Below, one piece after another: positions 1-64,000 of a stretch of 64,000 nucleotides of DNA. The notes beneath the pieces are model-generated. The model had not been told where the DNA came from. It did not search any database and saw only the letters and a program-made list of their open reading frames with translations. The stretch comes from Candidatus Adlerbacteria bacterium (GTDB taxonomy: Bacteria; Patescibacteriota; Minisyncoccia; Phycocordibacterales; SBAW01). Position 1 is the first letter of the stretch, and every line of letters starts with the position of its first letter. Where the stretch lies: the NCBI GenBank assembly GCA_029288895.1, contig JARIGK010000002.1, positions 94,986 to 158,985 on the forward strand, given 5' to 3'. The translations under genes were made by a program, and so were the position numbers.

Positions 1-643
1 TTTTTTGTTTTTGTAAGCTCGACGCGTTCGCGGAGGCTCAAAAGTTTGCCGTCCACCAACGCACGCTCATACCCCTTACCGAGCATGTCATATAACATCT
101 GGTAGTACTCACCTTTGCGGCCAACAACAACTGGCGCATAAATACGCACCGTGTCTTCGTTAATCTCAACACCCATCACCTTCTTTGTTTTCTTTGGGGT
201 GCTTTTAGTAACAGAGTCGACAATGCCGTGGATAATTTCTTCGTTCGAAAGTTTTTTAATTTCGCGGCCACACACAATACAGTGTGGCTTGCCAACGCGC
301 GCAAAAAGCACACGCAAATAGTCGTAAATTTCCGTAATCGTCGCCACGGTCGAGCGTGGGTTGTTAGAACGCGACTTTTGATCAATAGAAATAGCTGGAG
401 AAAGGCCCGTGATTTCTTCAACATCAGGCTTCTGCATCTGGCGCAAAAATTGGCGTGCGTATGAGGAAAGTGACTCGATATAGCGGCGCTGGCCTTCGGC
501 AAAAATAGTGTCGAACGCCAAAGACGACTTCCCGCTTCCGGAAAGCCCCGTAAACACAACCATTTTGTTTCGCGGAATGGAGAGCGAAATATCCTTCAGA
601 TTGTGTGTTTTTGCACCTTTAATTGTGATTTTATCTTCCATGG
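1..643 (-). CDS. uvrA: Excinuclease ABC subunit A, N-terminal part (gene continues past window start)
   Basis: Reverse translation from ATG at 643 gives [66 protein letters not shown], the canonical UvrA N-terminus with Walker A. Confidence 0.85.
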
Positions 644-757
644 TCTTCTAGAGACGCACACTGCCCCCAGGCAAGCGCCGTAGGGGTTAGTAGGAGCATT
701 CTAGCAGATTAGAGGCCTCTCTGCATACAGTCCTCTTCATCCAATGCATAGACATCG

Positions 758-1150
758 ATGCTACAACTCGTACTAGACCAACGTTCCTCATCCACTCATA
801 TCATAGCGGGGCGCTATATGCTCAAGTTCGTAATCGTCATCCTCTACGTCATATGCATCACTCTCGACCTCATTACGCTTATGCTCGGGTTTCGGCATAC
901 GCACGAGCTTGATTGGTCGATTGTTGCATCTGTTGCGTTTCTCGGCGTGCTTGCCTGGGAAGCATCTATATCAATTCGTTTCCATCCAACAATGGCAGCA
1001 CTGGCGCTTGTAAGCGTGCTGTGGACATGGTGGGAGCACAGCAATGAAATTATCAACCTCGAGCCGCACGCTCTGATACATATCGCGTGGAGTCTGGGCC
1101 TTTTTGTCGCAATGTACTTGCAAGCCAGGCTCACGTACGAAAAATACTAA
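758..1150 (+). CDS. Hypothetical small membrane protein (about 4 predicted TM helices)
   Basis: 130-aa ORF between uvrA and uvrB with several hydrophobic helices; no recognised family; 3' end overlaps uvrB stop. Confidence 0.35.
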   Translation: MLQLVLDQRSSSTHIIAGRYMLKFVIVILYVICITLDLITLMLGFRHTHELDWSIVASVAFLGVLAWEASISIRFHPTMAALALVSVLWTWWEHSNEIINLEPHALIHIAWSLGLFVAMYLQARLTYEKY

Positions 1151-3189
1151 CGGCCCTTTCGGCCGTTCTTCTTTTTCGGCTCCTTCCCCATCAGCACAGC
1201 AATTTCATCGCGAATAATTGCGGCAGTTTCAAAGTCGAGTTCTTTTACCGCTTCGTCCATCTGCTTCTTTTTATCAGCCAAGAATTTCTTTGGGTTCTTT
1301 TCGAACAGCTCTTTGTCGATATCGAGCAGTACACCCACAGCCTTACCATGCTCGGTACGCAGCTGGTCGGTGATATCTTTGATTGCCTTGTGCACTGTCT
1401 TTGGCGTAATGCCGTGCTTTGTGTTGTACGCCATCTGCAACTCGCGGCGGCGCGCAGTTTCGCCCATAGCTTTTTCAAGCGAGCCTGTCATCTGGTCGGC
1501 ATACACAATGACGCGGCCGTTGACGTTGCGCGCAGCGCGGCCAATAGTTTGGATAAGCGATGTTTCCGAACGGAGGAATCCTTCTTTGTCGGCATCCAAA
1601 ATTGCCACCAACTCTACTTCGGGCAAGTCCAAGCCTTCGCGCAGCAAGTTCACACCCACGAGCACGTCATATTCGCCTTTGCGGAACTCAGTAAGGATAG
1701 TGATGCGGTCGAGCGTGAGCACTTCGCTATGGATATACGCAGCTTTAAATTTCCTATCCTTCAAAAACTCCGACAAATCTTCTGCCATCTTTTTGGTAAG
1801 CGTTGTGACCAAGACACGGCCACCACCCTTGATGACTTTTTCTGCCTCTTTCAAGAAATCTTGTACTTGGCCGAGTTGTTTGGTTGAACCGGTAACCGGA
1901 CGGACGATAATTTCTGGGTCGACCAAGCCTGTCGGGCGGATAATTTGCTCGACAACATTTTTGCCCGAGTGCTCTTTTTCGTACGGTCCTGGTGTTGCCG
2001 AGGTATACACCACTTGCCCCACATCCTTTTGGAATTCTTCAAATTGCAATGGGCGGTTGTCTATTGCCGATGGTAGTCGGAAGCCGAACTCGATCAAATT
2101 TTCTTTGCGCGCCCTGTCGCCTGCATACATGCCCGCAATTTGCGGCACCGTAACGTGGCTTTCGTCGATTACCGTCAAAAAGTCGGGCGCGCCATCGGCT
2201 TTGTGTGGGAAGTAATCAAGCAAGGTAAACGGCGGCTGGCCCGGTTTGCGGCCGTCAAAGTGGCGCGAGTAGTTTTCGATACCAGGGCAAACGCCAATCT
2301 CGCGGATAAGTGCGATGTCGTGGTTGGTGCGGCGTTTTAGACGTTCGGCTTCCAAGACTTTGCCTGCGCGTTCAAGTATCGCCAAACGCTCTTTCAATTC
2401 ATGTTTGATATCTTCGATGGCGCGCGTTCGCTCATCTGCTGGCGTAACATAATGTTTTGCTGGAAAGAGGAACAGCGAGTCCAACGATTCGCGTTCTGCG
2501 CGCGAGACCGCATCAATCACGCGGACACGTGCAACAACATCGCCCTCAAATTCGACGCGGTACAAAACGCGCTCGCCTGTCGGCATAATCTCGACACTGT
2601 TGCCAAGTGCGCGGAATTTGCCCGGCGCCAGGTCTGCAGTCGTGCGCTCGAAGTACACCGCGATAAGGTCGCGGATGAGTTCAGCACGATTCTTGTGCAT
2701 GCCGGTCTTCAATTCAATGTGCACTTTGCGATACTCCTCAGGGCTGCCAAGCGCGTAGATGCACGAGACAGACGCAACAATAATCACATCGCTGCGCGAA
2801 AGAAGCGCTTGCGTGGATGCATGGCGCAAACGGTCAATCTCTTCGTTGATCTGCGCCTCTTTTTCGATGTAGGTGTCGCTGTGCGGGATGTACGCCTCCG
2901 GCTGGTAGTAGTCGTAGTACGACACAAAGTAGTGCACGGCATTGTCGGGGAAGAACTCGCGATACTCCTGTGCCAACTGCGCGGCAAGCGTTTTGTTGTG
3001 TGCAATAACAAGTGTCGGCTTTCCGATTTTCTGTATCACATTCGCGATGGTGTAGGTTTTGCCCGAGCCAGTCACACCCAAGAGCGTCTGGTCGCGCTTC
3101 CCTTCCTTAATACCTTTCACCAACGCATCAATAGCCTTGGGTTGGTCCCCGGCTGGTGCGTAGTTGGATTTCAAGTTAAATCCGGCCAT
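1147..3189 (-). CDS. uvrB: Excinuclease ABC subunit B
   Basis: 680 aa; N-terminus MAGFNLKSNYAPAGDQPKAID, GSGKT Walker A, helicase motifs, C-terminal UVR coiled coil. Confidence 0.95.
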   Translation of the reverse strand: MAGFNLKSNYAPAGDQPKAIDALVKGIKEGKRDQTLLGVTGSGKTYTIANVIQKIGKPTLVIAHNKTLAAQLAQEYREFFPDNAVHYFVSYYDYYQPEAYIPHSDTYIEKEAQINEEIDRLRHASTQALLSRSDVIIVASVSCIYALGSPEEYRKVHIELKTGMHKNRAELIRDLIAVYFERTTADLAPGKFRALGNSVEIMPTGERVLYRVEFEGDVVARVRVIDAVSRAERESLDSLFLFPAKHYVTPADERTRAIEDIKHELKERLAILERAGKVLEAERLKRRTNHDIALIREIGVCPGIENYSRHFDGRKPGQPPFTLLDYFPHKADGAPDFLTVIDESHVTVPQIAGMYAGDRARKENLIEFGFRLPSAIDNRPLQFEEFQKDVGQVVYTSATPGPYEKEHSGKNVVEQIIRPTGLVDPEIIVRPVTGSTKQLGQVQDFLKEAEKVIKGGGRVLVTTLTKKMAEDLSEFLKDRKFKAAYIHSEVLTLDRITILTEFRKGEYDVLVGVNLLREGLDLPEVELVAILDADKEGFLRSETSLIQTIGRAARNVNGRVIVYADQMTGSLEKAMGETARRRELQMAYNTKHGITPKTVHKAIKDITDQLRTEHGKAVGVLLDIDKELFEKNPKKFLADKKKQMDEAVKELDFETAAIIRDEIAVLMGKEPKKKNGRKGR

Positions 3190-3212
3190 CCGCCCACTAT
3201 ATCAAACCCGGA

Positions 3213-4469
3213 CTACTTTCTGTACTTCTCAAGGAAGCCGTCTTTAAACTGGTCGAACTGGTCGTTTAAGATCGCTTCGCGGATTTGCTTGCAGAGGTTC
3301 GTGAGGAAGAAGATGTTGTGCATCGAGGCCAAGATGGGGCCGAGCATTTCGTGCGTGCGGAAGAGATGGTGCACGTAGGCGCGCGTGTGATTTTTACATA
3401 CTGGACACGCACACCCTTCGTCCAACGGCCCATAATCATATTGATACTGCGCATTAGGAATTTGGATCTTCCCTTCTGATGTGTACAAACCTCCCGTGCG
3501 GCCGTTGCGAGTTGGAGTAACACAATCGAAGGTGTCGACACCGTGCGCAGCACCCAACAAAATATCTTCCGGCTCGCCCACACCCAAACCGTGGACTGGC
3601 ATGCCAGCTGGAAGTTCTTTTAACATTTCGAGTGCCGACTGCAACGAATTGCCGCCGTATTTGCGGCTAAAGGAGCCTCCCAACCCAAACCCATCAAAGC
3701 CCATCTCGCCAATAGTGCGAGCGCTTTCCTTTCGTAAATCATCAAACTGCCCGCCTTGGCCGATGCCATAGATACCTTGCGTTTTGTTTGCTTCAAAATT
3801 TTGACGATGCGCTTGCAATGAACGCTTTGCCCATGCATGCGTGCGCTCCATCGCCTCCTTTTGCTCTTCGTAAGAATCAGTTGGCGCCGTGCATTGATCG
3901 AATGCGAAGAAAATGTCGGCACCCAAACGATGCTGGATCTCAACAGAACGCTCAGGCGTAAAGCGATGGAGTGAACCATCCAAGTGGGATGTAAATGTTA
4001 CGCCTTCGTCATCTACTATTGCGAGCTTGCCATGGGAGGTTGCCAGTTCTTCGTCGTAGAACGCAGGAGAAAAACTCTCAGCGGAAGGGCGAGGTATATC
4101 TCCCTGAAGCGGAAAGTTTTTCTCCGCAGATGTAAACTTAGAAACTTTCTTGCCAAAGCCAGTGCCGAGAGAAAACACTTGGAAGCCGCCCGAATCGGTA
4201 ATCGTCGGGCCATTCCAATTCATAAACTTTGCCAACCCCCCGGCTTTTTCGACGGCATCCAAGCCAGACAAATAAAGATGGTACGTGTTTGAGATATATG
4301 TCTGGATACCAAGCCAGTCGAACTTGGCAGACTCTATGCCTTTAATGTCGGCCTTGGTTGCCACTGGCACAAACGCTGGCGTTTGAATATCACCATGCGG
4401 CGTATGCAAAACCCCGGCGCGCGCACCGCCGGGGAGTTGTTTTACGATTTCAAGACGTACAGGTTGCAC
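3213..4469 (-). CDS. tgt: Queuine tRNA-ribosyltransferase (418 aa, with about 35-aa internal insertion)
   Basis: DSGGFQ, FDQCT, LGGS motifs and zinc motif CxCxxC...H near C-terminus; insertion between FSLG and IVDDEGVTF corresponds to a palindromic repeat element. Confidence 0.9.
   Translation of the reverse strand: MQPVRLEIVKQLPGGARAGVLHTPHGDIQTPAFVPVATKADIKGIESAKFDWLGIQTYISNTYHLYLSGLDAVEKAGGLAKFMNWNGPTITDSGGFQVFSLGTGFGKKVSKFTSAEKNFPLQGDIPRPSAESFSPAFYDEELATSHGKLAIVDDEGVTFTSHLDGSLHRFTPERSVEIQHRLGADIFFAFDQCTAPTDSYEEQKEAMERTHAWAKRSLQAHRQNFEANKTQGIYGIGQGGQFDDLRKESARTIGEMGFDGFGLGGSFSRKYGGNSLQSALEMLKELPAGMPVHGLGVGEPEDILLGAAHGVDTFDCVTPTRNGRTGGLYTSEGKIQIPNAQYQYDYGPLDEGCACPVCKNHTRAYVHHLFRTHEMLGPILASMHNIFFLTNLCKQIREAILNDQFDQFKDGFLEKYRK
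4063..4129. repeat. Palindromic RPE-like mini-element copy 1 (about 67 bp, 14-bp terminal inverted repeats) inserted in-frame in tgt
   Basis: TIRs gcaggagaaaaact / agtttttctccgcag; 25-nt core cagggagatatacctcgcccttccg (tgt coding strand) identical to the copy at 29984..30008. Confidence 0.7.
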
Positions 4470-4474
4470 GTGGA

Positions 4475-4966
4475 CTAGTTCGCCGCCCCAGGGTTCGTTG
4501 CAGGCGCAACACCCACAAGCGTCACTTCAAAGATAAGCGTCGAGTTGCCAGGGATAGGGCCGTAGTCTTGTGCGCCATAGCCCAACTGTGGAGGGATGAT
4601 GAGCAAGCGCTTGCCGCCCACTTTCATGCCCTGAAGGCCTTGATCCCAGCCCGGGATAACCTGGCCTATGCCGAGCGTAAATTGGATCGGCTTTTTGCCA
4701 ATAGACGAATCAAAGACTGTGCCGTTCTGCAATTTGCCCGTGTAGTCGACCGTCACGACATCGCCTGCATGCGCCTCGGCACCAGTGCCGACAGTTTCAT
4801 CCTGCGCGACCAACGAGCCGCTCTGTGATGCTGCCGCTGCTGCACTATTGTCTGACTGCTGCATAGAAGTAGAAAAAGGATTAAATACAATAAAAAAGAA
4901 TGCTACGACGACGAGCGATACTGCAACTGCAATACCAATTTTGAGCTTGTTCTTATCCATAGGCAA
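4475..4966 (-). CDS. FKBP-type peptidyl-prolyl cis-trans isomerase, membrane-anchored
   Basis: N-terminal TM helix; FKBP domain [19 protein letters not shown]...[33 protein letters not shown]. Confidence 0.85.
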
Positions 4967-4978
4967 ACGATACCCTGC

Positions 4979-5344
4979 TTACATCATGCCCGCAACCTGG
5001 GCGTTGGTGACAATAAGCGATATTGCAAACATTGCAACCAGGGCGCCGCTAAAGAGCATTTCGGGCTGCTGGATCTGCACATGGATAAAGAAGGTAAACA
5101 ATAGCGCAATAATGAGCATGGTTGCGATGGTGCCTAAAATCCATGGCTCAATATCGCGCGAGTCGACAGAGAAACGGGCAAACTGGCGAGACAATGATTG
5201 CGAAAGCGACTGTGCTTCGCCCGCGGGCGTTGGTGCTGTGGCTACAGCAGCGGCCATTGGTACAGCCATGCTTTGATCGACAAAAAAGCTTGAGACAAAC
5301 ATGCCTTCGGTGACAAAAATTACTGCAACAAAAAATGCGAGCAT
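4979..5344 (-). CDS. Hypothetical membrane protein
   Basis: ORF trimmed to ATG at 5344 preceded by GAGGAAGG RBS; three hydrophobic segments; first gene of a minus-strand run with the FKBP gene and tgt. Confidence 0.4.
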   Translation of the reverse strand: MLAFFVAVIFVTEGMFVSSFFVDQSMAVPMAAAVATAPTPAGEAQSLSQSLSRQFARFSVDSRDIEPWILGTIATMLIIALLFTFFIHVQIQQPEMLFSGALVAMFAISLIVTNAQVAGMM

Positions 5345-5478
5345 TTCCTTCCTCAATATATGAGGGCGATAGTTATTGCGCTGCGATGGCACAAAGTGCC
5401 GATGTATCTTTTCGCGCATGTACATGCAGAAATTTTACCATATGGTATTGTCACGGCAGGAGCACAAGGAGGCAAACA

Positions 5479-5846
5479 TGTTTCGATACATCACGATTCC
5501 ATTGTGGCATGTGTGGTACGGGAGCAGAGTTCCAGATCTCGCTTCCGCAACACTCAAGTTCATCCGTCGTCGTCGCTTTATGTGGTTTCCACCCAAGAGC
5601 GCACAGCATCTTTCAGAGGCTGAACGTTATCGAGTACTGACCGATATCGATTTCCAATTTCAACAGACACAGCTCGCGCTCATCCGAAAGCGCGACAAGT
5701 GTCATGAACAAGGTATCGGGCCCCTGGATCGGCGCTATCCCGATATTTTTGAGATCGACCATGAATGGGGTTTCCGCGACACTCTTTCACCCATGGTCAG
5801 ACGCTGGGAAAGACTCGGGCGCGTGTCACCAACCAAGCCGGCATAA
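5479..5846 (+). CDS. Hypothetical protein
   Basis: ATG at 5479 preceded by AGGAGG RBS; followed by hairpin plus T-run near 5834..5860; no recognised domain. Confidence 0.45.
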
Positions 5847-5878
5847 GTCGGCTTTTTTCTTTGCTATACTTTTTAGTA

Positions 5879-6709
5879 ATGAAGAAGTTTGTTGTTGGCG
5901 TGCTGATGTTTGTATTGCCATGGGTGGCAAGCGCCGCCGGCTTTGCACAGTCGCCCATCTTTTTGTCGAAGACGCCTGCCGTCGAAGGCCAGCGAGTACG
6001 CGTCTACACTATTGTTTCCAACGACACATCCGCCCCCTTTACCGGGATAGTCATTATGGCAGTCGACGGCATCAAACTCGGCAGCCCTGCAGCAACAATT
6101 GCCGCAGGCGCAGCACAAACCGTTTCGGTAAATTGGACACCAACCGCGGGCACCCACACCATTTCGGCACAGCTCACCAACAACGACGGCACCAGTGTGC
6201 AGCAAGTCTCGCAAGATTTTACGGTTGCAAGCAATGAGCCTGCCCCCACAAATACATCGAACAGTCTTTCTGGAACGAATGCATTTGGTAATGCTGCTGC
6301 AGCCGCAGGCAGTGTCGGCAGCGCACATGTCGAACCATCGACAGATATTCAAGACTCAATAAAAAGCTTCTCCCCTGCAACAGAAAATGTTGTAGCGCCT
6401 GTCTTCAACGCAATCGACACAGGCCGCGCCGCTGCAGCCACCCAAATCCAAAAAGCAGCACAATGGTCGAAGGATCAAACAAACACGTCAATAAAATCAC
6501 CCGTGAGTGGTTTTGTAAAAACGCCTGACACCAAAACACAAAACAAAGTAGCAACTGGTTTTTGGAGCGTGCTCGCAACCGGAATGTTATGGATATTTAA
6601 TGCGCTGCTCTTTATTATCACAAACGCAGGTGTCTTCTACCCTGTCCTTGCGATACTCATCGCCTACATTTTGTGGCGCTGCTGGAAGCGCTATCGCCGC
6701 CCCTACTAA
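5879..6709 (+). CDS. Hypothetical secreted protein with C-terminal membrane anchor
   Basis: Signal peptide MKKFVVGVLMFVLPWVASA, Thr/Ala-rich low-complexity body, hydrophobic C-terminal segments. Confidence 0.5.
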   Translation: MKKFVVGVLMFVLPWVASAAGFAQSPIFLSKTPAVEGQRVRVYTIVSNDTSAPFTGIVIMAVDGIKLGSPAATIAAGAAQTVSVNWTPTAGTHTISAQLTNNDGTSVQQVSQDFTVASNEPAPTNTSNSLSGTNAFGNAAAAAGSVGSAHVEPSTDIQDSIKSFSPATENVVAPVFNAIDTGRAAAATQIQKAAQWSKDQTNTSIKSPVSGFVKTPDTKTQNKVATGFWSVLATGMLWIFNALLFIITNAGVFYPVLAILIAYILWRCWKRYRRPY

Positions 6710-7131
6710 TTTTTAGTTGTGCGCCAGTGCCACACTGCGAGGCCAAACAATACAAGTGTCGTGAGCGCTGAAATCGCGCAGTACTGGCACAGTGCGCCAA
6801 TCACAAAGTATTGGAAAAGTTCGAAGAAAATAGAAAACGCGAGACCGATAGTTGCATACGCCATAAGACCTATGCGGAGACCTTTTGAATATGGGTCGAT
6901 AGCGAGCAACACCGCGAGCGCCAACATATACACGTAATACACGAGGCCAATGTGTGCCAATGTCACACCAAATACGCTCGAATATGGGCTGTTAAGCACG
7001 CGCTCGCATCCGTGGAGCACCAAACACCCAGGCACGACGCCATGCAATTTTTCGTACACCAAGTACAAGGTGTCACCGATGCCAATAAATGTTGTGGCAA
7101 TGAGCCAGTATGGCGTGAGAATTACTTTCAT
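6706..7131 (-). CDS. Vitamin K epoxide reductase (VKOR) family membrane protein
   Basis: 141 aa, 4 TM helices, loop cysteine pair (GCLVLHGCE) and CQYC motif in the last TM helix, consistent with VKOR disulfide-generating enzymes. Confidence 0.55.
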   Translation of the reverse strand: MKVILTPYWLIATTFIGIGDTLYLVYEKLHGVVPGCLVLHGCERVLNSPYSSVFGVTLAHIGLVYYVYMLALAVLLAIDPYSKGLRIGLMAYATIGLAFSIFFELFQYFVIGALCQYCAISALTTLVLFGLAVWHWRTTKN

Positions 7132-7670
7132 TGTGTAAATGTAACACTGGAAAGGAGGTTCTTGAAGTCGGTGCGGATGGCGTCATCGGCCTTCATCCAG
7201 GATGCGGCAAAGATATAGACCGCGCCGCTGTGTTCGACAGCAACCGCATCAGACTCGTACAAGCCACTATAGCGATATGCGAGTGCAGGCTGGCCTGCCA
7301 CTGTTGTTTGCGTAATCTTTTTGTCGGGCGAGAGATAGAAGTTGGTAATAGATGAATCACGCACCCATTGCTCGAGCGTTGTTGTTGCTGGGCGTGCGAC
7401 TTTGATGATTGAGATAGCGGTCGGACCCTTGCTCATGTCGGGCACCGTGCTTGATGCATCAATGAGGGTTAATATCTGCACCGGCATGCCATTAAAACTA
7501 TCGTGGCGAGCGTTCAGGTCGTACGTTGGCGGGTACGTAAACGCCAACCCTATTTCATTTGAGCGGTACGAGCCTTCCGTTATTGCAGAGTGGCTGCCCA
7601 TGCGCGATGCGTACCATACGCCCGCACCTGCTACGAGCAGAAGTATCGCAATTACAGAAAGGCGTTTCAT
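7128..7670 (-). CDS. Hypothetical secreted protein
   Basis: Start trimmed to MKRLSVIAILLLVAGAGVWYAS (signal/anchor); no recognised family. Confidence 0.5.
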   Translation of the reverse strand: MKRLSVIAILLLVAGAGVWYASRMGSHSAITEGSYRSNEIGLAFTYPPTYDLNARHDSFNGMPVQILTLIDASSTVPDMSKGPTAISIIKVARPATTTLEQWVRDSSITNFYLSPDKKITQTTVAGQPALAYRYSGLYESDAVAVEHSGAVYIFAASWMKADDAIRTDFKNLLSSVTFTQ

Positions 7671-7671
7671 A

Positions 7672-8217
7672 CTATTTAAGTAAGTCTTTAAACTTCGTTT
7701 CGACTTTCTCGACCTTGGGCGCAATCACAAGCTGGCAGTACCCCGCGCCTTTATTTCGCTCGTAATAATTTTTGTGATAGTCCTCCGCTGGGAAGTAGTT
7801 TTCGAACGGGCGGACGTCTGTGACGATGGGTTTTACAAACCCTCCTTTATTTAAGACTGATATGTAGTGCTCGGCTTTTTCTTTTTGGCGAGGAGTTGTG
7901 TAGAAGATAGCAGAATGATATTGCGGGCCAACATCATTCCCTTGCCTGTTTGGAGTTGTTGGGTCATGGCTCGCAAAAAATACGCGAAGTAACTCTTCGA
8001 ATGCAATTTCGTCTGGATTAAATTCGATTTTGATGACTTCAATATGGCCCGTGGTGCCGGTGCAGACCTGTTCGTAGGTTGGATGCATCACATGCCCGCC
8101 TGCGTAGCCAGGCTCGACCGCTTTCACTCCCTTTATCATTAAAAAAACTGCTTCGGTGCACCAAAAGCATCCTCCGCCAAACGCCACTGTCTCTATAATG
8201 TTATCCACATCTTGCAT
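7672..8217 (-). CDS. msrA: Peptide methionine sulfoxide reductase MsrA
   Basis: GGGCFWC active-site motif and full-length MsrA similarity (181 aa). Confidence 0.9.
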   Translation of the reverse strand: MQDVDNIIETVAFGGGCFWCTEAVFLMIKGVKAVEPGYAGGHVMHPTYEQVCTGTTGHIEVIKIEFNPDEIAFEELLRVFFASHDPTTPNRQGNDVGPQYHSAIFYTTPRQKEKAEHYISVLNKGGFVKPIVTDVRPFENYFPAEDYHKNYYERNKGAGYCQLVIAPKVEKVETKFKDLLK

Positions 8218-8374
8218 TATACGACATTTACTTTATTATCGTTGTTCTGGAAGCTGGTTTGTGTTTCGAACTCGTATCAGATGGTGGACGGATGGCCGTA
8301 CGACCTCGGTCTCGCTAGACCTACTACATTGTCTGACAGACTTCAGTTTTACCAACTTCCAGGACCGCTCTTTC

Positions 8375-8408
8375 GCCGACACCTCGTGTGTCGGCTTTTT
8401 CTTTTATT
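8375..8408 (+). terminator. Intrinsic terminator (plus-strand polarity)
   Basis: gccgacac ctcgt gtgtcggc hairpin followed by TTTTTCTTTTATTT; minus-strand flank lacks a U-run. Confidence 0.5.
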
Positions 8409-9570
8409 TCTCTTTTTTCTCGTCTTTCACTTTCAAGTATTTTTTGTTTTTAAGTTTGTCGGGCAAGTACGATTCTTTATCGTAGAGTTTGTAGCCCTTG
8501 TGATAGTCCAAATCGCGCATCAACTTTGTTGGCGCATTACGGATTCGTAGCGGCACAGGCAAGTTTCCTAGTTTCTGCACATCAGCCAGCGCTTCAAAAT
8601 ACGCATCATAACTTTCCCTACTCTTTTTGCATCGCGCTAAATATGCCGCCCCGTGCGCCAAGTTTATCTGTGCTTCGGGGTAGCCAATTTTTTCGCACGC
8701 CTCAAACACAGCATTTGCCACCACAAGCGCCGTCGGTACTGCCAAGCCAATATCTTCGCTGGCAAAAATCACCATGCGCCGCGCAATAAACAGCGGGTCC
8801 TCGCCCGCATCAACCATCCGTGCCAAATAGTAGAGCGCCGCATCCGCCTGCCCTGCGCGCATACTTTTAATAAAGGCAGAAATGGTGTTGTAGTGCTCCT
8901 CGCCTTTTTTGTCGTAGCGCAGATGCTTGCTCTGTACAGTTTCTTTGAGCGTCTCGAGCGTTATTTTGCCGTACAACCCTTGTGCGTTTTCGAGCACGCC
9001 AAGCGCCTGGCGCGCATCACCGCCCGCCATTTGCACGAGCCATTCCTTCGCATCTTTTGGAACTTTAAGTTTTGTGCGCTTGATGATCTTTTCCATGTCA
9101 TCTTCGTTGAGCTCGTTCAACACAAAGACACGGCAGCGCGAAAGAAGTGCCGAGATTACCTCAAACGAGGGGTTCTCAGTTGTCGCACCAATAAGCGTGA
9201 TGTCGCCGCGCTCGACAAACGGCAGCAAAAAATCCTGCTGCGCTTTATTAAAGCGATGTATTTCGTCGATAAAAAGAATCTTCGGCTTGCCGGAGAAATT
9301 AATCTTTCCGCTCGCAAGCACTTGCTTGATATCATCTTTGCCCGAGTCGACGGCCGAGAGCTCGAAGAATTCTGCATCAAGCGCATTGGCATAGATACGT
9401 GCAAGCGTTGTCTTACCCGAGCCCGGCGGGCCCCACAATATAAACGAGAAGAGGTGCTTCCCTTCTATTGCCTCGCGCAACGGCTTGCCTTTGCCCACCA
9501 AATGTTCTTGGCCAAAGAAATCACCAAGCGACTGCGGACGGATTTTGGATGCCAAAGGCTCAGGACTCAT
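8404..9570 (-). CDS. rarA: Replication-associated recombination protein A (AAA+ ATPase)
   Basis: GPPGSGKTTLA Walker A, DEIHRFNK Walker B/sensor, MgsA C-terminal domain; start trimmed to MSPEPLASK at 9570. Confidence 0.85.
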   Translation of the reverse strand: MSPEPLASKIRPQSLGDFFGQEHLVGKGKPLREAIEGKHLFSFILWGPPGSGKTTLARIYANALDAEFFELSAVDSGKDDIKQVLASGKINFSGKPKILFIDEIHRFNKAQQDFLLPFVERGDITLIGATTENPSFEVISALLSRCRVFVLNELNEDDMEKIIKRTKLKVPKDAKEWLVQMAGGDARQALGVLENAQGLYGKITLETLKETVQSKHLRYDKKGEEHYNTISAFIKSMRAGQADAALYYLARMVDAGEDPLFIARRMVIFASEDIGLAVPTALVVANAVFEACEKIGYPEAQINLAHGAAYLARCKKSRESYDAYFEALADVQKLGNLPVPLRIRNAPTKLMRDLDYHKGYKLYDKESYLPDKLKNKKYLKVKDEKKEK

Positions 9571-9650
9571 ACCAGCCAGTATACAAAATCGCCCCACATG
9601 CGCCTTTCTGTATACTTCATGCGTATACACTACAAACAAGGGGTATTTTC

Positions 9651-10223
9651 ATGGATGAAAGAACGGATGAAGAATTGCTTGCCGCAAGTGTCGAGGGCGA
9701 GAATAGTGCATTCGACAAGCTGGTGGAACGCCACGCGGCAGGAGTCTATTCGTTTGTGCTGCGCCTTGTTGGTGATTCGCGGGAGGCAGAAGACATCACT
9801 CAAGACATATTTCTTAAAGTCTGGCAGAGCCGAAAAAAATACGACATCCATGCAAGCCGATTTAAGACATGGATGTTTCGTATTGCACGCAACACAACCA
9901 TCGACTATCTCCGCAAAAAGAAGTACGCAGTCTTTTCTGAGTTTGACGATGCGGAAGGCACTAATTCGATAACCGACACTTTAGCGGACAGCGAGCTCTT
10001 GCCGGACGAAGCATTCGCCGCACACGAAACCGCAGAAGAGGTCCGCACAGCCCTTCTTACTCTCTCACCCAAATATCGCGAGGTAATCGCACTCCACTAC
10101 ACAAATCATATGACACTCGAAGATATATCACGCGTACTACAGGAGTCGCACAATACGGTTAAAAGTAGGCATCGCCGGGCGCTCCTGGCCCTCCGCGCTG
10201 CCCTGCTGCCCACACGCACCTAA
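9651..10223 (+). CDS. ECF-type RNA polymerase sigma factor (sigma-70 family)
   Basis: Region 2 (AFDKLVERHAAGVYSFVLRLVGDSREAEDITQDIFLKVW) and region 4 HTH (TLEDISRVLQESHNTVKSRHRRAL); ATG at 9651. Confidence 0.85.
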   Translation: MDERTDEELLAASVEGENSAFDKLVERHAAGVYSFVLRLVGDSREAEDITQDIFLKVWQSRKKYDIHASRFKTWMFRIARNTTIDYLRKKKYAVFSEFDDAEGTNSITDTLADSELLPDEAFAAHETAEEVRTALLTLSPKYREVIALHYTNHMTLEDISRVLQESHNTVKSRHRRALLALRAALLPTRT

Positions 10224-10246
10224 CGAGACTATATATACGTATATCT

Positions 10247-10648
10247 ATGGACATGAACTTGAATAACCCACTTTCTCTGGCACTCCGCGAAGAGCAGGCC
10301 CCTCAGGGCTTGGTTCGTGCTATTTGCGCACGCATCGCTCTGGCCCGCCAGCAAAACGCGCGCCGTAAAACATTGCTGCTCGGTATTGCATCTATTGTCT
10401 TTGGCATTTCACTAGTGCCCGCGTTCCAGTACGCAGCTGGCGAGCTCTACGCATCGGGCTTTTATGAATATATGTCGCTGATCTTCTCCGACAGCGGTTT
10501 GGTGTTGTCTGTCTGGCGCCAATTTGCCTTCTCGCTTATTGAATCTATTCCCTCCCTTGCCATCCTTGTATTACTCGCGCTGTGCGGCGCGCTAGGATGG
10601 TCGCTGCGCCGTGCATTTATTAACGCACGCACAGCATTTTCGTTCTAA
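10247..10648 (+). CDS. Putative anti-sigma factor (membrane protein)
   Basis: 133-aa ORF immediately downstream of the ECF sigma gene with a cytoplasmic N-terminus and two TM helices; assignment by context only. Confidence 0.4.
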   Translation: MDMNLNNPLSLALREEQAPQGLVRAICARIALARQQNARRKTLLLGIASIVFGISLVPAFQYAAGELYASGFYEYMSLIFSDSGLVLSVWRQFAFSLIESIPSLAILVLLALCGALGWSLRRAFINARTAFSF

Positions 10649-10660
10649 ATCATTGTATAT

Positions 10661-11116
10661 ATGGACACCCGCGAAAAGGTTCGTTTTGGCTGGTTACGAT
10701 GGGCACTTCTTGCACTCGGCGCATTGCTCATCTTTTTTTTGATCTTTGACGCAGGTGTCGCGGTTGGCATGCGCTACTCGATGGGGATGCGCGGCCCAGG
10801 CGGGCATGTCGGTATGCCTGCACAACAATTTGGGTTTGGCGGCTTTGGTATCGCCGTACCGCATGGATATATCCCAGAAGGCCATGGTGCAGTAGGGACT
10901 ATCCAAACCATAGACGCCACTACTATTACATTACAAACACGCGAAGGAGGCACCCAGGTTGTTGCCATTAATGCAAACACACATATTCAGAGCGCAACCA
11001 CAACCGGCACTCTGAAAGACCTCCGGCCTGGACAGACAATTGTTGTACTTGGCGACCCACATGAAGCAACTTCAAGCCAGCAATTAACTGCTGCGTTTAT
11101 TCGCATACTCCGATAA
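10661..11116 (+). CDS. Small membrane-anchored protein, paralog 1 (Gly-rich linker plus beta-rich C-terminal domain; DUF5666-like)
   Basis: N-terminal TM, Gly-rich segment, C-terminal ...GTIQTIDATTITLQTREGGTQVVAINANTHIQ...; clearly homologous to the ORF at 14911..15318. Confidence 0.5.
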   Translation: MDTREKVRFGWLRWALLALGALLIFFLIFDAGVAVGMRYSMGMRGPGGHVGMPAQQFGFGGFGIAVPHGYIPEGHGAVGTIQTIDATTITLQTREGGTQVVAINANTHIQSATTTGTLKDLRPGQTIVVLGDPHEATSSQQLTAAFIRILR

Positions 11117-11121
11117 CAAGC

Positions 11122-12930
11122 ATGAGCATCAAAATGACTGCGCTTTCATATTGGATACCCGTTAAAAAGTATATTGTTGCGCACAAAGCTATCAGCGGTG
11201 TTATTGCTGTTGCCCTGCTTGGTGGCATATGGTGGGCGTACAACACAGCCACTGCAGCACCTGCACAAACGCGCTACATCCTTGGGACCGTTGCCTCGAG
11301 CACAACGATTATCTCGACCGTGTCCGCATCAGGCCAGGTTGCAGCTTCCAATAGCATCGACATCAAACCGCAAGTAAGCGGGCAAATTACCTGGATTGGC
11401 GTTAAAGCTGGCCAGACTGTGTACCAAGGGCAAGCGCTTGCGTCGATAGACAGTACGGATGCGCGGCAGACACTACAGGAAGCAGAGAGCAACCTTGCAA
11501 CGGACAAACTCAACTTCCAAAAATCACAAGCGCAAGCACCCATTGATTATCAAAACGACCAGACAACGCTCGCAAACGCACAGACGGATTTACAGGATTC
11601 GTATAACGATATGTTTAACGACCTCACGGGAGTCTACCTCGACTTGCCTGCCGTGATGACGACGTCGCAAACCGTGCTCTACGGATATGATTTCGACAAT
11701 AAAAAAGTGCAGTGGAATGTTGATGCCTTGATGAATATTTTTAACCCAACATACGAAGACACAACGAGCGTAAAATCCTTCCAAACCACTGCAGTCAGCA
11801 ACTATAACGCTGCGAAAACTGCGTACCAGAATGCATTGTCTGCGTACCAGCTCTTTACCCGCACATCAGACAATGCGTCGATGGATGCAATGCTCAGCCA
11901 GTCCATTACGATGACAACGGCAGTGGCGCAAGCGCTCCAGAGCGAACTCAACTATCTGGGCAGCGCGTCTGACTTAGCTAACAAAAACAATATTTCCCTT
12001 CCTGCAAATTTCTCCAGCATCCAAAGCAGCGCACGCACCAACCTCGCAACTGCAAACACTGACCTGTCAAAGTTGTTGGTCGATAAAAAGACACTCACGA
12101 GCAATAAACAAGCAATTGTGAACGCCCAACACACTATTTCTCTTGACCAAGTCGGCAACACGTCCGACGGCAGCAACCCCATTAGCCTCCAGGTGTCAGC
12201 AAACAACATAGCGAAAGAAGAACAAGATATCGCAAACCAAAAAGCTGACTTGGCTAAATACACTATCGTCGCACCATTTAACGGCACGCTCTCTGCAGTA
12301 GATGCAAAAGTTGGCGACACAGCAGGCTCGAGCGCTGTTGCAACCATCATCACCCATTCGCAAATTGCAAATTTGAGCCTGAACGAAGTCGATGCTGCAA
12401 AAATTAAACTTGGCCAAAAAGCGACACTTACCTTCGATGCAATTGACGGCCTAACACTGACGGGCACCATCGCAGAAATTGACAGCGTTGGCACCGTGAG
12501 CCAAGGCGTCGTCTCCTACCAAGTACAAATTAGCTTTGACACCCAGGACCCGCGCATAAAACCTGGCATGACGATTAATGCATCAATCCAAACAGGCGTA
12601 GTGCAGGATGCCCTTTCGGTTCCATCAAGCGCGGTCAAAACGCTGAATGGTGAAAGTTACGTACAGATGTTTACCCCGCCGCTTACAGACACCGGCGGCA
12701 CAACAGGCGTTACATCAGACACGCCGCCGCAAATGGTGCCAGTGACGATAGGCATTTCTGATGACACCAACATCCAGATACTTTCAGGACTCGAAGCAGG
12801 CCAGCAGATTGTTGTAGGCACTCGCTCAAGCACAAAAACAACAACATCAGCTGCACGCCCTACAACAGGTGGCGCCGGGGGCAATCGAGGATTTGGCGGC
12901 GGAGGCGGCGGTATCCGCATCGGAGGATAA
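11122..12930 (+). CDS. Efflux membrane fusion protein (HlyD/MacA family periplasmic adaptor)
   Basis: N-terminal TM, biotinyl-lipoyl-like IDIKPQVSGQITWIGVKAGQTVYQGQALASID, long coiled-coil, beta-barrel domain ...YTIVAPFNGTLSAVDAKVGD...; Gly-rich C-terminus. Confidence 0.8.
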   Translation: MSIKMTALSYWIPVKKYIVAHKAISGVIAVALLGGIWWAYNTATAAPAQTRYILGTVASSTTIISTVSASGQVAASNSIDIKPQVSGQITWIGVKAGQTVYQGQALASIDSTDARQTLQEAESNLATDKLNFQKSQAQAPIDYQNDQTTLANAQTDLQDSYNDMFNDLTGVYLDLPAVMTTSQTVLYGYDFDNKKVQWNVDALMNIFNPTYEDTTSVKSFQTTAVSNYNAAKTAYQNALSAYQLFTRTSDNASMDAMLSQSITMTTAVAQALQSELNYLGSASDLANKNNISLPANFSSIQSSARTNLATANTDLSKLLVDKKTLTSNKQAIVNAQHTISLDQVGNTSDGSNPISLQVSANNIAKEEQDIANQKADLAKYTIVAPFNGTLSAVDAKVGDTAGSSAVATIITHSQIANLSLNEVDAAKIKLGQKATLTFDAIDGLTLTGTIAEIDSVGTVSQGVVSYQVQISFDTQDPRIKPGMTINASIQTGVVQDALSVPSSAVKTLNGESYVQMFTPPLTDTGGTTGVTSDTPPQMVPVTIGISDDTNIQILSGLEAGQQIVVGTRSSTKTTTSAARPTTGGAGGNRGFGGGGGGIRIGG

Positions 12931-13637
12931 TGATTGAAGTTACAGACATAACAAAAACATACGGCAACGGCGACACTACTTTTCAAGCATTGAAGGGCGT
13001 TTCGTTTACCATCGAAGATGGCGAATTTGTGGCAATCATGGGGCCATCTGGCTCGGGCAAATCAACAATGATGCATATTTTAGGCTGCCTCGACATACCA
13101 ACTACGGGCACATACTTCCTCGATGGGAAAGATGTCTCAACGATGGACGACGAGCAATTGGCTGACATCCGAAAAGATAAAGTCGGCTTCGTCTTTCAGG
13201 CATTTAACCTGCTCCCCCGCACGACGGTGCTCCGCAATGTTGTGCTGCCGCTTGTGTACGCTGGCGTGGGCATAGATGAACGAGAGAAGCGTGCAAAACA
13301 TGCACTTGTGTCTGCTGGTTTGACCGAAAGCCACTTCTTACACAAAAGCAATGAGCTCTCTGGCGGACAAATTCAGCGTGTAGCAATTGCACGCGCATTG
13401 GTAAACGAACCAACACTTATTTTGGCCGACGAACCGACAGGCAATCTAGACACTAAAACCGGCGAGGTCGTCCTTGGCACATTCCAAAAACTAAACGAAG
13501 AACACGGCCGCACTATCGTGCTCATTACCCACGAGCCAGATGTTGCCGAACACGCAAAACGCATCATAACGCTGCGCGACGGAACTATAGTGTCCGACAC
13601 CACATCACACACGCGCCGTCGCGCACATCACATATGA
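12930..13637 (+). CDS. ABC transporter ATP-binding protein (MacB/LolD type)
   Basis: Walker A GPSGSGKST, signature LSGGQIQRVAIARAL, Walker B ILADEPTGNLD. Confidence 0.9.
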   Translation: MIEVTDITKTYGNGDTTFQALKGVSFTIEDGEFVAIMGPSGSGKSTMMHILGCLDIPTTGTYFLDGKDVSTMDDEQLADIRKDKVGFVFQAFNLLPRTTVLRNVVLPLVYAGVGIDEREKRAKHALVSAGLTESHFLHKSNELSGGQIQRVAIARALVNEPTLILADEPTGNLDTKTGEVVLGTFQKLNEEHGRTIVLITHEPDVAEHAKRIITLRDGTIVSDTTSHTRRRAHHI

Positions 13638-14884
13638 CACTGAACGACACATTACAAGAAACATTTACTGCCCTCTCGGCAAACAAAGTCCGCTCAGGGC
13701 TCACAGTACTTGGCATCGTCATTGGCATCGGCTCTGTCATTGCCATGGTGTCCGTTGGACAAGGTGCGGCGTCTGGCATCCAGTCGTCTATACAGTCGCT
13801 TGGCTCAAACCTGTTGCAAGTAACGCCAGGGGCCGCACGCACCGCAGGCGGTTTTGGCGTCTCGGGCGGCCGCGGAACCTCTTCGACATTAAAACAGGAT
13901 GACGCTAACGCTATTGCGTCACAGGTGCAATATGTTGCAGGCGTTGCAAGCGAAGTGTCGAGCCGCCAGCAAATTACGGCAAAAGGCACAAACACAAACA
14001 CCTCTGTTATTGGCGTCACCAGCGCATACCCAGAAATTCGCAACGTCTCTATAGATCAAGGCAGTTTTATTAGCGACGATCAAAATAACTCACTGGCCAA
14101 AGTCGCCGTACTCGGGCCCACCGCCGCAGGCGACCTGTTTGGCACCGACGACACCACAGCAGATGGCTTGCCTAACGGCATTGTCGGCCAAACTATCCGC
14201 ATCAAAGGGATGGAATTTAAAGTTATTGGCATCACTGCAGCAAAAGGTTCGAGCGGCTTCTCCAATCAAGACGACACTGTCTATATACCAGCAAAAAGCG
14301 CACAGCGATTTCTCACAGGCAACGATTCCGTCTCATCAATCGATATCCAAGCGTCGAGCGCAGACACTATGGCAACAGTACAAGACGATGTGACGAACCT
14401 TCTTCTTGCCCTCCATGGCATCAGCGACCCGACAAAAGCAGATTTTAGCGTTTTAAACCAAAACGATTTACTTTCTGCAGTGTCCAATGTGTCACAAACA
14501 CTCACCATTCTCTTGGCGTCCATTGCAGGCATCTCACTTATTGTTGGAGGCATCGGCATTATGAACATGATGCTCACCACTGTGACAGAGCGCACGCGCG
14601 AAATCGGCCTACGCAAAGCTATTGGCGCAAAGAAAGCAGATATCAGCCGCCAATTTCTCATCGAAGCCACGGTCCTTACCCTCATCGGTGGCACACTTGG
14701 TGTCGTGCTTGGCGGTGGCGTTGCCTTAGCCATAAACGCATTGGGTCTGATTACAACCAGCATATCCGTATCGTCGGTCGTGCTGGCGTTTGGTGTTTCG
14801 GCAGCGATTGGCATCCTCTTTGGGTGGTACCCGGCGCGGCGTGCAGCCTCGCTCAACCCTATCGAGGCGTTGCGATATGAATAA
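13634..14884 (+). CDS. ABC transporter permease (FtsX/MacB family)
   Basis: N-terminal TM, large periplasmic domain, C-terminal FtsX 4-TM domain (...IMNMMLTTVTERTREIGLRKAIGAKK...). Confidence 0.9.
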   Translation: MTLNDTLQETFTALSANKVRSGLTVLGIVIGIGSVIAMVSVGQGAASGIQSSIQSLGSNLLQVTPGAARTAGGFGVSGGRGTSSTLKQDDANAIASQVQYVAGVASEVSSRQQITAKGTNTNTSVIGVTSAYPEIRNVSIDQGSFISDDQNNSLAKVAVLGPTAAGDLFGTDDTTADGLPNGIVGQTIRIKGMEFKVIGITAAKGSSGFSNQDDTVYIPAKSAQRFLTGNDSVSSIDIQASSADTMATVQDDVTNLLLALHGISDPTKADFSVLNQNDLLSAVSNVSQTLTILLASIAGISLIVGGIGIMNMMLTTVTERTREIGLRKAIGAKKADISRQFLIEATVLTLIGGTLGVVLGGGVALAINALGLITTSISVSSVVLAFGVSAAIGILFGWYPARRAASLNPIEALRYE

Positions 14885-14910
14885 TTAGTAATGATAAGAG
14901 AATAGATAGT

Positions 14911-15318
14911 ATGAACACACAGAGTAAAATTATTAGTGCGGTTGTAGTACTTATATTGATGGGCGGTTCATTCTGGGGCGGCATAACGTATGCAAAAGCG
15001 CACCCGACGCGCGGGCAGTTTAATACTCAGTTTGGAGGCGCAGCGGGTGGCCGCGCAGGTGGATTTGGCCGCGGCGGCATGGGTGGCGCGTCTGTGGGAC
15101 AAGTAGTCTCCGCTGACAAAACCACCATGACTATTAAACTCGCCAGCGGCTCGACGCAGATTGTACTCTTTAGTACGTCAACTCAAATTATGAAAAGTGT
15201 CGCGGGTACTGCATCCGATCTTTCTGCCGGAACAAATGTTATAATCATGGGGCAACCGAACAGTGACGGCAGCCTTACGGCCCAGTCTGTTCAAATTAGG
15301 CCAGCAGTAAATAGATAA
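14911..15318 (+). CDS. Small membrane-anchored protein, paralog 2 (DUF5666-like)
   Basis: Same architecture as 10661..11116: TM, Gly-rich linker (GGAAGGRAGGFGRGGMGG), C-terminal ...TTMTIKLASGSTQIVLFSTSTQI... domain. Confidence 0.5.
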   Translation: MNTQSKIISAVVVLILMGGSFWGGITYAKAHPTRGQFNTQFGGAAGGRAGGFGRGGMGGASVGQVVSADKTTMTIKLASGSTQIVLFSTSTQIMKSVAGTASDLSAGTNVIIMGQPNSDGSLTAQSVQIRPAVNR

Positions 15319-15327
15319 TTAAAACGT

Positions 15328-15831
15328 ATGAATAAAAAGTTTCTTGTAGGAGGAATCATCGTTGTACTTTTAGGAGGCTACGCGCTCTGGGCGGCATCGC
15401 GCTCGAGCACCGCTACGCCCGCAACGACAAATCAAAACGGTCAGACGTCAGCGTCATCAGAGACAACCAACCCTAACGCGGGCGGCACTGCGCAAGATGG
15501 CGGCGTGGGCGACTCATCATCACCTGCCGACAACAATACGGCGCAATACAAAGATGGAACATATACCGGCAAAGTAGGGAGTGCCGCGCCGTATGGTAAC
15601 GTCCAAGTAAAGGCAACTATTTCGGGCGGCAAACTCACCAAAGTAGATGTGCTTACCAAGCCAAGCGGCCCAGGCTATACCGACCAATTGTCAGCACAGA
15701 CATTCCCTCTGCTGGTACAAGAAGCCATTAAGGTCCAAGGTTCGGGTGTACACATTGTGAGCGGCGCAACGCAGGACAGCGAAGGCTTCCAGCAGTCGCT
15801 CGCATCGGCGCTCGCACAGGCTTCGATCTAG
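15328..15831 (+). CDS. FMN-binding domain protein, membrane-anchored, with ApbE flavinylation motif
   Basis: N-in TM anchor MNKKFLVGGIIVVLLGGYALWAA, FMN_bind-like domain (YKDGTYTGK...VQVKATISGGKLTKVDVL), SGAT flavinylation motif in GSGVHIVSGATQDSEGF. Confidence 0.7.
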   Translation: MNKKFLVGGIIVVLLGGYALWAASRSSTATPATTNQNGQTSASSETTNPNAGGTAQDGGVGDSSSPADNNTAQYKDGTYTGKVGSAAPYGNVQVKATISGGKLTKVDVLTKPSGPGYTDQLSAQTFPLLVQEAIKVQGSGVHIVSGATQDSEGFQQSLASALAQASI

Positions 15832-15835
15832 CACT

Positions 15836-16573
15836 ATGAAAGAGACGCGTGCCATCATGGGCATGCCCATCACTGTCGAAGTGGTGGATGAACATGCCTC
15901 CCAACATATGCTTGAGGAGGTATTTTCATATTTCACCCGCATCGACGAACAATTCAGCACCTACAAAGAGACAAGCGAGATCTCAAAACTAAATAGAAAA
16001 GAAATTGCTGAATTAAGCGATGAAATGCATGAGGTATTGATGTTGGCAGAAAAAACAAAACAAGAAACAAAAGGCTACTTTAATATCAAAAAACTAGACG
16101 GAACTCTAGACCCCTCAGGGATAGTAAAAGGCTGGGCGATTAATAACGCGGCCGATTTGCTGATGCATTGCGGGGCAACTAACTTTTACATTGAAGCAGG
16201 TGGCGATATACAAACACACGGCACAGCAGCCGACGGCGCACAGTGGAGCGTTGGTATAAAAAACCCCTTTAATAAAAACGAAATAGTAAAAGTTATCTAT
16301 CCGCGCGGCCGCGGCGTTGCAACGTCGGGGAGCTATGAGCGCGGCAGCCATATCTACAACCCCCACTCACCCACCGACATATTGTCCGACATAATAAGCA
16401 TTACCGTCGTTGGCCCCAACGTTTTAGAAGCCGACCGTTTCGCCACTGCAGCATTTGCCATGGGCCGCGCTGGAGTCCAGTTCATTGAACAACTGGCCGG
16501 TTTTGAGGCATACTCAATAGATAAAGATGGCATCGCAACCATGACCAGTAATTTCTTTACACTCACTGTATGA
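15836..16573 (+). CDS. apbE: FAD:protein FMN transferase (ApbE family), short form without obvious signal peptide
   Basis: GMPITVEV, DPSGIVKGWA, GGDI, WSVGIKNP, VATSGSYER motifs typical of ApbE; 245 aa. Confidence 0.85.
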   Translation: MKETRAIMGMPITVEVVDEHASQHMLEEVFSYFTRIDEQFSTYKETSEISKLNRKEIAELSDEMHEVLMLAEKTKQETKGYFNIKKLDGTLDPSGIVKGWAINNAADLLMHCGATNFYIEAGGDIQTHGTAADGAQWSVGIKNPFNKNEIVKVIYPRGRGVATSGSYERGSHIYNPHSPTDILSDIISITVVGPNVLEADRFATAAFAMGRAGVQFIEQLAGFEAYSIDKDGIATMTSNFFTLTV

Positions 16574-18057
16574 ATATAAACATCCCCTTCGTCGACCCCC
16601 TGCTCAACCGCATCACGATGTATCGCGTCGTGCTCTACCATTTGTGCATTCTGTGGCTTGTCGCACTCGCCTATACATTCTTTGGCGTCCTGTCGTTTAC
16701 ACCGCTTGCGCTTATATTCTCGACCGTCGTTATCCTCGGCGTCTGCTGGATAGTCAACGAGCTGTGCGCATGGGCCTGGAATGTGACGCCAAACGTCGAG
16801 TCGGTTTATATCACGGGCTTTATCATCGCGCTTATCATGACGCCAGTCGCAATAGACAACATACATGGCGCTCTTATACTCGCCGCCGCATCTGCCGCAG
16901 CAATGGCATCAAAATACCTGCTTGCGTGGAAGCGCCAACATATCTTTAACCCTGCAGCGTTTGGCGTTGCCTTTACGGGCATTTTGCTTAGCGGTTACGC
17001 CAGCTGGTGGGTTGGAGGCACGCTACCTCTTCTGCCATTTGTGGCAATTGGCGGCTTGCTTATTGTGCGTAAAATACAGCGCTTTGATTTGTTTTGGACC
17101 TACGCTGCAGTCGCTGCCGCGGGCGTATGCATCACGTTTCTGCCGCTCTCGCCGTGGGAGACGCTCAGTGATTTTGCCATTCATTCATCAGCACTCTTTT
17201 TGGCAACAGTAATGCTCACAGAGCCGCTTACGTCGCCTCCGACGCGCCTCAATAGAATTATCTACGCGGCCATTGTCGGCTTTGTCTTTATTCCGCACCT
17301 GCACATTGGAACGTTCTACACATCGCCAGAACTCGCACTGCTCGTTGGTAACATCTTTGCATTTGCAGTGATGCCAAAAAGCCGCCGCATACTGACGCTT
17401 GTCAAAAGCACGCAAATTGCCGAAGGCATCTACGACTTTACCTTCCGCCCCGACGCGCCGCTCGCCTTCCACGCGGGGCAATATATGGAGTGGACACTCA
17501 AACACTCGCCGTCCGACAGCCGCGGTAACCGCCGGTACTTCACCATCGCCTCTGCCCCCACAGAACAAGAAATCCACTTAGGTATCAAAACCTACGACCC
17601 AGCAAGTACGTTTAAAAAAGCGCTCGTCGGGATGAAGACCGGCGACACTATTTCTGTGGGCCAGCTTTCGGGTGAGTTTACTCTTCCGCACAATGAAAAA
17701 GAGAAACTCTGCTTTATCGCAGGCGGCATCGGCATCACACCCTTCCGCGCGATGGTGCAGCATATGCTCGACACTGGGAGCCAGCGCGATGCGATACTCC
17801 TCTACTCAACAAAAACTCCTGCCGAAGTTGCCTATAAAGAAGTATTTGACGAGGCAGCGCAGAAACTCGCTTTCCGCGCGCACTACACCAACATGCTCAA
17901 CAAAGAGAGCCTTATGCGCGAAGTGCCAGACTACAAAGAACGGATGTTCTACATCTCGGGCCCGCGTGGCATGGTTGTGGCATTCGAACACACCCTCAAA
18001 TCCTTGGGCGTCCCATCGTCCAAAATAAAAATCGACTTCTTCCCCGGGTTTGCCTAA
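16570..18057 (+). CDS. Fusion protein: RnfD/NqrB-like polytopic membrane domain plus C-terminal FNR-like FAD/NAD(P)-binding oxidoreductase domain
   Basis: N-terminal about 260 aa with about 8 TM helices and HIFNPAAFG motif; C-terminal RRYFTIAS (RxYS FAD motif), GGIGITP NAD(P) loop, MFYISGPRGMV. Confidence 0.65.
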   Translation: MNINIPFVDPLLNRITMYRVVLYHLCILWLVALAYTFFGVLSFTPLALIFSTVVILGVCWIVNELCAWAWNVTPNVESVYITGFIIALIMTPVAIDNIHGALILAAASAAAMASKYLLAWKRQHIFNPAAFGVAFTGILLSGYASWWVGGTLPLLPFVAIGGLLIVRKIQRFDLFWTYAAVAAAGVCITFLPLSPWETLSDFAIHSSALFLATVMLTEPLTSPPTRLNRIIYAAIVGFVFIPHLHIGTFYTSPELALLVGNIFAFAVMPKSRRILTLVKSTQIAEGIYDFTFRPDAPLAFHAGQYMEWTLKHSPSDSRGNRRYFTIASAPTEQEIHLGIKTYDPASTFKKALVGMKTGDTISVGQLSGEFTLPHNEKEKLCFIAGGIGITPFRAMVQHMLDTGSQRDAILLYSTKTPAEVAYKEVFDEAAQKLAFRAHYTNMLNKESLMREVPDYKERMFYISGPRGMVVAFEHTLKSLGVPSSKIKIDFFPGFA

Positions 18058-18689
18058 AACTCACGAGTCTCGCCGTCTGGGATAGTGACGTATTCGGTGT
18101 TTGGGACAAACATCTTGAGCGCATTGCCAACGAAGCCGCGGAAGAACGGCATAATCATGCCATCGTGCACGCCAAAAGCTTTTGTGGCGTTTACTTGTTT
18201 AGCAAAATCTATTGCATCGCCCATCTTCATCCACGGGCCAGAGACTGGAAGCGCCAACACCTCGACTGGTTTGCCGCACACATGGAAATTGTCTCCTGGG
18301 AAATAAAATTTCTCGGCGACCATATATGCCGTATTTTCACACTGCCCCATCTCGCCATAAATGGGGGCGTGGTCCTTCCCAAACCCTTCGATCGTGATTC
18401 CATTTATTTCCGCACGCTGTCCGTCGCCCACACATGTAGATGCAATTCTTTCTTTTTCTAACAACGCACCTACTGCACTATTAGTAACAACCGTCGCACC
18501 TGGGTTATTTTCGAGCATCTGTTTGACCGATTCAACGTGGAAGTGATCTTGATGTTCGTGTGTTATCAAAATGATATTTATTTCGTGCAGTTCATTCTGC
18601 GCTGTCGTAAAACTACCTGGGTCTGTCACAATCTTTGTGCCATTGATATCCAGCAGCAAACAGCAATGCCCGAATTTAGTGATGTTCAT
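18054..18689 (-). CDS. MBL-fold metallo-hydrolase
   Basis: HEHQDH zinc-binding motif and further His/Asp ligands; start trimmed from the long ORF to MNITKFGHCCLLLDINGTKIV at 18689. Confidence 0.75.
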   Translation of the reverse strand: MNITKFGHCCLLLDINGTKIVTDPGSFTTAQNELHEINIILITHEHQDHFHVESVKQMLENNPGATVVTNSAVGALLEKERIASTCVGDGQRAEINGITIEGFGKDHAPIYGEMGQCENTAYMVAEKFYFPGDNFHVCGKPVEVLALPVSGPWMKMGDAIDFAKQVNATKAFGVHDGMIMPFFRGFVGNALKMFVPNTEYVTIPDGETREF

Positions 18690-18821
18690 AGACCTAGTAT
18701 AGTCGATTGTATTGAGAATTTCCTGAAGTACTGTTGTATTAATAGTAACTGGACAATATAAATTTGGTATTGTAATGCACTTTTCGGTGACATGTTCGTC
18801 ATCTCTTGTAAGAGGTTTGGA

Positions 18822-19154
18822 ATGAAAAAGATGCTGGTTTGCGCTTTTGCGCTGACGCTGACTCCCTGGTTTTCTGCTTCCGCCCAGCAGAACGAGCTCT
18901 ACATGGATCGAATTCTGAAGTTGGGCGACGCCTACTGCCCCAAGTCGGTGTCGCCCATTCCGTGCTCGACGGAGTTCATGAAGATGGCCACCCTGGCCGC
19001 CCATATTGACTTGGCGATGGCGACCTCCAAAGCCTACGCCGCAATCGGGGACCAGAAAGCCGTCGAGGAGCTGCTCCCCGAGCTGAAGAAGAATAGCTCT
19101 GAACTGGAAGTGATGGTGAAGGGATTCGACCAGAAATTCCCCCTGAAGCAGTGA
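18822..19154 (+). CDS. Small secreted protein with atypical high GC3 codon usage
   Basis: Signal peptide MKKMLVCAFALTLTPWFSASA; CTG/GCC/GAG-rich codons unlike neighbours; followed by intrinsic terminator. Confidence 0.5.
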   Translation: MKKMLVCAFALTLTPWFSASAQQNELYMDRILKLGDAYCPKSVSPIPCSTEFMKMATLAAHIDLAMATSKAYAAIGDQKAVEELLPELKKNSSELEVMVKGFDQKFPLKQ

Positions 19155-19178
19155 TCTACTTCGGCGTCACACAACTCA

Positions 19179-19215
19179 CCCCGCAGTTCGCTGCGGGGTT
19201 TTCTTTTTATTTTTT
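19179..19215 (+). terminator. Rho-independent terminator
   Basis: ccccgcag ttcg ctgcgggg hairpin followed by TTTTCTTTTTATTTTTT. Confidence 0.8.
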
Positions 19216-20868
19216 GGGCAAGTCCAAATGGACAAAGGCATCACTAAAGGTGGTGCCTACTTTTTTGCCTGGGTTGAAGATGTTGTGCGGGTCGAAGATT
19301 TTTTTAGTTTGGAGGAAGAGCGCATACATCTCGGGGCCGAACATTTTTTTGACGTACGGCGTGCGGATAAAGCCGTCGTTATGCTCCCCTGTTATCGAGC
19401 CATGGTAGGCAACGACCAAGTCATACACTTTGTGCGAAAGTTCATCAATCGTTTTTGCAGTTGTAGGGTCCTTGGGGTTTACCAAGGGGATGATATGGAA
19501 ATTGCCGTCGCCCACGTGCCCCGCGACCGTGTACATCATCGATTTTTCGTACGGTTTTAAAATCGCTTCAAGCTTTGGCAAAAACTCGGGCAGTGTTTTG
19601 GGCGGCACGACAAAGTCGTCGATAAACGGCGCCGTGCGTTTGCCGCGCACTTTTTTGCGCAGCAAGTTAAAGCTCTCGCGGCGAATGGTCCAGTATTTGC
19701 GGCTCGCTGCTTCATTTTCTGCCACGCGCGTACTGACCTTTGGGTTATTCTTCTTAATCTCTTCTGCCAACTCGTGTGCTTTTTTGTCCGCTTCTTCTTG
19801 CGTGTCGGCGCGGAACTCGATCATAAGCACCAGTTTTGGAATGCCGCCTGTAAGGAGCATCCATATCTCTGGCAAAAACGAAAGTCCGAGCGATATAATC
19901 CCGGCCTTCATCTGTGTGGCAAACTCAGGGAAATATTTTACGGCCAACTTAAAGGTATTGTCGTCGTATGATTCAAAACTATCAGGTTGTTTCTCTAATA
20001 CTTCTGGCACTATTTTGCCTAACTCTGAAAGCGAGTCTAAAAATGCAACAGTCATCGCCGAATACGGCTTTGGAGTCACTAGTGTAAATTTTATTTTGGT
20101 CGTGATACCAAGCGTCCCCTGCGCACCCACCATCAGCCGCGCTAAGTTGAGCGAATTTACGCCGTCGCCTATATCCCACAGTGCGTAACCCGACGAGTTT
20201 TTCTCCACCTTTGGTTTGTTCTTTTCTATTATTTCTTTATGCAGCGACACAAGGCGCGCCATGCCGCGATAGATGTTACCCTCAAAATCCTGCTGTCCCA
20301 ATTTTTGCTTCAGCGCCTCGCCTTCCACATTTTTGAGCGTATAGGCCTGCCCGTCAGCCAGGACAACTTCGAGCTCTTCGGCGTAGCGTGCAGTTTTGCC
20401 GTATTTGAGGTTCTTCTCGCCGCCCGAGTTATTGCCCACCATACCGCCCACAGTGTTTATCTCGCGCGACGCGGTATAGCTTGGTAATTCTAAATTCTTC
20501 TTTTTTGTTTCTTTGTCAAAATCGCGGAAGTACATACCCGGCTGCACAACAGCGTAGTCACTTCCAAGTTCCAAAAGCTTCGTAAAGTGCGCTGTCATAT
20601 CCACAATAATGGATGTGTTGAGCGGTCCGCCCGACATATCGGTACCGGCAGAGCGCGCCGTTAAGGAAATGATGCTGTCCGGGTTCTTTTCTTTTTCTTT
20701 GTTGGCATAGCGCACCAGCACGCCGATGTCTGTCGCATCTTTTGGGTGTACAACCGCTTGCGGTGTCACCGCAAACAAGCTCGCATCACGAGAAAATTTC
20801 TCTAACACCTGCGGCGCATCTTCCACTTCCCCGCGCACAAGTTTGCGCAGGTCACTGCCAATAGACAT
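19207..20868 (-). CDS. FAD-linked oxidase (FAD_binding_4 plus FAD-oxidase C-terminal domain; GlcD/D-lactate dehydrogenase-like)
   Basis: 553 aa; FAD-binding PCMH domain (ARSAGTDMSGGPL, VQPGMYFRDFDKE) and C-terminal HVGDGNFH...GSITGEHNDG motif. Confidence 0.85.
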   Translation of the reverse strand: MSIGSDLRKLVRGEVEDAPQVLEKFSRDASLFAVTPQAVVHPKDATDIGVLVRYANKEKEKNPDSIISLTARSAGTDMSGGPLNTSIIVDMTAHFTKLLELGSDYAVVQPGMYFRDFDKETKKKNLELPSYTASREINTVGGMVGNNSGGEKNLKYGKTARYAEELEVVLADGQAYTLKNVEGEALKQKLGQQDFEGNIYRGMARLVSLHKEIIEKNKPKVEKNSSGYALWDIGDGVNSLNLARLMVGAQGTLGITTKIKFTLVTPKPYSAMTVAFLDSLSELGKIVPEVLEKQPDSFESYDDNTFKLAVKYFPEFATQMKAGIISLGLSFLPEIWMLLTGGIPKLVLMIEFRADTQEEADKKAHELAEEIKKNNPKVSTRVAENEAASRKYWTIRRESFNLLRKKVRGKRTAPFIDDFVVPPKTLPEFLPKLEAILKPYEKSMMYTVAGHVGDGNFHIIPLVNPKDPTTAKTIDELSHKVYDLVVAYHGSITGEHNDGFIRTPYVKKMFGPEMYALFLQTKKIFDPHNIFNPGKKVGTTFSDAFVHLDLPKK

Positions 20869-20883
20869 GCCTCTAGTATATCG

Positions 20884-22332
20884 CTACTTCAGCACGTTCC
20901 AGATGTTTGGATCTTCAGAGCCGTCGAGTTTAAAGACTGCGACGCCGCGGACGCCAAGTCTCTTTGCCAATGCAACTTTGTCTGCAATTGCCTGCGCGTC
21001 GCTCCACCACACGATGTTAAACGGCGGCTGCATGGATGTTGCTAATGCCGACTGCGAGTACACATCAGACGGAGGTGCGTTCGTATTCCCGCCGCCCACA
21101 ACCGCACCCGGCGCGCTTGCCTGACTGGAAAGCGCCTGTGTTGCTGATGTTGATTTATACAGGAAGGAGAGTTCGCCTGCGCTATTGCGCGACGGCGTGA
21201 CACCAAGCAAGGACGCTAACTGCGTTGCGTATGCTGGGTTAAATGGCCACTGCACTTGGTACGAATAGCCCGAGCCATTTGGGGTCACAGCATACTCGTA
21301 GCCATAGGTTGGCACACCAATAAGTATCTTCTTTTTGTCGATGGTTTGTGCTGCCAAATTAACAACATTTTCAACCCATGCTGGGTCTGCCACTGGCGCG
21401 TACGGTGCTGCGCGCGCAGCATTAAGCAACGCATCGATGCGGCCCTGGTCGTAGGTCATAATCTCGACACGATCGCAGTATTTGTTTATTGCAACGTAGT
21501 CGTTGGCATACTCTGTTGCATCGTCAGGGGGCGTCACGTTGTAGCCATACCGCTCGGTAATTGGCATGCGTGCCTCGATCGAGCAGTACACCCATTTGTT
21601 ACCCATGCGCTGATAGAGCCCTTTCAAGAACGTAGAAAAATAATCTTTTGTTTCTGCATGTTTTGCTTCGAAATCGATATCGATGCCGTCGTAGTTATTA
21701 TCTTTAACGAGTTTTGCAATTGCATCCTCAAGCGCCACACGTTTCGTTGCGTCAGACAGCACGGCGTGTTCCGTATCGCCATTGCCCCACATGATTGTCG
21801 GAACAACGCGCACCTTCTGTGCCTTTGCTGCTGCGATAAATGACACCCATGGCTCCTGATTCATCCCCGCGGCATCGTTTAAGGTACCGTCGCTCTTCAT
21901 CGTGTACGTAAAGGGGTTGATTGTAGCCATCTGCGAGAGGTGCGGCTGCACATCCTGGGTACCTTCTGTCTCGTGCCAGTACGGGATCCACCCGCTGTAT
22001 TCGAGCGCACCTTTATACGAAGCAGTCACCGACGTGGGTGCCGCTGCGCCAAGCAAGGCCGCCTGCGTTGACGCACCCACAACACCATAGCTTGCGCCCG
22101 AGCATGCAATGCCGCTCGCGCACTGGAATTTCTTTACTGCGGCCAATGTCATTGAGCCAAACTTACCCGTATTGTTCCCTGCTGCTAAATATCCTTTTGC
22201 AATAAGTTGATTTTGGAGCGAAACAACATCACTGCCAGACATACCAGAGGTAAGCGTACGCGTTGCCGCATACACCGGAGAAACTACAAGAAAACCTAGG
22301 GCGACCAGTGCCCCGAGCAGGAACTTATTCAT
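20884..22332 (-). CDS. Secreted glycoside hydrolase family 18 protein with N-terminal peptidoglycan-binding domain
   Basis: Signal peptide, PG_binding_1-like SGSDVVSLQNQLIAKGYL...VKKFQ, GH18 catalytic DGIDIDFE motif. Confidence 0.8.
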   Translation of the reverse strand: MNKFLLGALVALGFLVVSPVYAATRTLTSGMSGSDVVSLQNQLIAKGYLAAGNNTGKFGSMTLAAVKKFQCASGIACSGASYGVVGASTQAALLGAAAPTSVTASYKGALEYSGWIPYWHETEGTQDVQPHLSQMATINPFTYTMKSDGTLNDAAGMNQEPWVSFIAAAKAQKVRVVPTIMWGNGDTEHAVLSDATKRVALEDAIAKLVKDNNYDGIDIDFEAKHAETKDYFSTFLKGLYQRMGNKWVYCSIEARMPITERYGYNVTPPDDATEYANDYVAINKYCDRVEIMTYDQGRIDALLNAARAAPYAPVADPAWVENVVNLAAQTIDKKKILIGVPTYGYEYAVTPNGSGYSYQVQWPFNPAYATQLASLLGVTPSRNSAGELSFLYKSTSATQALSSQASAPGAVVGGGNTNAPPSDVYSQSALATSMQPPFNIVWWSDAQAIADKVALAKRLGVRGVAVFKLDGSEDPNIWNVLK

Positions 22333-22367
22333 ATTTTTTATTTTAGCACAATTAGCGGCGGGGCTAT

Positions 22368-24149
22368 TTAGCGACGAGCCTTCGTGCGGTCGAGCTCTGT
22401 CAGCCCTTGTTTGCGTAGACGTACAGACAGTGGAGTTATTTCAAGATATTCGTCTTCCACCATCACTTCGAGGCCGCGCTCGATGGTGAGTTCATACGGC
22501 GGGATGAGGTTGATAGCTTCATCTGAGCCCGATGCACGCATGTTGGTGAGTTGTTTGCCCTTCGTTGGGTTAACAGTCATTTCTTCGCCCTTTGAGGTGT
22601 TGCCGATAACCATGCCTTCGTAGACTTCCGTAGCAGCTTTGATGTAGAGCACACCGCGGTCTTGCAAGTTCCACAGCGAGAAGCCGAGTGCTTTGCCTGA
22701 CGCCATCGAAATCATTGAACCTACGGCACGCTTCACAATTTCGCCTGCGTACGGGCGGAATTCGATAAAGCGCGACGAAAGGATGCCTTCGCCTTTGGTG
22801 TCCAAGACAAACTGCGAGCGATAGCCAAGAAGGCCGCGTGTTGGGCCTTCGAGTGTAAGGCGGACGCTGTCAGCGTGGTTTTTGATATCAGTCAAAATAA
22901 ATTTGCGGGTGCCGAGGCGTTCGATAATCGCACCCTGGTAGGTCGACGGTGTGTCGATAACAACTTCTTCAAACGGCTCATGTCGTTCGCCGTTAATTTC
23001 TTGGAAGATAACCTGTGGCTGCGAAACCTGGAGTTCGTACCCTTCGCGACGCATGTTTTCAAGCAAGATTGCGATGTGCAATTCGCCGCGACCCGATACT
23101 TTGTAGGCAACGTCGCTCGAAAAGTCGATCTTCAAACCGACGTTCACTTCGAGTTCGCGCTCCAAGCGCTCGCGGATCTGGCGGCCTGTCACAAACTTAC
23201 CTTCACGGCCAGCAAACGGAGAGTTGTTAACCAAAAAGTTAAGCGTGATGGTAGGCTCGTCGATTGCGATGACAGGAAGAAGCTCTGCATCAGGAGAATC
23301 TGCGACCGTTTCGCCGATAAAGATGTCAGTGAGGCCTGCAATAAGTGCGATGTCGCCTGCGCCAACTTCTGCTGTCTCCTCTTTCTGAAGTCCTCGGAAG
23401 GTGAACATCTTAATGACCTTGCCTTGGCGGACTTCGCCGTTTGGCTTCTTTATAAAAACGTTTTGGCCAGTCTTAATGGTGCCTTCGTAGACACGTGCAA
23501 CAGCCAAGCGGCCAAGGAAGTTGTCGTAGCCGAGGTTAAACGGCTGCAAGCGGAGCGGTTTGTCGGCCAAGCCAGTACCCGCAGCAGGGACTTTCTCCAA
23601 GATCATGTCTAAAAGCGGCGTAAGATCTTTCGAATCATCTGTCAGATTCTTTTTTGCGATGCCTTGGCGGCCAATGGCATACATCACGGGGAAGTTTGCT
23701 TGTTCGTCCGAGGCACCAAGCTCCAAGAAGAGTTCGAGCACCTGTTCTTCTGCGCGTGCAGGGTCGGCAGCTGGTTTGTCGATTTTGTTGATGATGACGA
23801 TTGGCTTGAGACCTAACTCAAGAGATTTCTTGAGCACGAAGCGGGTCTGCGGCATCGGGCCCTCCTGGGCGTCGACGACGAGGAGCACGGAATCGATGGA
23901 ACGGAGTACGCGCTCCACTTCCGAACCGAAGTCGGCGTGGCCTGGCGTGTCGACGATGTTGATTTTGACGCCCTTGTAGAAAATAGCAGCGGGCTTGGAG
24001 TAAATGGTGATACCGCGCTCGCGCTCCAAATCGTTAGAGTCCATCGAGACACCCTCTTCTGCCACGCCCGTCTGGCGCATCAACGCATCGGTCAAGGTTG
24101 TCTTGCCGTGGTCAACGTGCGCAATAATTGCAATATTCCGAATTTCCAT
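22368..24149 (-). CDS. typA: Translational GTPase TypA/BipA
   Basis: [11 protein letters not shown]1 motif, [14 protein letters not shown]; 593 aa with BipA C-terminal domain. Confidence 0.95.
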
Positions 24150-24162
24150 ACTCGTTAATTAA

Positions 24163-24192
24163 AAAAGCGGACGGACCCCGCGTTTGTTGTTA
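24163..24192 (-). terminator. Probable intrinsic terminator downstream of 24224..24517 gene
   Basis: On minus strand: gcgggg tcc gtccgc hairpin followed by TTTTTTAATT. Confidence 0.45.
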
Positions 24193-24223
24193 CTATACCA
24201 GAAAAAATTGAAAAGAAAAAGGG

Positions 24224-24517
24224 CTACTGGATCATCCCTTTAACCTGCTCGGCGATCATTTTTTCGATGCGGCCTTCGAACATGCGGAGCATAAGCGGGA
24301 GCTTAGCGTCGACGATAAATTTCCTTTCTTCAACAACGACAGTGCCGGTGATGTGCTGCTTTTGCGCAGTAAAGGCGAAGTGGAGCGTGTTGCCCTCCCA
24401 CTCTTCTTTATCGATAACGAGCTGGTCGCCCGCCTGTTTCTTGCCTTGCTCCAAGGCATTCTTTACACGGCTTACTGCTTCTACTGTTCCAAATTTGTGC
24501 GGTATATCGAAATGCAT
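24224..24517 (-). CDS. Small protein resembling putative polyhydroxyalkanoic acid system protein family (PHA_gran_rgn-like)
   Basis: 97 aa; MHFDIPHKFGTVEAVSRVKNALEQGKK...EEWEGN...F.F pattern resembles the PHA_gran_rgn family; assignment from memory. Confidence 0.4.
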   Translation of the reverse strand: MHFDIPHKFGTVEAVSRVKNALEQGKKQAGDQLVIDKEEWEGNTLHFAFTAQKQHITGTVVVEERKFIVDAKLPLMLRMFEGRIEKMIAEQVKGMIQ

Positions 24518-24544
24518 AGAAAGTAAGTATACATAATTTTAAAA

Positions 24545-24576
24545 AGAAAACGCCGCCAATCTCGAAAGACGGCGGC
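24545..24576 (-). terminator. Intrinsic terminator ending a 330-nt non-coding interval
   Basis: Minus strand: gccgccg tctttcgagatt ggcggc followed by GTTTTCTTTTT. Confidence 0.7.
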
Positions 24577-24908
24577 AGAATGAGGTGAGGAACTCGGTTT
24601 AGGCTTGGAAGCAATCGCTCCCGGGTACATACATGCATCCAATAGGAACTTGGTTACACCTAACGGCTTAGCCTGTTTCTCCCGTGTTCTTCGTGAGCTA
24701 TGACCACTCACGAATACTCAAGTCCGTTTCGATCCTGTCCTGTACGGGACTATCACCTTCTATGGTGCTTCTTCGCAGAAAGCTTCTAGTTTAGGATTTT
24801 GACGGCTAGCTGGCCTGGTCCGGCAATTTCTTACCGGAATCTCTGTTGATTTATTCCTTGTTCCTCTAAATATAATCGTACACCTACAGATAGTTTGTGC
24901 AAGTGGTT

Positions 24909-26366
24909 TTATTTTTCGAGGTCTAATACTTCATCAATACGGATCTTTTCGACGAAGTCGGGTACGTGGCTCACCAAAATCATCGCGCCTTCGTATTTGT
25001 TGAGTGCTTCTGCAATAACAGGAATGTGGCGGAAGTTAATATGGTTGGTCGGCTCGTCCAAAATGAGCAACCCTGGGCGCAATAATACCAAACGTGCAAA
25101 TGCGACGAGGCCCTTCTGCCCTTCTGAAAGGTTGCCGATTTTTGTATTGATGAGCTCGCCAGTTATTAGGAAACCAGCTGCGGTGCGGCGCAAATCTTCG
25201 TCGATCAATTTTTCCATCACGGCACCCAACTCTTCGTACACTGTTTTGTCGAAATCGAGGTTAGAGAAATCTTGGCGGTAGTAGCCCACGCGCACGCCCT
25301 CCATCACCTGCGCACCTTTTGATGTGCCGTTGACGATGCTTTCAAGCAAGGTGCTTTTGCCGATGCCGTTGGGGCCGCGTAAAAAGAGATGGTTATTTTT
25401 CTTAAGCTTGAGCTCTGCTGTGCGCTTTGTGGCCTTGCCATTCTTAATAGTCTGGAAGCTCGAAATAGTGAGCAGGTCGCCAATAAGTTCTGGCTGCGAT
25501 GGAATAACAAACGAGCGGATCACTCTGTCTTCTTTGCGAACATCGACGATGTCTTCTTCCAACTCTTCGGCCTTTTCGCGCATGCGCTTTGCAACCATAC
25601 GCATCTGGCCGCCCTTGTTAGCAAAGAAGTTTGCTTTGTCTTTGTTTGCCTGGATTTCTTTTGCCAAAAGCGCGTTGGCGCGGTTTTCTTTCTCGATGCG
25701 GGCAGCAATGTCTTGCACCACGTTTTTGTAGGTGCCAACGTACTGCTCAACCTTATGTGTATGCACGTCCAAGTAAAGGACGCCTTGGGTAAATGAGTTC
25801 AAGAACTCTGCATCGTGCGAAATAACGATGACGGTCTTCTTATATTCTTGCAAAAATTTAGTGAGATGTTCGATGCCAGCCTTATCGAGGTTGTTGGTCG
25901 GCTCGTCCAAGAGCAACAGGTCGGGGTTTTGGATAATTGCCGATGCCAACAAAAGACGTGCCTGCTGCCCGCCTGAAAATGAACGGACGATTTTGTCGTG
26001 GTCGGCAACAAGGTTTACAACCGCAAGCACTTTGTCGATGCGCGGGTCGATGTCGTAGATCTTTTCTTTAAAGACATTCTGGAAAAAATCACGCACCGTG
26101 AGGTCGAGTTGGTCGCGCGGGATAACCTGGCGCGCTGTTGCCACCGTCATACCCTCTTCTATATGTATCTCGCCGTTGTCCGGTTCGAGCACATGCTCGC
26201 CTGTGAGCAATTTAAACAATGTTGTCTTGCCTGCGCCGTTCTGACCCATGAGCGTGATCTTGGCGCCACGGCGCACGTTGAACGACACCTCATCCAAGGT
26301 TCTCTTCTTCGGGCCGTGTTCGAACGTCACGTCCTCAAAGCGCACTATGGTGTCGCCCTTAGCCAT
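24909..26366 (-). CDS. ABC-F family ATPase (two ABC domains, no TM domain)
   Basis: Two Walker A sites (GQNGAGKTTL, GPNGIGKSTL), two signature motifs (FSGGQQARLLLA, LSEGQKGLVAFARL), inter-domain linker. Confidence 0.9.
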   Translation of the reverse strand: MAKGDTIVRFEDVTFEHGPKKRTLDEVSFNVRRGAKITLMGQNGAGKTTLFKLLTGEHVLEPDNGEIHIEEGMTVATARQVIPRDQLDLTVRDFFQNVFKEKIYDIDPRIDKVLAVVNLVADHDKIVRSFSGGQQARLLLASAIIQNPDLLLLDEPTNNLDKAGIEHLTKFLQEYKKTVIVISHDAEFLNSFTQGVLYLDVHTHKVEQYVGTYKNVVQDIAARIEKENRANALLAKEIQANKDKANFFANKGGQMRMVAKRMREKAEELEEDIVDVRKEDRVIRSFVIPSQPELIGDLLTISSFQTIKNGKATKRTAELKLKKNNHLFLRGPNGIGKSTLLESIVNGTSKGAQVMEGVRVGYYRQDFSNLDFDKTVYEELGAVMEKLIDEDLRRTAAGFLITGELINTKIGNLSEGQKGLVAFARLVLLRPGLLILDEPTNHINFRHIPVIAEALNKYEGAMILVSHVPDFVEKIRIDEVLDLEK

Positions 26367-26370
26367 CGCT

Positions 26371-27033
26371 CTACCGTATCGTATTTTTGGCTTTTTTGGA
26401 AGCTAATTTCTTTGGTTGCGCTTTTGCTACCTTCGCACCATCGGCGGCGCGCCAGAGGTACCACGAGGCGACAGAGGCATGTTCGCGCCAATCTTTAGCA
26501 AGTTTTTCCATCTGTGTAGGAGTTGGAAGTTTTTTTAAATTGAAAACTGCTTGGAAGCCTTTTTGAATGCCTAAGTCCCCCGTTGGCAAAATGTCCAAGC
26601 GCTCAAGGGTGAAGATCAAGAACATATGTGCGGTCCACACGCCAATGCCTTTTACACGCGTGACATGCTCGATGATTTCATCGTTCGTCATTTTTTTGAA
26701 CTTCTTTGGCTCGATGGTGCCGTCGACAAATTTCTCACTTAAGTCTTTTATATATGATGCTTTTTGCATCGAAAGGCCCGCGCTGCGGAGTTTGTCCATG
26801 GGCATAGCCAAAACTTCTTCGGGTGTTGGAAATCGCTTCGCGGAAAATAGCGCTTCGAACTTTGCCAAAATGCTTGCTGCTGCTTTGCCCGTTACCTGCT
26901 GGTAGATGATAGAACGCACCAGCGACTGGAACGGCTTCATGCCGCGGTTTAATTGCGGCGCGCCGTGCTGCTTAATAAGCGCAGCAAAGCGTTTGTCTTT
27001 TTTTAAGACTTTGAGGGATGCTTCGTGTGCCAT
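26371..27033 (-). CDS. DNA-3-methyladenine glycosylase II family (HhH-GPD, AlkA-like)
   Basis: HhH-GPD motif VTRVKGIGVWTAHMFLIF...LPTGDLG; start trimmed to MAHEASLKVLKK at 27033. Confidence 0.8.
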   Translation of the reverse strand: MAHEASLKVLKKDKRFAALIKQHGAPQLNRGMKPFQSLVRSIIYQQVTGKAAASILAKFEALFSAKRFPTPEEVLAMPMDKLRSAGLSMQKASYIKDLSEKFVDGTIEPKKFKKMTNDEIIEHVTRVKGIGVWTAHMFLIFTLERLDILPTGDLGIQKGFQAVFNLKKLPTPTQMEKLAKDWREHASVASWYLWRAADGAKVAKAQPKKLASKKAKNTIR

Positions 27034-27734
27034 GCAAAGAGAGTAACGGCTGCAGCGGCAGCAACATTCAATGATTCTGCTTTTTCTTCGATCGGGATAG
27101 AGAGGAGCGTGTCGCACAAGTCGGCTGTGCTTTTTGGTAAACCCTTCGACTCGTTGCCCATGATAAACAATGCGCGTTCGTTAAACTGCTCGTCTGCAAC
27201 GGACGTTTTACCCTCACCTGCCAGACCGTACACTTTGTACCCTTCTTTCTTCAGGTCAGAAATAGTTTTTTGTAGGTTGGAGATTGAAACAAGCGGCATC
27301 GAAAATGCCATCCCTGCCGATGCTTTAATGACAGCGCCTGTGACAGGCGCTTGCTTTGCCTGCGGCATCAGCACTGCTTCTGCACCAAACGCAGCCGCCG
27401 AGCGGATGATAGTGCCCACGTTGTGCGGATCCTGGATCTCGTGCAACAACACCACTGCTTTGCCTTGCGGCTTCCATTTTTCGTACGGTGTAACAAGTTC
27501 AAAAAGCGAGACAAGTGCAATAGCACCCTGATGCGGCGCATTACCCTCGACCCACGATGTTGCTTTGCGCTCATCGAGCAGCTCGACGTCGACCCCTACC
27601 TGTTTTGCAAGTTTGCGGAGCTTGTCGTCCTGCATCTGCTTTGCAAAATACACTTTTCGTATTGCCAAAGGCGCATTCGTCAACGCTTCGCGTACTGCAT
27701 GCCGACCGTATATATAAATTTTGTTTTGCTTCAT
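27003..27734 (-). CDS. TrmH/SpoU-family rRNA 2'-O-methyltransferase (RlmB-like)
   Basis: N-terminal substrate-binding domain (IYGRHAVREAL) and SpoU MTase motifs (LLHEIQDPHNVGTIIRSAAAFG, IMGNESKGL). Confidence 0.85.
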   Translation of the reverse strand: MKQNKIYIYGRHAVREALTNAPLAIRKVYFAKQMQDDKLRKLAKQVGVDVELLDERKATSWVEGNAPHQGAIALVSLFELVTPYEKWKPQGKAVVLLHEIQDPHNVGTIIRSAAAFGAEAVLMPQAKQAPVTGAVIKASAGMAFSMPLVSISNLQKTISDLKKEGYKVYGLAGEGKTSVADEQFNERALFIMGNESKGLPKSTADLCDTLLSIPIEEKAESLNVAAAAAVTLFAWHTKHPSKS

Positions 27735-28447
27735 AGTGATGGAATTGTTTCTTTCAATCTGTCGAACCACAACCCGTACCCTGCCCCCGACGGATGGAAC
27801 CCGTCTGCTGCCAAGTAGGTCTCTGGGTGGGCTGTGAATGGGTCTTCCCCAGGTGGCGTATAGAGATTTACATAGACCGCACGCTCCTGCTTTGCCACTG
27901 TGCCAAATGCTTCGTGATACTGCAAGTTAAGCCGCGTGTAGAACGGACGAACAAAGGGCGGGAAATTTGTTGTCGCGCCCACATTTCCTGCCGACATAAG
28001 TATCACCTGCGTGCTTCGGGACACGGCTTTTGCAAGCAGCGGGGCGAGCGCATCTGCTGTTTTCTGCGCATCATGGAAGTGCGTAATATCATTGCCCCCA
28101 ATTTGTATGAGTATCGTGTCGTACCGCTCGAGCGACGCCTGAGCAAATTGCATCGGCAGGTCGGCCACGACAGCGCCTGACACTGCCCTATTTTCGACAT
28201 AGGTTGCATCGAGAGTCTTCGCAAGTCGCCCTGCGACAGAGTCTTCTGCTTTTTCTGCACCGACTCCTACACCCGTACTGTCACCAAGCACAAGTAGTGT
28301 CTTGGAATAGTCTGTCGAGAGTTTTTGATACGGAACTGTTTCATTAACCAGCTTCAGAGATATCTGGTATTTGTAGAAAAAGATGCATGCCCAATACACC
28401 AGCAGCGCTCCACACACAACTGCCAGCATCAGGAAAAACAACTTCAC
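27731..28447 (-). CDS. SGNH/GDSL-family hydrolase, membrane-anchored
   Basis: LVLGDSTG (GDS block I), GGNDI (block III), DGFHPS (block V); N-terminal TM. Confidence 0.75.
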   Translation of the reverse strand: MKLFFLMLAVVCGALLVYWACIFFYKYQISLKLVNETVPYQKLSTDYSKTLLVLGDSTGVGVGAEKAEDSVAGRLAKTLDATYVENRAVSGAVVADLPMQFAQASLERYDTILIQIGGNDITHFHDAQKTADALAPLLAKAVSRSTQVILMSAGNVGATTNFPPFVRPFYTRLNLQYHEAFGTVAKQERAVYVNLYTPPGEDPFTAHPETYLAADGFHPSGAGYGLWFDRLKETIPSL

Positions 28448-28452
28448 AATAG

Positions 28453-29106
28453 TTACTGCGTCACACTGACGCTCGTGATGGTGATCGGCTGGAGCGGGCG
28501 GTCGCTTGAATCAGTTTGCACTTTGTTGATTGCCTCAACGACATCCATGCCAGAAATTACTTTGCCAAAGACGGTGTACTTGCCGTCCAAGAAGTGATTG
28601 TCGACTGCGTTGATAAAGAATTGGCTGCCTGCAGAATTTGGCTGGCCAGTGTTTGCCATAGCAATAGTGCCTTTGACGTTGGTTGCCGTCGAAGAGATTT
28701 CGTCTTCGATGGTGTAGCCCGGGCCGCCAGTGCCCCAGCGTGCCTGCATAGAATCATCCTTTGTAAGCGGGTCGCCGGCCTGGTCCATAAAGCCCGCGAT
28801 AACGCGGTGGAATTTTACGCCATTATAAAAACCCGACTCTGCGAGCTTGGTAAAGTTTGCCACCGTGTTTGGCGCGATGGTTGCAAGCATTTGGATGGAA
28901 ATGTCGCCCTTTGTTGTGTGCAATGTAACTGTCATAGGTTGATTACGGATTGGGTTAGTAGATGGTGTCGTGGTTGCGGGCGTTTGTACGGTGCTTGTTG
29001 CTTGGGCTTCGGCAGGTGTTTGCACTGGCGTTTTGCCAGAGAGAAACCAAAACCCGCCAACCAAAATAATAATGAGCGCTGCTGCTCCAGCTATCAATTT
29101 CCACAT
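28453..29106 (-). CDS. Cyclophilin-type peptidyl-prolyl cis-trans isomerase, membrane-anchored
   Basis: FHRVIAGFMDQAGDP, GTIAMANTGQPNSAGSQFFI cyclophilin signatures; start trimmed to MWKLIAGAAALIIILVGG. Confidence 0.85.
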   Translation of the reverse strand: MWKLIAGAAALIIILVGGFWFLSGKTPVQTPAEAQATSTVQTPATTTPSTNPIRNQPMTVTLHTTKGDISIQMLATIAPNTVANFTKLAESGFYNGVKFHRVIAGFMDQAGDPLTKDDSMQARWGTGGPGYTIEDEISSTATNVKGTIAMANTGQPNSAGSQFFINAVDNHFLDGKYTVFGKVISGMDVVEAINKVQTDSSDRPLQPITITSVSVTQ

Positions 29107-29119
29107 ACAGAAAAGTATA

Positions 29120-30040
29120 TCACCAACCGCCTGATGCACCTCCGCCGCCCGAGCGGCCGCCGCCAAAACCGCCGAACCCGCCACCGCGGCCGCCGCCCAT
29201 TCCACCACCGCCTATCCACCACGGCGGGCGCGTACCGTTTTGTTTTGAATTGGCGTATGCGTTTGAAACGACATAGTCAAAAAGGAGACCAAGCACGATA
29301 AGCCCAAGGAAACTGACCCCGCCCCACAATGCCGCGAGTGCAAAGTACCACCAGACACCCGCGCCAATGACGCCCCCAACAACACCACCCGCCCACCACG
29401 ATCGGCTTCGCGCCAATATTGCAGCAATCCACTGTAGTGCAATAAAAAGCGCGAAGAATATGCCCGCGTAGTCTTTAGGATTTGCATCAACAGTGCCCGT
29501 GCCCGTATATTCGTTTTCCGTTGCACGTTCAATATCTTGGACCGCTGCTGTGACACCTGCGTCATAGTGCCCTGCTTTAAATGCTGGGGTGATGTCATTA
29601 TTTATGATGCGCTGTGCCACACTGTCGGGCAGCGCGCCTTCGAGCCCGTAGCCTACTTCGATACGTACGGCGTGGTCCTGCATCGAGATAAGGAGCAGCA
29701 CACCGTTGTCGCGATTTTTCTGGCCAATACCCCACGTTTTGAATAACTCTTCTGCGTAGTGTTCGACATAATCGCCACCCATGTCTGGCACGATAGCGAC
29801 TGCGATTTGGTTTGATGTCGACGCTTCAAATTGCGAAAGTTCTGCGTCCAATTGCTGCACTACCTGCGGCTGCAGCGTGTGTGCGAAATCGTTTACATAC
29901 CCAGTCGCACTCCCTGGTGCTGTAAAGGCAAAAACAGGAGCCGCAAAAAGAAACAGAAGGGCTGCGCAAAAACCTCCCCACTCCAGGGAGATATACCTCG
30001 CCCTTCCGTGGGGAGTTTTTGCTGTAGCCCCGAACTTCAT
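29120..30040 (-). CDS. TPM-domain protein (YgcG-like) with Gly-rich C-terminal tail
   Basis: TPM domain YVNDFAHTLQ...QIAVAIVPDMGG...GVLLLISMQDHAVRIEVGYGLEG; TM; GGGGMGGGRGGGFGG tail; N-terminal region contains palindromic element copy 2. Confidence 0.7.
   Translation of the reverse strand: MKFGATAKTPHGRARYISLEWGGFCAALLFLFAAPVFAFTAPGSATGYVNDFAHTLQPQVVQQLDAELSQFEASTSNQIAVAIVPDMGGDYVEHYAEELFKTWGIGQKNRDNGVLLLISMQDHAVRIEVGYGLEGALPDSVAQRIINNDITPAFKAGHYDAGVTAAVQDIERATENEYTGTGTVDANPKDYAGIFFALFIALQWIAAILARSRSWWAGGVVGGVIGAGVWWYFALAALWGGVSFLGLIVLGLLFDYVVSNAYANSKQNGTRPPWWIGGGGMGGGRGGGFGGFGGGRSGGGGASGGW
29966..30022. repeat. Palindromic RPE-like mini-element copy 2 (about 57 bp, 15-bp TIRs) inside the 5' coding region of the TPM-domain gene
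   Basis: TIRs gcaaaaacctcccca / tggggagtttttgc; core cagggagatatacctcgcccttccg identical to the tgt copy. Confidence 0.7.
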
Positions 30041-30044
30041 ACGT

Positions 30045-30620
30045 TTAGAGGTTGACCGTCGGAGGAGTTTCCGCGCCGGCCTGGGCCTGGAACATCGTGC
30101 GCGCATGGAAGCCAAACATCTTGGCGATGATATTGCCTGGGAAGGTCTGCACGCCCGCGTTGTACGACGCGACCATGTCGTTGTAGCGCATACGTTCGAC
30201 TGCGATGCGGTTTTCTGTACCAGAAAGTTCGGCCATCAAGCTCTGCACCGTGTCGACAGATTTAAGCTGCGGATAGTTTTCCATCACAACAAGCAAACGA
30301 GAAAGCGACGATTCGACATTGCTTGCAGCCGCTGCCTGCGCATCTGGCGTTGTGGCACCCGCATACTGCGTGCGTGCTTGTGCAATAGCGTCAAAGACGG
30401 CTTGCTCTTGCTTCATTGCACCTTTGACCGAGTTTACGAGATTCGGAATAAGGTCAAAACGGCGCTGGTACTGCGACTGCACCTGTGCCCACTGCGCATC
30501 GACTGCAATGTTGCTCTTTACCAAGCTGTTATATTTTGCCCAGCCAAAGAGGACAACCAAAACGGCAATGATAATAAGGACCACCGGCCACGTAAGCCAC
30601 TTTCTAAATGAGTTTTCCAT
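30045..30620 (-). CDS. LemA family protein
   Basis: N-terminal TM plus LemA domain (NSLVKSNIAVDAQWAQVQSQYQRRFDLIPNLV...MENYPQLKS...RMRYND). Confidence 0.85.
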   Translation of the reverse strand: MENSFRKWLTWPVVLIIIAVLVVLFGWAKYNSLVKSNIAVDAQWAQVQSQYQRRFDLIPNLVNSVKGAMKQEQAVFDAIAQARTQYAGATTPDAQAAAASNVESSLSRLLVVMENYPQLKSVDTVQSLMAELSGTENRIAVERMRYNDMVASYNAGVQTFPGNIIAKMFGFHARTMFQAQAGAETPPTVNL

Positions 30621-30662
30621 GGTGTAAGTATAGAGCGATCATGGTATAAAACAAGTATTGTT

Positions 30663-31694
30663 ATGAGCCGCCGTACAGAAAAACTCAGCCGCACGCCAAG
30701 CCGCACCATGCATATACGCATGGGTGCAAGTTTTCTAGTAGGCGCTCTATGCGCCGCAGGCGCCTTTCTGGTGTGGATGCAGTACCACCCATTCACCATC
30801 TACTCCAAACCGCTCCGCCTCGTGGGCGAATATAAGTTAGTTGCCCCACTGTTGGCGTGCCAAACACTGGACTCGGGCGTTGTTCCCTCAGACAAAGCAC
30901 TCACGAAAAAAATCCAGACCATCATTACGTCGGCAGAAGCAAACCACAACGCAGAAGATGTATCAGTCTATATCCAACACTTTAACACTGGGCAGTGGGT
31001 TGGTATTGGTGAAAATAAATTGTATGCCCCCGCAAGCTTGGCAAAAGTGCCTCTCTTTATTGCGTACCTCAAGGCAGCGCAGGATGACCCGAGCATTTTA
31101 AACAAAAGCGTTCTCTACAGCGGCTCTCTTGAAAGCGAAGACGAGGAAGATTTCCAACCGATGACAGTTGGCAAAACGTATACCATCCAAGATTTGCTGT
31201 ACCGGCTTATCATCTACTCGGACAATGATGCAAAGGATTATTTACACAACATCATCAACCCCACAGTAGTAACCGACGTGTTTAAGGACTTCGGTCTAGA
31301 AGAGCCGTCGGCGCAAGACACCGGCGACTCGATGTCTCCAAAAGAATATTCGATCTTCTTCCGCACGCTCTACAACTCGACCTACCTCACACCCGACATA
31401 TCAGAAGCTGCACTCCAGATTTTGAGCGAGACTAAATTTAATGATGGACTTGTCGCAGGCGTTGCTTCGAGTACGCCGGTGGCGCACAAATTTGGCCATC
31501 GCCGCTTCGATATGCCGCAACTAGGCCAGGGCGGTATTACAGAAGAATTGCATGACTGCGGCATCGTCTATACACAACCAAACCCGTACTTTATTTGCGT
31601 GATGACCAAGGGCTGGAATGTAGGCGACCTCAAGTCGACCATCGCACGCATTTCACAAGCTGCGTACCAAACTATTTCAGCAGAGAAAAATTAA
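30663..31694 (+). CDS. Serine hydrolase of the class A beta-lactamase fold
   Basis: S-x-x-K (ASLAK), SDN (YSDND) and KTG-like (HKFGH) motifs in correct order and spacing; N-terminal TM anchor. Confidence 0.6.
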   Translation: MSRRTEKLSRTPSRTMHIRMGASFLVGALCAAGAFLVWMQYHPFTIYSKPLRLVGEYKLVAPLLACQTLDSGVVPSDKALTKKIQTIITSAEANHNAEDVSVYIQHFNTGQWVGIGENKLYAPASLAKVPLFIAYLKAAQDDPSILNKSVLYSGSLESEDEEDFQPMTVGKTYTIQDLLYRLIIYSDNDAKDYLHNIINPTVVTDVFKDFGLEEPSAQDTGDSMSPKEYSIFFRTLYNSTYLTPDISEAALQILSETKFNDGLVAGVASSTPVAHKFGHRRFDMPQLGQGGITEELHDCGIVYTQPNPYFICVMTKGWNVGDLKSTIARISQAAYQTISAEKN

Positions 31695-32386
31695 AGTCCT
31701 GCTGCACCAAAGAGGACGCCTGCTCCGTAGGTAATTGCCATCGCGGCAACGCCGCCCAGGACAACACGCACCACAGCCGCGCCTTTGTGTGCACCTCCGG
31801 CCTGCGCGCTCAAGATGCCCGTCACAATAAGTACGATAATGACTGCGACAGACATCACAGTGATGTGAATAGAAATGGGCGCAAACATAACCGCCAAAAG
31901 CGGGATAATTGCGCCTGCAACAAACGATGTTGCGGATGCAATTGCGGCATGCCACGGGTTTGTTAAATCGTTAGGGTCGATGTTGAGTTCGGCGTCGGCG
32001 TGGGCTGCAAGCGCGTCGTGCGCTGTGAGTTCGCGCGCAACAATGTGCGCAGTTTCATCGCTCATGCCTTTAGAGCGGTAGATCGCTGCCAGCTCTTCCA
32101 ATTCTTGTTCAGGCATTTCTTCCAATTCGCGCTTCTCTTTTTCAAGAAGAGCCTGTTCGGTGTCGCGCTGGGTCGAGACCGAGACATATTCGCCCGTCGC
32201 CATCGAAAGTGCGCCGGCTACCATACCCGCTACGCCTGCAGCAAAAATTGCACGGACCGAACCATCGGCACCAGCCACACCCATAATTATCGAAGATACT
32301 GACACAACGCCGTCTTGCGCACCCAGTACCGCAGCGCGCAGCCAGTTGAGGCGGGCATTTATACCCGCGTTCGATTCCTTATGCAT
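31691..32386 (-). CDS. VIT1/CCC1 family iron/manganese transporter
   Basis: VIT-family N-terminal LRAAVLGAQDGVVSVSSIIMGVAGA, central cytoplasmic helix region, C-terminal TM helices; start trimmed to MHKESNAG. Confidence 0.8.
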   Translation of the reverse strand: MHKESNAGINARLNWLRAAVLGAQDGVVSVSSIIMGVAGADGSVRAIFAAGVAGMVAGALSMATGEYVSVSTQRDTEQALLEKEKRELEEMPEQELEELAAIYRSKGMSDETAHIVARELTAHDALAAHADAELNIDPNDLTNPWHAAIASATSFVAGAIIPLLAVMFAPISIHITVMSVAVIIVLIVTGILSAQAGGAHKGAAVVRVVLGGVAAMAITYGAGVLFGAAGL

Positions 32387-32430
32387 ATACGCGTAGTATA
32401 CCGTACACGCTGAATCACTTATGAATACAC

Positions 32431-33594
32431 TTAGTAGCGCGGAGGCGGCGGAGGCATCATGCCCGGGCCCCCTTGGCCGCTGTGCCCACCTGTTGGTTTT
32501 GGCTCGTGCGATGTGCCGCGGTAGCAACTCACCGAATATGGGAAGTCGTACGTCAGCACGTAGTGATATGTCGTGACTTGTTTGCCATCAAGTTCGATGG
32601 TACTCGTGAGGCCGTGGCATTCGTCCAAGTCGGCTGACGTTAGATACTTCCCTGCCGACACTTCGGGCCCCGTGATTGGGAAGCCGTCGAACGCGTAGCC
32701 AATGGTTTGTGTGACCATCGGCGATGTAAAACATGCGCTCAAGTTGTGATAGTGGTAGCCCTCTTCATTGTTCGGGTGGCCGTCGCAGCTATCTTGCTCT
32801 TCGTGTGCAGGTGCGTCTCGGTAGAGCGCATCAAATGCATCATTTAAGGTGACGCCGTTTGTCATAATGCCAACCTCGCCGTAGATACAATCAGGTGTCG
32901 ACGCAATGCTGGGGTACGCCGGCAATGAGTAATTATTATTTTGTGCGGTGATAGAGCTTTGATTGCGGTCGTACTGCGATGCCGGGTCGCTTGTCTGCAC
33001 CGGGAAGGTGCCGGTGTTGTGATTGGTCGGCAGATCATTACTTGCAATGCTGCGCGTGCCGTTTGCCACCGAAACTTTCATCGATGCGTTTGGCCACGGC
33101 ACACTCCCCTGCACGTGTACTTTTGTTGTTGCATCCCACGTAGCGCCGTGGATCCACGGGCCGTTTACTTGGGCACCTTGGCCGCCCGATGCAACGTGGC
33201 ACACATACACGTACCCCTTCTTTGCGCCCGAAGTCGTGTACTTGCTGTCGCCAAGCGGAAGCTGTGTCAGATCGACCGGACCTGCCATCGCGACAAGCTC
33301 GGCGTTGGTGTACACGTGGCCATACGTTGTTGCTGATGATGTCTGCGCAGATGTTGTGTTTGCCTGCACAGAAGTTGTGTTTACCTGCGCAGAGCTTTCC
33401 GATCGGCTTCCTGTCGGAACCGCGGAGAAGCTCTGCTCCGGCGTCACATTTGTCGCGGATGCCGAAGCCCCTCCATCGGTAACGCTACTTTCTATTACAT
33501 TAGTTCGCGGTGGCTGATGAAAATGGAAGAAGCCAAACAACAGCAACCCTGCGCCCACGACAATGCCGCCCGCCATTTGGAAAATATTCATGCC
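32431..33594 (-). CDS. Secreted YHYH-domain protein
   Basis: EGYHYH and YHYVLTYDFPYSVSCYRG motifs of the YHYH family; N-terminal TM/signal, Ser/Thr-rich linker, Pro-rich C-terminus. Confidence 0.7.
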   Translation of the reverse strand, partial: GMNIFQMAGGIVVGAGLLLFGFFHFHQPPRTNVIESSVTDGGASASATNVTPEQSFSAVPTGSRSESSAQVNTTSVQANTTSAQTSSATTYGHVYTNAELVAMAGPVDLTQLPLGDSKYTTSGAKKGYVYVCHVASGGQGAQVNGPWIHGATWDATTKVHVQGSVPWPNASMKVSVANGTRSIASNDLPTNHNTGTFPVQTSDPASQYDRNQSSITAQNNNYSLPAYPSIASTPDCIYGEVGIMTNGVTLNDAFDALYRDAPAHEEQDSCDGHPNNEEGYHYHNLSACFTSPMVTQTIGYAFDGFPITGPEVSAGKYLTSADLDECHGLTSTIELDGKQVTTYHYVLTYDFPYSVSCYRGTSHEPKPTGGHSGQGGPGMMPPPPPRY

Positions 33595-33637
33595 TCTATT
33601 GTACCCAAAAGAAAAAGCCCCTCGAGAGGGGCTTGTG

Positions 33638-34333
33638 TTAGCTCTGTGGGAAAAGATTTTTCTCTCCCGATGGAATTGCAATACTTTGCACGAAGTTTAG
33701 AAGCTTGGCCTGTATCGCAGCTTGGTCGCTCGAGGTAAATTCTTGTATCGTGCCCGCTGGGTAGTTAGCAAACTGTGTCTGCCCTACGCGTGTTTCAAAC
33801 TCGTAACACGTCGAGTTGCTGCGCACGTACAAACGATAGAGCGAACCCTGCGCCATATGCCCGGCACCCGCGTCGCCGACATTGCCAAAGACAGATGACG
33901 AGTATGCGTCCGCACTGCGCTGTGATGTCGGCACGGTCTTCGCATCAAAGCCCGAGGGCGGCGTGTTCAAACACGTGCGTTCGGTCGAGAGGTCAGCGCG
34001 TTTTTGGATACGCACACCAGCACTCTCAAAATTGGTGCCTTTATAATCGCCGCCGTTGTAATAGAGGCAGTAGGTAAAGCCTTCGCTGCATGGCGGGATG
34101 TATGAGTGTACGAGCACCTGCGCTTTGTTTGTTGCCAAACCAAAGTCGGCGGGTTTTGCAAACGTTATCGTGCCATCGGACGTGGTGTCCCCCATGTTGG
34201 TGGTGGTAGCGACAGTTCCGCCAGGGTTACCCGGCACAGCAGGAGCCTGCGTGTATTTTGCACCAATAAAAAGGAGTACAACCGCAATCGCCACAACAAG
34301 CACAATAAGCCCGTTACGAGTGTTGGTATTCAT
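33638..34333 (-). CDS. Hypothetical secreted protein
   Basis: N-terminal signal/anchor MNTNTRNGLIVLVVAIAVVLLFIGA; no recognised domain. Confidence 0.45.
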   Translation of the reverse strand: MNTNTRNGLIVLVVAIAVVLLFIGAKYTQAPAVPGNPGGTVATTTNMGDTTSDGTITFAKPADFGLATNKAQVLVHSYIPPCSEGFTYCLYYNGGDYKGTNFESAGVRIQKRADLSTERTCLNTPPSGFDAKTVPTSQRSADAYSSSVFGNVGDAGAGHMAQGSLYRLYVRSNSTCYEFETRVGQTQFANYPAGTIQEFTSSDQAAIQAKLLNFVQSIAIPSGEKNLFPQS

Positions 34334-34390
34334 ATATATAACTATAGCGTACCCATACGATGACGAGCTTTGACCGTCTCTATTACAACC

Positions 34391-34651
34391 TCATCTGTGG
34401 AGCTGTGACGCAACATTTTGGATGTAGTGCGCTATCCAGCCAAAGCCAGGCAATAGCCCAAAGAGCGACAAGAGCCAGCCCAATACAATAAGGGCGATGA
34501 TGCTGCCCACGATGGCACCCACACCCTGCAGCACGCCGCCGCGGAAGGCATTCCACGGGCTTGATGTGCGCTCTTTCAACTCGCTCAGCTCTTCTTCAAT
34601 ATTCTTTAAATGCTCAAGCCCCTCTTCAAGCTGGTCGTCTGTTTCGTCCAT
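34391..34651 (-). CDS. Small membrane protein
   Basis: ATG at 34651 directly downstream of a terminator; acidic N-terminus then two hydrophobic helices. Confidence 0.4.
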   Translation of the reverse strand: MDETDDQLEEGLEHLKNIEEELSELKERTSSPWNAFRGGVLQGVGAIVGSIIALIVLGWLLSLFGLLPGFGWIAHYIQNVASQLHR

Positions 34652-34665
34652 ATATAAAAAGTATA

Positions 34666-34700
34666 CCAACAAAAGAAAAACGGCCCGTGCGGGGGCCGTC
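34666..34700 (-). terminator. Intrinsic terminator
   Basis: Minus strand: gacggccc ccgcac gggccgt followed by TTTTCTTTTGTT. Confidence 0.6.
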
Positions 34701-34863
34701 ACATAAGAATCAAAATCCTGCCGCAGCAAGAACAACGCTTGTCGGGAGGAAATTCAACCTCTGCAATCTTCTCCTCTTCAGGGGTCAATTTCTCCTTGCG
34801 CTGTATCTTGTTGTAGATACGCTTTACTTCGTCAATGCGTGCAGATAATTCCTCGAATTTCAT
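34699..34863 (-). CDS. Unannotated small ORF (54 aa) with strong Shine-Dalgarno
   Basis: AAGGAGG 6 nt upstream of ATG at 34863; MKFEELSARIDEVKRIYNKIQRKEK...DKRCSCCGRILILM; stop lies in terminator stem; below the ORF-track size cutoff. Confidence 0.3.
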   Translation of the reverse strand: MKFEELSARIDEVKRIYNKIQRKEKLTPEEEKIAEVEFPPDKRCSCCGRILILM

Positions 34864-34958
34864 GTCGCGCCTCCTTGCGTGACAATTGCCTGCCGGAACT
34901 ATAGCACAAGAGATATAGCCGTGTATGATAACGAAAGAAATGTTCAGCGAGGTGCCCG

Positions 34959-35369
34959 ATGTCGATATTCTACGAATCGACCAGGCGGGCCCGCAAAGCC
35001 CGCTACTGCGATTATTGCCCCCACATGATCGAGCCTGGAAACATCTACGAGCGAAAGTTCATCCGGCACGATAAGGGTGAAGCATCGCTCCGCAACATGC
35101 TCTGGTGCGAGCATATCGACCCACCCTGCCCTGACCCTTATATGGAGATGGTCGAGCCGGGTCTTGCCGAGATAGAGATCAAGGTAGAGCTTGGTGTGCC
35201 GATCGAGATGGTTTTAGAGAATCGTCTCATGCAAAAAGTTCTTATCAACGGAGAAGTGGTAACCGAAAATGAAGTGGTTACTGTCTTCCGCGAAGGTCAG
35301 GCAGTGCCCATGTTCGCCGACATCTTCGTTGGCCCCGATACAGGCGGCGATGAAGACATTGCGTTTTAG
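34959..35369 (+). CDS. Hypothetical Cys-rich protein
   Basis: 136 aa with CDYCPH...C...CPDP cysteine cluster; followed by hairpin plus T-run near 35372..35400. Confidence 0.45.
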   Translation: MSIFYESTRRARKARYCDYCPHMIEPGNIYERKFIRHDKGEASLRNMLWCEHIDPPCPDPYMEMVEPGLAEIEIKVELGVPIEMVLENRLMQKVLINGEVVTENEVVTVFREGQAVPMFADIFVGPDTGGDEDIAF

Positions 35370-35451
35370 CCCCAGCTGCATGCCGGGGCTTTTTTTATTA
35401 AAAAACCAAACCTCGCAAAAATGCCTATTTTTGCTATTCTTCTATATGTAT

Positions 35452-35522
35452 TGCCCGATCGTCTAATGGTAGGACAGAGGCCTTTGAAGCCTTTAATCGT
35501 GGTTCGAATCCATGTCGGGCAG
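35452..35522 (+). tRNA. tRNA-Gln (anticodon TTG)
   Basis: Cloverleaf: acceptor TGCCCGA/TCGGGCA, anticodon loop CTTTGAA, T-arm CGTGG-TTCGAAT-CCATG, discriminator G; no encoded CCA. Confidence 0.8.
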
Positions 35523-35544
35523 CTCGTTAAGGTAGAATAAAGCT

Positions 35545-35949
35545 ATGGAAAAAACTTATATCGATAAGCTCGCTTTTATCGAGTTGAAAGATAGAAAAGT
35601 TTTGGAAACTAAAAGCCGCGGCAAAGATACATGGTATATACCCGGCGGGAAACGTGACGAAGGCGAAAGTGACGAACAAGCTTTAATACGAGAAGTCAAA
35701 GAGGAGTTAAATGTAGAAATTGATCCAACTACGATAGTTCATTATGGAACTTTCGAAGCGCAGGCTCATGGCAAACCAGAAGGCACGGTTGTTCGTATGA
35801 CTTGCTATCAGGCAAAATATTTTGGTGACCTGACCCCCAGTGCGGAAGTAGAAATGATGGATTGGTTCGACTACTCAAAAAAGAACTTAACATCTCCTGT
35901 AGATCAGATTATTTTTGACGATCTAAAAGATAGAAATCTGATTGATTAG
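35545..35949 (+). CDS. NUDIX hydrolase (cassette 1, tRNA-proximal; low GC about 40%)
   Basis: Nudix box GGKRDEGESDEQALIREVKEELNV. Confidence 0.85.
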   Translation: MEKTYIDKLAFIELKDRKVLETKSRGKDTWYIPGGKRDEGESDEQALIREVKEELNVEIDPTTIVHYGTFEAQAHGKPEGTVVRMTCYQAKYFGDLTPSAEVEMMDWFDYSKKNLTSPVDQIIFDDLKDRNLID

Positions 35950-35960
35950 GTTTGAAAAAA

Positions 35961-36045
35961 GTTCGAATATCGTCACCACACGAGTATTTCCATTTTTATA
36001 CTCACTTTGTTCGTTAAAAATGAGGTCGCCCAGACGGCCAGCTCG
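35961..36045 (+). repeat. Cassette-boundary repeat R1 (split copy: gttcgaatatcgtcacca ... cccagacggccagctcg with about 50-bp insert)
   Basis: Halves of the 30-bp consensus GTTCGAATATCGTCCCAGACGGGCAGCTCG; 3' flank CAGCTCGTTAGATAAAAG matches tRNA-Gln 3' flank CAGCTCGTTAAGGTAGAATAAAG. Confidence 0.65.
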
Positions 36046-36077
36046 TTAGATAAAAGAAAAACGACGCACATGCGTCG

Positions 36078-36416
36078 TTAATGGAGAGATGTTTTCCGGA
36101 TACTTTTCATCTTCTCCTCCAAGTCACAAAAGCCGAGTTTAATGAGTGCTGGCCTAGCTTCAATTGGGCCGCTCCAATACGCACCCATCTCATCGATGAT
36201 ATAGAGCGCCCCCTCAGATGTTAGGAGAGCAGGAAGATGTTTTTGTGCGACAAGACGTTTGATCTCCCTCCGAGACATTTTTGTAGACGGTTCCAATCCA
36301 AAAGAACTCATATTGGCTTCAATTTTTTCGAAGTCATTTTTGGAAAGAATTTCATCGCCGGGCATACATCCAAGAGCGCGGAGATTCTGTTCGTGCTTGC
36401 TCGGTTTCTTTGGCAT
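36078..36416 (-). CDS. Hypothetical protein (cassette 2)
   Basis: 112 aa; GAGGAGG RBS before ATG at 36416; palindromic terminator acgacgca-c-tgcgtcgt at 36057..36076. Confidence 0.5.
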   Translation of the reverse strand: MPKKPSKHEQNLRALGCMPGDEILSKNDFEKIEANMSSFGLEPSTKMSRREIKRLVAQKHLPALLTSEGALYIIDEMGAYWSGPIEARPALIKLGFCDLEEKMKSIRKTSLH

Positions 36417-36475
36417 GCAAATGCCTCCTCGATATATTTGAATCTAAGAGCAACGTACCATATCTTCCAGCAAGG

Positions 36476-36504
36476 TTCCAACTTCGTACCAGACGGGCAG
36501 CTCG
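36476..36504 (+). repeat. Cassette-boundary repeat R2 (hybrid type: TTCCAACTTCGTACC + AGACGGGCAGCTCG)
   Basis: 3' half identical to consensus; 5' half matches the variant seen in R6/R9. Confidence 0.65.
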
Positions 36505-36553
36505 TAAAAAAAGAAGAAGGCCGTCCATCCCATAAGGGAAGACGACCTTGAGT

Positions 36554-36862
36554 TCATGGCTTGTCGGGTGTCTCCTCGAAAGTGGCGACGCACTCCTTCA
36601 GGGAAAGGAAGAGTTCCTTTCGTTTGTTGAGGATAAAGGCATCGCCGACTTTGACGCGAAGTAACCAGATGTAGTTTGAGCCTTGAAAGACGGTCACACC
36701 GTTAAGGGTTACAGAATGATCACTAGGGTGACAGGCCATGACCCTCACGACCTCTTCAGGCGCGATGTAGAAATAACCACCGAGGCTGATTGAACGCTCG
36801 GCTCCAAAAGCTGGGGATGAAAGAACGAGTAGCGCACACACACCGGCGAATCGATTCAACAT
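36554..36862 (-). CDS. Hypothetical small secreted protein (cassette 3)
   Basis: Signal peptide MLNRFAGVCALLVLSSPAFGA; GGAGGA RBS. Confidence 0.5.
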   Translation of the reverse strand: MLNRFAGVCALLVLSSPAFGAERSISLGGYFYIAPEEVVRVMACHPSDHSVTLNGVTVFQGSNYIWLLRVKVGDAFILNKRKELFLSLKECVATFEETPDKP

Positions 36863-36977
36863 CACAATCCTCCAGATAAACAGGCCTTGATGAATTTACC
36901 ACACTTTTCTAAAATGTCAGCTCCATTTAATCGAGGAAGTTGGAGATTGCATGCACCATGCCCGCTCCCCTAAACTA

Positions 36978-37019
36978 GTTCGAATATCGTCACCACTATC
37001 GTCCCAGACGGGCAGCTAG
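36978..37019 (+). repeat. Cassette-boundary repeat R3 (gttcgaatatcgtcacca-ctatcgtc-ccagacgggcagctag)
   Basis: Consensus with 8-bp internal duplication; lies between divergent cassette genes. Confidence 0.65.
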
Positions 37020-37077
37020 TGACTTTTTGAATAATTTATTGTAGTTTCCATGGCGGGTCAGCACATGGAGGAACATA

Positions 37078-37617
37078 ATGACTGAGACAGCGGCTCGTGA
37101 GGGCAAGGGCGGTAGACTTCGTAGCGTCGAACGTCCAACGCGGCATCTGCCGAATTGCGCGCCGCCGGCACACACGAAGGTTTATGGCACGGGCGAGACC
37201 GAGCAGGAGCGACAGAGTGACATCTTCGAATTCGTCTGTGCAGAGGAATGGCACGACCACTTCGTCGGCTATTCATACGACCGCTCCAACCATCGGACTG
37301 GTCGCTACGACCGTCAGGGGTTGGTCCAGTCCGGCGCCATCATCTCGCTGGCATGCGGTCTCTCGAGCTGGATCTACCCAGATCATGTCCTGATCGACAT
37401 GGGCGAGATCAAGTTTCCGATTCCAATCTATGTCGGAGACAAGATTCGTCTGACATTCAGGAATCGTGCTCCGCAGGGCGTGCGGTACATCGACATCAAG
37501 CTCGAAGTCTTCCGCGAAGAGGAATGGCATGCGGTCTGCTCGACTCGCGCGGTTATTACCCGCTTCATCCCGCCGATTCGCAAGGACTATGTCGAGGCAC
37601 CGGATCAGTCGGCATAA
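37078..37617 (+). CDS. Hypothetical protein, possible hotdog-fold (cassette 4; high GC about 58%)
   Basis: GGAGGA RBS; 179 aa; composition markedly GC-richer than neighbours; followed by terminator 37631..37667. Confidence 0.5.
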   Translation: MTETAAREGKGGRLRSVERPTRHLPNCAPPAHTKVYGTGETEQERQSDIFEFVCAEEWHDHFVGYSYDRSNHRTGRYDRQGLVQSGAIISLACGLSSWIYPDHVLIDMGEIKFPIPIYVGDKIRLTFRNRAPQGVRYIDIKLEVFREEEWHAVCSTRAVITRFIPPIRKDYVEAPDQSA

Positions 37618-37630
37618 GTAGCAACATTGC

Positions 37631-37667
37631 AGACCGTTCCACTCAATCGGACGGTCTTTTCTTTTTA
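37631..37667 (+). terminator. Intrinsic terminator
   Basis: agaccgt tccactcaatcgg acggtct followed by TTTTCTTTTTAT. Confidence 0.7.
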
Positions 37668-37674
37668 TATATTT

Positions 37675-37704
37675 GTTCGAATATCGTCCCAGACGGCCAG
37701 CTCG
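37675..37704 (+). repeat. Cassette-boundary repeat R4 (GTTCGAATATCGTCCCAGACGGCCAGCTCG)
   Basis: Near-perfect consensus copy, 16 nt upstream of the next cassette ATG. Confidence 0.7.
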
Positions 37705-37720
37705 AGTATACTATTATCTA

Positions 37721-38225
37721 TATGCACCCAGAAGAATATCTAGACCTGGTGGATGAGAATGATCGGGTAATTGGGCGAGAACTTCGATCTACGATATACG
37801 CGAATGGTTGGAAGAATTTTCGGGTAGTTAATGTTTTTCTAAAAAATTCTAAAGGTCAACTTTGGATTCCTCGCCGCACTGCACACAAGGCAATATTTCC
37901 GTCAGCTCTAGACTTTAGCGCAGCAGGACATGTTTCAAGCGGAGAGTCATACGATGAAGCGTTTGCAAAAGAAGTCCAAGAAGAATTGAATATTGATGTT
38001 TCAAAGGTACGTCACCGACTATTGGGCTACCTCACCCCTAAGGATGGTGCCGTTCTTTTTATGCAGGTATACGAAATCGAAAGTGATGAGACGCCGCAGT
38101 ACAATCCAGATGACTTCAGCGAATCGTACTGGCTTACCCCTCAAGAAGTTGTTACTCGAATAGAGAATGGAGATTCTGCAAAAAATGATATTCCATTTTT
38201 GATCAAACGTTTCTATTTACAATAA
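37721..38225 (+). CDS. NUDIX hydrolase (cassette 5; low GC)
   Basis: Nudix box GHVSSGESYDEAFAKEVQEELNI; start ATG at 37721 (MHPEEYLDLV). Confidence 0.8.
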
Positions 38226-38250
38226 TTCGGATATCGTCCCAGACGGCTCG
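38226..38250 (+). repeat. Cassette-boundary repeat R5 (degenerate: TTCGGATATCGTCCCAGACGG-CTCG)
   Basis: Begins immediately after the NUDIX stop codon; 3-nt deletion relative to consensus. Confidence 0.6.
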
Positions 38251-38268
38251 TTTTGTTACAATTATTGA

Positions 38269-38610
38269 ATGCTGAAGATAAAGCGTGTATACGAACCGAT
38301 GGAGAAAAAAGATGGGTTGAGAATACTCGTTGATCGTCTCTGGCCTCGTGGGCTTACCAAAAACAAAGCTCATGTAGACTTCTGGATGAAAGATATTGCA
38401 CCCAGCCCAAAGTTACGAATATGGTTTGGGCATGAGCCAACAAAGTGGGTATTGTTCAAACGCCGCTATCTTGCAGAGCTGCATAAGAACAAAAAAGTGG
38501 TTGAGGAAATAAAGACCCATATGAAAGAGAATAAGAAAATTACTTTGCTATATGGAGCAAAAGATACAATGCACAACCATGCTCTCATACTTCAGGATTT
38601 TTTGTCCTAA
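38269..38610 (+). CDS. DUF488 (YeaO-like) family protein (cassette 6)
   Basis: RVYE...GLRILVDRLWPRG...W.KDIAPS..LR.WFGHEP..W..F...Y..EL......ITLLYGAKD pattern typical of DUF488. Confidence 0.75.
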   Translation: MLKIKRVYEPMEKKDGLRILVDRLWPRGLTKNKAHVDFWMKDIAPSPKLRIWFGHEPTKWVLFKRRYLAELHKNKKVVEEIKTHMKENKKITLLYGAKDTMHNHALILQDFLS

Positions 38611-38615
38611 TATAA

Positions 38616-38648
38616 TCCCAACTTCGTACCACACACCCAGCTAATGAC
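38616..38648 (+). repeat. Cassette-boundary repeat R6 (variant type: TCCCAACTTCGTACCACACACCCAGCTAATGAC)
   Basis: Shares TCCAAC.TCGTACCA with R2 and R9; diverged 3' half. Confidence 0.55.
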
Positions 38649-38700
38649 TTTTTAGTATAAATATTGTAAATTCTTTTTTGGAATAGAGGGAGGTGTTTGA

Positions 38701-39225
38701 ATGGACGAAGCTATGGAAAGTGCTCTTCGTTTTTATGAAGAGAATCGAGTGGGAAGTTTTGGGCGCCATGCTCATTTCCATTTTATGCAAGCGATGAAGT
38801 TAGGGTACGCCACTATGGCGCCCGAAGGCTCAATCGCTGAATTGCCAGGCTCGAAGACCATCGAGTATTCACATGAAAGATGGCGTGTTGTTGATACCTA
38901 CATCGTCACGCCGAACAGTCCGTATAGTGGCGGGACAACGATGCTGTACTATGATCCGCTGCCGGTGTTCATGATGCAATACCTCGGAAAGTATGAGGAG
39001 ATTGCAATCCCGTGCCTGAAAGCTGCACTCAAGGCCGGCTCAAGTGCCGGTGAATTCAATGGCGGACGCGGCCAAGATCTCTTTGTGCACGAAGGGTTCA
39101 CTTACACGAACGATGCATATGGAGATTTTTTCACCCACTCAAGCGCTTTCGAACAGATCTTCGATCCGAACAGACAACGCGTCGGTTGGCATCGTTGTCA
39201 GTCGATCTGGATGCTCCGGAAATAG
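38701..39225 (+). CDS. Hypothetical protein (cassette 7)
   Basis: GAGGGAGG RBS; 174 aa, no recognised domain; followed by terminator 39237..39268. Confidence 0.55.
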   Translation: MDEAMESALRFYEENRVGSFGRHAHFHFMQAMKLGYATMAPEGSIAELPGSKTIEYSHERWRVVDTYIVTPNSPYSGGTTMLYYDPLPVFMMQYLGKYEEIAIPCLKAALKAGSSAGEFNGGRGQDLFVHEGFTYTNDAYGDFFTHSSAFEQIFDPNRQRVGWHRCQSIWMLRK

Positions 39226-39236
39226 TAATTTCAACG

Positions 39237-39268
39237 ACGGCCGACTCAGTTGGCCGTTTTTCTTTTAT
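39237..39268 (+). terminator. Intrinsic terminator
   Basis: acggcc gactcagt tggccgt followed by TTTTTCTTTTAT. Confidence 0.7.
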
Positions 39269-39274
39269 AAATTC

Positions 39275-39304
39275 GTTCGAATATCGTCCTAGACGGGCGG
39301 CTCG
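39275..39304 (+). repeat. Cassette-boundary repeat R7 (GTTCGAATATCGTCCTAGACGGGCGGCTCG)
   Basis: Two substitutions relative to consensus; sits between convergent cassette genes, each with its own terminator. Confidence 0.7.
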
Positions 39305-39353
39305 TAAAATAAAAACATCGCGGATCATGCCGCGATGTGGAAGAACCGAGATT

Positions 39354-39620
39354 CTATTGATCAGGATCCCACGGTTTGAGTTGTGCACTATCGATGTCAC
39401 CAAACCCCTGAAAAAATACCCGTCTAAGCTCAGCAGCCTTGACGAGACATGTGTCGTGAATAACGATTTTCAATCTGTCGCCGTTCCCCGGGTCGAAGAC
39501 AGTTGATCCATAATTCCCTGTAGAGACAAACTCAACGCCGTCCTTTGGCAGATCAGTGCCTGGTCCGTTGAGATTTTCAATTTCTCTGCCGCATACGATG
39601 CAGGGAAGAGCGTTGACCAT
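39354..39620 (-). CDS. Hypothetical protein (cassette 8)
   Basis: 88 aa, AGGAGAG RBS; terminator hairpin catcgcgg-atcatgc-cgcgatg at 39316..39345 on minus strand. Confidence 0.5.
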   Translation of the reverse strand: MVNALPCIVCGREIENLNGPGTDLPKDGVEFVSTGNYGSTVFDPGNGDRLKIVIHDTCLVKAAELRRVFFQGFGDIDSAQLKPWDPDQ

Positions 39621-39682
39621 ATGTCTCTCCTGTGTTTAATCTGAGCAAAAGTTAGCACACATTTTTTCCTTTTTCCATATTC

Positions 39683-39712
39683 GTTCGAATATCGTCCCAG
39701 ACGGGCAGCTCG
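39683..39712 (+). repeat. Cassette-boundary repeat R8 (GTTCGAATATCGTCCCAGACGGGCAGCTCG, consensus copy)
   Basis: Exact consensus; between stop of cassette-9 gene and start region of cassette-8 gene. Confidence 0.7.
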
Positions 39713-39763
39713 CTAGATAATAGAAAACCGCTCACCTTTCAGTGAACGGTTCGTGCCGAACGG

Positions 39764-40072
39764 CTACTCTGCGTTCGAAAATTCCATTTTTCCTGTTCGA
39801 TCGTTGCTATTGTACTCGACCGAAATCCAATTGTATGGAGGTAATTTCTTTTTATCTTCGGCACTAATTTCTGACAATTGTCCGCCAAGTTTGTAATTTG
39901 ATCCATGGCACGTGACGAATTGAAAGTTGTAAATCTTTAGCCTAACAACTAAGGGCTGACCTTCAACGAAAAGTGTGAACTTAGCCACTGCTCCCAAATT
40001 ACGTGCGACGAACGCCTGCTCAAGATCGCGCTGACCTGGGCCATTGCCTATGTAGAGCCATGGAAGAGTCAT
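39764..40072 (-). CDS. Hypothetical protein (cassette 9)
   Basis: 102 aa, no recognised domain. Confidence 0.5.
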   Translation of the reverse strand: MTLPWLYIGNGPGQRDLEQAFVARNLGAVAKFTLFVEGQPLVVRLKIYNFQFVTCHGSNYKLGGQLSEISAEDKKKLPPYNWISVEYNSNDRTGKMEFSNAE

Positions 40073-40206
40073 AAAGATCTCCGGGGTTTGAAAAGAACAA
40101 TCACATCAAACATAAAGAAGGATGTGAGCCGTCAGACTATCTGGCAGCAGGAAAACAGTAAATTTTTATCACGTATACGTCAAGTTCCTGAGTTAACTCT
40201 CTAAAA

Positions 40207-40236
40207 TTCCAACGTCATACCACACACCTCTCAAAC
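40207..40236 (+). repeat. Cassette-boundary repeat R9 (most diverged variant: TTCCAACGTCATACCACACACCTCTCAAAC)
   Basis: Aligns with R6/R2 5' half; distal-most copy. Confidence 0.5.
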
Positions 40237-40264
40237 TTATCCAAACAAGGCGTATTATTACCGA

Positions 40265-40501
40265 ATGTACTTCGTATATATGCTCGAGTGTAGCGACGGG
40301 TCGCTGTATACCGGCATTACGACTGATGTAAAAAGACGCTTCCAAGAACATAAGGCTGGCAAAGGCGGGCACTTCACCAGCTCGAGAGACGTTGTAAAAA
40401 TTGTATACACCGAAGAACATCCGGACAGGTCGTCTGCATCCAAACGCGAAGCCGAAATAAAACGCCTGCGCCGAGCAGACAAATTAAAGTTGATTTCATA
40501 G
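40265..40501 (+). CDS. GIY-YIG domain protein (UPF0213/YhbQ-like, 78 aa)
   Basis: MYFVYMLECSDGSLYTGITTDVKRRFQEHKAGKGGHFT GIY-YIG signature. Confidence 0.75.
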   Translation: MYFVYMLECSDGSLYTGITTDVKRRFQEHKAGKGGHFTSSRDVVKIVYTEEHPDRSSASKREAEIKRLRRADKLKLIS

Positions 40502-40556
40502 AAATTTCAGTGCCCACCTTCAGCAACTTTTAACCGCGTATGCAGTTATATGAAGT

Positions 40557-40814
40557 ATGTCCAAAGGGAAACGGATTTTGGGAAGTATTGCTATTGCTGT
40601 CGTTGCAGTGGGTGCTTTTTTGGGGTACCAGGTGTACCGAACGAACGCGGCCCATTCATCATTTGAAAACTACTACGCATTCCGTGGATGCCAAGAATTG
40701 ATCGAAAAAACTGACTCCTTCGCTACCTGCCGGCTTGCCGACGGCTCGATTATTAAACTCGTACTCATAAACAACAAGTGGTACCTCGACGGCGACGGCC
40801 CCGGTATTTGGTAG
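40557..40814 (+). CDS. Small membrane-anchored hypothetical protein
   Basis: 85 aa with N-terminal TM helix; possible degenerate boundary repeat just upstream (40507..40535). Confidence 0.4.
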   Translation: MSKGKRILGSIAIAVVAVGAFLGYQVYRTNAAHSSFENYYAFRGCQELIEKTDSFATCRLADGSIIKLVLINNKWYLDGDGPGIW

Positions 40815-40833
40815 AAATTGGTATAATTGATAG

Positions 40834-41130
40834 ATGAAACTTACTGGCGGCACCGTACACACCCTTCCTCCAGATTTGAAAGCGGCGCTCGCCAAAGATG
40901 CGAAGGCAGCACGTTTGTGGGAAGAGATTACCCCGCTCGCCCGCAATGAATGGATCTGCTGGACCATTTCAGTAAAGCAAGACAAAACGCGCAACGACCA
41001 TGTTAAGCGCGTCGTATCGGAGTTAAAAGACGGCATGCGCCGCCCCTGCTGCTGGATAGGCTGCATCCATCGCACCGACAAAAAAGTGAGCCGCTCTGTA
41101 CAGTTCGTCCTCGCAAAACGCTCTAAATAA
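40834..41130 (+). CDS. YdeI/OmpD-associated (OmdA) family protein
   Basis: DLKAALAKDAKAARLWEEITPLARNEWICWTISVKQDKTRNDHVKRVVSELKDGMRRPC matches the YdeI/OmdA family pattern. Confidence 0.6.
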   Translation: MKLTGGTVHTLPPDLKAALAKDAKAARLWEEITPLARNEWICWTISVKQDKTRNDHVKRVVSELKDGMRRPCCWIGCIHRTDKKVSRSVQFVLAKRSK

Positions 41131-41148
41131 TAGTGCTACAATTCCCGC

Positions 41149-41520
41149 ATGAAGGAACGGCACAAAAAGCGGATCGTTCATTGGTTTACGTCCGAAGAAA
41201 AATTTATTAAAACTCCTGTCGGCATTTTTTTGCTTGGATGTTTTTTGGGCGAGCTTTCTCCCGACCCTACAGACGCCGTTCATTTTTGGCTGCAACAGCA
41301 TGTACTTAACAATCCTACATTCCCTGCATTTTGGCGTGCATTTTTGCAGGTCTTCGACTGGTACTTTATGAGCGCATGTTACTTTCTCCTGTTGCTCATA
41401 CTCGCCTACTTCTTGCACATAACCAACGTCGGCGCTGTCAAACGCTTTACTATCGTTGCAGGTGTTTTAAGCATCGGCGCCGCTGTCGGCATCTTGGCGC
41501 AGTTTGTCATAGGCAGTTAG
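41149..41520 (+). CDS. Hypothetical membrane protein
   Basis: 123 aa, 3 hydrophobic helices; weak RBS. Confidence 0.35.
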   Translation: MKERHKKRIVHWFTSEEKFIKTPVGIFLLGCFLGELSPDPTDAVHFWLQQHVLNNPTFPAFWRAFLQVFDWYFMSACYFLLLLILAYFLHITNVGAVKRFTIVAGVLSIGAAVGILAQFVIGS

Positions 41521-41524
41521 TACG

Positions 41525-41974
41525 ATGAACTACTGGCTTCTCAAAACAGAACCAAGCGCGTATTCGATAGACGATTTAAAGCGCGACAAAACAACTGCCT
41601 GGGAGGGCGTGCGCAACTACCAGGCGCGCAACTTTATGCAACAGATGAAGAAGGGAGATTTATGCCTCTTCTACCACTCGAGCACGGAACCTGTTGGTGT
41701 ATTTGGCGTCGCAAAGGTAACAAAAGAAGCCTATCCTGATGCATCACAGTTTAATAAAAAAGATTCGCACTTCGACCCGAAGGCCACGAAAGAAAAACCT
41801 ATCTGGTTTTGCCCCGACATTACCTTTGTCAAAAAATTTAAAGAGCCGTTCCTTTTGACGCATATCAAAGCCGACCATGCCCTGCGCGGCATTATGGTCG
41901 CCCAGCAAGGCTCGCGCCTTTCCGTCCAGCCCGTATCCGAAATGCATTTCACATATATCACCAAAAACGCGTAG
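41525..41974 (+). CDS. EVE (PUA-like) domain protein
   Basis: MNYWLLKTEPSAYSIDDLKRDKTTAWEGVRNYQARNFMQQMKKGDLCLFYHS is the typical EVE-domain N-terminus. Confidence 0.8.
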   Translation: MNYWLLKTEPSAYSIDDLKRDKTTAWEGVRNYQARNFMQQMKKGDLCLFYHSSTEPVGVFGVAKVTKEAYPDASQFNKKDSHFDPKATKEKPIWFCPDITFVKKFKEPFLLTHIKADHALRGIMVAQQGSRLSVQPVSEMHFTYITKNA

Positions 41975-42019
41975 CATTCTACACGCGAAATTCACGAGTG
42001 CTCTGCGACTATTGAGCAC

Positions 42020-42490
42020 ATGAACGAATTTGTAAGTACAAAGGTTGGCGAGGTACTGGCGTTTGCACGCCTCTGTACCGATACGCTTGAAATGGGGCGC
42101 AGCGCGCTCGCAGAGATGGTTGGCGAAGAACGCCTCGACAGCGCAGAAGACGAACTTGAGACCCTCGAGCGCTCGATAGCTGCCTTGGCACAGGACGAAC
42201 ATGCCGTTGTGGCAATCGAGACATCCGCGACACAGACGCAAGAAAAATTGCGCACCATGCGCGACACCTATATCGACGGCAATTGGGACGAAGCCAGCGA
42301 AGTGCTTGAATGGCTCGGCTTTTCGACTGGCGCCGCATTGGTGCATTGGCACTTGCTCGCCGGCGCTGCACGCGCCACGGACGACAGCGGGCTTGCCGAT
42401 GTGGCAAAAGACGCGATCCGTTTCTACACATCGCTCTTTAGCTCGGACGAAGCAGTTCTTGCCGAGATCGGTGCATCAGCGGCCGCCTAA
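42020..42490 (+). CDS. Hypothetical acidic protein
   Basis: 156 aa, Ala/Glu-rich, relatively GC-rich; no recognised family. Confidence 0.4.
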   Translation: MNEFVSTKVGEVLAFARLCTDTLEMGRSALAEMVGEERLDSAEDELETLERSIAALAQDEHAVVAIETSATQTQEKLRTMRDTYIDGNWDEASEVLEWLGFSTGAALVHWHLLAGAARATDDSGLADVAKDAIRFYTSLFSSDEAVLAEIGASAAA

Positions 42491-42533
42491 GAAAAACCCG
42501 CGAGCAATGCCCGCGGGTGTAGTAGGTACAGAA

Positions 42534-43124
42534 CTATTCTTCCTCACTTTCATCCTCGCCCTGGCCGCCCTCTGGTTTGCCGCTCTTGGGCCTGCGAGAC
42601 GAAGGCGAAATGACAGAGACGCGAAGTTTTTTTACCTGCATGGCACTTGCTGTTGCAGTACGCACATCGGCATTTTCCTTACCCTCTGCCAACAAGCGTA
42701 TGGGCTGGAGCGCACGTTCGGTGACTTTTTGCCATACCGGTTTCGACAGTGCCTGCTCGAGATAGCCCGGGTTCACGGTCAGCTCAAAACTCGTTGCAAT
42801 GAGCGTTTTTCCTAGCTTCCCTTCTATCTCCTCGACGCCAGTGTGCGCCCAGTGCGGAAGCAATTGCCCCACAAGCGTCTCGCGGCGTTCCAGCAGCGGA
42901 TTCAACTGTTGCTGGATTTTTTCAAGCTCGTCGACAAGTTCGACAACCTTCTCTGGCTTAAGTTGCGGGCCTTTTGCTCTCTCTGCCCTGCGGCGTTTCG
43001 AGATCGCCTGATTTTTAACACTCTCTGCAAGTGCCTCAAACCAGCTATATGCCTGTCGTAGTTTTTTTGTAACTCCAACATGCGTTGGGCCCGATGCTTT
43101 TCGTGCCTGCGCAGTGACTACCAT
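42534..43124 (-). CDS. Hypothetical protein with acidic C-terminal tail
   Basis: Start trimmed to ATG at 43124 preceded by GAGGAGAAGAGGG RBS; 196 aa, basic N-terminus, coiled-coil-like centre, EDESEEE tail. Confidence 0.5.
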   Translation of the reverse strand: MVVTAQARKASGPTHVGVTKKLRQAYSWFEALAESVKNQAISKRRRAERAKGPQLKPEKVVELVDELEKIQQQLNPLLERRETLVGQLLPHWAHTGVEEIEGKLGKTLIATSFELTVNPGYLEQALSKPVWQKVTERALQPIRLLAEGKENADVRTATASAMQVKKLRVSVISPSSRRPKSGKPEGGQGEDESEEE

Positions 43125-43243
43125 CCCTCTTCTCCTCGATCTGCTATGAATTAACTCGTCAATGAAGAACTCTCCGACCAGCAACTCTACACAACCCACA
43201 TAAACCTCACATGAAGTACAGAACGAGTTGCTATACTTGGTAT

Positions 43244-43753
43244 ATGCAAAAAATCACAGCTCATCTTTGGTACGACAAAGAAGCAGAAGAGGCCATCAAT
43301 TACTACGTCGACGTGTTTAACGGCGCCCCCAACAAAGAGGCCGAGTCACAAGTGCTCAGCATCACCCGCTACCCTGAAGGTGGCACAGGCCCCATGGCCG
43401 GTATGGACGGCAAAGTGCTTACTGGCGTCTTCGAGTTGGCCGGCCAGCGCTTTATGGCGCTCGATGGCGGCCCCATCTTCAAGTTCAACGAGTCGATCTC
43501 AATGCTCGTCAATTGTAAAACCCAAGAAGAAATAGACTATTTCTGGGGCAAACTCTCTGCCGTGCCCGAAAGCGAACAGTGCGGCTGGTGCAAAGACAAA
43601 TTCGGCCTTTCGTGGCAAATCAACCCCACCGAAATTATGGGCAAGATGATGGACGGTTCTAACCCAGCAAAAACAAAAGCTGTCATTGCAGCCTTTATGC
43701 CGATGAAGAAGCTGGATATCGCAGCACTCCAAGCCGCCTACGACGCGGCGTAG
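43244..43753 (+). CDS. VOC-family protein of the 3-demethylubiquinone-9 3-methyltransferase-like (PhnB-like) domain family
   Basis: MQKITAHLWYD...AEEAINYYVDVF...VLTGVFELAGQRFMALDGGP.FKFNESISMLVNCKTQEEIDYFWGKLS...CGWCKDKFGLSWQI. Confidence 0.75.
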   Translation: MQKITAHLWYDKEAEEAINYYVDVFNGAPNKEAESQVLSITRYPEGGTGPMAGMDGKVLTGVFELAGQRFMALDGGPIFKFNESISMLVNCKTQEEIDYFWGKLSAVPESEQCGWCKDKFGLSWQINPTEIMGKMMDGSNPAKTKAVIAAFMPMKKLDIAALQAAYDAA

Positions 43754-43754
43754 C

Positions 43755-44306
43755 CTACATTAGCTTCGTTTCCTCATCTTCTTCGTCCATATCGTTGGCG
43801 CGCTCGTTTACGCCCGACGTTGCGAGCTCGTTCAACTTTTCATCCGTTGCCTCTTCCTCCTCGAGCGTCTCCTCAAGCAGGTCGGCGACTTCGGTGTGGC
43901 CCATTTCGCGCGCCCACTCCACAGCGCTGCCATAGCCAGCGATTTCGTAATGCTCTACATACTGCGCCGCGGCGATCAAGTTTGCGTCAAGCGCTTCGCT
44001 TCCCTCGACGTTCTTGATCACCCATTCGCCATCAGCTATAAGGCCGCGTATCGCTTCGCTTTTTAATTTCTTCGGCTTTTCATTAAGCAATTCAAATGCT
44101 TTTTCGAGGCGCTCGATCTGCCCTTTTGTTTGCTCCAAATGTTCTTCAAACCCTGATTTCAATTCTGCATCGCTCGCAGCCTTTGCCATCTTAGGCAAGG
44201 CTTTGGTAATTTCATGCTCAACGTCGTAGAGCGACTGCATCTTGGTAATAAGCAAATCATGGAGCGTCATAGACTCCTGTGATTTTGATTTCTTTGTTGT
44301 AGCCAT
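43755..44306 (-). CDS. Ferritin-like DUF892 (YciE/YciF) family protein
   Basis: LHDLLITKMQSLYDVEHEITKALPKMAKAA...FEEHLEQTKGQIERLEKAFELL pattern of DUF892; acidic C-terminus. Confidence 0.75.
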   Translation of the reverse strand: MATTKKSKSQESMTLHDLLITKMQSLYDVEHEITKALPKMAKAASDAELKSGFEEHLEQTKGQIERLEKAFELLNEKPKKLKSEAIRGLIADGEWVIKNVEGSEALDANLIAAAQYVEHYEIAGYGSAVEWAREMGHTEVADLLEETLEEEEATDEKLNELATSGVNERANDMDEEDEETKLM

Positions 44307-44369
44307 AGAAAATGATGGGTTAGGTATAACCTACCCATTATCCGTACAGCCTTCTGTTGGTGTGATGAA

Positions 44370-45431
44370 TCAGGCTGCACCAAGTGCACGGTAGAGCGCA
44401 AGCTCAAGCGGTATAGCAGGGACCGGCGCTTTGCCCATCTCGAGCAGTGCAGTAATAAGTTCTGAAAGTAGATGCGCATTAATAGCTGCGCCCGAGGCAC
44501 CCGCCAAGTTGGAGAGAAATGCGATATCGTCCTCGCTCAACTGCTCGGCTAACTGAGCCTTTAATTCTGGCGCAAAGCGCAGCAGTAGCACACCGCGCAC
44601 TTTTGCGATGGCTAGCATCGCAAATACTTTAGGCTGGGCGCCAGCCTTCAACCCCGCATGAAATTGTGCGAGTGCCTGTGCAATATTTTTTGCCGCAAGC
44701 GCGTCCAAAAACGCATTCACGCTCTTTGATGAAGGCGCGCCTACAACCTGCGCCACCTCTTCTTCTGTCAGTGTTGCATCTTCTGAAATCGTGAGAACTT
44801 TCTGCAAAATACCAAGCGTGTCGCGGAAGGAACCATCACCCATCATGGCAATAAGTTCGGCGCCTGCAGGAGCAAGCGATGCACCCTCTTTCTTTGCAAC
44901 ATCAAGCACGAGCTTCTTTAATGTCTCGTGCGACGGGTTCTTAAATTGGAATGTCTGGCAGCGCGATTTGATTGTGTCTGGAACTTTATCAAGCTCTGTT
45001 GTGGCAAGCACAAACACCACGTGCTCGGGCGGCTCTTCCAAGGTCTTGAGTAACGCACCCCAGGCTTGCGGCGTTAGCGCATGCGCTTCGTCGACGATAT
45101 AAAACTTGTACGCCGACTGAAATGGCAGCGTTGCAACACCCTCGCGCAGCTCGCGTATCTCGTCGATACCGCGGTTGCTTGCCGCATCCATCTCGTAGAT
45201 GTCAGCATCAGCGGTACCCAAGGCGCGCGCCAAAGCGCGCGCCATCGATGTTTTGCCTGTGCCGCGCCCGCCCGAAAAGAGGTAGGCATGCGCGATCTTC
45301 TTTTGTGCGACAGCTGCACGTAAGACAGCGGTAATATGCTCTTGGTCGCGGAATTCATCAAACTCCCCTGGCCTATACTTTCTGTATAGCGCTACGGGCG
45401 CACGCGTATCGGCTGGAGTGCTCTTTGCCAT
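44370..45431 (-). CDS. dnaX: DNA polymerase III subunit gamma/tau, short form (355 aa)
   Basis: YRKYRPGEFDEFRDQEHI, GGRGTGKTS Walker A, VDEAHAL, SRCQTFQFK sensor motifs; no tau C-terminal extension. Confidence 0.85.
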   Translation of the reverse strand: MAKSTPADTRAPVALYRKYRPGEFDEFRDQEHITAVLRAAVAQKKIAHAYLFSGGRGTGKTSMARALARALGTADADIYEMDAASNRGIDEIRELREGVATLPFQSAYKFYIVDEAHALTPQAWGALLKTLEEPPEHVVFVLATTELDKVPDTIKSRCQTFQFKNPSHETLKKLVLDVAKKEGASLAPAGAELIAMMGDGSFRDTLGILQKVLTISEDATLTEEEVAQVVGAPSSKSVNAFLDALAAKNIAQALAQFHAGLKAGAQPKVFAMLAIAKVRGVLLLRFAPELKAQLAEQLSEDDIAFLSNLAGASGAAINAHLLSELITALLEMGKAPVPAIPLELALYRALGAA

Positions 45432-45449
45432 CCACACCAGTATACTGGC

Positions 45450-45842
45450 TTATTTCTTTTTTGAAACTTTTTTGGCCTTTTTCTTAGCCTTTGTGACAGC
45501 CCGCGTGCCAGTGGTGCGTGCAGCCTCCATATGGCCCCAGGTATTCTTCAAATCGCGGGTTACCGATGCAATTTCAGCCGCCGTGACGCCCGACATCTTC
45601 GAGTAACGAGACATGACTTCTTGGACGAGTGCCAAATACTTTTTCTTATCAATGTCTTCCATCTTCTCAATTGCCTCCATCACTTCAGCACGAGCTTTCA
45701 GCATCCAGCTCTTTGCTTGGCGACGATGCTTTTCTGCATCCTTAGCACCATAAAACCAATACGCACCTGCTGCGGCAACTGCAGCTGCTGCAGCCAACCC
45801 TGCACCCACTGCAATAGTAGAACTGGTATCTTTTTTCGCCAT
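45450..45842 (-). CDS. Hypothetical protein with Ala-rich TM and Lys-rich C-terminus
   Basis: 130 aa; N-terminal hydrophobic Ala-rich helix, KKKAKKVSKKK tail. Confidence 0.45.
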   Translation of the reverse strand: MAKKDTSSTIAVGAGLAAAAAVAAAGAYWFYGAKDAEKHRRQAKSWMLKARAEVMEAIEKMEDIDKKKYLALVQEVMSRYSKMSGVTAAEIASVTRDLKNTWGHMEAARTTGTRAVTKAKKKAKKVSKKK

Positions 45843-45866
45843 AATGTTTAAAGTATCGCTTACTAA

Positions 45867-46199
45867 TTATGAATTGTCGCTGAAGGGTTCGTTCTCCACC
45901 TCTCCAACTTTCTTCTGTTTGCGCGGCATTGTACGTTTCTTCATACGCGAGGCAATAAAGCCGAGCCCCAAGTCGACTATCGCGCGCATTTTGACACCCT
46001 CGTTCTTTACCTCGCGGCGCAGTGTTTCAAAATCTTCTTCCAATTCGCGGCTCGCACGATTGAGCTTTGCGGTAATCTCTTTAAGATCGCGTAAAATCTG
46101 CACCACGTAATACGAGGCAATAAGGCCAGCCCCAGCAAACAGCACAACAACAATAGAAGTAATAAAGAAAAAGATATCTGCGTGTACAACTTCGCTCAT
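45867..46199 (-). CDS. Hypothetical membrane-anchored coiled-coil protein
   Basis: 110 aa; N-terminal TM then charged helical segment. Confidence 0.45.
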   Translation of the reverse strand: MSEVVHADIFFFITSIVVVLFAGAGLIASYYVVQILRDLKEITAKLNRASRELEEDFETLRREVKNEGVKMRAIVDLGLGFIASRMKKRTMPRKQKKVGEVENEPFSDNS

Positions 46200-46205
46200 A
46201 TCACC

Positions 46206-47177
46206 CTATTGTACGCGCTCTTTTATAAATGCTTCGATAATTTCCTCTATCTCCTGTGCATTATGTGTCTCCATGAGCTTTATGCGGAGCTCTTTGGCGC
46301 CCGGAAAGCCCTCAGCATATGCTTTAAAGTGCTTTTTCATAAGCGCAAAGTTTTTGATGTCGCCGAGCATTGTTTCAAATAGCTTTGCATGCTCAACAGA
46401 TACACGCAGACGCTCTTCCACAGACGGGACTTGGTCTACAAACAGCCACGGGTTGCCAAAGATAGCGCGGCCCATCATAACGCCGTCAGCACCCGAGTAC
46501 GCCGCCTTTTCTTTCGCATCTTCCAAATTCTTTGCATCACCGTTGCCGAGAATAAGGGAGTCACTACCCAGCTCGTTGCGTATCTCAACCGCGCGTTTGA
46601 CTCTCTCCCATCGCGCAGGCACAAGCGACATTTCTTTGCGCGTGCGTGCATGTATCGTTACCGCAACTGGGTTTGTCGAAAGTATCTTAGGCAACCACTC
46701 TTCCAAGATGTCTTTGTTGTACCCAAGACGTGTTTTAACCGAGACAGGTAGGGTGGGCGCACCGCGCTTTGCAGCCTCAATAACTTGTACGGCCACGTCG
46801 GGCGTCGTGATCAGTTTTGCACCTGCACCTTGTTTTTCGATGCTACGGTCTGGGCAACCCATATTGATATCAATGCCGTCAAAGCCAAGCTCTTGTGCAA
46901 GTGCTGCGGCTTTTTCCATTGTTTCTGGATTGGATGTAAACAGCTGCGCAACAATGGGTCTCTCTTCCTCGCTAAACACTAAGTCGCGCATAAGCTTTTG
47001 CTTACCTTCTTCTGTTGCAAGAATCAAACCATCGGCCGAGACAAATTCGGTCCACAAGATATCTGGCTTGCCGTACTTGGCTATGAGTTTACGGAAGGCA
47101 GCGTCCGTGACGTTTGCCAAGGGCGCCAGCACGAAAAATGGTTTGGGTAGGTCTGCCCAGAAGCCTTTCATACTCAC
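46206..47177 (-). CDS. dus: tRNA-dihydrouridine synthase
   Basis: FFVLAPLANVTDAAFR, IDINMGCP, catalytic Cys and TIM-barrel Dus motifs (VTIHARTR, GNGDA). Confidence 0.9.
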   Translation of the reverse strand: MSMKGFWADLPKPFFVLAPLANVTDAAFRKLIAKYGKPDILWTEFVSADGLILATEEGKQKLMRDLVFSEEERPIVAQLFTSNPETMEKAAALAQELGFDGIDINMGCPDRSIEKQGAGAKLITTPDVAVQVIEAAKRGAPTLPVSVKTRLGYNKDILEEWLPKILSTNPVAVTIHARTRKEMSLVPARWERVKRAVEIRNELGSDSLILGNGDAKNLEDAKEKAAYSGADGVMMGRAIFGNPWLFVDQVPSVEERLRVSVEHAKLFETMLGDIKNFALMKKHFKAYAEGFPGAKELRIKLMETHNAQEIEEIIEAFIKERVQ

Positions 47178-47180
47178 ACC

Positions 47181-47984
47181 TTACTCGTTTTTAAGCTTGT
47201 AGTACACCTTGTCGCCAAAACGCAGGTCGATGTACTGGAAGTCGGACAACGGGTGCGAGGAAAATGGCGCGGAGGTGAGTGCGAGCGAGAAATTATTAAA
47301 TATGGTGCCCGTGTCGGCATCGAGCGGCAATATCAATTCATACCCGCTCGAGATTTTGAGATGCACGTCTTCGTTTTCATCAACGCCAACCTCACGCACG
47401 TGGTCGGACCCAAGTTTTTTCGAAAATGCATCAACAAGGGCCGCGAGCGTATGGAATTTTTCGGGCGTTAGAAATTGTTGCGGCAATGTATTGCCTCGCT
47501 GGCCGCTTACATACGTTGTATACACCTGGCCCGAATATTCGGGCGCATTCGCGTACGCCAAACCATCGGCATCCAAGAGCACACAGTGCGCGTCGTCGGC
47601 GAAACACCACAGCGCATATGGAGAGCGTTCTGTTACTTCGATTTGTATCGTATGGAAATCTTTGGCACCAACGCGCACGGTTTTAAGCGTTGGGTAGAGC
47701 GCCAACAAATCGCGGGTTATCTGGTCTTTGGGGTAGAAAAAGATGTCAGCTTTGGAGAAGAGGCCGATGTATTTCCCCAGAGTATCGTGGAGCGCGGCCG
47801 CTTCAATAGATGATGCAGGCACAACGTTGTTACCCGACACTTCGACATCGCGGATGAGCAAAAACGATGCATTCAAAAACCACCAGATACATAAAAACAG
47901 CACGAGCAAAAAACCCACCCCTATTCCTGCAAGAATAAGAATTCGTTTTCGCCTTCGTTGCTTGAGTGTCAGAGCCCGAGCCAC
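47181..47984 (-). CDS. ftsQ: Cell division protein FtsQ/DivIB (POTRA domain)
   Basis: Basic N-terminus, single TM, POTRA LIRDVEVSGNNVVPASSIEAAA, FtsQ beta domain. Confidence 0.7.
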   Translation of the reverse strand: MARALTLKQRRRKRILILAGIGVGFLLVLFLCIWWFLNASFLLIRDVEVSGNNVVPASSIEAAALHDTLGKYIGLFSKADIFFYPKDQITRDLLALYPTLKTVRVGAKDFHTIQIEVTERSPYALWCFADDAHCVLLDADGLAYANAPEYSGQVYTTYVSGQRGNTLPQQFLTPEKFHTLAALVDAFSKKLGSDHVREVGVDENEDVHLKISSGYELILPLDADTGTIFNNFSLALTSAPFSSHPLSDFQYIDLRFGDKVYYKLKNE

Positions 47985-47998
47985 TATTTCAGTGTACC

Positions 47999-49270
47999 CT
48001 ACTTCTTCTCTATCTTTTCGCGGCCGCCCATGTACGGACGGAGGGCTTCGGGGATGGTGATGGAGCCGTCTTCGTTTTGGTTGTTTTCGATGATGGAGAT
48101 AAAGATGCGCGGAGTTGCGAGTGCAGTGTTGTTAAGCGAGTGCGCGTGCTGCATGGCACCTTCGTCGTCTCGGTAGCGGATGTTCAAACGGCGAGTTTGG
48201 AAGTCGTGGAAGTACGACGACGAGTGTGTCTCGCGGTAGCGGTTTTCGGACGGCACCCACGATTCGATGTCGTATTTCTTTACTTGCCCTAACCCCAAGT
48301 CGCCGCCACAGTTAACGACAACATGGTATGGGATGTTCAGCGCCTGGAGCAGATCTTCGGCATTCTTGGTGAGCTCCTCGTGGAGGCGCACCGACTCTTC
48401 GTGTGACGCTTCCGAGAGCACCACTTGTTCAAACTTAAAGAATTCATGCACGCGCATAAGGCCCTTGGTGTCTTTGCCATGACTGCCCGCTTCGCGGCGG
48501 AAGCATGGCGAGAATGACATAAACTTCAGCGGCAATTCTTTTTTATCAAGCACTTCGCTCATGTAGTAGGCCATCGTTGCAACTTCTGCAGTGCCTGCCA
48601 AGAAATCATCATCCTGCGTTTTGTACAAATCTTCTTCGCCCTGGGGCAAGTAGCCAGTGCCCAAGAATGCAACACGTTTTACCAACGATGGCACGATCAT
48701 CGGCGTAAAGCCGCCTTTTTTAACAAAGTGGTCGAGCACAAACTGCCACACGGCAAAGTTCAACAACGCACCATCGCCTTTTAAAACATAGCCGCGGAAG
48801 CCGGCAACTTTCGTGCCGCGCTCAAAATCAGCCATATCTAAATTCTGCATCAATTCGACATGAGATTTGGGCGTGAAGGAAAAGTTCGACGGCGTGCCCC
48901 ACGTACGCACTTCGACGTTGTCTGCGTCCGAGGCGCCTTCTGGCACCGAGAGGTCCGGGATGTTTGGCACCTGCACCATGAGGGCCTGCCATTCATGTTC
49001 GACAGTTTTGAGTTCTTCTTCGCCCTTGGCCATTTCTTCCTTTACCTGCTTCATATCTGCAAGTAGAGCCTCTTTTTCTTCGGGCGAGGCAGAGACAATT
49101 TTTGCATTTGCTGCATTCTGTTTTGCGCGCAACGTTTCCGTCTCTGTGAGCAATTCGCGGCGGCGTGCGTCTACGGCCAAGAGCTTGTCCAAATCGACAT
49201 CAATATGCTTTTTCTTCGCACCCGCTTTTACCGCATCGATATTTTCGCGGATGAATTTTATATCCAACAT
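47999..49270 (-). CDS. serS: Serine--tRNA ligase
   Basis: N-terminal coiled-coil arm, class II aaRS motifs (FRRE, GSHGKDTKGLMRVHEF, GDLGLGQ); start MLDIKFIREN at 49270. Confidence 0.9.
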   Translation of the reverse strand: MLDIKFIRENIDAVKAGAKKKHIDVDLDKLLAVDARRRELLTETETLRAKQNAANAKIVSASPEEKEALLADMKQVKEEMAKGEEELKTVEHEWQALMVQVPNIPDLSVPEGASDADNVEVRTWGTPSNFSFTPKSHVELMQNLDMADFERGTKVAGFRGYVLKGDGALLNFAVWQFVLDHFVKKGGFTPMIVPSLVKRVAFLGTGYLPQGEEDLYKTQDDDFLAGTAEVATMAYYMSEVLDKKELPLKFMSFSPCFRREAGSHGKDTKGLMRVHEFFKFEQVVLSEASHEESVRLHEELTKNAEDLLQALNIPYHVVVNCGGDLGLGQVKKYDIESWVPSENRYRETHSSSYFHDFQTRRLNIRYRDDEGAMQHAHSLNNTALATPRIFISIIENNQNEDGSITIPEALRPYMGGREKIEKK

Positions 49271-49300
49271 ATAGCCAGTTTTATACTTACAAATAGTACA

Positions 49301-50164
49301 ATGCGCTTCCCTATACGACAACTAACCCACAAAGAGTTCCCGAGGCTCCTCAAAGAGATCCCCGACCCGCCAAAACACCTCTATATACGAGGCGAGCTAC
49401 CCTCGGACGACACTATATATCTATGTGTCGTGGGTTCGCGCTCGTGCACATCGTACGGGCGGCGCATGGTGCGTAAACTAATCGCAGGGTTGGCACAGTA
49501 CAAGGTCGCAATTGTCTCGGGGTTGGCCTTGGGTATGGATTCGGAGGCACACAGGGCCGCACTTGATGTCGGCTTACCCACTGTGGCTGTGTTGCCATCG
49601 TCCTTAGACGACGCATCGCTCTACCCGTCGACCAACGTGCCGCTCGCGCACACCATACTTACAAAGGGCGGCGCGCTCATTTCTGAAAACGAGGCGCCGT
49701 TTATTGCGATGCTGCACTCCTTCCCACAACGCAACCGCATTGCCGCAGGGATGTCGAAAGTTACACTTATTGTAGAAGCTGGCGAAAAGTCGGGCACGCT
49801 CATAACTGCACGCCTCGCACTCGACTACAACCGCGAAGTGCTCGCCATCCCACACGAGCTTGAAAGACCCACGGGCGTCGGTATCAATCGCTTGCTCCGG
49901 GAGGGCGCAACGCTGGTGCGTGACTCACGCGATATCGCACAGGCACTGGGTTTAAAAACAGACGACATACCCGTACAAGCCACACTCCCTGTAGACCTCA
50001 CAGAGCACGAATCCGCCATACTCACTCTATTAATAGAGCCGCTTGCTGCAGACGAATTAATTGAGCAATCAAATCTTTTGGCGCATGAAGTAAACATCGT
50101 GCTTTCGTCATTGCTCATCCGTGGGCTGATAACAGAGCGGTTAGGAAAAATTGAACGTGTATGA
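49301..50164 (+). CDS. dprA: DNA processing protein A (Smf)
   Basis: Rossmann-like DprA domain (VVGSRSCTSYGRRM...VSGLALGMDSEAHRAAL...LIVEAGEKSGTLITARLALDYNREV) and C-terminal winged-helix. Confidence 0.85.
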   Translation: MRFPIRQLTHKEFPRLLKEIPDPPKHLYIRGELPSDDTIYLCVVGSRSCTSYGRRMVRKLIAGLAQYKVAIVSGLALGMDSEAHRAALDVGLPTVAVLPSSLDDASLYPSTNVPLAHTILTKGGALISENEAPFIAMLHSFPQRNRIAAGMSKVTLIVEAGEKSGTLITARLALDYNREVLAIPHELERPTGVGINRLLREGATLVRDSRDIAQALGLKTDDIPVQATLPVDLTEHESAILTLLIEPLAADELIEQSNLLAHEVNIVLSSLLIRGLITERLGKIERV

Positions 50165-50177
50165 TAGAACAACTGGC

Positions 50178-52520
50178 ATGAAGCTCGTCATTGTGGAAAG
50201 CCCCGCAAAGGCAAAGACGATCGAAAAATATTTAGGCGACGTCGGCGACGGCGATTTTGTTGTGCGCGCATCCGTCGGCCATGTGCGCGATTTGCCTAAG
50301 AGCAACAAGAAGGCAATTGATATCGACGCGGGCTTCGTCCCCCACTACGAAGTGGTGCCTGCCAAGGTGGAAGTCATCCATGATTTGAAAACACTCGCGA
50401 AGAAGGCGAGCAAGGTCATCCTCGCAACCGACCCCGACCGCGAAGGCGAAGCGATTGCCTGGCACATCCAGGATGAGCTTGGGTTGAAAAAACCAGAACG
50501 CATCGTCTTCCACGAAATCACCAAAGAAGCTATCAAAGAAGCCGTGGAGCACCCGCGTCTTATAGATGAGAACCTCCGCCAGGCGCAAGAAGCGCGCCGC
50601 GTGCTCGACCGCCTTGTAGGCTACGACCTCTCGGGCCTTATCTGGAAAAAGGTGCGTTACGGCCTTTCGGCTGGCCGCGTGCAGAGCCCAGCGCTTCGCA
50701 TTGTGATGGAACGCGAGCGCGAGATCCGCGCCTTCGTGCCCCAGACGTTCTACGTTGTCTCGGCAGATACAGAAACAAAAAAGAAAGAGGGTTTGACGCT
50801 CGTAGCAAACCGCGACTTGGGCGATAAAAAACATGCGGACGAACTTATTGCGCTTGTTACAAAAGAGGGTCTGACTGTTGCGGGCGTCACCGAGACCGAA
50901 GCAAAGCGCTCGACCCGCGCACCATTTACGACATCAACGCTGCAGCAGACGGCGAGCTCGCGCCTTGGCTTTTCGCCGGCAAACACGATGCGCATTGCGC
51001 AGAAATTGTACGAAGCGGGCCACATTACCTATATGCGTACCGACTCGACCAACCTAGGCAAGCCAGCACAAGCTGCCATCCTTGCGCATGTCGAGAAAAA
51101 GTACGGAGCAAACTACGTGCAGCCTCGCGTGTTTACGACCAAGTCGAAGAATGCGCAGGAAGCACACGAAGCTATCCGCCCAACAAACGTGGGCAAAGAG
51201 TCGCTTGGTTCAACCCCGGAGCAGAAAAAGCTCTACGAATTGATTTGGGCGCGCACGGTTGCCTCGCAGATGGCAGATGCAAAAATCTTGCGCACCAAAG
51301 TTATTGCAAAAACAAAGACGGAAGTTATTGCGTACGAGAAGGCACACGTCGAATCGCACACCGGAGATGATGATACGCAAGATAAAGAAGACACATCGGA
51401 TTTTGTAACGTACGACCTCACCTTTGGTGAAAAAGAAAAGAAGGATGCGGTAGATTTCTTCTTCCAGGCAAACGGCTCGCGCGTTTTGTTCGACGGCTGG
51501 CTCCGCGCAGACCCGGCAGCGCGCGGCGAAGATGTCGAATTGCCAGAAGTAAAAGAAGGCGAGGCATTGTCTGTGAAAGAGACGCACCTGGAAGAAAAGC
51601 AGACCACCCCACCCCAGCGCTACACAGAAGCGGGCCTTATTAAAGAGCTCGAAAAGCGCGGCATCGGCCGCCCGTCGACGTACGCATCCATCATGCGCAC
51701 ACTCGAAGAACGCGGCTACGTCACCAAAGAAGGCCGCTCATTGGTGCCCACAGACACAGGCGACGTTGTATCGACCTTCCTCGAAGACAACTTCCCTACG
51801 TATATCAGCGATACCTTTACGGCCGAGATGGAAGACGAGCTCGACGATATTGCCCAAGGCAAGCGCGAATATGCAAAGACGCTCAAAGATTTTTACACGC
51901 CGTTCTTAAAAGAAGTAAAAATAAAAGACAAAGAAGCCGGCAAGCTTACGGACTTGGGGCCAGCACCGCAGGAATTTACCTGCCCCGTGTGTGGTTCGCC
52001 AATGGTCTACAAACTTTCGCGCCAAGGCAAATTTATGAGCTGCGCGCGCTTCCCCGACTGCGTGGGTGCACGCACAGAAACAGGCGAAGTTATTTCAAAC
52101 GACCCCGCAAAACCAATCGGCAACCATCCAGAAACTGGCGAGCCAATCTACGTGCTCTCGGGGCGCTTTGGGCCGTATGTGCAGTTGGGCGAAATGCCAA
52201 CCGGCAAAGGCTCGACCAAAAAAGCAAAACCAAAACGTGCATCGATTCCAAAAGAAGTTGACCCAGCTACTGTCACGGTAGAACTAGCAGCGCACTACTT
52301 GGCATTGCCGCGTAAATTGGGCGTGCACCCAGACACCGGCATGGATATTGTTACCAACGTCGGCCGCTTTGGCCCCTACATCGCACACAACACCAAACCT
52401 AAAGCTGACTTCCGTTCGCTCAAAACCGACAACCCGTACGACATCACGTTTGAACGCGCCTTGGAAATCCTCAAAGAAGAAAAGAAACGTCGCGGCTTCG
52501 CAAAGAAAAAGTCTGAATAA
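50178..52520 (+). CDS. topA: DNA topoisomerase I
   Basis: TOPRIM MKLVIVESPAKAKTIEKYLG, active-site Tyr region (GHITYMRTDS), C-terminal C4 zinc ribbons (CPVCGSPM...C..C). Confidence 0.95.
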   Translation: MKLVIVESPAKAKTIEKYLGDVGDGDFVVRASVGHVRDLPKSNKKAIDIDAGFVPHYEVVPAKVEVIHDLKTLAKKASKVILATDPDREGEAIAWHIQDELGLKKPERIVFHEITKEAIKEAVEHPRLIDENLRQAQEARRVLDRLVGYDLSGLIWKKVRYGLSAGRVQSPALRIVMEREREIRAFVPQTFYVVSADTETKKKEGLTLVANRDLGDKKHADELIALVTKEGLTVAGVTETEAKRSTRAPFTTSTLQQTASSRLGFSPANTMRIAQKLYEAGHITYMRTDSTNLGKPAQAAILAHVEKKYGANYVQPRVFTTKSKNAQEAHEAIRPTNVGKESLGSTPEQKKLYELIWARTVASQMADAKILRTKVIAKTKTEVIAYEKAHVESHTGDDDTQDKEDTSDFVTYDLTFGEKEKKDAVDFFFQANGSRVLFDGWLRADPAARGEDVELPEVKEGEALSVKETHLEEKQTTPPQRYTEAGLIKELEKRGIGRPSTYASIMRTLEERGYVTKEGRSLVPTDTGDVVSTFLEDNFPTYISDTFTAEMEDELDDIAQGKREYAKTLKDFYTPFLKEVKIKDKEAGKLTDLGPAPQEFTCPVCGSPMVYKLSRQGKFMSCARFPDCVGARTETGEVISNDPAKPIGNHPETGEPIYVLSGRFGPYVQLGEMPTGKGSTKKAKPKRASIPKEVDPATVTVELAAHYLALPRKLGVHPDTGMDIVTNVGRFGPYIAHNTKPKADFRSLKTDNPYDITFERALEILKEEKKRRGFAKKKSE

Positions 52521-52523
52521 AAA

Positions 52524-52557
52524 AAACCCTGGATTTTCATCCAAGGGTTATCACAAG
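52524..52557. terminator. Bidirectional terminator between topA and a small minus-strand gene
   Basis: ccctgga-ttttca-tccaaggg hairpin flanked by A7 (plus) / T7 on the minus strand. Confidence 0.6.
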
Positions 52558-52567
52558 CGGCACTGCA

Positions 52568-52786
52568 TCAGTCTTTGACGCACTGTAACTCATCGCGCTT
52601 GTCGCTATTGCTGTGCACGACGACGTAGCAGGTCGTCTTCTGCGCTTCATTGCGAACAGCAACGAACGTAACTTTCCCACTGCCGATGTTCGTGAATCGG
52701 GCAGGCAAACCCTCTTGCGGCTGCTGTGCATGGGCGGAACAGACCGCACTTAAAGCGAGGGCGATAAACAGAACAAATGTGCGCAC
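52568..52786 (-). CDS. Small secreted protein
   Basis: 72 aa; signal peptide MRTFVLFIALALSAVCSAHA; two Cys. Confidence 0.4.
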   Translation of the reverse strand: MRTFVLFIALALSAVCSAHAQQPQEGLPARFTNIGSGKVTFVAVRNEAQKTTCYVVVHSNSDKRDELQCVKD

Positions 52787-52891
52787 GGTATAGCTCCTTC
52801 TAAGGCTCGAACGGAATGTCCAAAGCTGTTGAGCAAATTACATCACAAATATTTAATGGTCAATAAATTCTAAAATTGCTACACTGGCTAC

Positions 52892-54463
52892 ATGCCAGAG
52901 GTGAAAGACATAATAAACCTCATGAATGGGCCGTCGAAGGACGACCAGGCTTTGGTAGAGAAAGCGTACAACTTTGCGAAAGAAGCTCATAAAGACCACA
53001 AACGATTCTCGGGTAAGCCATACTTTATCCACCTCGTGGAGACTGCTAAAGGCTTGGCCAAACTAGGCATGAGCGCTCGGGTTGTTGCTGCAGGCCTCCT
53101 CCACGACTCCATTGAAGACGTCGGCGTAAAACCCGAAACAATCGAGCGCGAATTTGATAAAGAAGTCCGCTTCCTTGTCGAGGGCGTGACAAAACTCGGC
53201 CAATTTAAATACAGCGGCGCGGAACGTCATCGTGAAAGTTTGCGCAAATTGCTTGTGGCAACAGGCCAAGACGCACGCGTTTTGATCATTAAGTTGATGG
53301 ACCGTTTGCACAATATGCGCACGCTCCAGCACGTGCCGCCCGAAAAGCAAAAGCGCATCGCACTTGAGACGCTCGAAATTTACGCTGCTATCGCCCACCG
53401 CTTGGGTATGGGCTTGGTGCGCCGCGAATTGGAAGACTTGGCGTTTAAATATGCCTACCCGGAAGACTATGCCGAGGCGAAGAAGCTCTTGAGCGAACGC
53501 GCACAAGAAACAGAAGATCGCTTGGAAAAAATGTCGCGCGCGCTTAAAACTGAACTTGCCAAGAACGGCATCCGCAATTTCCATGTGGAACAGCGCGTCA
53601 AAGGCCTATGGAGTTTGTGGCAAAAACTGCAGCGCAAAGGCGGCGATATCGAAAACGTCTTTGACGTGGCGGCGTTACGCGTGATTGTGCCGGACGTTGC
53701 CGAGTGCTACCGCGTGCTTGGGCTGGTACACAACCTGTGGCAGCCGCTGCCAAACAAAATTAAAGACTATATCGCCTTCCCTAAGCCAAACGGCTATCAA
53801 GGGCTGCACACGACGATCTTCTCGGGCGATGGCGGCATTGTCGAAATACAGATCCGCACGGAAGACATGCACCAAGAGGCACAGTTCGGCATCGCAGCGC
53901 ACGTCATGTACAAAGAAAATACGGCGCCTGACGGGAAGTCGGGTGCACAGCGCCGCCGTGGCACATCAAGCTTTGACTGGATACGCAGTTTGATGCCGCG
54001 CCTCAAACGCCCATCGCCGCGCCAAGCATCGGATACAACACAGGAGCCCGAAGTGCGCACGCGTGCACGCTATGGCGCACCAGAGACGCCGACCTGGCTT
54101 GCCGAACTCGACGACGAGGTATCAGACCCAGACTTTGAAACAACGCTGCGCACCGACATCTTTACGCATCGCGTGTTTGCCTTTACCCCAAAGGGCGATG
54201 TGGTGGACCTGCCGCTTAATTCAAGCCCGATAGACTTTGCCTATGCCATCCACTCTGACATCGGCGACCACGTCGCTGGCGCCAAAGTAAACGGCAATAT
54301 GGCGCCGCTCGACACCGTGCTCCACAACGGCGACATTGTCGAAATCCAAACCAAAAAGAATGCAAAGCCGTCTAAAAAATGGCTCGACTTCGCCAAGACC
54401 ACTTTGGCCCGCCGCCACATCCGCCACGCACTGGAAGGCAGCCAGCCTAATTCACAAAAATAG
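52892..54463 (+). CDS. rel: (p)ppGpp synthetase/hydrolase of the RelA/SpoT family, short form
   Basis: HD hydrolase domain (HDSIEDV), synthetase domain (RVKGLWSLWQKLQRKG, ALRVIVPD...GYQGLHT), TGS domain; 523 aa without ACT region. Confidence 0.9.
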   Translation: MPEVKDIINLMNGPSKDDQALVEKAYNFAKEAHKDHKRFSGKPYFIHLVETAKGLAKLGMSARVVAAGLLHDSIEDVGVKPETIEREFDKEVRFLVEGVTKLGQFKYSGAERHRESLRKLLVATGQDARVLIIKLMDRLHNMRTLQHVPPEKQKRIALETLEIYAAIAHRLGMGLVRRELEDLAFKYAYPEDYAEAKKLLSERAQETEDRLEKMSRALKTELAKNGIRNFHVEQRVKGLWSLWQKLQRKGGDIENVFDVAALRVIVPDVAECYRVLGLVHNLWQPLPNKIKDYIAFPKPNGYQGLHTTIFSGDGGIVEIQIRTEDMHQEAQFGIAAHVMYKENTAPDGKSGAQRRRGTSSFDWIRSLMPRLKRPSPRQASDTTQEPEVRTRARYGAPETPTWLAELDDEVSDPDFETTLRTDIFTHRVFAFTPKGDVVDLPLNSSPIDFAYAIHSDIGDHVAGAKVNGNMAPLDTVLHNGDIVEIQTKKNAKPSKKWLDFAKTTLARRHIRHALEGSQPNSQK

Positions 54464-55069
54464 TTAGCCCAAATGCGCGTGATCGTTCCAGGTGAGCAGT
54501 TTCCACGCACCATCATATTCGAGTACCGTTATACCTGTGTTTGAAGTCATTATATTGTTCATTGCGCGCTCTTCCTGCTCCCACGTTGCTGAATCACCAA
54601 ACAAAACAGCAAGCACCATATGGCGCAAGAAGCGTCCGTGAGTTACAACAACGATAGAATCTTCGGGCTGCTCTGCAATATATGCGAGTGCCTGTTTTGC
54701 ACGCGCATGTAGCATCGCCGGGGTTTCTTCATCTTCGTACTGCCAATCGCGATTGCGCTTAACTAGATAGTCTTGAACAATTTCTTCTTTGTACTGAATT
54801 CCAATAAAAGAGGTTGGATATTTAGCTTCTGCAAATAAAGGAGAGAAGCGCGGTTCGTGCCCTGTGCGTTCTGCAATCTTTTCTGCAGTTTGCTTTGCAC
54901 GAAGCATATCGCTCGAAAGCAAAAGATCGAATTGAACACGCGTAAGGCGGTCTGCAATCATTCCTGCTTGCTCTATGCCCTTTTCAGCCAACGCATCAGC
55001 GCCGTCTTGCACGCGGCTTTCTATATTAAATTTGGTCAGCCCGTGCCGGACAAAATAAACTTTTTTCAT
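54464..55069 (-). CDS. Histidine phosphatase family protein (phosphoglycerate mutase-like)
   Basis: Catalytic RHG (YFVRHGLT), second His in VVVTHGRF. Confidence 0.8.
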   Translation of the reverse strand: MKKVYFVRHGLTKFNIESRVQDGADALAEKGIEQAGMIADRLTRVQFDLLLSSDMLRAKQTAEKIAERTGHEPRFSPLFAEAKYPTSFIGIQYKEEIVQDYLVKRNRDWQYEDEETPAMLHARAKQALAYIAEQPEDSIVVVTHGRFLRHMVLAVLFGDSATWEQEERAMNNIMTSNTGITVLEYDGAWKLLTWNDHAHLG

Positions 55070-56175
55070 AGAGAGAAGTTGCTTGGGTCGAAGCTGTTTT
55101 CGTCAGCTTCTTTTTCTTCTTTACTGCGATCGTCCAAAATTTCTGCCGGTTTTTCGTCAGGTACTACTTCTGCAGGGGTTACTGCTTCTGTAGCAGGAAT
55201 AAGCTCGGTCGAAACGTTGGGTGACGAAGGCGAAATATCGGCTGTAGGGGGTTTGCTGAGCGACGGCGAAGCAACTTCAGCTGATTCGGCAGCAGTCGAA
55301 TCAGCGTACCCGGAGGACGATGATTTCGCCGTAGTTTTGCCCTGTGCGATGCGGCTTGCGAGAGCGGCGAAGAGAACGCGAAGGTCATCTTCGCTCATAA
55401 AGTCTATAGAAAGTTTGCCGCCGTGTTCTTTTGGCTCGATTGCCACGCGAGTACCAAGCGCCTGCGTCAATTCGCTTTCCATCTCCAAAATCTCGGGCGA
55501 ATAGATATATTCTTTCTTGCGCACGCGGTCAAACGCGATGCGGCGCGCGATCGACTCCGTGTCGCGCACTGTGAGGCGCTTGAGCATGATCTCGCGGAAG
55601 AGCACGCCCTGCTCTTGCGGCCTGTCTGCAAGCATCAAGAGCGGGCGTGTGTGGCCTTCGGCGATTTTGCCGTCTGCCAACGCGTCCTGCATGTCTTTGG
55701 GCAACATCAAAAGGCGCAACGTGTTCGAAACATACTCGCGGCTCTTGCCCACTTTTTGTGCAACTTCTATATGCTTAAATCCGAACTCGTTTACCAAGCG
55801 GGCAAACGCATGCGCGCGGTCCATTGGGTTTAGGTCTTCGCGCTGGAGGTTTTCGATGATAGCGACTTCTAGCTTTGTTTTGTCGTCATCGTAGTCGGCG
55901 CGGATAATAACCGGCACTTGCGCGACGCCCGCCAAGCGCGACGCGCGCAAACGGCGCTCGCCCGCTATCAATTCATATTCGGTACCAATACCGCCGTCGG
56001 ATTTCTCGAATTCTTTGCGCGTAACGGTCAGCGGCTGGATGACACCGTACTGGCGGATGGACTTTGCCAAGTCCTCGAGCTTGGCTTGGTCGAACTCGCG
56101 GCGGGGTTGGTACGGGTTTGGCTTAATTTTGTCGACTTCGACCCAGAAGATAGCGTTGTTGAAAAATTCTGACAT
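55066..56175 (-). CDS. parB: ParB/Spo0J-like partition protein with low-complexity Ser/Pro/acidic C-terminal tail
   Basis: ParB box (GVIQPLTVTR, ELIAGERRLRASRLAG), HTH; start trimmed to MSEFFNNAIF at 56175 because the longer ORF runs through tRNA-Leu. Confidence 0.85.
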   Translation of the reverse strand: MSEFFNNAIFWVEVDKIKPNPYQPRREFDQAKLEDLAKSIRQYGVIQPLTVTRKEFEKSDGGIGTEYELIAGERRLRASRLAGVAQVPVIIRADYDDDKTKLEVAIIENLQREDLNPMDRAHAFARLVNEFGFKHIEVAQKVGKSREYVSNTLRLLMLPKDMQDALADGKIAEGHTRPLLMLADRPQEQGVLFREIMLKRLTVRDTESIARRIAFDRVRKKEYIYSPEILEMESELTQALGTRVAIEPKEHGGKLSIDFMSEDDLRVLFAALASRIAQGKTTAKSSSSGYADSTAAESAEVASPSLSKPPTADISPSSPNVSTELIPATEAVTPAEVVPDEKPAEILDDRSKEEKEADENSFDPSNFSL

Positions 56176-56220
56176 TGACGATATTCTAGCATAGCTAGAC
56201 AAACGTTCGAAAAATCGTAA

Positions 56221-56301
56221 GCCGGAGTGGCGTAATGGTAGCCGCGCACGACTCAAAATCGTGTCCCGCAAGGGGTGAGAGTTCGAGTCTCTCCTCCGGC
56301 A
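56221..56301 (+). tRNA. tRNA-Leu (anticodon CAA), type II with long variable arm
   Basis: Acceptor GCCGGAG/CTCCGGC, anticodon loop CTCAAAA, variable arm TCCCGCAAGGGGTGAGA, T-arm GAGAG-TTCGAGT-CTCTC, discriminator A. Confidence 0.85.
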
Positions 56302-56371
56302 CAAAGTTTCCTGTAGCCTATTTTTATAGTAAGGTCTCCCTAGTTGAACATTTAACCCAAGGAGACGTCCG

Positions 56372-57112
56372 ATGGCTACAAAGCCACAGCTTATTCTCGC
56401 GTACGATCGCAGCACGTTTAACCCCGAAGATATTCGGCTGCTCAAGAATCTTGTGCCCATGGTCGACATGGTTAAACTCGGCTTCGAAGCAATGAGTGCC
56501 GAGGAACCTCTTGAAGGTGGGGCGTGTTCAGTGGCGTATCTTGTTCGCGATTTCCTCCACGATAGGGATGAGTTCGATTCCCCTATCCCAATCATGTGGG
56601 ACGCGAAACTCAACGACGTCTACAAGACCGTGTCTCGTACGCTGCCAAATATCATCCGGAGCGACGTTCATTTCGTCACGCTGCATGCAAACATGAGTGA
56701 GGCAACCCTTCGCCGCGCAGTCGAAATCTGCAAAGGTACAAGGACGAGACCTGTGGCAGTGACCCTCCTGAGCGATATGACGGAGGCCGACACTGCAATG
56801 TGTTTCGATGCAAGCACAAAAGATGCAACATTGAGATTCGCCTGCAGAGCGCGGATGTGCGGTTTTGAACATATCGTATGTTCGGCCCAAGAGCTTGAAT
56901 ATCTACGTGACGGCAGAGCTATCGAAGAGTTCAAGCTTATCGTGGTCGGCATTCGCCACAAAATGCCCGCCCACGGCCAAGTACGTATTGCCACCCCTCG
57001 GGAGGCAGCTCGCCTTGGCGCTGATTACATTGTGCTTGGTACTGAAGTGACGGGCGCCTCCGATCCGCTCTCAGCACTGAAAGCGATACATGAAGATCTT
57101 GAAAATCTATAG
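56372..57112 (+). CDS. pyrF: Orotidine 5'-phosphate decarboxylase family protein
   Basis: LILAYD, VKLGFEA, WDAKLNDV (D-x-K-x-x-D), C-terminal ADYIVLG; followed by terminator agcgctccc-ttcg-ggggcgct + T-run (57113..57145). Confidence 0.7.
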   Translation: MATKPQLILAYDRSTFNPEDIRLLKNLVPMVDMVKLGFEAMSAEEPLEGGACSVAYLVRDFLHDRDEFDSPIPIMWDAKLNDVYKTVSRTLPNIIRSDVHFVTLHANMSEATLRRAVEICKGTRTRPVAVTLLSDMTEADTAMCFDASTKDATLRFACRARMCGFEHIVCSAQELEYLRDGRAIEEFKLIVVGIRHKMPAHGQVRIATPREAARLGADYIVLGTEVTGASDPLSALKAIHEDLENL

Positions 57113-57168
57113 CAGCGCTCCCTTCGGGGGCGCTTTTCTTTTTTGTATAAACACGGTAGAAGTTTGGT

Positions 57169-58053
57169 ATGCAAAGGCAGAAGGTTATAGCAGTTGTGGG
57201 GCCGACGGCGTCGGGCAAGACGTCGCTGGGGATTTTTCTTGCGCAGAAGTTGAAAGGCGAGGTGATTTCGGCCGACTCGCGCCAGGTCTACAAAGGCTTG
57301 GATATTGGCACCGGCAAGGTTACGAAGAAAGAAGCGGCTGGCATCCCCCACCATCTGATTTCTATAACAAACCCCAAGAAGCAGTTTAGCGTTGATGATT
57401 TTGTAAAACTTGGCACAGACGCAATTACTACTATTTTAAATAAAAAGCACGTGCCGATTCTAGTAGGTGGCACAGGCCTGTATGCGGACACATTGCTTGG
57501 CCGTATGAGTTACCCAAACGTGCCGCCAAACGAGGCACTGCGAAAAAAGCTCAATAAAAAAAGTACGGCAGAATTATTTGCCATGCTGCAAAAAGCCGAC
57601 CCTGCGCGCGCCGCAACGATAGAGAAAGAAAATCCACGCCGCCTTGTGCGCGCCTTGGAAATTGCAGCAGCACTTGGCGCATCCCCTGCACCCAACCCCG
57701 AACAGAGATACGATGTGCTCTGGATTGGGCTTAAACCTTCAGACGATATACTCAAGAAAAACATCCGCACACGCCTTTTGGAGCGCATCAAAGGTGGCAT
57801 GGTCAAAGAAGCAGTAGAACTGCATGGAGACGGCCTTTCCTATAAACGCATGGAAGAACTCGGACTCGAATATCGCTTTCTCGCGCAACTCTTGCAGGGA
57901 AAACTTTCAAAAGAAGAATTTGTCGAGCAGCTCGAGAGCGCCATTAACGCCTATGCAAAACGCCAATGGCGTTGGTTTAAGCGCAACAAAGACATCCACT
58001 GGGTCAAAAACAAAACAGAGGCTTTGAAACTCACAAAAGAATTTCTTTCGTAG
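57169..58053 (+). CDS. miaA: tRNA dimethylallyltransferase
   Basis: P-loop GPTASGKT, SADSRQVYKGLDIGTGK, core MiaA motifs. Confidence 0.9.
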   Translation: MQRQKVIAVVGPTASGKTSLGIFLAQKLKGEVISADSRQVYKGLDIGTGKVTKKEAAGIPHHLISITNPKKQFSVDDFVKLGTDAITTILNKKHVPILVGGTGLYADTLLGRMSYPNVPPNEALRKKLNKKSTAELFAMLQKADPARAATIEKENPRRLVRALEIAAALGASPAPNPEQRYDVLWIGLKPSDDILKKNIRTRLLERIKGGMVKEAVELHGDGLSYKRMEELGLEYRFLAQLLQGKLSKEEFVEQLESAINAYAKRQWRWFKRNKDIHWVKNKTEALKLTKEFLS

Positions 58054-58056
58054 AAA

Positions 58057-59406
58057 TTATAGAAGCGCTGCGCGGATAAAATTTTCTTGCATCTGAGAAA
58101 GTTCAGTTGCAGGAAGATTATCAAACGCCTCTGCCGTGGTTGCAGACTGTTCGCGGAACTCTTCGTCTTTTTCCAAAACCTCAGGATGCACTTCGAGCGA
58201 TTTGTCGTTAAAGCCCATCAAATAGAGCCCGCCGAGCGTACGCACACGCGACAGCGCTACGTACCCCTGGCCATACTCAAACGCCTGCGTAAGGTCTATA
58301 ACGGCCGAATCGAGCGACATACCCTGGCTTTTGTGCACAGTAATTGCCCACGCCAAACGCAGCGGCAACTGTTCAATCGTTGCCAATTTTTTATTACCCT
58401 CCTGTACAGCCCACTCGACAGACTGCACTTCCAATACGCGGCCGTTGTTGAGTTTTATAATCGGCAACCCGCTTAGTTTTGAAAATTCGCGCACTTCGCC
58501 CAAGCTCCCATTGTAGTAGTCGCCGTCGGGGTCATTTTTGGTAAACATCACCTTTGCCCCAACTTTAAGCAGCAGCGTTTCGGGTGATAGGCAGTTGCGC
58601 TTCAAAGCCTCCACAAGCGGCAAGGATCCTTTGCTGCGCATGTCGTAGCGGCGCGGCAAGGCAGGCAATTTTTCTAGTTCTGCGGTGTTGAGCCGGTCGA
58701 CGTTGGCGTTATGTGGAAATAGTTTTGTGTGCACGACGGTAGCGCCTGGCTCTTTCACGCGTACGGCCAACTTTTTGCGCAATGCGTCTGGCACATTGCC
58801 ACGGCGGAGCGCCGCTAGAATCTGCAAAAAATCTGCATCCTCTTGGCGATGCTGTTCTTCCAAATAGCACACCAAAGGCTTTGCCTGTTTCCACGCACGC
58901 GCATGGAAGGCAAACGGCGACTGGGGCTCGTCGTAGGAAATTTCTAAAGTATCATCTGTGCGCGCTTTTACTATGGGCGGGAGCTGAAAGAAGTCACCTA
59001 CAAAAATTACTTGTACGCCGCCAAACGCCTCTTCGCGTGCGCGCAGCATCCGCATCACAGCGTCCACCATGTCGAGGGTGTCGGCCGAGAGCATCGAGAT
59101 CTCGTCGATAATTAGCACTTTTGCCGCACGCACGCGTTTTACGACCTTTTCCTTCTGCCCTATTTGGTCCAAATCATACTCCGTGAGCTGCGGCTTTACG
59201 CCGATGCCGCTCCACGAATGGATGGTGTAGCCGTTGATGTGTGTGGCAGCAATACCAGTCGATGCAGTGATAGCAGGCTCCACGCCTTGGCTGCGCAAAT
59301 ACGCCACGTACTGGTTTATCGTGTGTGTTTTACCGGCACCCGGCTCGCCCGTCAAAAAGACGTTCGCGCCAGTCTTCAATACCGCCAATGCTTCCTCTTG
59401 AGTCAC
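58057..59406 (-). CDS. Pif1/RecD-family ATP-dependent DNA helicase
   Basis: Walker A GEPGAGKTH, IIDEISML Walker B, C-terminal UvrD_C_2-like ITVHKSQGMSLD...ALSRVR motifs. Confidence 0.85.
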   Translation of the reverse strand: MTQEEALAVLKTGANVFLTGEPGAGKTHTINQYVAYLRSQGVEPAITASTGIAATHINGYTIHSWSGIGVKPQLTEYDLDQIGQKEKVVKRVRAAKVLIIDEISMLSADTLDMVDAVMRMLRAREEAFGGVQVIFVGDFFQLPPIVKARTDDTLEISYDEPQSPFAFHARAWKQAKPLVCYLEEQHRQEDADFLQILAALRRGNVPDALRKKLAVRVKEPGATVVHTKLFPHNANVDRLNTAELEKLPALPRRYDMRSKGSLPLVEALKRNCLSPETLLLKVGAKVMFTKNDPDGDYYNGSLGEVREFSKLSGLPIIKLNNGRVLEVQSVEWAVQEGNKKLATIEQLPLRLAWAITVHKSQGMSLDSAVIDLTQAFEYGQGYVALSRVRTLGGLYLMGFNDKSLEVHPEVLEKDEEFREQSATTAEAFDNLPATELSQMQENFIRAALL

Positions 59407-59454
59407 CAGAGCAGTGTATCACCCCAGGGATAAAAGAAAGATAAGACCGAAATC

Positions 59455-60321
59455 TTATGAAGTCGTAGTCAACGCCAAGGTTATTGCGGCACAAACGGCC
59501 GCAACCAGCCCTACCTTTTGATGAAAGAGGAGTTTTTCTTTATTAAACGTGAGACCTAAAAGTACCGCACATGCGATATAACTTTCTGTAAGCCCTGTTA
59601 CGAGGCCAATAGGAAGTGAAAGTGTGCTGGCAGAATACCCTATCCACGCCACCATATCGAAAAATCCCACAGCAAATAGCAGGCGTCCGTTGTGGCGGAT
59701 ATGCGTAGCGATGCTCCCAATTTTTTCGTGATAGAGAAGGTATGCAAATGTTGCAACCGCCATAAACACACTTGTAAACCACAACACCATGAGCGGGCCC
59801 GCTGCACGTGACGTGAAGCCATATAAAAAGTTTGATGCGCCCATGCCAAACGACGTAAGCAGTGCGCCAATAACGCCACGCTCGAGCATCTTCATGCGGA
59901 CTCTGCCAAAATGTTTCGTCGATATTAAATACACACTAACGATCAGAATAGCGATGAGCCCTAACTGCACAGGCGCCAAATGTTCCCCCACAATAAATGT
60001 CGCTAGCGCTATCGTTACCGGCACTTCCATCGCATAGATTGGCTCCACCACCGCCATCTTTCCAACACGCATGGATTCGAAATCGAGCAGCGATGCCGCA
60101 AGAATAATAAAACTCGTCAGGAACAACACCATCAAATCAAACGATGAGAGTCCTTTGAGTGCCGAATAACAAAACGGATAAAGTGCGACAGCAGCAAAAA
60201 ACGTAACAAAAAAGAGCGCTTCCCAATCGCCTACTTTCCGGGCGCTGCGCTGTATTAAAAAATCACCGATGCCCCAGCCAATGATGGCCACAACGGCATA
60301 CACAAGTCCTATATCTGCCAC
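59455..60321 (-). CDS. DMT-superfamily (EamA-like) transporter
   Basis: 10 TM helices in two EamA-like repeats. Confidence 0.75.
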   Translation of the reverse strand: MADIGLVYAVVAIIGWGIGDFLIQRSARKVGDWEALFFVTFFAAVALYPFCYSALKGLSSFDLMVLFLTSFIILAASLLDFESMRVGKMAVVEPIYAMEVPVTIALATFIVGEHLAPVQLGLIAILIVSVYLISTKHFGRVRMKMLERGVIGALLTSFGMGASNFLYGFTSRAAGPLMVLWFTSVFMAVATFAYLLYHEKIGSIATHIRHNGRLLFAVGFFDMVAWIGYSASTLSLPIGLVTGLTESYIACAVLLGLTFNKEKLLFHQKVGLVAAVCAAITLALTTTS

Positions 60322-60342
60322 ACCACTATTCTAACGTAGAAA

Positions 60343-60951
60343 TTACTCCTTGCGGCGAATTTGGACGAAGTTGAATACCGAAAGTGCGAGTGCCGCGATG
60401 CTAACAACCAAGAGTGGCGTGTTTGATGCGCCCGCGGGTGCAGGCGCGGCACCGATATCATTCACTACCTGTGTTTTGGAATAGGGGCCGACACGCGAAA
60501 AATCAGCTTTACCATTGGCATCTTTGGGCTGTTCTACAGAGGGGTCTTGGTCCCATGATACGACAGAACCATCAGCATAGGTTTGATATGCTTTCCATTC
60601 AAGCGTAGTAGCCGATGCTGGAACTTGCGCGCTAAACAAAAAGTCATCGCGTTGGCCTGCAGGAATAGAGCTGCCGGTCCAAAAAATTTCAGTTGCGTGA
60701 CCGTCAGCATCTTTTTTAACTATCACCTTCCACCCAGGTTTTACGTTCGGCGTAACAGCATTCACGCCAGTAGGAACCATTAACTTCAAAGCAACCGTTG
60801 CGATAGGTTTCTCGGACGGAACGCCCATATCAAATGTTTGGTACGCAGCGACGCCAGCCTGTGCTGGCTTTACGACAACGTGTGCTGAGGCAATGCCAGC
60901 CGTGGCAAGAAACAGGGCGCCAGATAAAACAACTGTGGTGGGTGTGCGCAT
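60343..60951 (-). CDS. YcnI-like (DUF1775) copper-binding envelope protein with C-terminal TM anchor
   Basis: Signal peptide ending ASA followed by HVVVKP (N-terminal His of mature protein), DUF1775 pattern, C-terminal TM. Confidence 0.65.
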   Translation of the reverse strand: MRTPTTVVLSGALFLATAGIASAHVVVKPAQAGVAAYQTFDMGVPSEKPIATVALKLMVPTGVNAVTPNVKPGWKVIVKKDADGHATEIFWTGSSIPAGQRDDFLFSAQVPASATTLEWKAYQTYADGSVVSWDQDPSVEQPKDANGKADFSRVGPYSKTQVVNDIGAAPAPAGASNTPLLVVSIAALALSVFNFVQIRRKE

Positions 60952-60955
60952 AAAT

Positions 60956-61447
60956 TTATTTTTTCTTAATACTGATCATCATACCAGCAATACCTGCAAG
61001 CGCCGCGACGGCACCCGCAATGGCATACACCACGATACCTGAATCTATGATGCGTTTGGTAATACTCCCTGCCTCCACGCGCTGGTCGAATGAGACGCTA
61101 AATGTTGACGCCTTGTTGTCGGTGCCCGAGAGTACCAGCTGATATACGCCCGCATGCGGGAAGACGTATGGCACGGTGGGGTTTGAGTCTAGAGTGCCGC
61201 TCGTAAAGATTGTTTTGCCCTGGTCGACAACCGACACCTGACAGGTGCACGTGTAGGCAGAGTAGTCTGCATACGACACAAGAAATACAAGGCTCGCCTT
61301 CTCGCTTGCACGCGGGTCGTCTTCCGGGTTTACGTGCATCATAGCGGCAACACCCTGTTCGAATTTAAATGTATGTGCAGACGCTGGCCGCGGCATAAGC
61401 GCCACAAAGAGCACCACAACCACGAGAATGCCGAACGCTCTATTCAT
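60956..61447 (-). CDS. Hypothetical secreted protein, mature N-terminus begins with His; C-terminal TM anchor
   Basis: Signal peptide ...RPASA then HTFKFEQG; predicted beta-rich; C-terminal hydrophobic helix. Confidence 0.45.
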   Translation of the reverse strand: MNRAFGILVVVVLFVALMPRPASAHTFKFEQGVAAMMHVNPEDDPRASEKASLVFLVSYADYSAYTCTCQVSVVDQGKTIFTSGTLDSNPTVPYVFPHAGVYQLVLSGTDNKASTFSVSFDQRVEAGSITKRIIDSGIVVYAIAGAVAALAGIAGMMISIKKK

Positions 61448-61829
61448 GCGAGAGCGATGTCGAGGACGCATCCACCCCGTACCACGTTTTGAGCCAACGG
61501 CTCATGTCTGCGATTTGCCCGTCTTGGCTTGAGATAATATCCGCTGAAAGTTTTTTGATTTCTGAATGCTTGGCGTTTTGGAGTGCCATCTGTGCCATTG
61601 CAACAGCGCCTTGGTGATGCACTATCATTTCGCTCAAAAACTCTTTATCAAACTCATCACCTGTCTTTCCCTGCAAACCAGAAGTCATACTCAACATCAT
61701 GGACTGCATATCCATCACCATTCCGCGGTCGTTGTTCGCAGCACTAGCAGATTTCCCAATAACGTACCCTCCTCCAAAACCGACAATAAGTAACACTGCT
61801 CCCATGAGCATTGGCAGGTATGATTTCAT
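61440..61829 (-). CDS. DUF305 family protein
   Basis: DxxFxxxMIVHHQGAVAMAQ motif characteristic of DUF305; N-terminal TM; start trimmed to MKSYLPMLMGAV at 61829. Confidence 0.7.
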   Translation of the reverse strand: MKSYLPMLMGAVLLIVGFGGGYVIGKSASAANNDRGMVMDMQSMMLSMTSGLQGKTGDEFDKEFLSEMIVHHQGAVAMAQMALQNAKHSEIKKLSADIISSQDGQIADMSRWLKTWYGVDASSTSLSHE

Positions 61830-61910
61830 ATTCAAATGGTAGCATTTTTTGGCGAACCATCGGCAGTTAGTAAGCATCAGCATTAAAGTCATTTCTGATA
61901 TACTTTCTAT

Positions 61911-62543
61911 ATGAAAGCAACAATACTTTTGGCATCACTTAAAACGAGCGCGAGCGGAGAATATTCCCATACCGAGGCGTTGTCTCAACTTTTGGTTGAT
62001 GAATTACAAAAGCTTGGCTGCGAAAGCGAGTTTGTGCGTTTGGCCGATCACAACATCCCCGTTGGGCTCAAAAGCGACATGGGGCAAGGCGATGAGTGGC
62101 CTTCTATTTTGCCAAAAATAACTTCTGCAAACATTGTCATCTTTGCGACTCCTATCTGGTGGGGCGGCCATTCGTCGCTTATGCAGCGCGTTATTGAACG
62201 CATGGACGCACTTAACGACGAGCTTATCGAAAAAGGCACTTCCGGTCTCTTGGGCAAAGTGGGCGGTATGGTAATTACCGGCGAAGAAGACGGCGCCGAA
62301 CATGTCATCGGCAACCTCGCTAACTTTTTAATCTGGAACGGCATGACGCTGCCGCCCGCAGTTACACTTTCCTACCTTGGCAGCTACGAAGATACCGAAA
62401 CCGCAACCGTCGAGAAACTAAAAAAGCAGGAAGCCACTGCCGGCATGGCAAAAACCATGGCCCAGAACCTTGTGCACATGGCGAAACTTCTCAGCGAAAA
62501 CCCCTACCCCGACCAAGAAAAAAATTCGCAGTATATTCGGTAA
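61911..62543 (+). CDS. Flavodoxin-like fold NAD(P)H-dependent FMN reductase family protein
   Basis: ATILLASLKTS...IVIFATPIWWGGHSSLMQRVIERMD pattern of NADPH-dependent FMN reductase/flavodoxin-like proteins. Confidence 0.7.
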   Translation: MKATILLASLKTSASGEYSHTEALSQLLVDELQKLGCESEFVRLADHNIPVGLKSDMGQGDEWPSILPKITSANIVIFATPIWWGGHSSLMQRVIERMDALNDELIEKGTSGLLGKVGGMVITGEEDGAEHVIGNLANFLIWNGMTLPPAVTLSYLGSYEDTETATVEKLKKQEATAGMAKTMAQNLVHMAKLLSENPYPDQEKNSQYIR

Positions 62544-62635
62544 TCGGTAGATTCTCAGAAGGCTACGCAAAAGAAAAACCTCCGCGTGGATAGCGGAGGA
62601 AAAGAGAATGCTCTCTAGCGGCTTTATCCTAAAGA

Positions 62636-62830
62636 CTAGGACGTGTTTTTGATCGACCCGCTCGGGGTGTAGTTCCGAGCAACGCCGCCCAGCAGCCTTT
62701 GGAAGTCTTCGATACTGCCACCAGGGCCAATGTCGGGCGGACCACTGATTGGGTTCGCCGCAAGCCCTTGCATGTGTTGATCCACAAGCTCCTTACGACG
62801 CTTGTCGAACTCTTCGTCTTGTGACGACAT
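62636..62830 (-). CDS. Small hypothetical protein
   Basis: 64 aa; AGGAGG RBS 6 nt upstream of ATG at 62830. Confidence 0.4.
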   Translation of the reverse strand: MSSQDEEFDKRRKELVDQHMQGLAANPISGPPDIGPGGSIEDFQRLLGGVARNYTPSGSIKNTS

Positions 62831-63066
62831 GTGCGCCTCCTGCGCAGTTAAAGCCTCACCATAATGGCGACGCTAATACTGAGCAGGAGCTGTCTGAGTT
62901 CAGTGAATCACAGATAACGAAACTGGCAAGGCGGACTTAGCAACTAACGAGAGTGCTTTTTGTAGCTATAAGGTTGCGGAACCTCGAACTTTTCAAATGC
63001 GCGAAAAATGACCCCCTGACTCACGGATTGCGTTTCAGGAACTCTCCAGAGTGAAAAACTATGGTG

Positions 63067-63140
63067 TGGCGGGCGATGAGGGAATCGAACCCCCGCCAGC
63101 GGTTTTGGAGACCGCTGTTCTACCACTAAACTAAGCGCCC
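63067..63140 (-). tRNA. tRNA-Trp (anticodon CCA), CCA end encoded
   Basis: rc sequence GGGCGCTTAGTTTAGTGGTAGAACAGCGGTCTCCAAAACCGCTGGCGGGGGTTCGATTCCCTCATCGCCCGCCA; anticodon loop CTCCAAA; one acceptor-stem mismatch. Confidence 0.8.
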
Positions 63141-63320
63141 TATAATCGGCATATTACCTTAAAACATAACGTTTTGGGAGTATCTTCAGAATCAGCAATA
63201 GTATTTAACAATAATTAGGTTTAATTAGTTTTTATCACTTTTTGGGCAACCCGTGGGCAACCATGGGCATTATTACCAAAGAGCAGTACAGGCAAAAGTG
63301 ATAGATTGAAAAAGTCGCTC

Positions 63321-64000
63321 CTAATTCAGAGCGGCTTTTTGTATGATGCGAACGTATCCGGCATCTGCATCCACTTCAATCTCATCACCGTCTTTCAAGA
63401 TTTGTGTAGCGGTCTTGGTCCCAATTACGCAGGGCTTTTTCATCTCACGCGCGACGATAGCGGCATGGGACATGATTCCTCCTTCGTCTGTCACAACTGC
63501 AACTGCTTTTTGCATGGCCGGCACATAGTCTGGGTCTGTTATGACACTTACAAGAATTTCTCCTTCTTGAAGCAAGGATACGTCGGCTTTGCGCGTTATA
63601 ACCCGTACCTTTCCTTTTGCATACCCTTTGTATCCAGTCGAACCTTTGATTTCACTAGCGTTCGTATCAACTGATTCAAGTCTAAGACCTTTGCTTCGCA
63701 GATTTTCATTAAGTTCAGGAAGTGGAATCAGTGTTTCGTCCAGTAATGCACATCCTTCTTGAGCCCTCTTCTCCAAGGCGGCAAGGAAGTCTGGCGATGC
63801 TCCCTTTTCTAGCGCCAAAATATCTTCAGTAAGGACGTGGTGTGATAAATGCACATATTGCGGGAAGAGTCTCTCAAAAGATTCAGTGAGCATATTTGCA
63901 GTCTTGTCAGTGTATTCCTGTGTCTTCTCACGAACTCGGTTCATACCGTCGAAGAATTCTTTATCTATATCGGCATGGTTGGGTAGGCGGAAATACACAG
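63321..64000 (-). CDS. PEP-utilising enzyme family protein, C-terminal part (gene continues beyond window end)
   Basis: Phosphohistidine mobile domain GGIMSHAAIVAREMKKPCVIGT near C-terminus; ORF is open to the window edge. Confidence 0.65.
   Translation of the reverse strand, partial: VYFRLPNHADIDKEFFDGMNRVREKTQEYTDKTANMLTESFERLFPQYVHLSHHVLTEDILALEKGASPDFLAALEKRAQEGCALLDETLIPLPELNENLRSKGLRLESVDTNASEIKGSTGYKGYAKGKVRVITRKADVSLLQEGEILVSVITDPDYVPAMQKAVAVVTDEGGIMSHAAIVAREMKKPCVIGTKTATQILKDGDEIEVDADAGYVRIIQKAALN

Follow-up and report, generated by a model that had tools for sequence, protein, structure and literature searches.

Why should a palindrome lie in frame inside a gene for queuine tRNA-ribosyltransferase, and is it a local accident or one copy of something that moves? 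The first-pass annotation of the 64-kb stretch of Candidatus Adlerbacteria DNA analysed here (the window), made from the letters alone, had placed such an element inside tgt and a second copy of it in the 5' coding region of a gene for a TPM-domain protein, and had likened the pair to the palindromic elements of Rickettsia (RPEs). The observation that the element is present in both genes is confirmed; its interpretation is partly supported.

Two hairpins within coding sequence

The 25-nt core of the element, CAGGGAGATATACCTCGCCCTTCCG, has two exact matches in the window, at 4082-4106 on the reverse strand and at 29984-30008 on the forward strand, and no other at up to three mismatches; none is expected, on the basis of 100 shuffles. 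Each core forms the tip of a 67-72-nt hairpin. Copy 1 (4062-4128, reverse strand), in tgt, is paired over this whole span and has, on the mRNA strand, a folding energy of -32.4 kcal/mol (z -6.1); copy 2 (29959-30030, forward strand), in the TPM gene, is likewise paired throughout and folds at -44.8 kcal/mol (z -7.3). When the 64 kb are folded in sliding 70-nt windows the TPM copy ranks first in stability and the tgt copy is among the top ten. An alignment of the two copies, bounded by an A5 tract on one side and a T5 tract on the other, delimits an element of about 56 nt. Between these tracts an outer helix of 13 bp encloses a 3x3 internal loop, an inner helix of 6 bp (4 bp plus 2 bp, with one A.G mismatch) and a UAUACC loop. 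A covariance model built from five copies, the two in the window and the three described below, matches copy 1 at 4068-4123 with 81.3 bits (invariant core 4082-4106) and copy 2 at 29967-30022 with 81.1 bits (core 29984-30008), with E about 1e-22 at this score; no other match in the window is convincing. Exact cores, hairpins and covariance model together establish that a palindromic mini-element is indeed repeated here, and proper alignment upholds the homology of the two copies. Of the 14-15-bp terminal inverted repeats first ascribed to it, the 13-bp outer helix is common to all copies and the remainder is extension particular to each. We term the element family A. The two window copies are opposite in orientation relative to their host genes, and the core can be read through in all six frames, none having a stop codon.

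The host of copy 1 is tgt (3213-4469, reverse strand; 418 aa), recognised by PF01702 homologues (down to E 1e-289), by a match to the Z. mobilis TGT in the PDB (3.5e-90) and by an AlphaFold model. The reading frame continues uninterrupted through the element, whose 56-nt model match spans codons 116-134 and is read as EKNFPLQGDIPRPSAESFS. Residues 104-152 stand in for four residues (113-116) of the Z. mobilis enzyme. The catalytic aspartates D92 and D315 (D102 and D280 in Z. mobilis) and the zinc ligands C353, C355, C358 and H384 are intact and invariant in the alignment, so that the zinc and catalytic motifs have been spared, as had been claimed. In the AlphaFold2 model, based on 33 homologues (pTM 0.83), residues 95-147 have pLDDT below 50, which places the inserted loop in a predicted disordered excursion, to which family A would contribute about 18 residues of hydrophilic, slightly acidic character. 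Among the 120 best Tgt homologues the string QGDIP is found only in P0001, which is identical to the window protein; the insertion is thus lineage-specific as well as in frame, and no Tgt of an unrelated phylum among these 120 carries it. The segment from KF to HGKLA is bimodal in length among homologues, with a base state of 20-22 residues in about 40% of them (KFSGEVSPEEAVSVFDEDL at locus L013, for example) and 23-60 residues in the rest. The short-loop form, as at L013, is the empty site.

Copy 2 lies in the gene for a 306-aa TPM-domain protein (29120-30040, reverse strand; PF04536 homologues), whose ATG at 30038-30040 follows by 4 nt the stop codon of lemA, the ORF directly upstream (30045-30620, reverse strand). 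This frame too is uninterrupted, and the element is read as AKTPHGRARYISLEWGGFC over codons 7-25, in the n-region of the signal peptide. A public protein of 306 aa (P0121), identical to that of the window, is annotated from this same start. The pairing of the LemA and TPM genes is conserved at loci L012, L016 and L017, where the ATG of the TPM orthologue stands 1-4 nt past the lemA stop; and between copy 2 and the hydrophobic core of the window protein there is no in-frame ATG, GTG or TTG. Given a conserved start position and no later start codon, copy 2 is most probably translated within the positively charged n-region, the location first proposed for it, where it would add about 19 residues with a net positive charge. 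The orientation of this copy is the one that yields a K/R/H-rich peptide, suited to an n-region. RARYIS occurs only in P0121 among the 120 best TPM homologues. The closest orthologue, P0122 (L012), begins directly behind the lemA stop with a plain signal peptide of 21 residues and represents the empty site; the TPM site in the genome of L008 is probably empty as well.

Family A in other genomes

We scanned 185,579 species, each represented by a single genome, for the exact core and obtained three matches, every one in Patescibacteria: two in Candidatus Adlerbacteria RIFOXYC1_FULL_48_26 and one in the MAG JAIEMM01. Together with the two in the window this makes five distinct sites, non-orthologous and dispersed over at least three species-level genomes. 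Four of the five are in frame. Besides Tgt and the TPM protein, the hosts are a 301-aa RlmK/RlmI-like SAM methyltransferase (L001), in which the element is read as KTSPLQGDIPRPSAESFS and which has 13 extra residues just ahead of motif I in comparison with PDB 2igt, and PNPase (L002), in whose helical linker it is read as QNSPLQGDIPRPSAESFV. The fifth copy (L003) is intergenic, in the 78-nt spacer between the stop codon of an Hsp20 gene and a convergent tRNA-Phe gene, where a bidirectional terminator is expected.

Wider searches enlarged the family no further. A scan of JGI metagenomes re-found only the RIFOXYC1-type sites L001 and L003, in independent assemblies, and a scan of IMG/VR viral sequences with the 18-nt tip gave no match. 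The covariance model, run with filters off over about 270 kb of related loci, detected no new copy of family A, its weak matches being ordinary A5-stem-T5 hairpins. At the protein level, a six-frame concatenated peptide search of 5.8 billion proteins produced seven word-sharing candidates, none at E <=10, and a HMMER search of 1.84 billion representatives with the 35-aa window peptide containing KTSPLQGDIPRPS gave four matches, all to unrelated repeat proteins. Rfam scans, at gathering thresholds and by E-value, found no family for the element and, in the window, only three tRNAs. Our search of the literature turned up no work linking palindromic elements or MITEs with Patescibacteria and no prior report of this one. 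With only three further distinct sites in the public scans, family A is mobile but low in copy number; the genome-wide family that remodels proteins, as the first-pass annotation had envisaged it from the two copies in the window, is not supported. Family A is nevertheless a real and dispersed, if low-copy, family.

This dispersal bears on the most sceptical explanation, that each palindrome is the local product of fold-back repair or of template switching, or else an artefact of assembly, and that there is no dispersed element at all. The Tgt loop is hypervariable, and most long-loop orthologues for which DNA was compared have a palindrome there; the window copies, moreover, come from a single assembly, and P0001 and P0121 are singletons. 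Against this, an identical 24-nt core flanked by similar stems in five unrelated contexts and three genomes, the recurrence of the L001 and L003 sites in three independent assemblies, and the preservation of the host reading frames leave such an origin with very little probability.

The five copies differ in an ordered way. They share an unvarying 24-nt tip, while identity is 78-95% over the whole element and 61-90% outside the core. The invariance of the core is in part a matter of ascertainment, because the scans required an exact core, and degenerate copies could exist in genomes other than those scanned. Double compensatory changes affect 5 of the 13 pairs in the outer helix, of whose cells 93.7% are paired, as against 45-59% in slid controls. 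If tip and stem changed at equal rates, copies chosen for an exact tip should have near-identical stems; the stems differ, and the tip is therefore held to its sequence, the stem to its pairing alone. Compensatory changes in a stem can also arise without selection, through quasipalindrome template switching. As to age, the copies are 78-95% identical whereas these genomes share 72-80% identity in tgt DNA, and the tgt copy of the window is closer to the methyltransferase copy of another species (95%) than to the TPM copy (85%); the insertions therefore postdate speciation and have not been homogenised within the genome.

Re-used sites and a possible mode of movement

The two sites occupied in the window are occupied by other hairpins elsewhere. 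The Tgt loops at L007, L008, L015 and L014 are hairpins (z -4.4, -3.1, -3.6 and -2.6, respectively) of a sequence other than family A; the short loop of L013 forms none (z -0.2), and that of L009, palindromic by eye, is unsupported by its z-score (-0.1). Orthologue P0085 lay outside this comparison of loop DNA. Three further families can be distinguished. Family B is shared by L014, where it lies in the Tgt loop, and L016, where it lies at the TPM N-terminus (55/64 identical, E 9e-9); it is read in different frames at the two sites, and a third, intergenic copy is at L009. Family C fills the Tgt loops of L008 and L015, where the insert is 93% identical against 76% across the gene. Family D is related to C, which resembles D with an extra apical hairpin, and in GCA_035548815.1 it is present both in the Tgt loop (L009) and at the TPM N-terminus (L017), the two copies being inverted, about 27 kb apart, and 86-87% identical over 69-87 nt. 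The family-A pair of the window, inverted and 26 kb apart, mirrors this arrangement. A D-like copy is also found in frame in Dus at L016; the peptide motif KSSDLL..HGQTF of this copy occurs in Tgt P0007 too. Similarity of family A to B, C or D is not significant (P 0.11-0.23), and a resemblance of its core to that of L009 was dropped on this account.

The idea of two independent insertions is not supported in the form in which it was put, since the Tgt loop and the TPM N-terminus also serve other families in other genomes. Their recurrence across families indicates that these sites are targeted, or were already occupied, rather than hit at random. Family A is one of a small set of hitherto undescribed hairpin elements which recur at the same spots of housekeeping genes in Patescibacteria. 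We also considered, and set aside, an invertible 26-kb segment bounded by the inverted copies in the window: a crossover between them would be expected to join tgt and the TPM gene tail to tail.

The flanks may tell something of what the element meets on arrival. Beyond the A5 and T5 tracts, the adjacent 10 nt on either side show no relation from one copy to the next (22-27% identity), yet within each copy they are complementary to one another, with a summed score of 27 against a null of 13.9 +/- 2.9 that reached this value in none of 5000 random draws. In tgt the flanks GCGGAG and CTCCTGCG encode residues common to orthologues (..AE / SPA..), and so are sequence of the site and not of the element. 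From the apex outward there is thus an identical tip, then similar stems, then flanks that are self-complementary but specific to the site. Such a gradient would be expected if the element had entered an older hairpin at its apex, or if template switching had lengthened the palindrome afterwards; it is at odds with a plain MITE. No consistent direct repeat that would define a target-site duplication adjoins the five copies.

That one family should occupy both sites in each of two genomes, inverted and 26-27 kb apart (A in the window, D in GCA_035548815.1), is what one would see if ancient hairpins at the Tgt and TPM sites were kept alike in each genome by ectopic gene conversion. Concerted evolution of this kind sits badly with window copies that are less like each other than the tgt copy is like that of L001, and with the presence of family A in unrelated genes elsewhere; it must also contend with the lack of significant similarity between A and D (P 0.23) in host genes that are 77% identical, and with a TPM site that is empty in L012 and probably in the genome of L008. 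We give it only a slender chance.

Somewhat better, though still unlikely in our judgement, is the suggestion that the hairpin is a cis-regulatory device of the host, in DNA or RNA, bound by a protein or acting as attenuator or terminator, that has been recruited at several genes, with the core as binding site and mobility as an incidental matter. The invariance of the core even at synonymous positions of three host genes, together with covarying stems, would be expected of it. Its A5-stem-T5 layout recalls native bidirectional terminators such as that at 63307-63342 of the window, the L003 copy stands exactly at the terminator position expected between Hsp20 and the convergent tRNA-Phe, and the hairpins inserted at L008 and L015 are, as seen above, better conserved than their host gene. 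The family-A stem is followed by T5 on both strands; only the L003 copy is at a gene end, and a simple terminator scanner flags only sub-hairpins of family A because the loop exceeds the scanner's limit. What tells against regulation is that the copy in the TPM gene is antisense with respect to the rest of the coding copies, its loops shifting from pyrimidine-rich to purine-rich, that the sites are not orthologous between genomes, that a terminator at codon 134 of the 418 of tgt would be costly, and that Rfam holds no match.

The reading we favour, and consider probable, is that family A is a non-autonomous copy-and-paste hairpin of Adlerbacteria-like Patescibacteria, akin to RPEs and MITEs, that is read as a folded single strand and enters, or replaces, older hairpins at tolerant sites. 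The apical 24-26 nt would be recognised by sequence by the mobilising factor and the outer helix would need only to pair, a combination of specific tip and pairing-only helix that points to recognition of a folded single strand. That strand would most likely be single-stranded DNA at the replication fork, handled by an enzyme of the HUH/Y1 type or copied in hairpin-driven template switching. Because every copy is flanked by an inverted repeat of its own, and other families occupy the same two sites in related genomes, landing does not appear random, and the element most likely enters pre-existing hairpins or replaces what lies inside them. New copies would persist only where they do no harm, either at the terminator position between convergent genes or in frame in disordered loops, linkers and signal-peptide n-regions, in-frame survival being allowed by the absence of stop codons from all six frames of the core. 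That a selfish repeat should have so very few copies counts against this reading.

We looked for a mobilising gene and found none. There is no Y1 transposase in the 64-kb window, and no insertion sequence carrying the family-A core appeared in the genome, metagenome or viral scans. Among relatives, L013 carries a Y1_Tnp gene and L007 encodes a RAYT-like protein, which scores 41.7 bits with NF047646 where the cutoff is 80 and whose gene is flanked by GAGTAAGGTCGAACCTTACTC and not by family A; the palindromes of relatives' RAYT-like genes are absent from the window. With no Y1 gene in the window, and with other palindromes at the RAYT-like genes of relatives, a link to a Y1/RAYT transposase was rejected.

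A broader proposal, possible but distinctly more tentative than the copy-and-paste element favoured above, is that families A, B, C and D form a guild of gene-less hairpin cassettes which home to the apices of existing hairpins in Adlerbacteria-like Patescibacteria. Their landing pads (the Tgt loop, the TPM n-region, Dus, PNPase and the methyltransferase) would be re-filled, or nested from the inside out, so that the youngest, identical sequence would lie at the tip and the older, site-specific stems outside it. Movement of hairpin into hairpin might proceed by template switching or repair, free of transposase, or through a hairpin-specific enzyme. Were this so, surface loops of conserved proteins would be continuously rewritten.

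Family A among known palindromic elements

To our knowledge, palindromic "selfish" DNA lying in frame in essential genes is textbook matter only for Rickettsia. The phenomenon now recurs in other reduced genomes, those of the streamlined, uncultivated Patescibacteria, with an element that is presumably unrelated in sequence, and is much shorter and strict in its tip. It explains some odd lineage-specific insertions in proteins of the candidate phyla radiation (CPR), and the combination of shared sites and palindromic flanks offers a testable handle on how hairpin DNA moves and how disordered loops of enzymes grow. For the annotation of MAGs it is of practical concern, as elements of this kind inflate loop lengths, lengthen predicted N-termini and confuse the calling of gene starts.

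Some classes of repeat can be put aside. The attC sites of integrons carry R''/R' boxes of the form RYYYAAC ... GTTRRRY and lie in cassette arrays. In family A only AAC...GTT fits, its neighbours are runs of A or T, the copies are solitary and intragenic, and there is no Rfam match. Architecture and copy number rule out dif-like sites, CRISPR repeats and DNA uptake sequences.

Four kinds of element come closer. RPEs (Ogata et al. 2000, 2002; summarised in PMC10969869) measure about 150 bp and fall into ten families, with 44 in R. conorii. Family A resembles them in being a set of palindromes dispersed in frame through unrelated housekeeping genes of a reduced genome, with intergenic copies besides, and in adding its peptide at positions compatible with the fold. 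The label "RPE-like" in the first-pass annotation therefore stands as an analogy, for an in-frame palindrome in protein genes, and goes no further, the element having 56 nt where RPEs have about 150 bp and living in an unrelated phylum. Size, copy number (five sites) and a non-Rickettsia lineage set it apart, as do its terminator-like A5/T5 frame, its invariant tip on covarying stems and its self-complementary flanks.

REPs are extragenic sequences of 20-40 nt, present in more than 100 copies, that bear a GTAG/CGTC tag and flank a RAYT gene (PMC2817692, PMC3333891, PMC3116915, PMC3733652). Like REPs and REPINs, family A is a short, imperfect palindrome, probably recognised as a hairpin, in which a conserved recognition part is joined to a helix that matters only as structure, and RAYT-like genes are present in related genomes. 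Unlike them it has five sites, four of them intragenic, and no flanking RAYT gene; of the REP tag (PMC3733652), both GTAG and CGTC are absent from the 56-nt consensus.

MITEs and terminator-like repeats (pneumococcal SPRITE, for example, or ERIC and Correia elements, which have intragenic copies) are sometimes translated as in-frame fusions and sometimes act as terminators (PMC10969869). Family A shares with MITEs its non-autonomy, its hairpin and its terminal inverted repeats, in the shape of the outer helix found in all copies; its size lies at the very bottom of the MITE range, and neither a target-site duplication nor a parent insertion sequence with matching ends came to light in the five copies and the scans. 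Finally, IS1397 and others (PMC1525189) and ISPpu9 (PMC12288879) are insertion sequences that target REP palindromes, and the self-complementary flanks and re-used sites described here suggest a similar landing inside palindromes; what lands in those cases is a full insertion sequence with its transposase gene, and here it would be a gene-less hairpin of 56 nt. Family A may accordingly be placed among in-frame palindromic mini-elements, as one whose unusual features could represent a new variant of mobility.

Further hairpins within the window

Besides the two in-frame copies of the family-A hairpin, the window carries a strong hairpin at 33386-33436, inside the ORF 32431-33681(-), with a folding energy of -32 kcal/mol in a 70-nt window. 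It lies within a low-complexity linker of the encoded protein, PEQSFSAVPTGSRSESSAQ, is matched weakly (12.8 bits) by R1, the covariance model built from five family-A copies, and may represent a further hairpin inserted in-frame. Inside a ParB-like ORF (55066-56613(-)), positions 55601-55650 form a long and nearly perfect hairpin, GCACGCCCTGCTCTTG..CAAGAGCGGGCGTG, and an ordinary A5-stem-T5 hairpin, TGAAAAAGTCGCT..AGCGGCTTTTTGT, lies at 63307-63342, close to a tRNA gene. The A/T-tract frame is common to the family-A element and the native terminators of this genome.

A palindrome-flanked transposase gene next to tgt

In the related locus L007, at 11256-11934, a gene for a RAYT-like Y1 transposase of 208 aa is inserted between tgt and uvrB; the top NCBIfam match of its product is the REP-associated tyrosine transposase, at 41.7 bits, which is below the cutoff. 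The gene has 21-nt palindromes, GAGTAAGGTYSRACCTTMCTC, on both sides, and a third copy of the same palindrome lies in-frame within the transposase gene itself.

Other hairpin families at the Tgt loop and the TPM N-terminus

Family B, a hairpin of sequence AGAGCCTKCGC..AACTTTTTGATCGG..CGAACCGCAARAAAGTTT..CTTCGGCATC, was found at the Tgt loop in L014 (1332-1394), at the TPM N-terminus in L016 (8512-8576), where it is read in a different frame from the Tgt-loop copy, and, in L009 (1771-1836), between genes of an ABC-transporter operon. At its other end, C-terminal to the transmembrane segments, the TPM protein of the window has a glycine-rich tail, GGGGMGGGRGGGFGGFGGGRSGGGGASGGW (29120-29230).

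A peptide, LRRDE, recurs in the loop of five Tgt orthologues (P0043, P0052, P0077, P0085 and P0113), and its back-translation yields a palindrome such as TTCGTCGCGACGAA as a possible coding sequence; were LRRDE indeed palindrome-encoded, this would point to a further hairpin family at the Tgt site.

A hairpin resembling family D is present in L016 (393-438), in-frame in the gene for tRNA-dihydrouridine synthase (Dus), where it encodes SKKSSDLLASHGQTFSQ; the motif of this insert is also present in the Tgt loop of the homologue P0007. Family D itself, distinct from family A, occupies both host positions in a single genome, GCA_035548815.1: the Tgt loop at L009 10373-10444 and, on the same contig, the TPM N-terminus at L017 2014-2085. 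The two copies are 86-87% identical, inverted and separated by ~27 kb, the same arrangement as that of the family-A pair in the window.

Follow-up and report, generated by a model that had tools for sequence, protein, structure and literature searches.

What could a cell do with three adjacent genes that encode an FMN-binding protein, the enzyme that would attach its FMN, and a membrane protein fused to an NAD(P)H reductase, and how would the attaching enzyme meet its substrate if it carries no export signal? The question arises from a 64,000-nt stretch of Candidatus Adlerbacteria DNA (hereafter the window), in which a first-pass annotation made from the sequence alone had proposed a compact flavinylation module that passes electrons from NAD(P)H to a flavinylated extracytoplasmic acceptor. 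The three neighbouring genes lie exactly where that annotation placed them, all on the + strand, and each motif it named (SGAT, HIFNPAAFG, RRYFTIAS and GGIGITP) was found at its position. The FMN_bind and apbE frames are 4 nt apart, and apbE overlaps the fusion gene by 4 nt (ATGA). The features are as follows (the three genes from the ORF list):

9468-15318, + strand: same-strand genes upstream of the module, with gaps of at most 26 nt or overlaps (assigned with Pfam)
15328-15831, + strand: FMN_bind protein, 167 aa
15836-16573, + strand: ApbE, 245 aa
16570-18057, + strand: RnfD/NqrB-like and FNR fusion, 495 aa
16570-17373, + strand: membrane domain of the fusion, residues 1 to ~268, with 10 predicted TM helices and an RnfD/NqrB fold
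17374-18057, + strand: FNR-type FAD/NAD(P)H-binding module of the fusion, residues ~269-495 (RRYFTIAS, GGIGITPF), predicted to be cytoplasmic

The Pfam searches that the annotation had suggested support all of its domain assignments. ApbE is the clearest: PF02424 scores 149.3 bits against a cut-off of 25.6 bits (E=2e-43), and the protein aligns to E. coli ApbE (4xgw/2o18, E ~4e-19) as well as to Vibrio and Salmonella ApbE structures. The stretches aligned to the E. coli enzyme are GIVKGWA, EAGGDI, ATSGSY, SHIYNP and EADRFAT, the last two corresponding to SHVIDP and EADAWDT of the ApbE structures. The FMN_bind protein matches PF04205 over residues 90-162 (27.8 bits, cut-off 22 bits) and combines a score above the gathering threshold with the pattern D/x-x-x-[ST]-G-A-[ST] near the end of the domain: in HIVSGAT, SGAT occupies residues 145-148 of 167, 19 residues from the C-terminus, and Thr148 is the predicted target. 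An SGAT-type motif recurs in 62 of 69 FMN_bind relatives, nearly always ~19 residues before the C-terminus. The family profile matches a solved flavinylated FMN-binding domain (8p2a_A, E=7e-24), and the domain is nearer in sequence to such stand-alone or multi-flavin FMN_bind domains than to NqrC/RnfG. Its N-terminus reads MNKK followed by a hydrophobic stretch at residues 5-23 (KD 2.17), which may act as a signal anchor or be cleaved off as a signal peptide, and a low-complexity S/T/N/G linker of ~60 aa separates this stretch from the compact FMN_bind domain.

The fusion protein needed more care. Its C-terminal half matches PF00175 NAD_binding_1 (41.9 bits, residues 382-445), and its N-terminal half matches PF03116 NQR2_RnfD_RnfE exactly at the cut-off (27.7 bits, residues 158-264). 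HIFNPAAFG (124-132) falls in the membrane domain, RRYFTIAS (321-328) and GGIGITP (385-391) in the FNR module. Against the PDB, a single-sequence phmmer search gave FNR-type matches only, and a full-length family profile again had FNR among the matches listed; because FNR matches filled that list, a profile of the N-terminal part alone was needed, and this does reach RnfD. The alignment covers 243 of 349 RnfD residues, with ~100 residues missing, the flavinylated loop included. Since SGAT-type motifs occur in 62 of the 69 FMN_bind partners and [ST]G[AS][TS] occurs in none of 60 membrane domains (the window protein and 59 relatives), the RnfD-like domain has lost its own flavinylation site, and the FMN_bind protein is the sole evident candidate target of ApbE within the cluster.

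The one real puzzle of the module is ApbE itself: the enzyme for flavin attachment lacks an export signal in the window and in every relative examined. The first-pass annotation had remarked on a short ApbE without a signal peptide, and the observation extends to the whole family. The window protein begins MKETRAIMGMPIT and runs straight into the conserved core. It is ~55 residues shorter than E. coli ApbE, within the N-terminal half, and has no hydrophobic N-terminal segment such as a typical lipoprotein signal peptide would provide. No leader is hidden upstream, since a stop closes the frame 25 codons before the gene, with no ATG, GTG or TTG between that stop and 15836. A wrongly placed start, a frameshift or a fusion with the FMN_bind gene might have concealed a leader; this was considered and rejected: the frames of the two genes differ, the upstream stop intervenes, and none of 65 usable cluster-linked relatives has a hydrophobic leader in its maximal ORF. 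The leader is absent even where the FMN_bind partner has a lipobox-like sequence. By comparison, characterised ApbEs with extracytoplasmic targets are all exported lipoproteins (reviewed in PMC12052999), so a leaderless ApbE implies either an unusual maturation or a wrong assignment of topology.

If the topology were wrong, the whole system would face the cytoplasm: the FMN_bind domain would lie inside, be flavinylated there and reduce a cytoplasmic or membrane-embedded substrate, with no export of electrons. A leaderless ApbE in 65 of 65 usable relatives and the lack of a second ApbE anywhere in the window speak for this arrangement, and the cytoplasmic Klebsiella ApbE that matures a soluble fumarate reductase offers a precedent (PMC12052999). 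The charge statistics of both proteins point the other way. In the fusion, mean K/R content alternates from loop to loop, at 1.3-2.4 for the loops assigned to the inside (one weaker loop has 0.41) and at most 0.07 for those assigned to the outside, which supports a predicted topology of 10 TM helices in which both termini, and with them the FNR module, lie inside. Positions near residues 40, 145, 192 and 247 are predicted outside, those near 122, 170 and 222 inside. In RnfD/NqrB the flavinylation loop is periplasmic, and its counterpart here would lie on the opposite side from the FNR module, i.e. outside. In the FMN_bind relatives the N-terminal side of the anchor is richer in K/R in 52 of 69 and poorer in just 1, supporting (by the positive-inside rule) a predicted N-in/C-out orientation. 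Three FMN_bind partners also have lipobox-like sequences (‘LAGC’ in an actinobacterial one, locus L078), the long S/T/N/G linker past the anchor is of a kind that we take to be typical of exposed tethers, and the FMN_bind subunit is outside in a published multimer model of the same kind of system (PMC8238504, PMC11334425). These observations make a wholly cytoplasm-facing system improbable, and they support the topology on which the annotation relied, with the FNR module inside and the FMN_bind domain outside.

The trio typifies a class that is already known and was defined computationally, the NQR/RNF-like systems; the interpretation in the annotation was right, and it is not new. Méheust et al. 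(2021; eLife 10:e66878; PMC8238504) define the class among flavinylation-associated systems, Huang et al. (2024; mSystems 9:e00375-24; PMC11334425) model it, and it has been reported mainly from Actinobacteria and the candidate phyla radiation. The locus shows three features by which the two papers recognise a member: a single protein with N-terminal PF03116 and C-terminal PF00175, an ApbE or FMN_bind gene within five genes of it (here both, ApbE directly upstream and FMN_bind next), and an NqrB/RnfD-like subunit without the conserved flavinylated Thr. The published architecture (a PF03116-PF00175 fusion beside apbE and the gene of an FMN_bind protein anchored in the membrane) is identical to the one here, with no architectural difference, and the published proposal has the same one-way electron flow, from NAD(P)H to the outside, along the path that the annotation had suggested. 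In that proposal, and in an AlphaFold-multimer model of the Ktedonobacter homologue, the FMN_bind flavinylation site sits beside the flavin pocket of the RnfD-like subunit. The literature searched held no biochemical test of any member of the class.

The preferred reading, to which we give a probability of roughly 0.7, is that the module is a two-subunit NQR/RNF-like transmembrane electron-export complex with its own maturation enzyme. Its direct basis comprises the identified domains, the RnfD/NqrB fold, the conserved order of the genes, their motifs, the predicted topology and the loss of the RnfD flavinylation site. In such a complex, cytoplasmic NAD(P)H would be oxidised by the FAD of the FNR-type module, and electrons would cross the RnfD/NqrB-fold domain, presumably by way of at least one non-covalent flavin in the riboflavin/FMN pockets known from RnfD/NqrB. 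A cofactor in the membrane domain is needed to bridge the membrane, and none is demonstrable from sequence. The electrons would then reach the FMN that ApbE is predicted to place covalently on Thr148 of the FMN_bind protein, at the outer face, and this protein would hand them on to an acceptor beyond the cytoplasm. All the cofactors, the direction of flow and the acceptor itself are predictions. The module would amount to the NADH-to-RnfG half of Rnf, with the FNR module in the place of RnfC.

The module can be compared with better-known systems. One is the RnfC-RnfD-RnfG branch of the Rnf complex (RnfABCDGE). RnfC carries FMN and Fe-S clusters, whereas the module has a fused FNR-type FAD module; RnfD is flavinylated, whereas the RnfD-like domain is ~100 residues smaller and, without the motif, would not be; and the FMN_bind sequence lies nearer to 8p2a than to RnfG. 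With RnfA/E/B missing, electrons have no way back to ferredoxin, and ion coupling is not evident. Relative to Na+-NQR (NqrA-F), it is without NqrA, NqrD, NqrE and the 2Fe-2S domain of NqrF, and also without a quinone reduction loop and, by prediction, without covalent FMN on the NqrB-like domain. Neither the six-subunit operon nor the flavinylated Thr of canonical RnfD/NqrB is present. In Nqr and Rnf, the RnfD/NqrB subunit participates in coupled ion and electron transfer. The shared fold could be taken to mean that the module is what remains of an ion-pumping Rnf/Nqr, or a variant of one, and works with RnfA/E/B/C- or NqrD/E-type subunits encoded elsewhere. This seems very improbable: no Rnf/Nqr subunit gene occurs among the window genes at 3.2-24 kb or among the recurrent neighbours at 80 species-level loci, the membrane domain is found almost only within a ~500-aa fusion to its own NAD(P)H module, and the missing ~100 RnfD residues include the flavinylated loop.

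Two further systems invite comparison with the NQR/RNF-like complex. NOX/ferric-reductase (FRD) proteins such as SpNOX, and likewise the MsrQ-like and PepSY-like PF00175 fusions, are built on a di-haem six-helix bundle and reduce O2 or Fe(III) directly; the module has the flavin-type RnfD/NqrB fold, and its predicted acceptor is a covalently flavinylated protein. Listeria-type flavin-based EET (Ndh2, EetA/B, PplA, FmnB) likewise pairs an ApbE-family enzyme with a surface-tethered FMN_bind protein that serves external acceptors, in a host that is, as with the module, likely monoderm. There, electrons cross the membrane through Ndh2, quinone and EetA/B instead of an RnfD-FNR fusion, and FmnB is an exported lipoprotein with a dedicated flavin transporter to supply it (PMC9973259), whereas the ApbE of the module has no leader.

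How, then, would an outward-facing FMN_bind protein be flavinylated? The leaderless ApbE suggests flavinylation before export. Because the export signal is absent throughout the family, the FMN is most likely attached from the cytoplasmic side, either before the C-terminal motif is exported or while it is, and this is the least certain step of the preferred reading. The Tat pathway, which might have exported a pre-flavinylated FMN_bind protein, was considered and rejected: the anchors begin MKK or MKR, and an RR motif occurs in only 1 of 69. Leaderless ApbEs of NQR/RNF-like systems are not discussed in the passages of Méheust et al. and Huang et al. on the class, nor in the other literature searched. 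It is a tentative suggestion that these families use an undescribed maturation route, in which SGAT is flavinylated in the cytoplasm and the FMN-bearing chain is exported without Tat, and that the module is commoner in the candidate phyla radiation than the literature suggests. If flavinylation does precede export, FAD would not have to be supplied outside the cell in Patescibacteria and in other lineages that are mostly monoderm. The cytoplasm, for its part, is a site where FAD is available.

The published count of the class, 127 clusters, took in only clusters that encode a predicted signal peptide or a lipobox (PMC8238504). A leaderless ApbE may explain why surveys filtered for signal peptides found flavinylation under-represented in the candidate phyla radiation; because of that requirement, the module is possibly far commoner in these respiratory-chain-poor organisms than the literature suggests. 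The fusion family comprises ~300 clusters at 50% identity, thousands at 90%, and at least 477 GTDB species. The order FMN_bind-ApbE-fusion is kept at 61 of the 80 loci, which span Patescibacteria, Chloroflexota, Rhizobiales, Spirochaetota and Actinomycetota, and the best matches of the module are 70-76% identical and labelled Candidatus Paceibacterota and Adlerbacteria.

Some of these loci hint at what might be reduced. The fusion gene is directly followed by Nramp at three (L026, L063, L064), VIT1 adjoins the module at four (L016, L023, L034, L057), P-type cation ATPases are near it at 5, and VIT1 was reported in 6 of the 127 clusters of Méheust et al. (PMC8238504). Nramp or VIT1 beside the module fits an outward-facing reductase, and the same architecture and topology might serve assimilatory metal reduction, with Fe(III) or another metal reduced outside for an importer. 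As the specific job of this module it is unlikely: metal transporters accompany only ~10% of the loci examined, and the window has none within ~8 kb of the module, whose neighbours there encode an ECF sigma factor, a MacB/HlyD-type exporter and DUF5666 proteins. No candidate electron acceptor gene stands beside the module in the window either.

Patescibacteria are generally described as without respiratory chains. An electron-export complex of the preferred kind would give such organisms an NAD(P)H sink or extracellular reducing power. It is a plausible means of NAD(P)+ regeneration, or of reducing metals or other targets at the cell surface or on a host. What is known of the class comes solely from bioinformatics and AlphaFold models, and its first biochemistry could start from any member that can be expressed. 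The ApbE, leaderless family-wide, raises a concrete and testable question: at which site and at which stage is the FMN attached?

The setting of the module in the window can be described further. Reading toward it, the upstream genes encode an ECF sigma factor, a putative anti-sigma factor (no Pfam match), a DUF5666 protein, an HlyD-like adaptor, a MacB-type ABC ATPase and permease, and a second DUF5666 protein. Together with the module they are probably one transcription unit of ten genes; a functional tie between the two is at most putative. A promoter and terminator scan of the locus gave nothing useful, and no riboswitch or other Rfam family was found near it. A link to the VKOR/MsrA genes (6706-8217) was rejected: MsrA has no signal for export, and its gene, on the other strand, is not part of the putative operon. 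The arrangement of HlyD, two ABC genes and DUF5666 followed by the module recurs at two other loci (L012 and L039), and looser or convergent versions of it occur at about six other Patescibacteria loci.

Three open reading frames were recovered on the + strand at 15328-18057 with exactly the coordinates of the first-pass annotation, every sequence motif it had quoted was found in the translations, and Pfam backs its domain assignments (PF04205, PF02424, PF00175 and, marginally, PF03116):

15328-15831, + strand: FMN_bind protein, 167 aa (Pfam FMN_bind PF04205, 27.8 bits, cut-off 22)
15836-16573, + strand: ApbE, 245 aa (Pfam ApbE PF02424, 149.3 bits, E=2e-43)
16570-18057, + strand: RnfD-FNR fusion, 495 aa (PF03116 and PF00175 by Pfam)

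The FMN_bind and ApbE genes are separated by 4 nt, and ApbE overlaps the fusion gene by 4 nt (ATGA). Within the fusion, residues 158-264 match NQR2_RnfD_RnfE (PF03116) at 27.7 bits, exactly at the cut-off, and residues 382-445 match NAD_binding_1 (PF00175) at 41.9 bits; the only NCBIfam matches are partial, below-threshold ones between the C-terminal half and FNR-type reductase modules (e.g., flavohemoprotein, PaaE, Fre, NqrF). Because the PF03116 score is marginal, the RnfD/NqrB assignment was checked by further routes. First, a precomputed PF03116 match is present in most of the best 120 fusion homologues listed. Second, a profile of the first 268 residues of 16 family members, searched against the PDB, matched just one family below E=0.001, the RnfD subunit of Azotobacter Rnf (8ahx_D, E=7e-4); the alignment takes in the final helices and a conserved TEPLTSP motif, which reads TDPVTSP in RnfD. 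Judged by these sequence matches, the membrane half is RnfD/NqrB-like, and the original assignment holds.

A search of 90%-identity clusters gave more than 7,800 relatives of the fusion protein, a total that may take in proteins matching through the FNR domain only. The best 120 are all about 480-525 aa long, and those with names are mostly from Patescibacteria (Paceibacterota, Adlerbacteria, Kaiserbacteria). With the membrane domain alone as query, 301 clusters at 50% identity were found at E<=1e-30 and 733 at E<=1e-10; the representatives listed are mostly 480-530 aa, the shorter ones looking like fragments, so this RnfD-like domain normally occurs as the fusion. The locus itself probably comes from a Paceibacteria-like Patescibacterium, its closest relatives being 70-76% identical. 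Across GTDB, with one genome taken for each species, a scan detected at least 477 fusion loci, the best 80 of which (handles L001-L080) were compared.

Taxonomic breakdown of the best 80 of at least 477 fusion loci, assigned by record title
Patescibacteria-labelled: 35
Alphaproteobacteria (Mesorhizobium, Kaistia, others): 11
Chloroflexota: 8
Labelled Gammaproteobacteria or Pseudomonadales: 8
Unlabelled "bacterium": 8
Spirochaetota: 4
Actinomycetota: 4
Other: 2

The order FMN_bind, ApbE, fusion, adjacent and co-directional, is found in 61 of the 80 loci, and the flanks differ between loci. In several metagenome-assembled genomes titled "uncultured Gammaproteobacteria" or "Pseudomonadales" (L007, L028, L045, L047, L058, L062, L068, L077), module and flanks resemble Saccharibacteria/Patescibacteria loci, and these labels may be wrong. 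At L035 (title: Candidatus Acidiferrales), a tandem pair of FMN_bind genes (5967-6967), both carrying DI[VI]SGAT, lies directly upstream of the fusion gene, with no adjoining ApbE.

Topology was approached through the positive-inside pattern, averaging K+R per loop over 44 family members with helix boundaries from a predicted structure model of the fusion. Mean values are 1.27 (N-terminus), 0.41 (L2), 1.91 (L4), 2.30 (L6), 2.09 (L8) and 2.43 (L10) for loops assigned to the inside and 0.07 (L1), 0.02 (L3), 0.05 (L5), 0.02 (L7) and 0.02 (L9) for those assigned to the outside. This clean alternation points to a 10-TM, N-in/C-in protein with a cytoplasmic FNR module. Loop L5, after the NPAAFG helix, falls on the outward side by the same pattern; its position is presumably that of the flavinylated Thr in RnfD/NqrB. 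An N-terminal hydrophobic anchor is present in 69/69 FMN_bind partners, with K/R favouring its N-side over its C-side in 52, the reverse in 1 and no difference in 16. Because of this bias and of lipobox-like sequences in three partners (e.g., "LAGC" at the actinobacterial locus L078), the FMN_bind domain is very probably extracytoplasmic; the 52 versus 1 split indicates an N-in/C-out anchor and agrees with the earlier placement of the SGAT domain outside.

As a typical example of a class that was defined computationally and is already published, the module is not new in kind. In Méheust et al. 2021 (PMC8238504), NQR/RNF-like clusters are defined by a PF03116-PF00175 fusion beside an apbE or FMN_bind gene. 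Huang et al. 2024 (PMC11334425) modelled a Ktedonobacter pair by AlphaFold-multimer; by their account, the RnfD-like subunit has lost the flavinylated Thr, and the partner's flavinylation site docks beside the RnfD-like flavin pocket. The family studied here agrees with that loss: a flavinylation-type motif was found in 0/60 RnfD-like domains, in which a short xxSASWWVG occupies the corresponding loop. The FMN_bind protein is thus the sole evident ApbE target in the cluster. A motif of the D-x-x-[ST]-G-[AS]-[ST] type occurs in 62/69 partners, in nearly every case some 19 residues before the C-terminus. The nearest solved relative of the FMN_bind domain by sequence search is 8p2a (E=7e-24), a flavinylated domain out of a multi-flavinylated protein; NqrC and RnfG were not reached at the sequence level.

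The module's domains, fold, synteny, motifs and inferred topology can be read as an electron-export route with presumptive cofactors, flow direction, flavinylation and acceptor. NAD(P)H would be oxidised inside the cell by the FAD of the fused FNR module, and the RnfD-like domain would carry the electrons across through at least one non-covalently bound flavin. Outside, the tethered FMN_bind protein would receive them on an FMN covalently attached to Thr148 and pass them to a further acceptor. The first-pass annotation had arrived independently at this interpretation, which is that of the published NQR/RNF-like proposal, and the sequence comparisons support it. The system's counterpart in Rnf is the RnfC-RnfD-RnfG branch, the FNR module taking the place of RnfC; the system also shares the logic of NOX/FRE enzymes but uses flavins where they use haems. 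The interest remaining lies in a family-wide leaderless ApbE, a likely under-counting of the system within the candidate phyla radiation (CPR), and the biochemistry of the class: the literature searched yielded no experimental study of NQR/RNF-like proteins and no paper naming both ApbE and Patescibacteria.

ApbE had been described as short and lacking a leader, which is borne out in the window and extends to every usable relative. In its reading frame, a stop codon lies 25 codons upstream and no start codon precedes 15836. When each of 65 usable cluster-linked relatives, from at least five phyla, was extended to its longest ORF, a signal peptide or lipobox was found in 0/65 (L078 6123-6995 and L017 6267-7010 are leaderless examples): the proteins start in the conserved core (MKxTRxxMGMPIT) or have a short non-hydrophobic extension overlapping the FMN_bind gene. 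This includes actinobacterial loci whose FMN_bind partners have lipobox-like sequences. The short form (about 238-250 aa) is a very large subfamily of thousands of members, mostly patescibacterial. The window protein looks functional, its catalytic region aligning well to E. coli ApbE (GIVKGWA, EAGGDI, ATSGSY, SHIYNP, EADRFAT), and no second ApbE or FMN_bind gene is present in the 64-kb window. Characterised ApbEs acting on exported targets are exported lipoproteins, Salmonella ApbE needed a periplasmic location to function, and the only known targets of cytoplasmic ApbEs are themselves cytoplasmic (review PMC12052999). We infer, as the preferred reading, that the C-terminal motif is flavinylated on the cytoplasmic side, either ahead of its export or while it is being exported. 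The anchors start with MKK/MKR and an RR motif is found in only 1/69, which makes Tat export of the FMN_bind protein unlikely.

The searched passages of Méheust 2021 (PMC8238504) and Huang 2024 (PMC11334425) make no mention of a leaderless ApbE. As described in the former, the survey pipeline discarded clusters that lacked a predicted signal peptide or lipobox, a filter that probably cost it many CPR clusters (uncleaved anchor plus leaderless ApbE) and may account for its small count of 127 and the reported CPR under-representation of flavinylation.

The module ends a run of ten same-strand genes (9468-18057, + strand) with gaps of at most 26 nt, probably one operon:

Genes 1-3, from 9468, + strand: ECF sigma factor; putative anti-sigma factor (no Pfam match); DUF5666 protein
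Genes 4-7, to 15318, + strand: HlyD-like adaptor; MacB-type ATPase; MacB-type permease; DUF5666 protein
Genes 8-10, + strand: FMN_bind protein; ApbE; RnfD-FNR fusion

The order HlyD-ABC-ABC-DUF5666 followed by the module recurs in L012 and L039, with looser or convergent versions in about six further Patescibacteria loci (convergent in L013 and L021). It is plausible that regulation is by an ECF sigma factor of the envelope-stress type. In about 20 other loci, two-component systems adjoin the module. No neighbour in the window identifies the acceptor. Elsewhere, an Nramp gene lies directly downstream of the fusion in three Patescibacteria loci (L026 7824-9071, L063 8521-9807 and L064 8509-9795, the last scoring 284 bits with Pfam), VIT1 is nearby in four (L016, L023, L034, L057; three Rhizobiales, one Chloroflexia) and P-type cation ATPases in five. 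The Nramp and VIT1 neighbours support a metal-reductase role in some lineages. Where the fusion gene has neither FMN_bind nor ApbE beside it, its flanks encode membrane-anchored cupredoxin-like proteins (L041 9778-10218, L055 7002-7490, L072 4618-5486) or a DsbA-like thioredoxin-fold protein and VKOR (L050 8524-9710), assignments that come from sequence clustering or reading, Pfam having been checked for a related L026 cupredoxin only; this hints that lone fusion genes have partners other than a flavinylated protein. These gene contexts are consistent with an outward-facing reductase that uses different acceptors in different lineages, metal reduction being the best-supported case.

Three genes converge on the module at 18054-22332 (- strand): a metallo-beta-lactamase-fold gene (its 3' end and the fusion stop overlap by 4 nt), a GlcD-like FAD-linked oxidase of 553 aa, and a GH18 glycosyl hydrolase that carries a peptidoglycan-binding domain. 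The last two have relatives no more than about 7 kb from the module, the oxidase in L048 and the hydrolase in L047. At 6706-8217 (- strand), a stand-alone VKOR (141 aa), a membrane-anchored 198-aa protein with no Pfam match and a leaderless MsrA (181 aa) form a row just upstream of an MgsA-like AAA+ ATPase gene (8404-9639, - strand) and the ECF sigma gene.

Follow-up and report, generated by a model that had tools for sequence, protein, structure and literature searches.

In a Candidatus Adlerbacteria bacterium, which belongs to the ultrasmall Patescibacteria, we found that ten single-gene units follow a tRNA-Gln gene and are separated by copies of a 27-nt element, R. We establish the anatomy of this array, the tRNA ancestry of R, its confinement to one locus and one strand, and its conservation across species. 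The locus resembles an integron-like site of gene capture, and we did not find this kind described in the literature. We give about an even chance to the explanation that its cassettes move by site-specific recombination between genomes, at a site that resembles a tRNA tail and with the recombinase encoded elsewhere.

Single-gene units follow tRNA-Gln

The window, that is the whole stretch of DNA analysed, comprises 64,000 nt (GCA_029288895.1 JARIGK010000002.1:94986-158985). The tRNA-Gln gene ends in ...GGTTCGAATCCATGTCGGGCAGC, which is the first boundary of the array, and each of the intervals beyond it holds one ORF. The features are as follows:

35452–35523, +, tRNA-Gln, anticodon TTG (ARAGORN; Rfam tRNA model 62.8 bits)
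35545–35949, +, cassette 1 gene, NUDIX hydrolase (Pfam PF00293, E = 1.2e-12; PADLOC PDC-S07, E = 4.5e-15)
35961–36042, +, R1, split: left part GTTCGAATATCGTCACCACACGAG at 35961–35984, gap of ~40 nt, right part TCGCCCAGACGGCCAGC at 36026–36042 (sequence; orphan half-site scan)
36078–36416, −, cassette 2 gene, 112 aa, without family match; terminator 36060–36079 (ORF calling, Pfam)
36475–36501, +, R2 GTTCCAACTTCGTACCAGACGGGCAGC, subtype with CCAAC.T..A (position-weight matrix, 37.4 bits)
36554–36865, −, cassette 3 gene, 103 aa, without family match (ORF calling, Pfam)
36978–37016, +, R3, composite: R positions 1–19 GTTCGAATATCGTCACCAC fused to R positions 8–27 TATCGTCCCAGACGGGCAGC (matrix, 24.6 bits at 36990)
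37078–37617, +, cassette 4 gene, 179 aa, very small family (no Pfam or NCBIfam match)
37675–37701, +, R4 GTTCGAATATCGTCCCAGACGGCCAGC, equal to the cross-species consensus (matrix, 53.4 bits)
37722–38225, +, cassette 5 gene, NUDIX hydrolase, YfcD/IPP-isomerase-like (Pfam E = 1.6e-13; NCBIfam)
38225–38251, +, R5 ATTCGGATATCGTCCCAGACGG, truncated at the 3′ end and overlapping the stop codon of the cassette 5 NUDIX gene (matrix, 32.3 bits)
38269–38610, +, cassette 6 gene, DUF488 (Pfam PF22752/PF04343, E = 3.6e-36)
38615–38641, +, R6 ATCCCAACTTCGTACCACACACCCAGC, diverged subtype (matrix, 24.8 bits; repeat family D6)
38701–39225, +, cassette 7 gene, 174 aa, weak DUF5680 match; terminator 39236–39258 (Pfam)
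39275–39301, +, R7 GTTCGAATATCGTCCTAGACGGGCGGC (matrix, 40.1 bits)
39354–39620, −, cassette 8 gene, 88 aa, without family match; terminator 39315–39338 (ORF calling, Pfam)
39683–39709, +, R8 GTTCGAATATCGTCCCAGACGGGCAGC, 0 mismatches to the consensus (matrix, 48.7 bits)
39764–40072, −, cassette 9 gene, 102 aa, without family match; terminator 39725–39752 (ORF calling, Pfam)
40206–40232, +, R9 ATTCCAACGTCATACCACACACCTCTC, decayed, marginal (matrix, 5.2 bits against a background maximum of 0.1; family D6)
40265–40501, +, unit 10 gene, stand-alone GIY-YIG domain protein (Pfam PF01541, E = 1.1e-19)
40557–44306, strand not assigned, distal region without recognisable R, probably the older part of the variable region (Pfam)

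The consensus of R given in the initial annotation, GTTCGAATATCGTCCCAGACGGGCAGCTCG, occurs exactly at 39683, with one mismatch at 37675 and with two at 39275, the chance expectation being 0. Both strands of the window were also scanned with a position-weight matrix made from 146 non-redundant copies of R. This yielded seven strong copies (starts 36475, 36990, 37675, 38225, 38615, 39275 and 39683; 24.6–53.4 bits), for a background maximum of 0.1 bits on either strand of the 64 kb, and no copy of R anywhere in the window outside 35.9–40.2 kb. The nine ~30-bp boundary copies first annotated are accordingly seven clear ones, one split (R1) and one marginal (R9), rather than nine clean copies. The split R1 is probably the deletion scar of a lost unit. 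All copies lie on the + strand, the orientation of tRNA-Gln, and the genes between them face both ways, as the initial annotation had stated; six of the unit genes are on the + strand and four on the − strand.

Array units have a median length of ~640 nt (638 nt for R–R intervals; interquartile range 506–948 nt, overall 65–5828 nt), usually hold one ORF and often carry their own promoter and/or terminator. The claim that each unit has its own ribosome binding site and often a terminator holds for the terminators, as terminator-like hairpins lie beside R at the four positions listed and a fifth is readable 5′ of R4; Shine-Dalgarno-like sequences are clear only for some genes (37078, 38701 and 40265). 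Cumulative GC skew is monotonic across the locus, with no turn. Pfam confirms two NUDIX hydrolases, DUF488 and the distal GIY-YIG protein as cargo. The hotdog-like call for the cassette 4 gene is not confirmed, there being no Pfam or NCBIfam match and a pLDDT of 50 for the AlphaFold model; the protein has just 3 clusters among 5.8 billion proteins, and its gene exceeds its neighbours in G+C (G+C profile). The cassette 3 product has a signal-peptide-like N-terminus, by reading only. Homologues of the cassette 5 NUDIX protein are R-flanked cassettes in loci L022/L035/L039, L040 and L052 (phmmer against the loci), and those of the unit 10 GIY-YIG protein are located inside the L037 array and beside the L064 array.

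R is conserved in relatives and confined to one locus and strand

R is almost unchanged in 24 Patescibacteria MAGs and 40 metagenome contigs. In 24/24 genomes R occupies just one locus, and in 465 kb we found 171 copies on the tRNA-Gln strand and 0 on the opposite strand (162 and 0 in a separate count). Besides the window, 24 non-redundant loci have a tRNA-Gln (CTG or TTG) upstream of R in the same orientation. The high-information positions (1–4, 7, 10–13, 15–17, 19–20 and 24–26) carry ~1.4–1.9 bits and the flanks ~0 bits, and an A at position −6 is conserved as well. R is 26–27/27 identical between cassettes with coding DNA that is just 67–85% identical. One and the same array can mix subtypes that differ at 5–8 of the 27 positions (interleaved in the window, L027, L042 and L014), and the invariant positions are common to all subtypes. 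No trend links the quality of R to its distance from the tRNA (Spearman 0.21, p = 0.08), which gives no support to insertion solely next to the tRNA. The R copy at 4828 in L001 is also of the split or composite type.

The stop codons of + strand genes mostly lie 1–8 nt 5′ of R, which places R in the 3′ UTR of these genes, and a −35-like TTGACT stands immediately 3′ of many copies. R is also found at convergent gene ends and beside promoters, for example at R1 and R7 of the window, so that a structural role in the array fits better than a role in expression. No inverted partner of R was found and there is no excess complementarity upstream: the best complement to R[1–12] in 150 nt is 7.26 upstream versus 7.30 downstream, and that to R[13–27] is 8.35 versus 8.34. 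By reading, R lacks the dyad symmetry usual in recombinase core sites and retains no hairpin of its own across the subtypes, and no family in Rfam matches it.

R derives from the 3′ end of tRNA-Gln

MAFFT aligns R to the 3′ ends of tRNA-Gln and places one insertion of 5 nt in it. R spans the T loop, the acceptor 3′ strand, the discriminator and one base more, with the insertion after GTTCGA, and tRNA-Gln shares the conserved A at −6. Judged from this alignment, R is a modified tRNA-Gln 3′ end. Its sequence does not follow that of the resident tRNA, and in every subtype the same 5 nt are inserted when compared with any real tRNA-Gln, which indicates that the subtypes are copies of one propagated site and not independently displaced host tRNA ends.

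Both at tRNA-Gln and at every R, the unit starts directly after a common ...CAGC. The promoter-type cassette start AATTGACTTT directly follows tRNA ...GCAGC in L024, L040 and L050, and directly follows R ...CCAGC in many loci. Exact tRNA-Gln tails form internal boundaries in L005, L023, L032, L049 and L059, although they are a minority of boundaries, and in relatives some of these exact-tail boundaries are part of a structured, tRNA-like element with covariation. The structure of the related boundary elements, F, is clear: compensatory changes occur in 22 of 48 pairs. At the presumed crossover, the identity common to all tRNA-Gln tails and R is just CAGC plus 0–7 bases.

Array content differs between genomes

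Genomes differ from one another at the level of single cassettes. The upstream core flank is syntenic in relatives (pyrG, metK, a DUF1761-like gene, ftsEX, then tRNA-Gln), and the downstream genes differ per genome. Shared cassette families change positions and orders: fam23 precedes fam13 in L001, and fam13, another unit and fam23 follow one another in L018/L021. A 647-nt cassette is 99% identical between L032 and L035 and has different neighbours on both sides. In L008 a unit is duplicated, the duplication running through R and ending ~3 nt past it. Repeat samples of the same species carry identical arrays (L022/L035/L039/L043, L010/L064 and L025/L062), so turnover is not fast.

The initial annotation had read the locus as a cassette-type array and named two findings that would refute this, namely a fixed syntenic block conserved in all relatives, and R being a genome-wide REP-like element. 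We looked for both and neither holds. The former is contradicted by the differing content and order and by the neighbours of the L032/L035 cassette, the latter by the absence of window copies outside 35.9–40.2 kb and the single locus per genome. The cassette-type reading is thereby supported.

Proposed cassette exchange and search for a recombinase

We propose that the locus may be a hotspot at which site-specific recombination adds, removes and exchanges gene units that are small and self-contained. R would close each unit and the real tRNA-Gln 3′ end would serve as the first site of the array, such that R would be to the array what attC is to the integron and the tRNA tail would be the counterpart of attI. 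The site would be a linear tRNA-derived sequence, not a folded palindrome, and the recombinase would be located elsewhere in the genome. The proposal rests on the confinement, polarity and conservation of R, its tRNA ancestry, the use of both the tRNA tail and R as boundaries, the cassette-level differences between genomes and the position of R at convergent gene ends as well as beside promoters. Joining by a dedicated, sequence-specific recombinase and a crossover at or near CAGC are inferences.

Among the ORFs of the 64-kb window, Pfam revealed no integrase, tyrosine or serine recombinase, transposase or other known recombination enzyme, and phmmer agrees with the initial annotation that no integrase lies there. 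XerD-like and resolvase-like phmmer probes found nothing in the window and ~400 kb of array loci (~45 arrays), the best E-value being 1.2. This search covered the window and 65 loci and its positive control worked; the probe sequences are approximate, and very divergent recombinases would escape. The large array ORFs inspected are cargo. Neither a circular intermediate nor an empty site could be observed with these data. This and the missing recombinase count against the proposal, as do the lack of dyad symmetry in R, the short identity at the presumed crossover, the missing gradient along the array and the identical arrays of repeat samples. Because no recombinase was found, cassette capture and a dense accretion of mini-integrative elements are not decisively separated, and both are still leading readings.

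Alternative explanations

R could be a portable homology anchor, where cassettes with an R copy on either side are taken up by natural transformation and swapped into the array by RecA/DprA-dependent homologous recombination, and where only those with a consensus R spread, hence its uniformity. The absence of a recombinase near any array, the DprA gene in the window (49205–50161; Pfam E = 1.3e-63), the lack of dyad symmetry and the lack of insertion polarity are all compatible with it, as is natural competence, which has been shown in cultivated Saccharibacteria (preprint PMC10187176). However, the interleaved subtypes (5–8/27 differences) would defeat homologous exchange, yet their invariant positions are common to all, and conservation ends abruptly at both borders of R, as expected of a protein footprint. 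With its 27 nt, R is also at the lower end of the lengths that allow RecA-dependent exchange. The anchor would leave unexplained why the site is a tRNA-Gln tail standing beside tRNA-Gln. We regard it as unlikely. It is likewise improbable that the array is only a fossil record, in which successive larger integrase-carrying elements at tRNA-Gln decayed to one gene and one att scar each, without any present-day cassette system. It is well documented, in Prochlorococcus islands among others, that elements integrate in tandem at tRNA genes and are then separated by incomplete copies of the tRNA (bioRxiv 10.1101/2020.12.28.424599). Exact tRNA tails do occur among the boundaries, and decay is evident from split or composite copies (R1 and R3 of the window; L001 at 4828) and from the decayed R6 and R9. 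Yet phmmer detected no Xer-like or resolvase-like gene or fragment in the window and ~400 kb (~45 arrays), and scars should drift, whereas R is near-invariant across species and more conserved than the genes it separates. Random decay would not be expected to give a regular single-ORF unit size (interquartile range 506–948 nt), and the 5-nt insertion common to all subtypes indicates one propagated site.

A role of R in RNA or transcription, as a tRNA-like punctuation or processing signal, an insulator or an operator whose boundary position reflects expression needs, appears very unlikely. R does mimic the 3′ half of a tRNA, it lies in the 3′ UTR of most + strand genes with TTGACT directly 3′ of it in many units, and the related F elements are structured (22/48 pairs compensatory). 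However, its orientation is constant whatever the orientation of the flanking genes, and it also stands where genes converge and are already provided with terminators of their own. It has no 5′ partner for a tRNA-like helix, no hairpin retained in the subtypes (by reading) and no Rfam match, and the coincidence of rearrangement breakpoints with R would remain unexplained.

Comparison with known systems

Like integrons and CALINs (attC clusters without integrase), the array is a row of mostly single-ORF units, each ended by a recombination-type site in one orientation, with accessory and conflict-type cargo and a content that differs in related genomes, the breakpoints falling at the sites; the lack of an integrase next to the array is a feature of CALINs as well. 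In contrast, R is a linear 27-nt derivative of the tRNA-Gln tail whereas attC is a 60–140-nt imperfect palindrome with R''/R' boxes, and the anchor is a tRNA gene instead of an attI beside intI. The array genes face both ways, often with their own promoter or terminator, whereas integron cassettes are mostly promoterless, one-way and Pc-driven; the host phylum, Patescibacteria, is a further difference. An attC identity of R was rejected, in agreement with the initial annotation: R has no folding inverted repeat (R''-L''...L'-R'), no excess complementarity upstream, and starts with GTTCGAA, not with the GTTRRRY core. Nor does an intI tyrosine recombinase gene lie beside the array, as no Phage_integrase or other recombinase Pfam family is present among the window ORFs.

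Tandem tRNA elements (Prochlorococcus tycheposon islands; ICE/CIME accretion) also have a tRNA gene 3′-end anchor, a uniform orientation, tRNA-tail-derived direct repeats between units and a hypervariable island beside a conserved core, and exact-tail boundaries like theirs occur in the five loci named above. Tycheposons and genomic islands are multi-kilobase, with their own integrase and often replication genes (bioRxiv 10.1101/2020.12.28.424599), unlike the array units of ~0.4–1 kb, with no Xer-like or resolvase-like ORF near ~45 arrays. As copies of the tRNA 3′ part the repeats agree only in part: R aligns to tRNA-Gln tails but always carries the 5-nt insertion and, unlike the resident tail, is a variant of its own that is conserved across species, while exact resident-type tails stand at a minority of boundaries. 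Xer modules (Acinetobacter pdif modules; IMEX at dif) share small gene modules, ~28-nt sites and a recombinase that is not module-encoded; unlike them, R has no dif-like 11-6-11 dyad or resemblance to dif (by reading), and the array is anchored at a tRNA without a GC-skew turn at the locus. The sites of Acinetobacter pdif alternate in orientation, whereas all R copies are direct.

CRISPR arrays likewise have ~30-nt direct repeats in one orientation at a single locus. We rejected CRISPR, as the initial annotation had done, on the basis of intervals of 65–5828 nt (median 638) that hold complete genes, interleaved repeat subtypes, and the absence of cas families from the window (Pfam). A dispersed repeat of the REP, BIME or MITE kind was rejected as well, with one locus per genome, none elsewhere in the 64 kb, 171 versus 0 copies on the two strands, and no palindrome.

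Distal part of the variable region

The variable region probably extends as far as ~44.3 kb, with no R recognisable in this stretch. The stretch contains genes for OmdA/YdeI (40834–41130), EVE (41525–41974), PhnB-like (43211–43753) and DUF892 (43755–44306) proteins (Pfam), and core genes restart at dnaX (44370). This probable extension was absent from the initial annotation, as were the tRNA-Gln-tail origin of R and its conservation in multiple species. The gene at 40834–41130 is an R-flanked cassette in L030 and L042, and six other loci have the PhnB-like gene close to their arrays, on the downstream side of R wherever the layout can be seen.

Organisation of the array in the window

We scanned the window with a position-weight matrix of R, the conserved 27-nt boundary element between the single-ORF units (cassettes) found 3′ of tRNA-Gln, trained on 146 non-redundant copies. 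The 30-mer repeat proposed in the initial annotation was recovered exactly at 39683, with one mismatch at 37675 and with two mismatches at 39275, against a chance expectation of zero. Of the nine copies originally claimed, seven are strong, scoring 24.6-53.4 bits against a background maximum of 0.1 bits over the 64 kb on either strand, and the remaining two are respectively split (R1) and marginal (R9).

Features of the array in the window
35452-35523, + strand: tRNA-Gln(TTG), array anchor
35961-35984 and 36026-36042: left and right parts of the split copy R1
36475, 36990, 37675, 38225, 38615, 39275 and 39683: starts of the seven strong R copies
R3: composite copy, R positions 1-19 joined to positions 8-27
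R5: copy with its 3′ end lost
R9: marginal copy, 5.2 bits in the matrix scan
40557-44306: apparent continuation of the accessory stretch past the last recognisable R, with OmdA/YdeI, EVE, PhnB-like and DUF892 genes

Each interval between boundaries holds one ORF, six on the + strand and four on the - strand, in agreement with the single-gene, two-directional layout reported before. Pfam likewise agrees with the two NUDIX hydrolases, the DUF488 protein and the GIY-YIG protein named as cargo, and adds a weak DUF5680 match, while the “hotdog-like” protein could not be confirmed, with no Pfam or NCBIfam match and an AlphaFold model that was too poor (pLDDT 50).

R recurs at a single locus across Patescibacteria

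A seed scan for TTCGRATATCGTCCYAGACGG in one genome per species hit 24 assemblies in 25 stretches, with one R locus per assembly; almost all of these assemblies carry the label Patescibacteria, Parcubacteria or Paceibacterota. A metagenome scan added a further 40 contigs with R. Across these 65 loci and the window (465 kb), all 171 R sites of at least 10 bits share the strand of the seed match, and fuzzy matching gave the same asymmetry (162 versus 0). At 24 non-redundant loci the R copies are preceded by a tRNA-Gln of like orientation, with anticodon mostly CTG and sometimes TTG.

The longest arrays comprise 12 R copies in 5.4 kb (L042), 9 in 6 kb (L027), 12 in 10 kb (L047) and 8 over 10 kb on one contig that is split between L040 and L033. 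L032, L033 and L040 originate from Hainich groundwater. The median interval from R to R is 638 nt (interquartile range 506-948 nt). Copies of R do not become more decayed farther from the tRNA, and a polarity of insertion is not supported on this ground.

L016 (contig CACYBR010000102.1), from a MAG labelled “uncultured planctomycete”, carries a single R-like copy; the contig may be Patescibacteria sequence binned in error, or the site may be solitary or due to chance.

Resemblance of R to the 3′ end of tRNA-Gln

The sequence logo defines R as a sharply bounded 27-mer, GTTCGAATATCGTCCCAGACGGCCAGC, with flanks of about 0 bits, low information at positions 5, 6, 8, 9, 14, 18 and 21-23, invariant positions at 1-4, 10-13, 15-17 and 24-27, and a conserved A at position -6 in 129 of 146 copies. 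Single arrays mix the main type with subtypes such as GTTCCCACGTCGTACCAAACCCCCAGC and GTTCCAACATCGTCCCAGAC... in interleaved order.

When aligned by MAFFT on the 3′ ends of tRNA-Gln, R begins in the T loop, runs one base beyond the discriminator and carries a single 5-nt insertion behind GTTCGA. Without this insertion it differs at 4 of 22 positions from the tRNA-Gln tail of one locus (L054), and the A at -6 is present in the tRNA too. R does not track the resident tRNA, which in most genomes ends in ...GTCCTAGTCCCGCAGC, yet R is unchanged. From this it follows that R is a propagated derivative of a tRNA tail, not a displaced local tail. Five R copies in the window carry GGGCAGC as in the resident tRNA, not the usual GGCCAGC, a hint of exchange with the tRNA tail on the 3′ side of about position 22.

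Other origins of R were considered. No inverted partner was found upstream of R, and attC-like folding was rejected for want of one. As the subtypes vary largely at every third base, we considered R as a coding fragment, with S-N-I-V-P-D-G-Q as the + strand peptide and L-A-V-W-D-D-I-R-T as the - strand peptide. This was rejected on two grounds: R lies outside ORFs in either frame, with medians of open codons of 5.5 upstream and 17 downstream on the + strand and of 11.5 and 16 on the - strand, and half of the supposed third positions show no variation. A viral source was rejected as well. Viral contigs gave no match to exact R or to the tail of E, a longer boundary element of relatives, and the degenerate R-B/C pattern matched more than 120 of them, including L066-L185, only through coincidental coding matches, namely the phage C5-methyltransferase motif VWDDVGTF and a few tail proteins. 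This coding motif would trap any motif-based search for R.

Cassette borders and inferred movement

The stop codons of + strand genes mostly lie 1-8 nt 5′ of R, most often with a gap of 4 (n=17) or 2 (n=12). The CAGC that ends R is often followed directly by AATTGACTTT, a -35-like box, or by TCG.TATTTTCGTGTCATAAT, and otherwise by the terminator of a - strand gene. In three loci (L024, L040 and L050) the same cassette starts follow the ...GCAGC of the real tRNA, so the tRNA tail is equivalent to R as a left border. The large ORFs inside arrays are cargo: restriction-modification genes, an AbiU2 HEPN protein, a RelA/SpoT-like protein, enzymes, a ParB-like nuclease with HNH repeats and a reverse transcriptase of the type of diversity-generating retroelements (DGR).

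Comparison of loci places rearrangement borders at R. Seven loci have a common upstream core of CTP synthase, SAM synthetase, a DUF1761-like membrane protein and FtsE/FtsX followed by tRNA-Gln, while their downstream genes are unrelated. Two cassette families common to several loci change order, fam23 preceding fam13 in L001 and fam13 preceding another unit and then fam23 in L018 and L021. R-flanked NUDIX cassettes occur in the window, in L022/L035/L039, in L040 and in L052, and the OmdA/YdeI gene at 40834-41130, which has no R in the window, forms a cassette between R copies in L030 and L042. L032 and L035 share a 647-nt cassette at 99% identity, which lies 3′ of the tRNA in the latter and 3′ of a tRNA-tail copy inside the array in the former, with a different downstream neighbour in each. 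The unit of an internal duplication in L008 runs through R and ends about 3 nt past it. R itself is identical at 26-27 of 27 positions beside cassettes whose DNA identity is only 67-85%.

Longer boundary elements in relatives

Five loci (L005, L023, L032, L049 and L059) have exact tails of the resident type of tRNA-Gln as boundaries, and there the tail forms the 3′ terminus of a structured element, F, of about 145-156 nt. From 5′ to 3′, F consists of a tRNA 5′ acceptor strand, one hairpin, the 5′ strand of the T stem, a three-way domain of about 100 nt, the 3′ strand of the T stem and the 3′ acceptor strand. Its closing stems reproduce the acceptor and T stems of the adjacent tRNA, and the three-way domain takes the place of the T loop. 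This domain conserves GGUGUAC, a YGUAA loop, CGAGAAG and a UAAU loop, and among five sequences 22 of the 48 predicted pairs have compensatory changes. A covariance model found eight copies and none in the window. Upstream of every copy lie R and a hairpin; in L006 a real tRNA-Asp stands in place of R. F may be an undescribed RNA family.

A second element, E, measures about 95 nt, with CTCGAG/CTCGAG as its closing stem. Its end, ...GGTTCTAACTCGAGACGGCCAGC, is the tail of R minus the 5-nt insertion. Hybrids of R and tRNA tail are also present as boundaries; the window has no boundary of the F, E, exact-tail or hybrid type.

Copies of F and E (coordinates of E marked ~ were taken by eye from the sequence)
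L005, 6457-6612 and 7395-7539: F
L023, 7718-7871: F
L032, 2923-3070, - strand: F
L044, 315-459, - strand: F
L049, 4510-4654, - strand: F
L059, 9896-10038, - strand: F
L006, 1841-1989, - strand: F
L012, ~6528-6616, - strand: E
L027, ~5679-5768, - strand: E
L046, ~1030-1143, - strand: E
L047, ~6480-6566: E
L052, ~790-882: E
L059, ~9043-9133, - strand: E
L001, 4850-4882: E, partial
L031, 12555-12579: E, partial

An E element and an R array of L012 are closely preceded by a reverse transcriptase (6683-7735, - strand) whose LPLGNLTSQ motif is typical of diversity-generating retroelements.

Models of cassette capture

Pfam searches of essentially all window ORFs found no recombinase or transposase, bearing out the earlier statement that no integrase lies in the window; the ORFs are ordinary chromosomal genes such as uvrB, tgt, bipA, dnaX, serS, dprA, topA, relA/spoT, parB and miaA. 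Phmmer searches with XerD and resolvase probes, which would miss very divergent recombinases, gave no match in the window or the loci, with a working positive control. With Pfam on the array ORFs returning cargo only, a recombinase in cis was rejected.

The best fit, which we hold at about even odds, is site-specific recombination at R by an enzyme encoded elsewhere, because R is confined to one strand and one locus, is conserved like a footprint, derives from a tRNA and coincides with the borders of rearrangements. Against it count the failure to find an enzyme, the lack of dyad symmetry in R, the CAGC that is all R and the tRNA tail always have in common, and the absence of a polarity gradient. 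A fuller version remains tentative: a self-standing gene-capture platform, analogous to the integron and independently evolved in Patescibacteria, whose dedicated recombinase, of unknown family, would be encoded away from the array and which would supply accessory and defence genes to minimal genomes. The 3′ end of tRNA-Gln would be its primary site and the propagated R its cassette site, the site sometimes lying inside a covarying, tRNA-like structure (F or E).

The array is organised like an integron but fails its defining tests, having no intI and no attC fold, and its cassettes are neither uniformly oriented nor promoterless. Cassettes could instead enter by transformation and homologous exchange with R as the anchor, and dprA, which adjoins topA in the window (49205-52520), bears on this model, DprA being a recombination mediator used in natural transformation; we consider it unlikely. 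That the R copies are fossil scars of larger, integrase-bearing elements is rather unlikely in our judgement. Tandem tRNA-site islands such as tycheposon islands have the tRNA anchor and tRNA-derived repeats in common with the array. The array, however, has no integrases carried by its elements, each unit is a single gene, and R is a conserved variant in its own right, not a copy of the resident tail. Several array boundaries in the window are adjoined by terminator-like hairpins, and Rfam matched nothing at R, E or F except tRNA; an RNA-level or regulatory role for R appears very unlikely.

A literature search found no description of the R sequence or of such arrays in Patescibacteria. These bacteria have tiny genomes with few recognised mobile elements, and their gain of accessory genes is poorly understood; the array concentrates flexible genes in a compact site found repeatedly across the lineage. 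The arrays form a catalogue of small accessory and conflict genes (NUDIX, DUF488, EVE, GIY-YIG, AbiU2 and restriction-modification), and the 27-nt R can be searched, modelled and tested, offering a direct handle on the missing recombinase. A dedicated enzyme, if there is one, would make this a second solution to cassette capture beside the integron, evolved independently of it. R might also serve for gene insertion in the hard-to-manipulate Patescibacteria.

Flanking and atypical genes of the window

The genes at 40557-44306 are probably old units with decayed R copies; the PhnB-like gene is also found close to the arrays at six other loci, 3′ of R where the layout can be seen. The upstream flank of tRNA-Gln may also hold transferred accessory genes, since the gene at 34391-34735 (- strand) is homologous (E = 5.8e-25) to an ORF lying between two R copies in L008, in a stretch shared with two larger ORFs of the opposite strand. 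For the flanking gene at 34959-35369 and the DUF488 gene, no exact record was found among the sequences searched for close relatives, and the sole homologue of the former's protein was itself. Within the array, the gene at 37078-37617 has a G+C content clearly above its neighbours and encodes a member of a tiny family, with only three clusters in a 5.8-billion-protein collection; no R was found near its homologues, either in 13.4 kb at one locus (L186) or on the 1.4-kb contig of the third member.

The longest ORF call for parB (55066-56613, - strand) crosses tRNA-Leu (56221-56302, + strand); as the Pfam match begins only at residue 157, the true start probably lies downstream of the tRNA.
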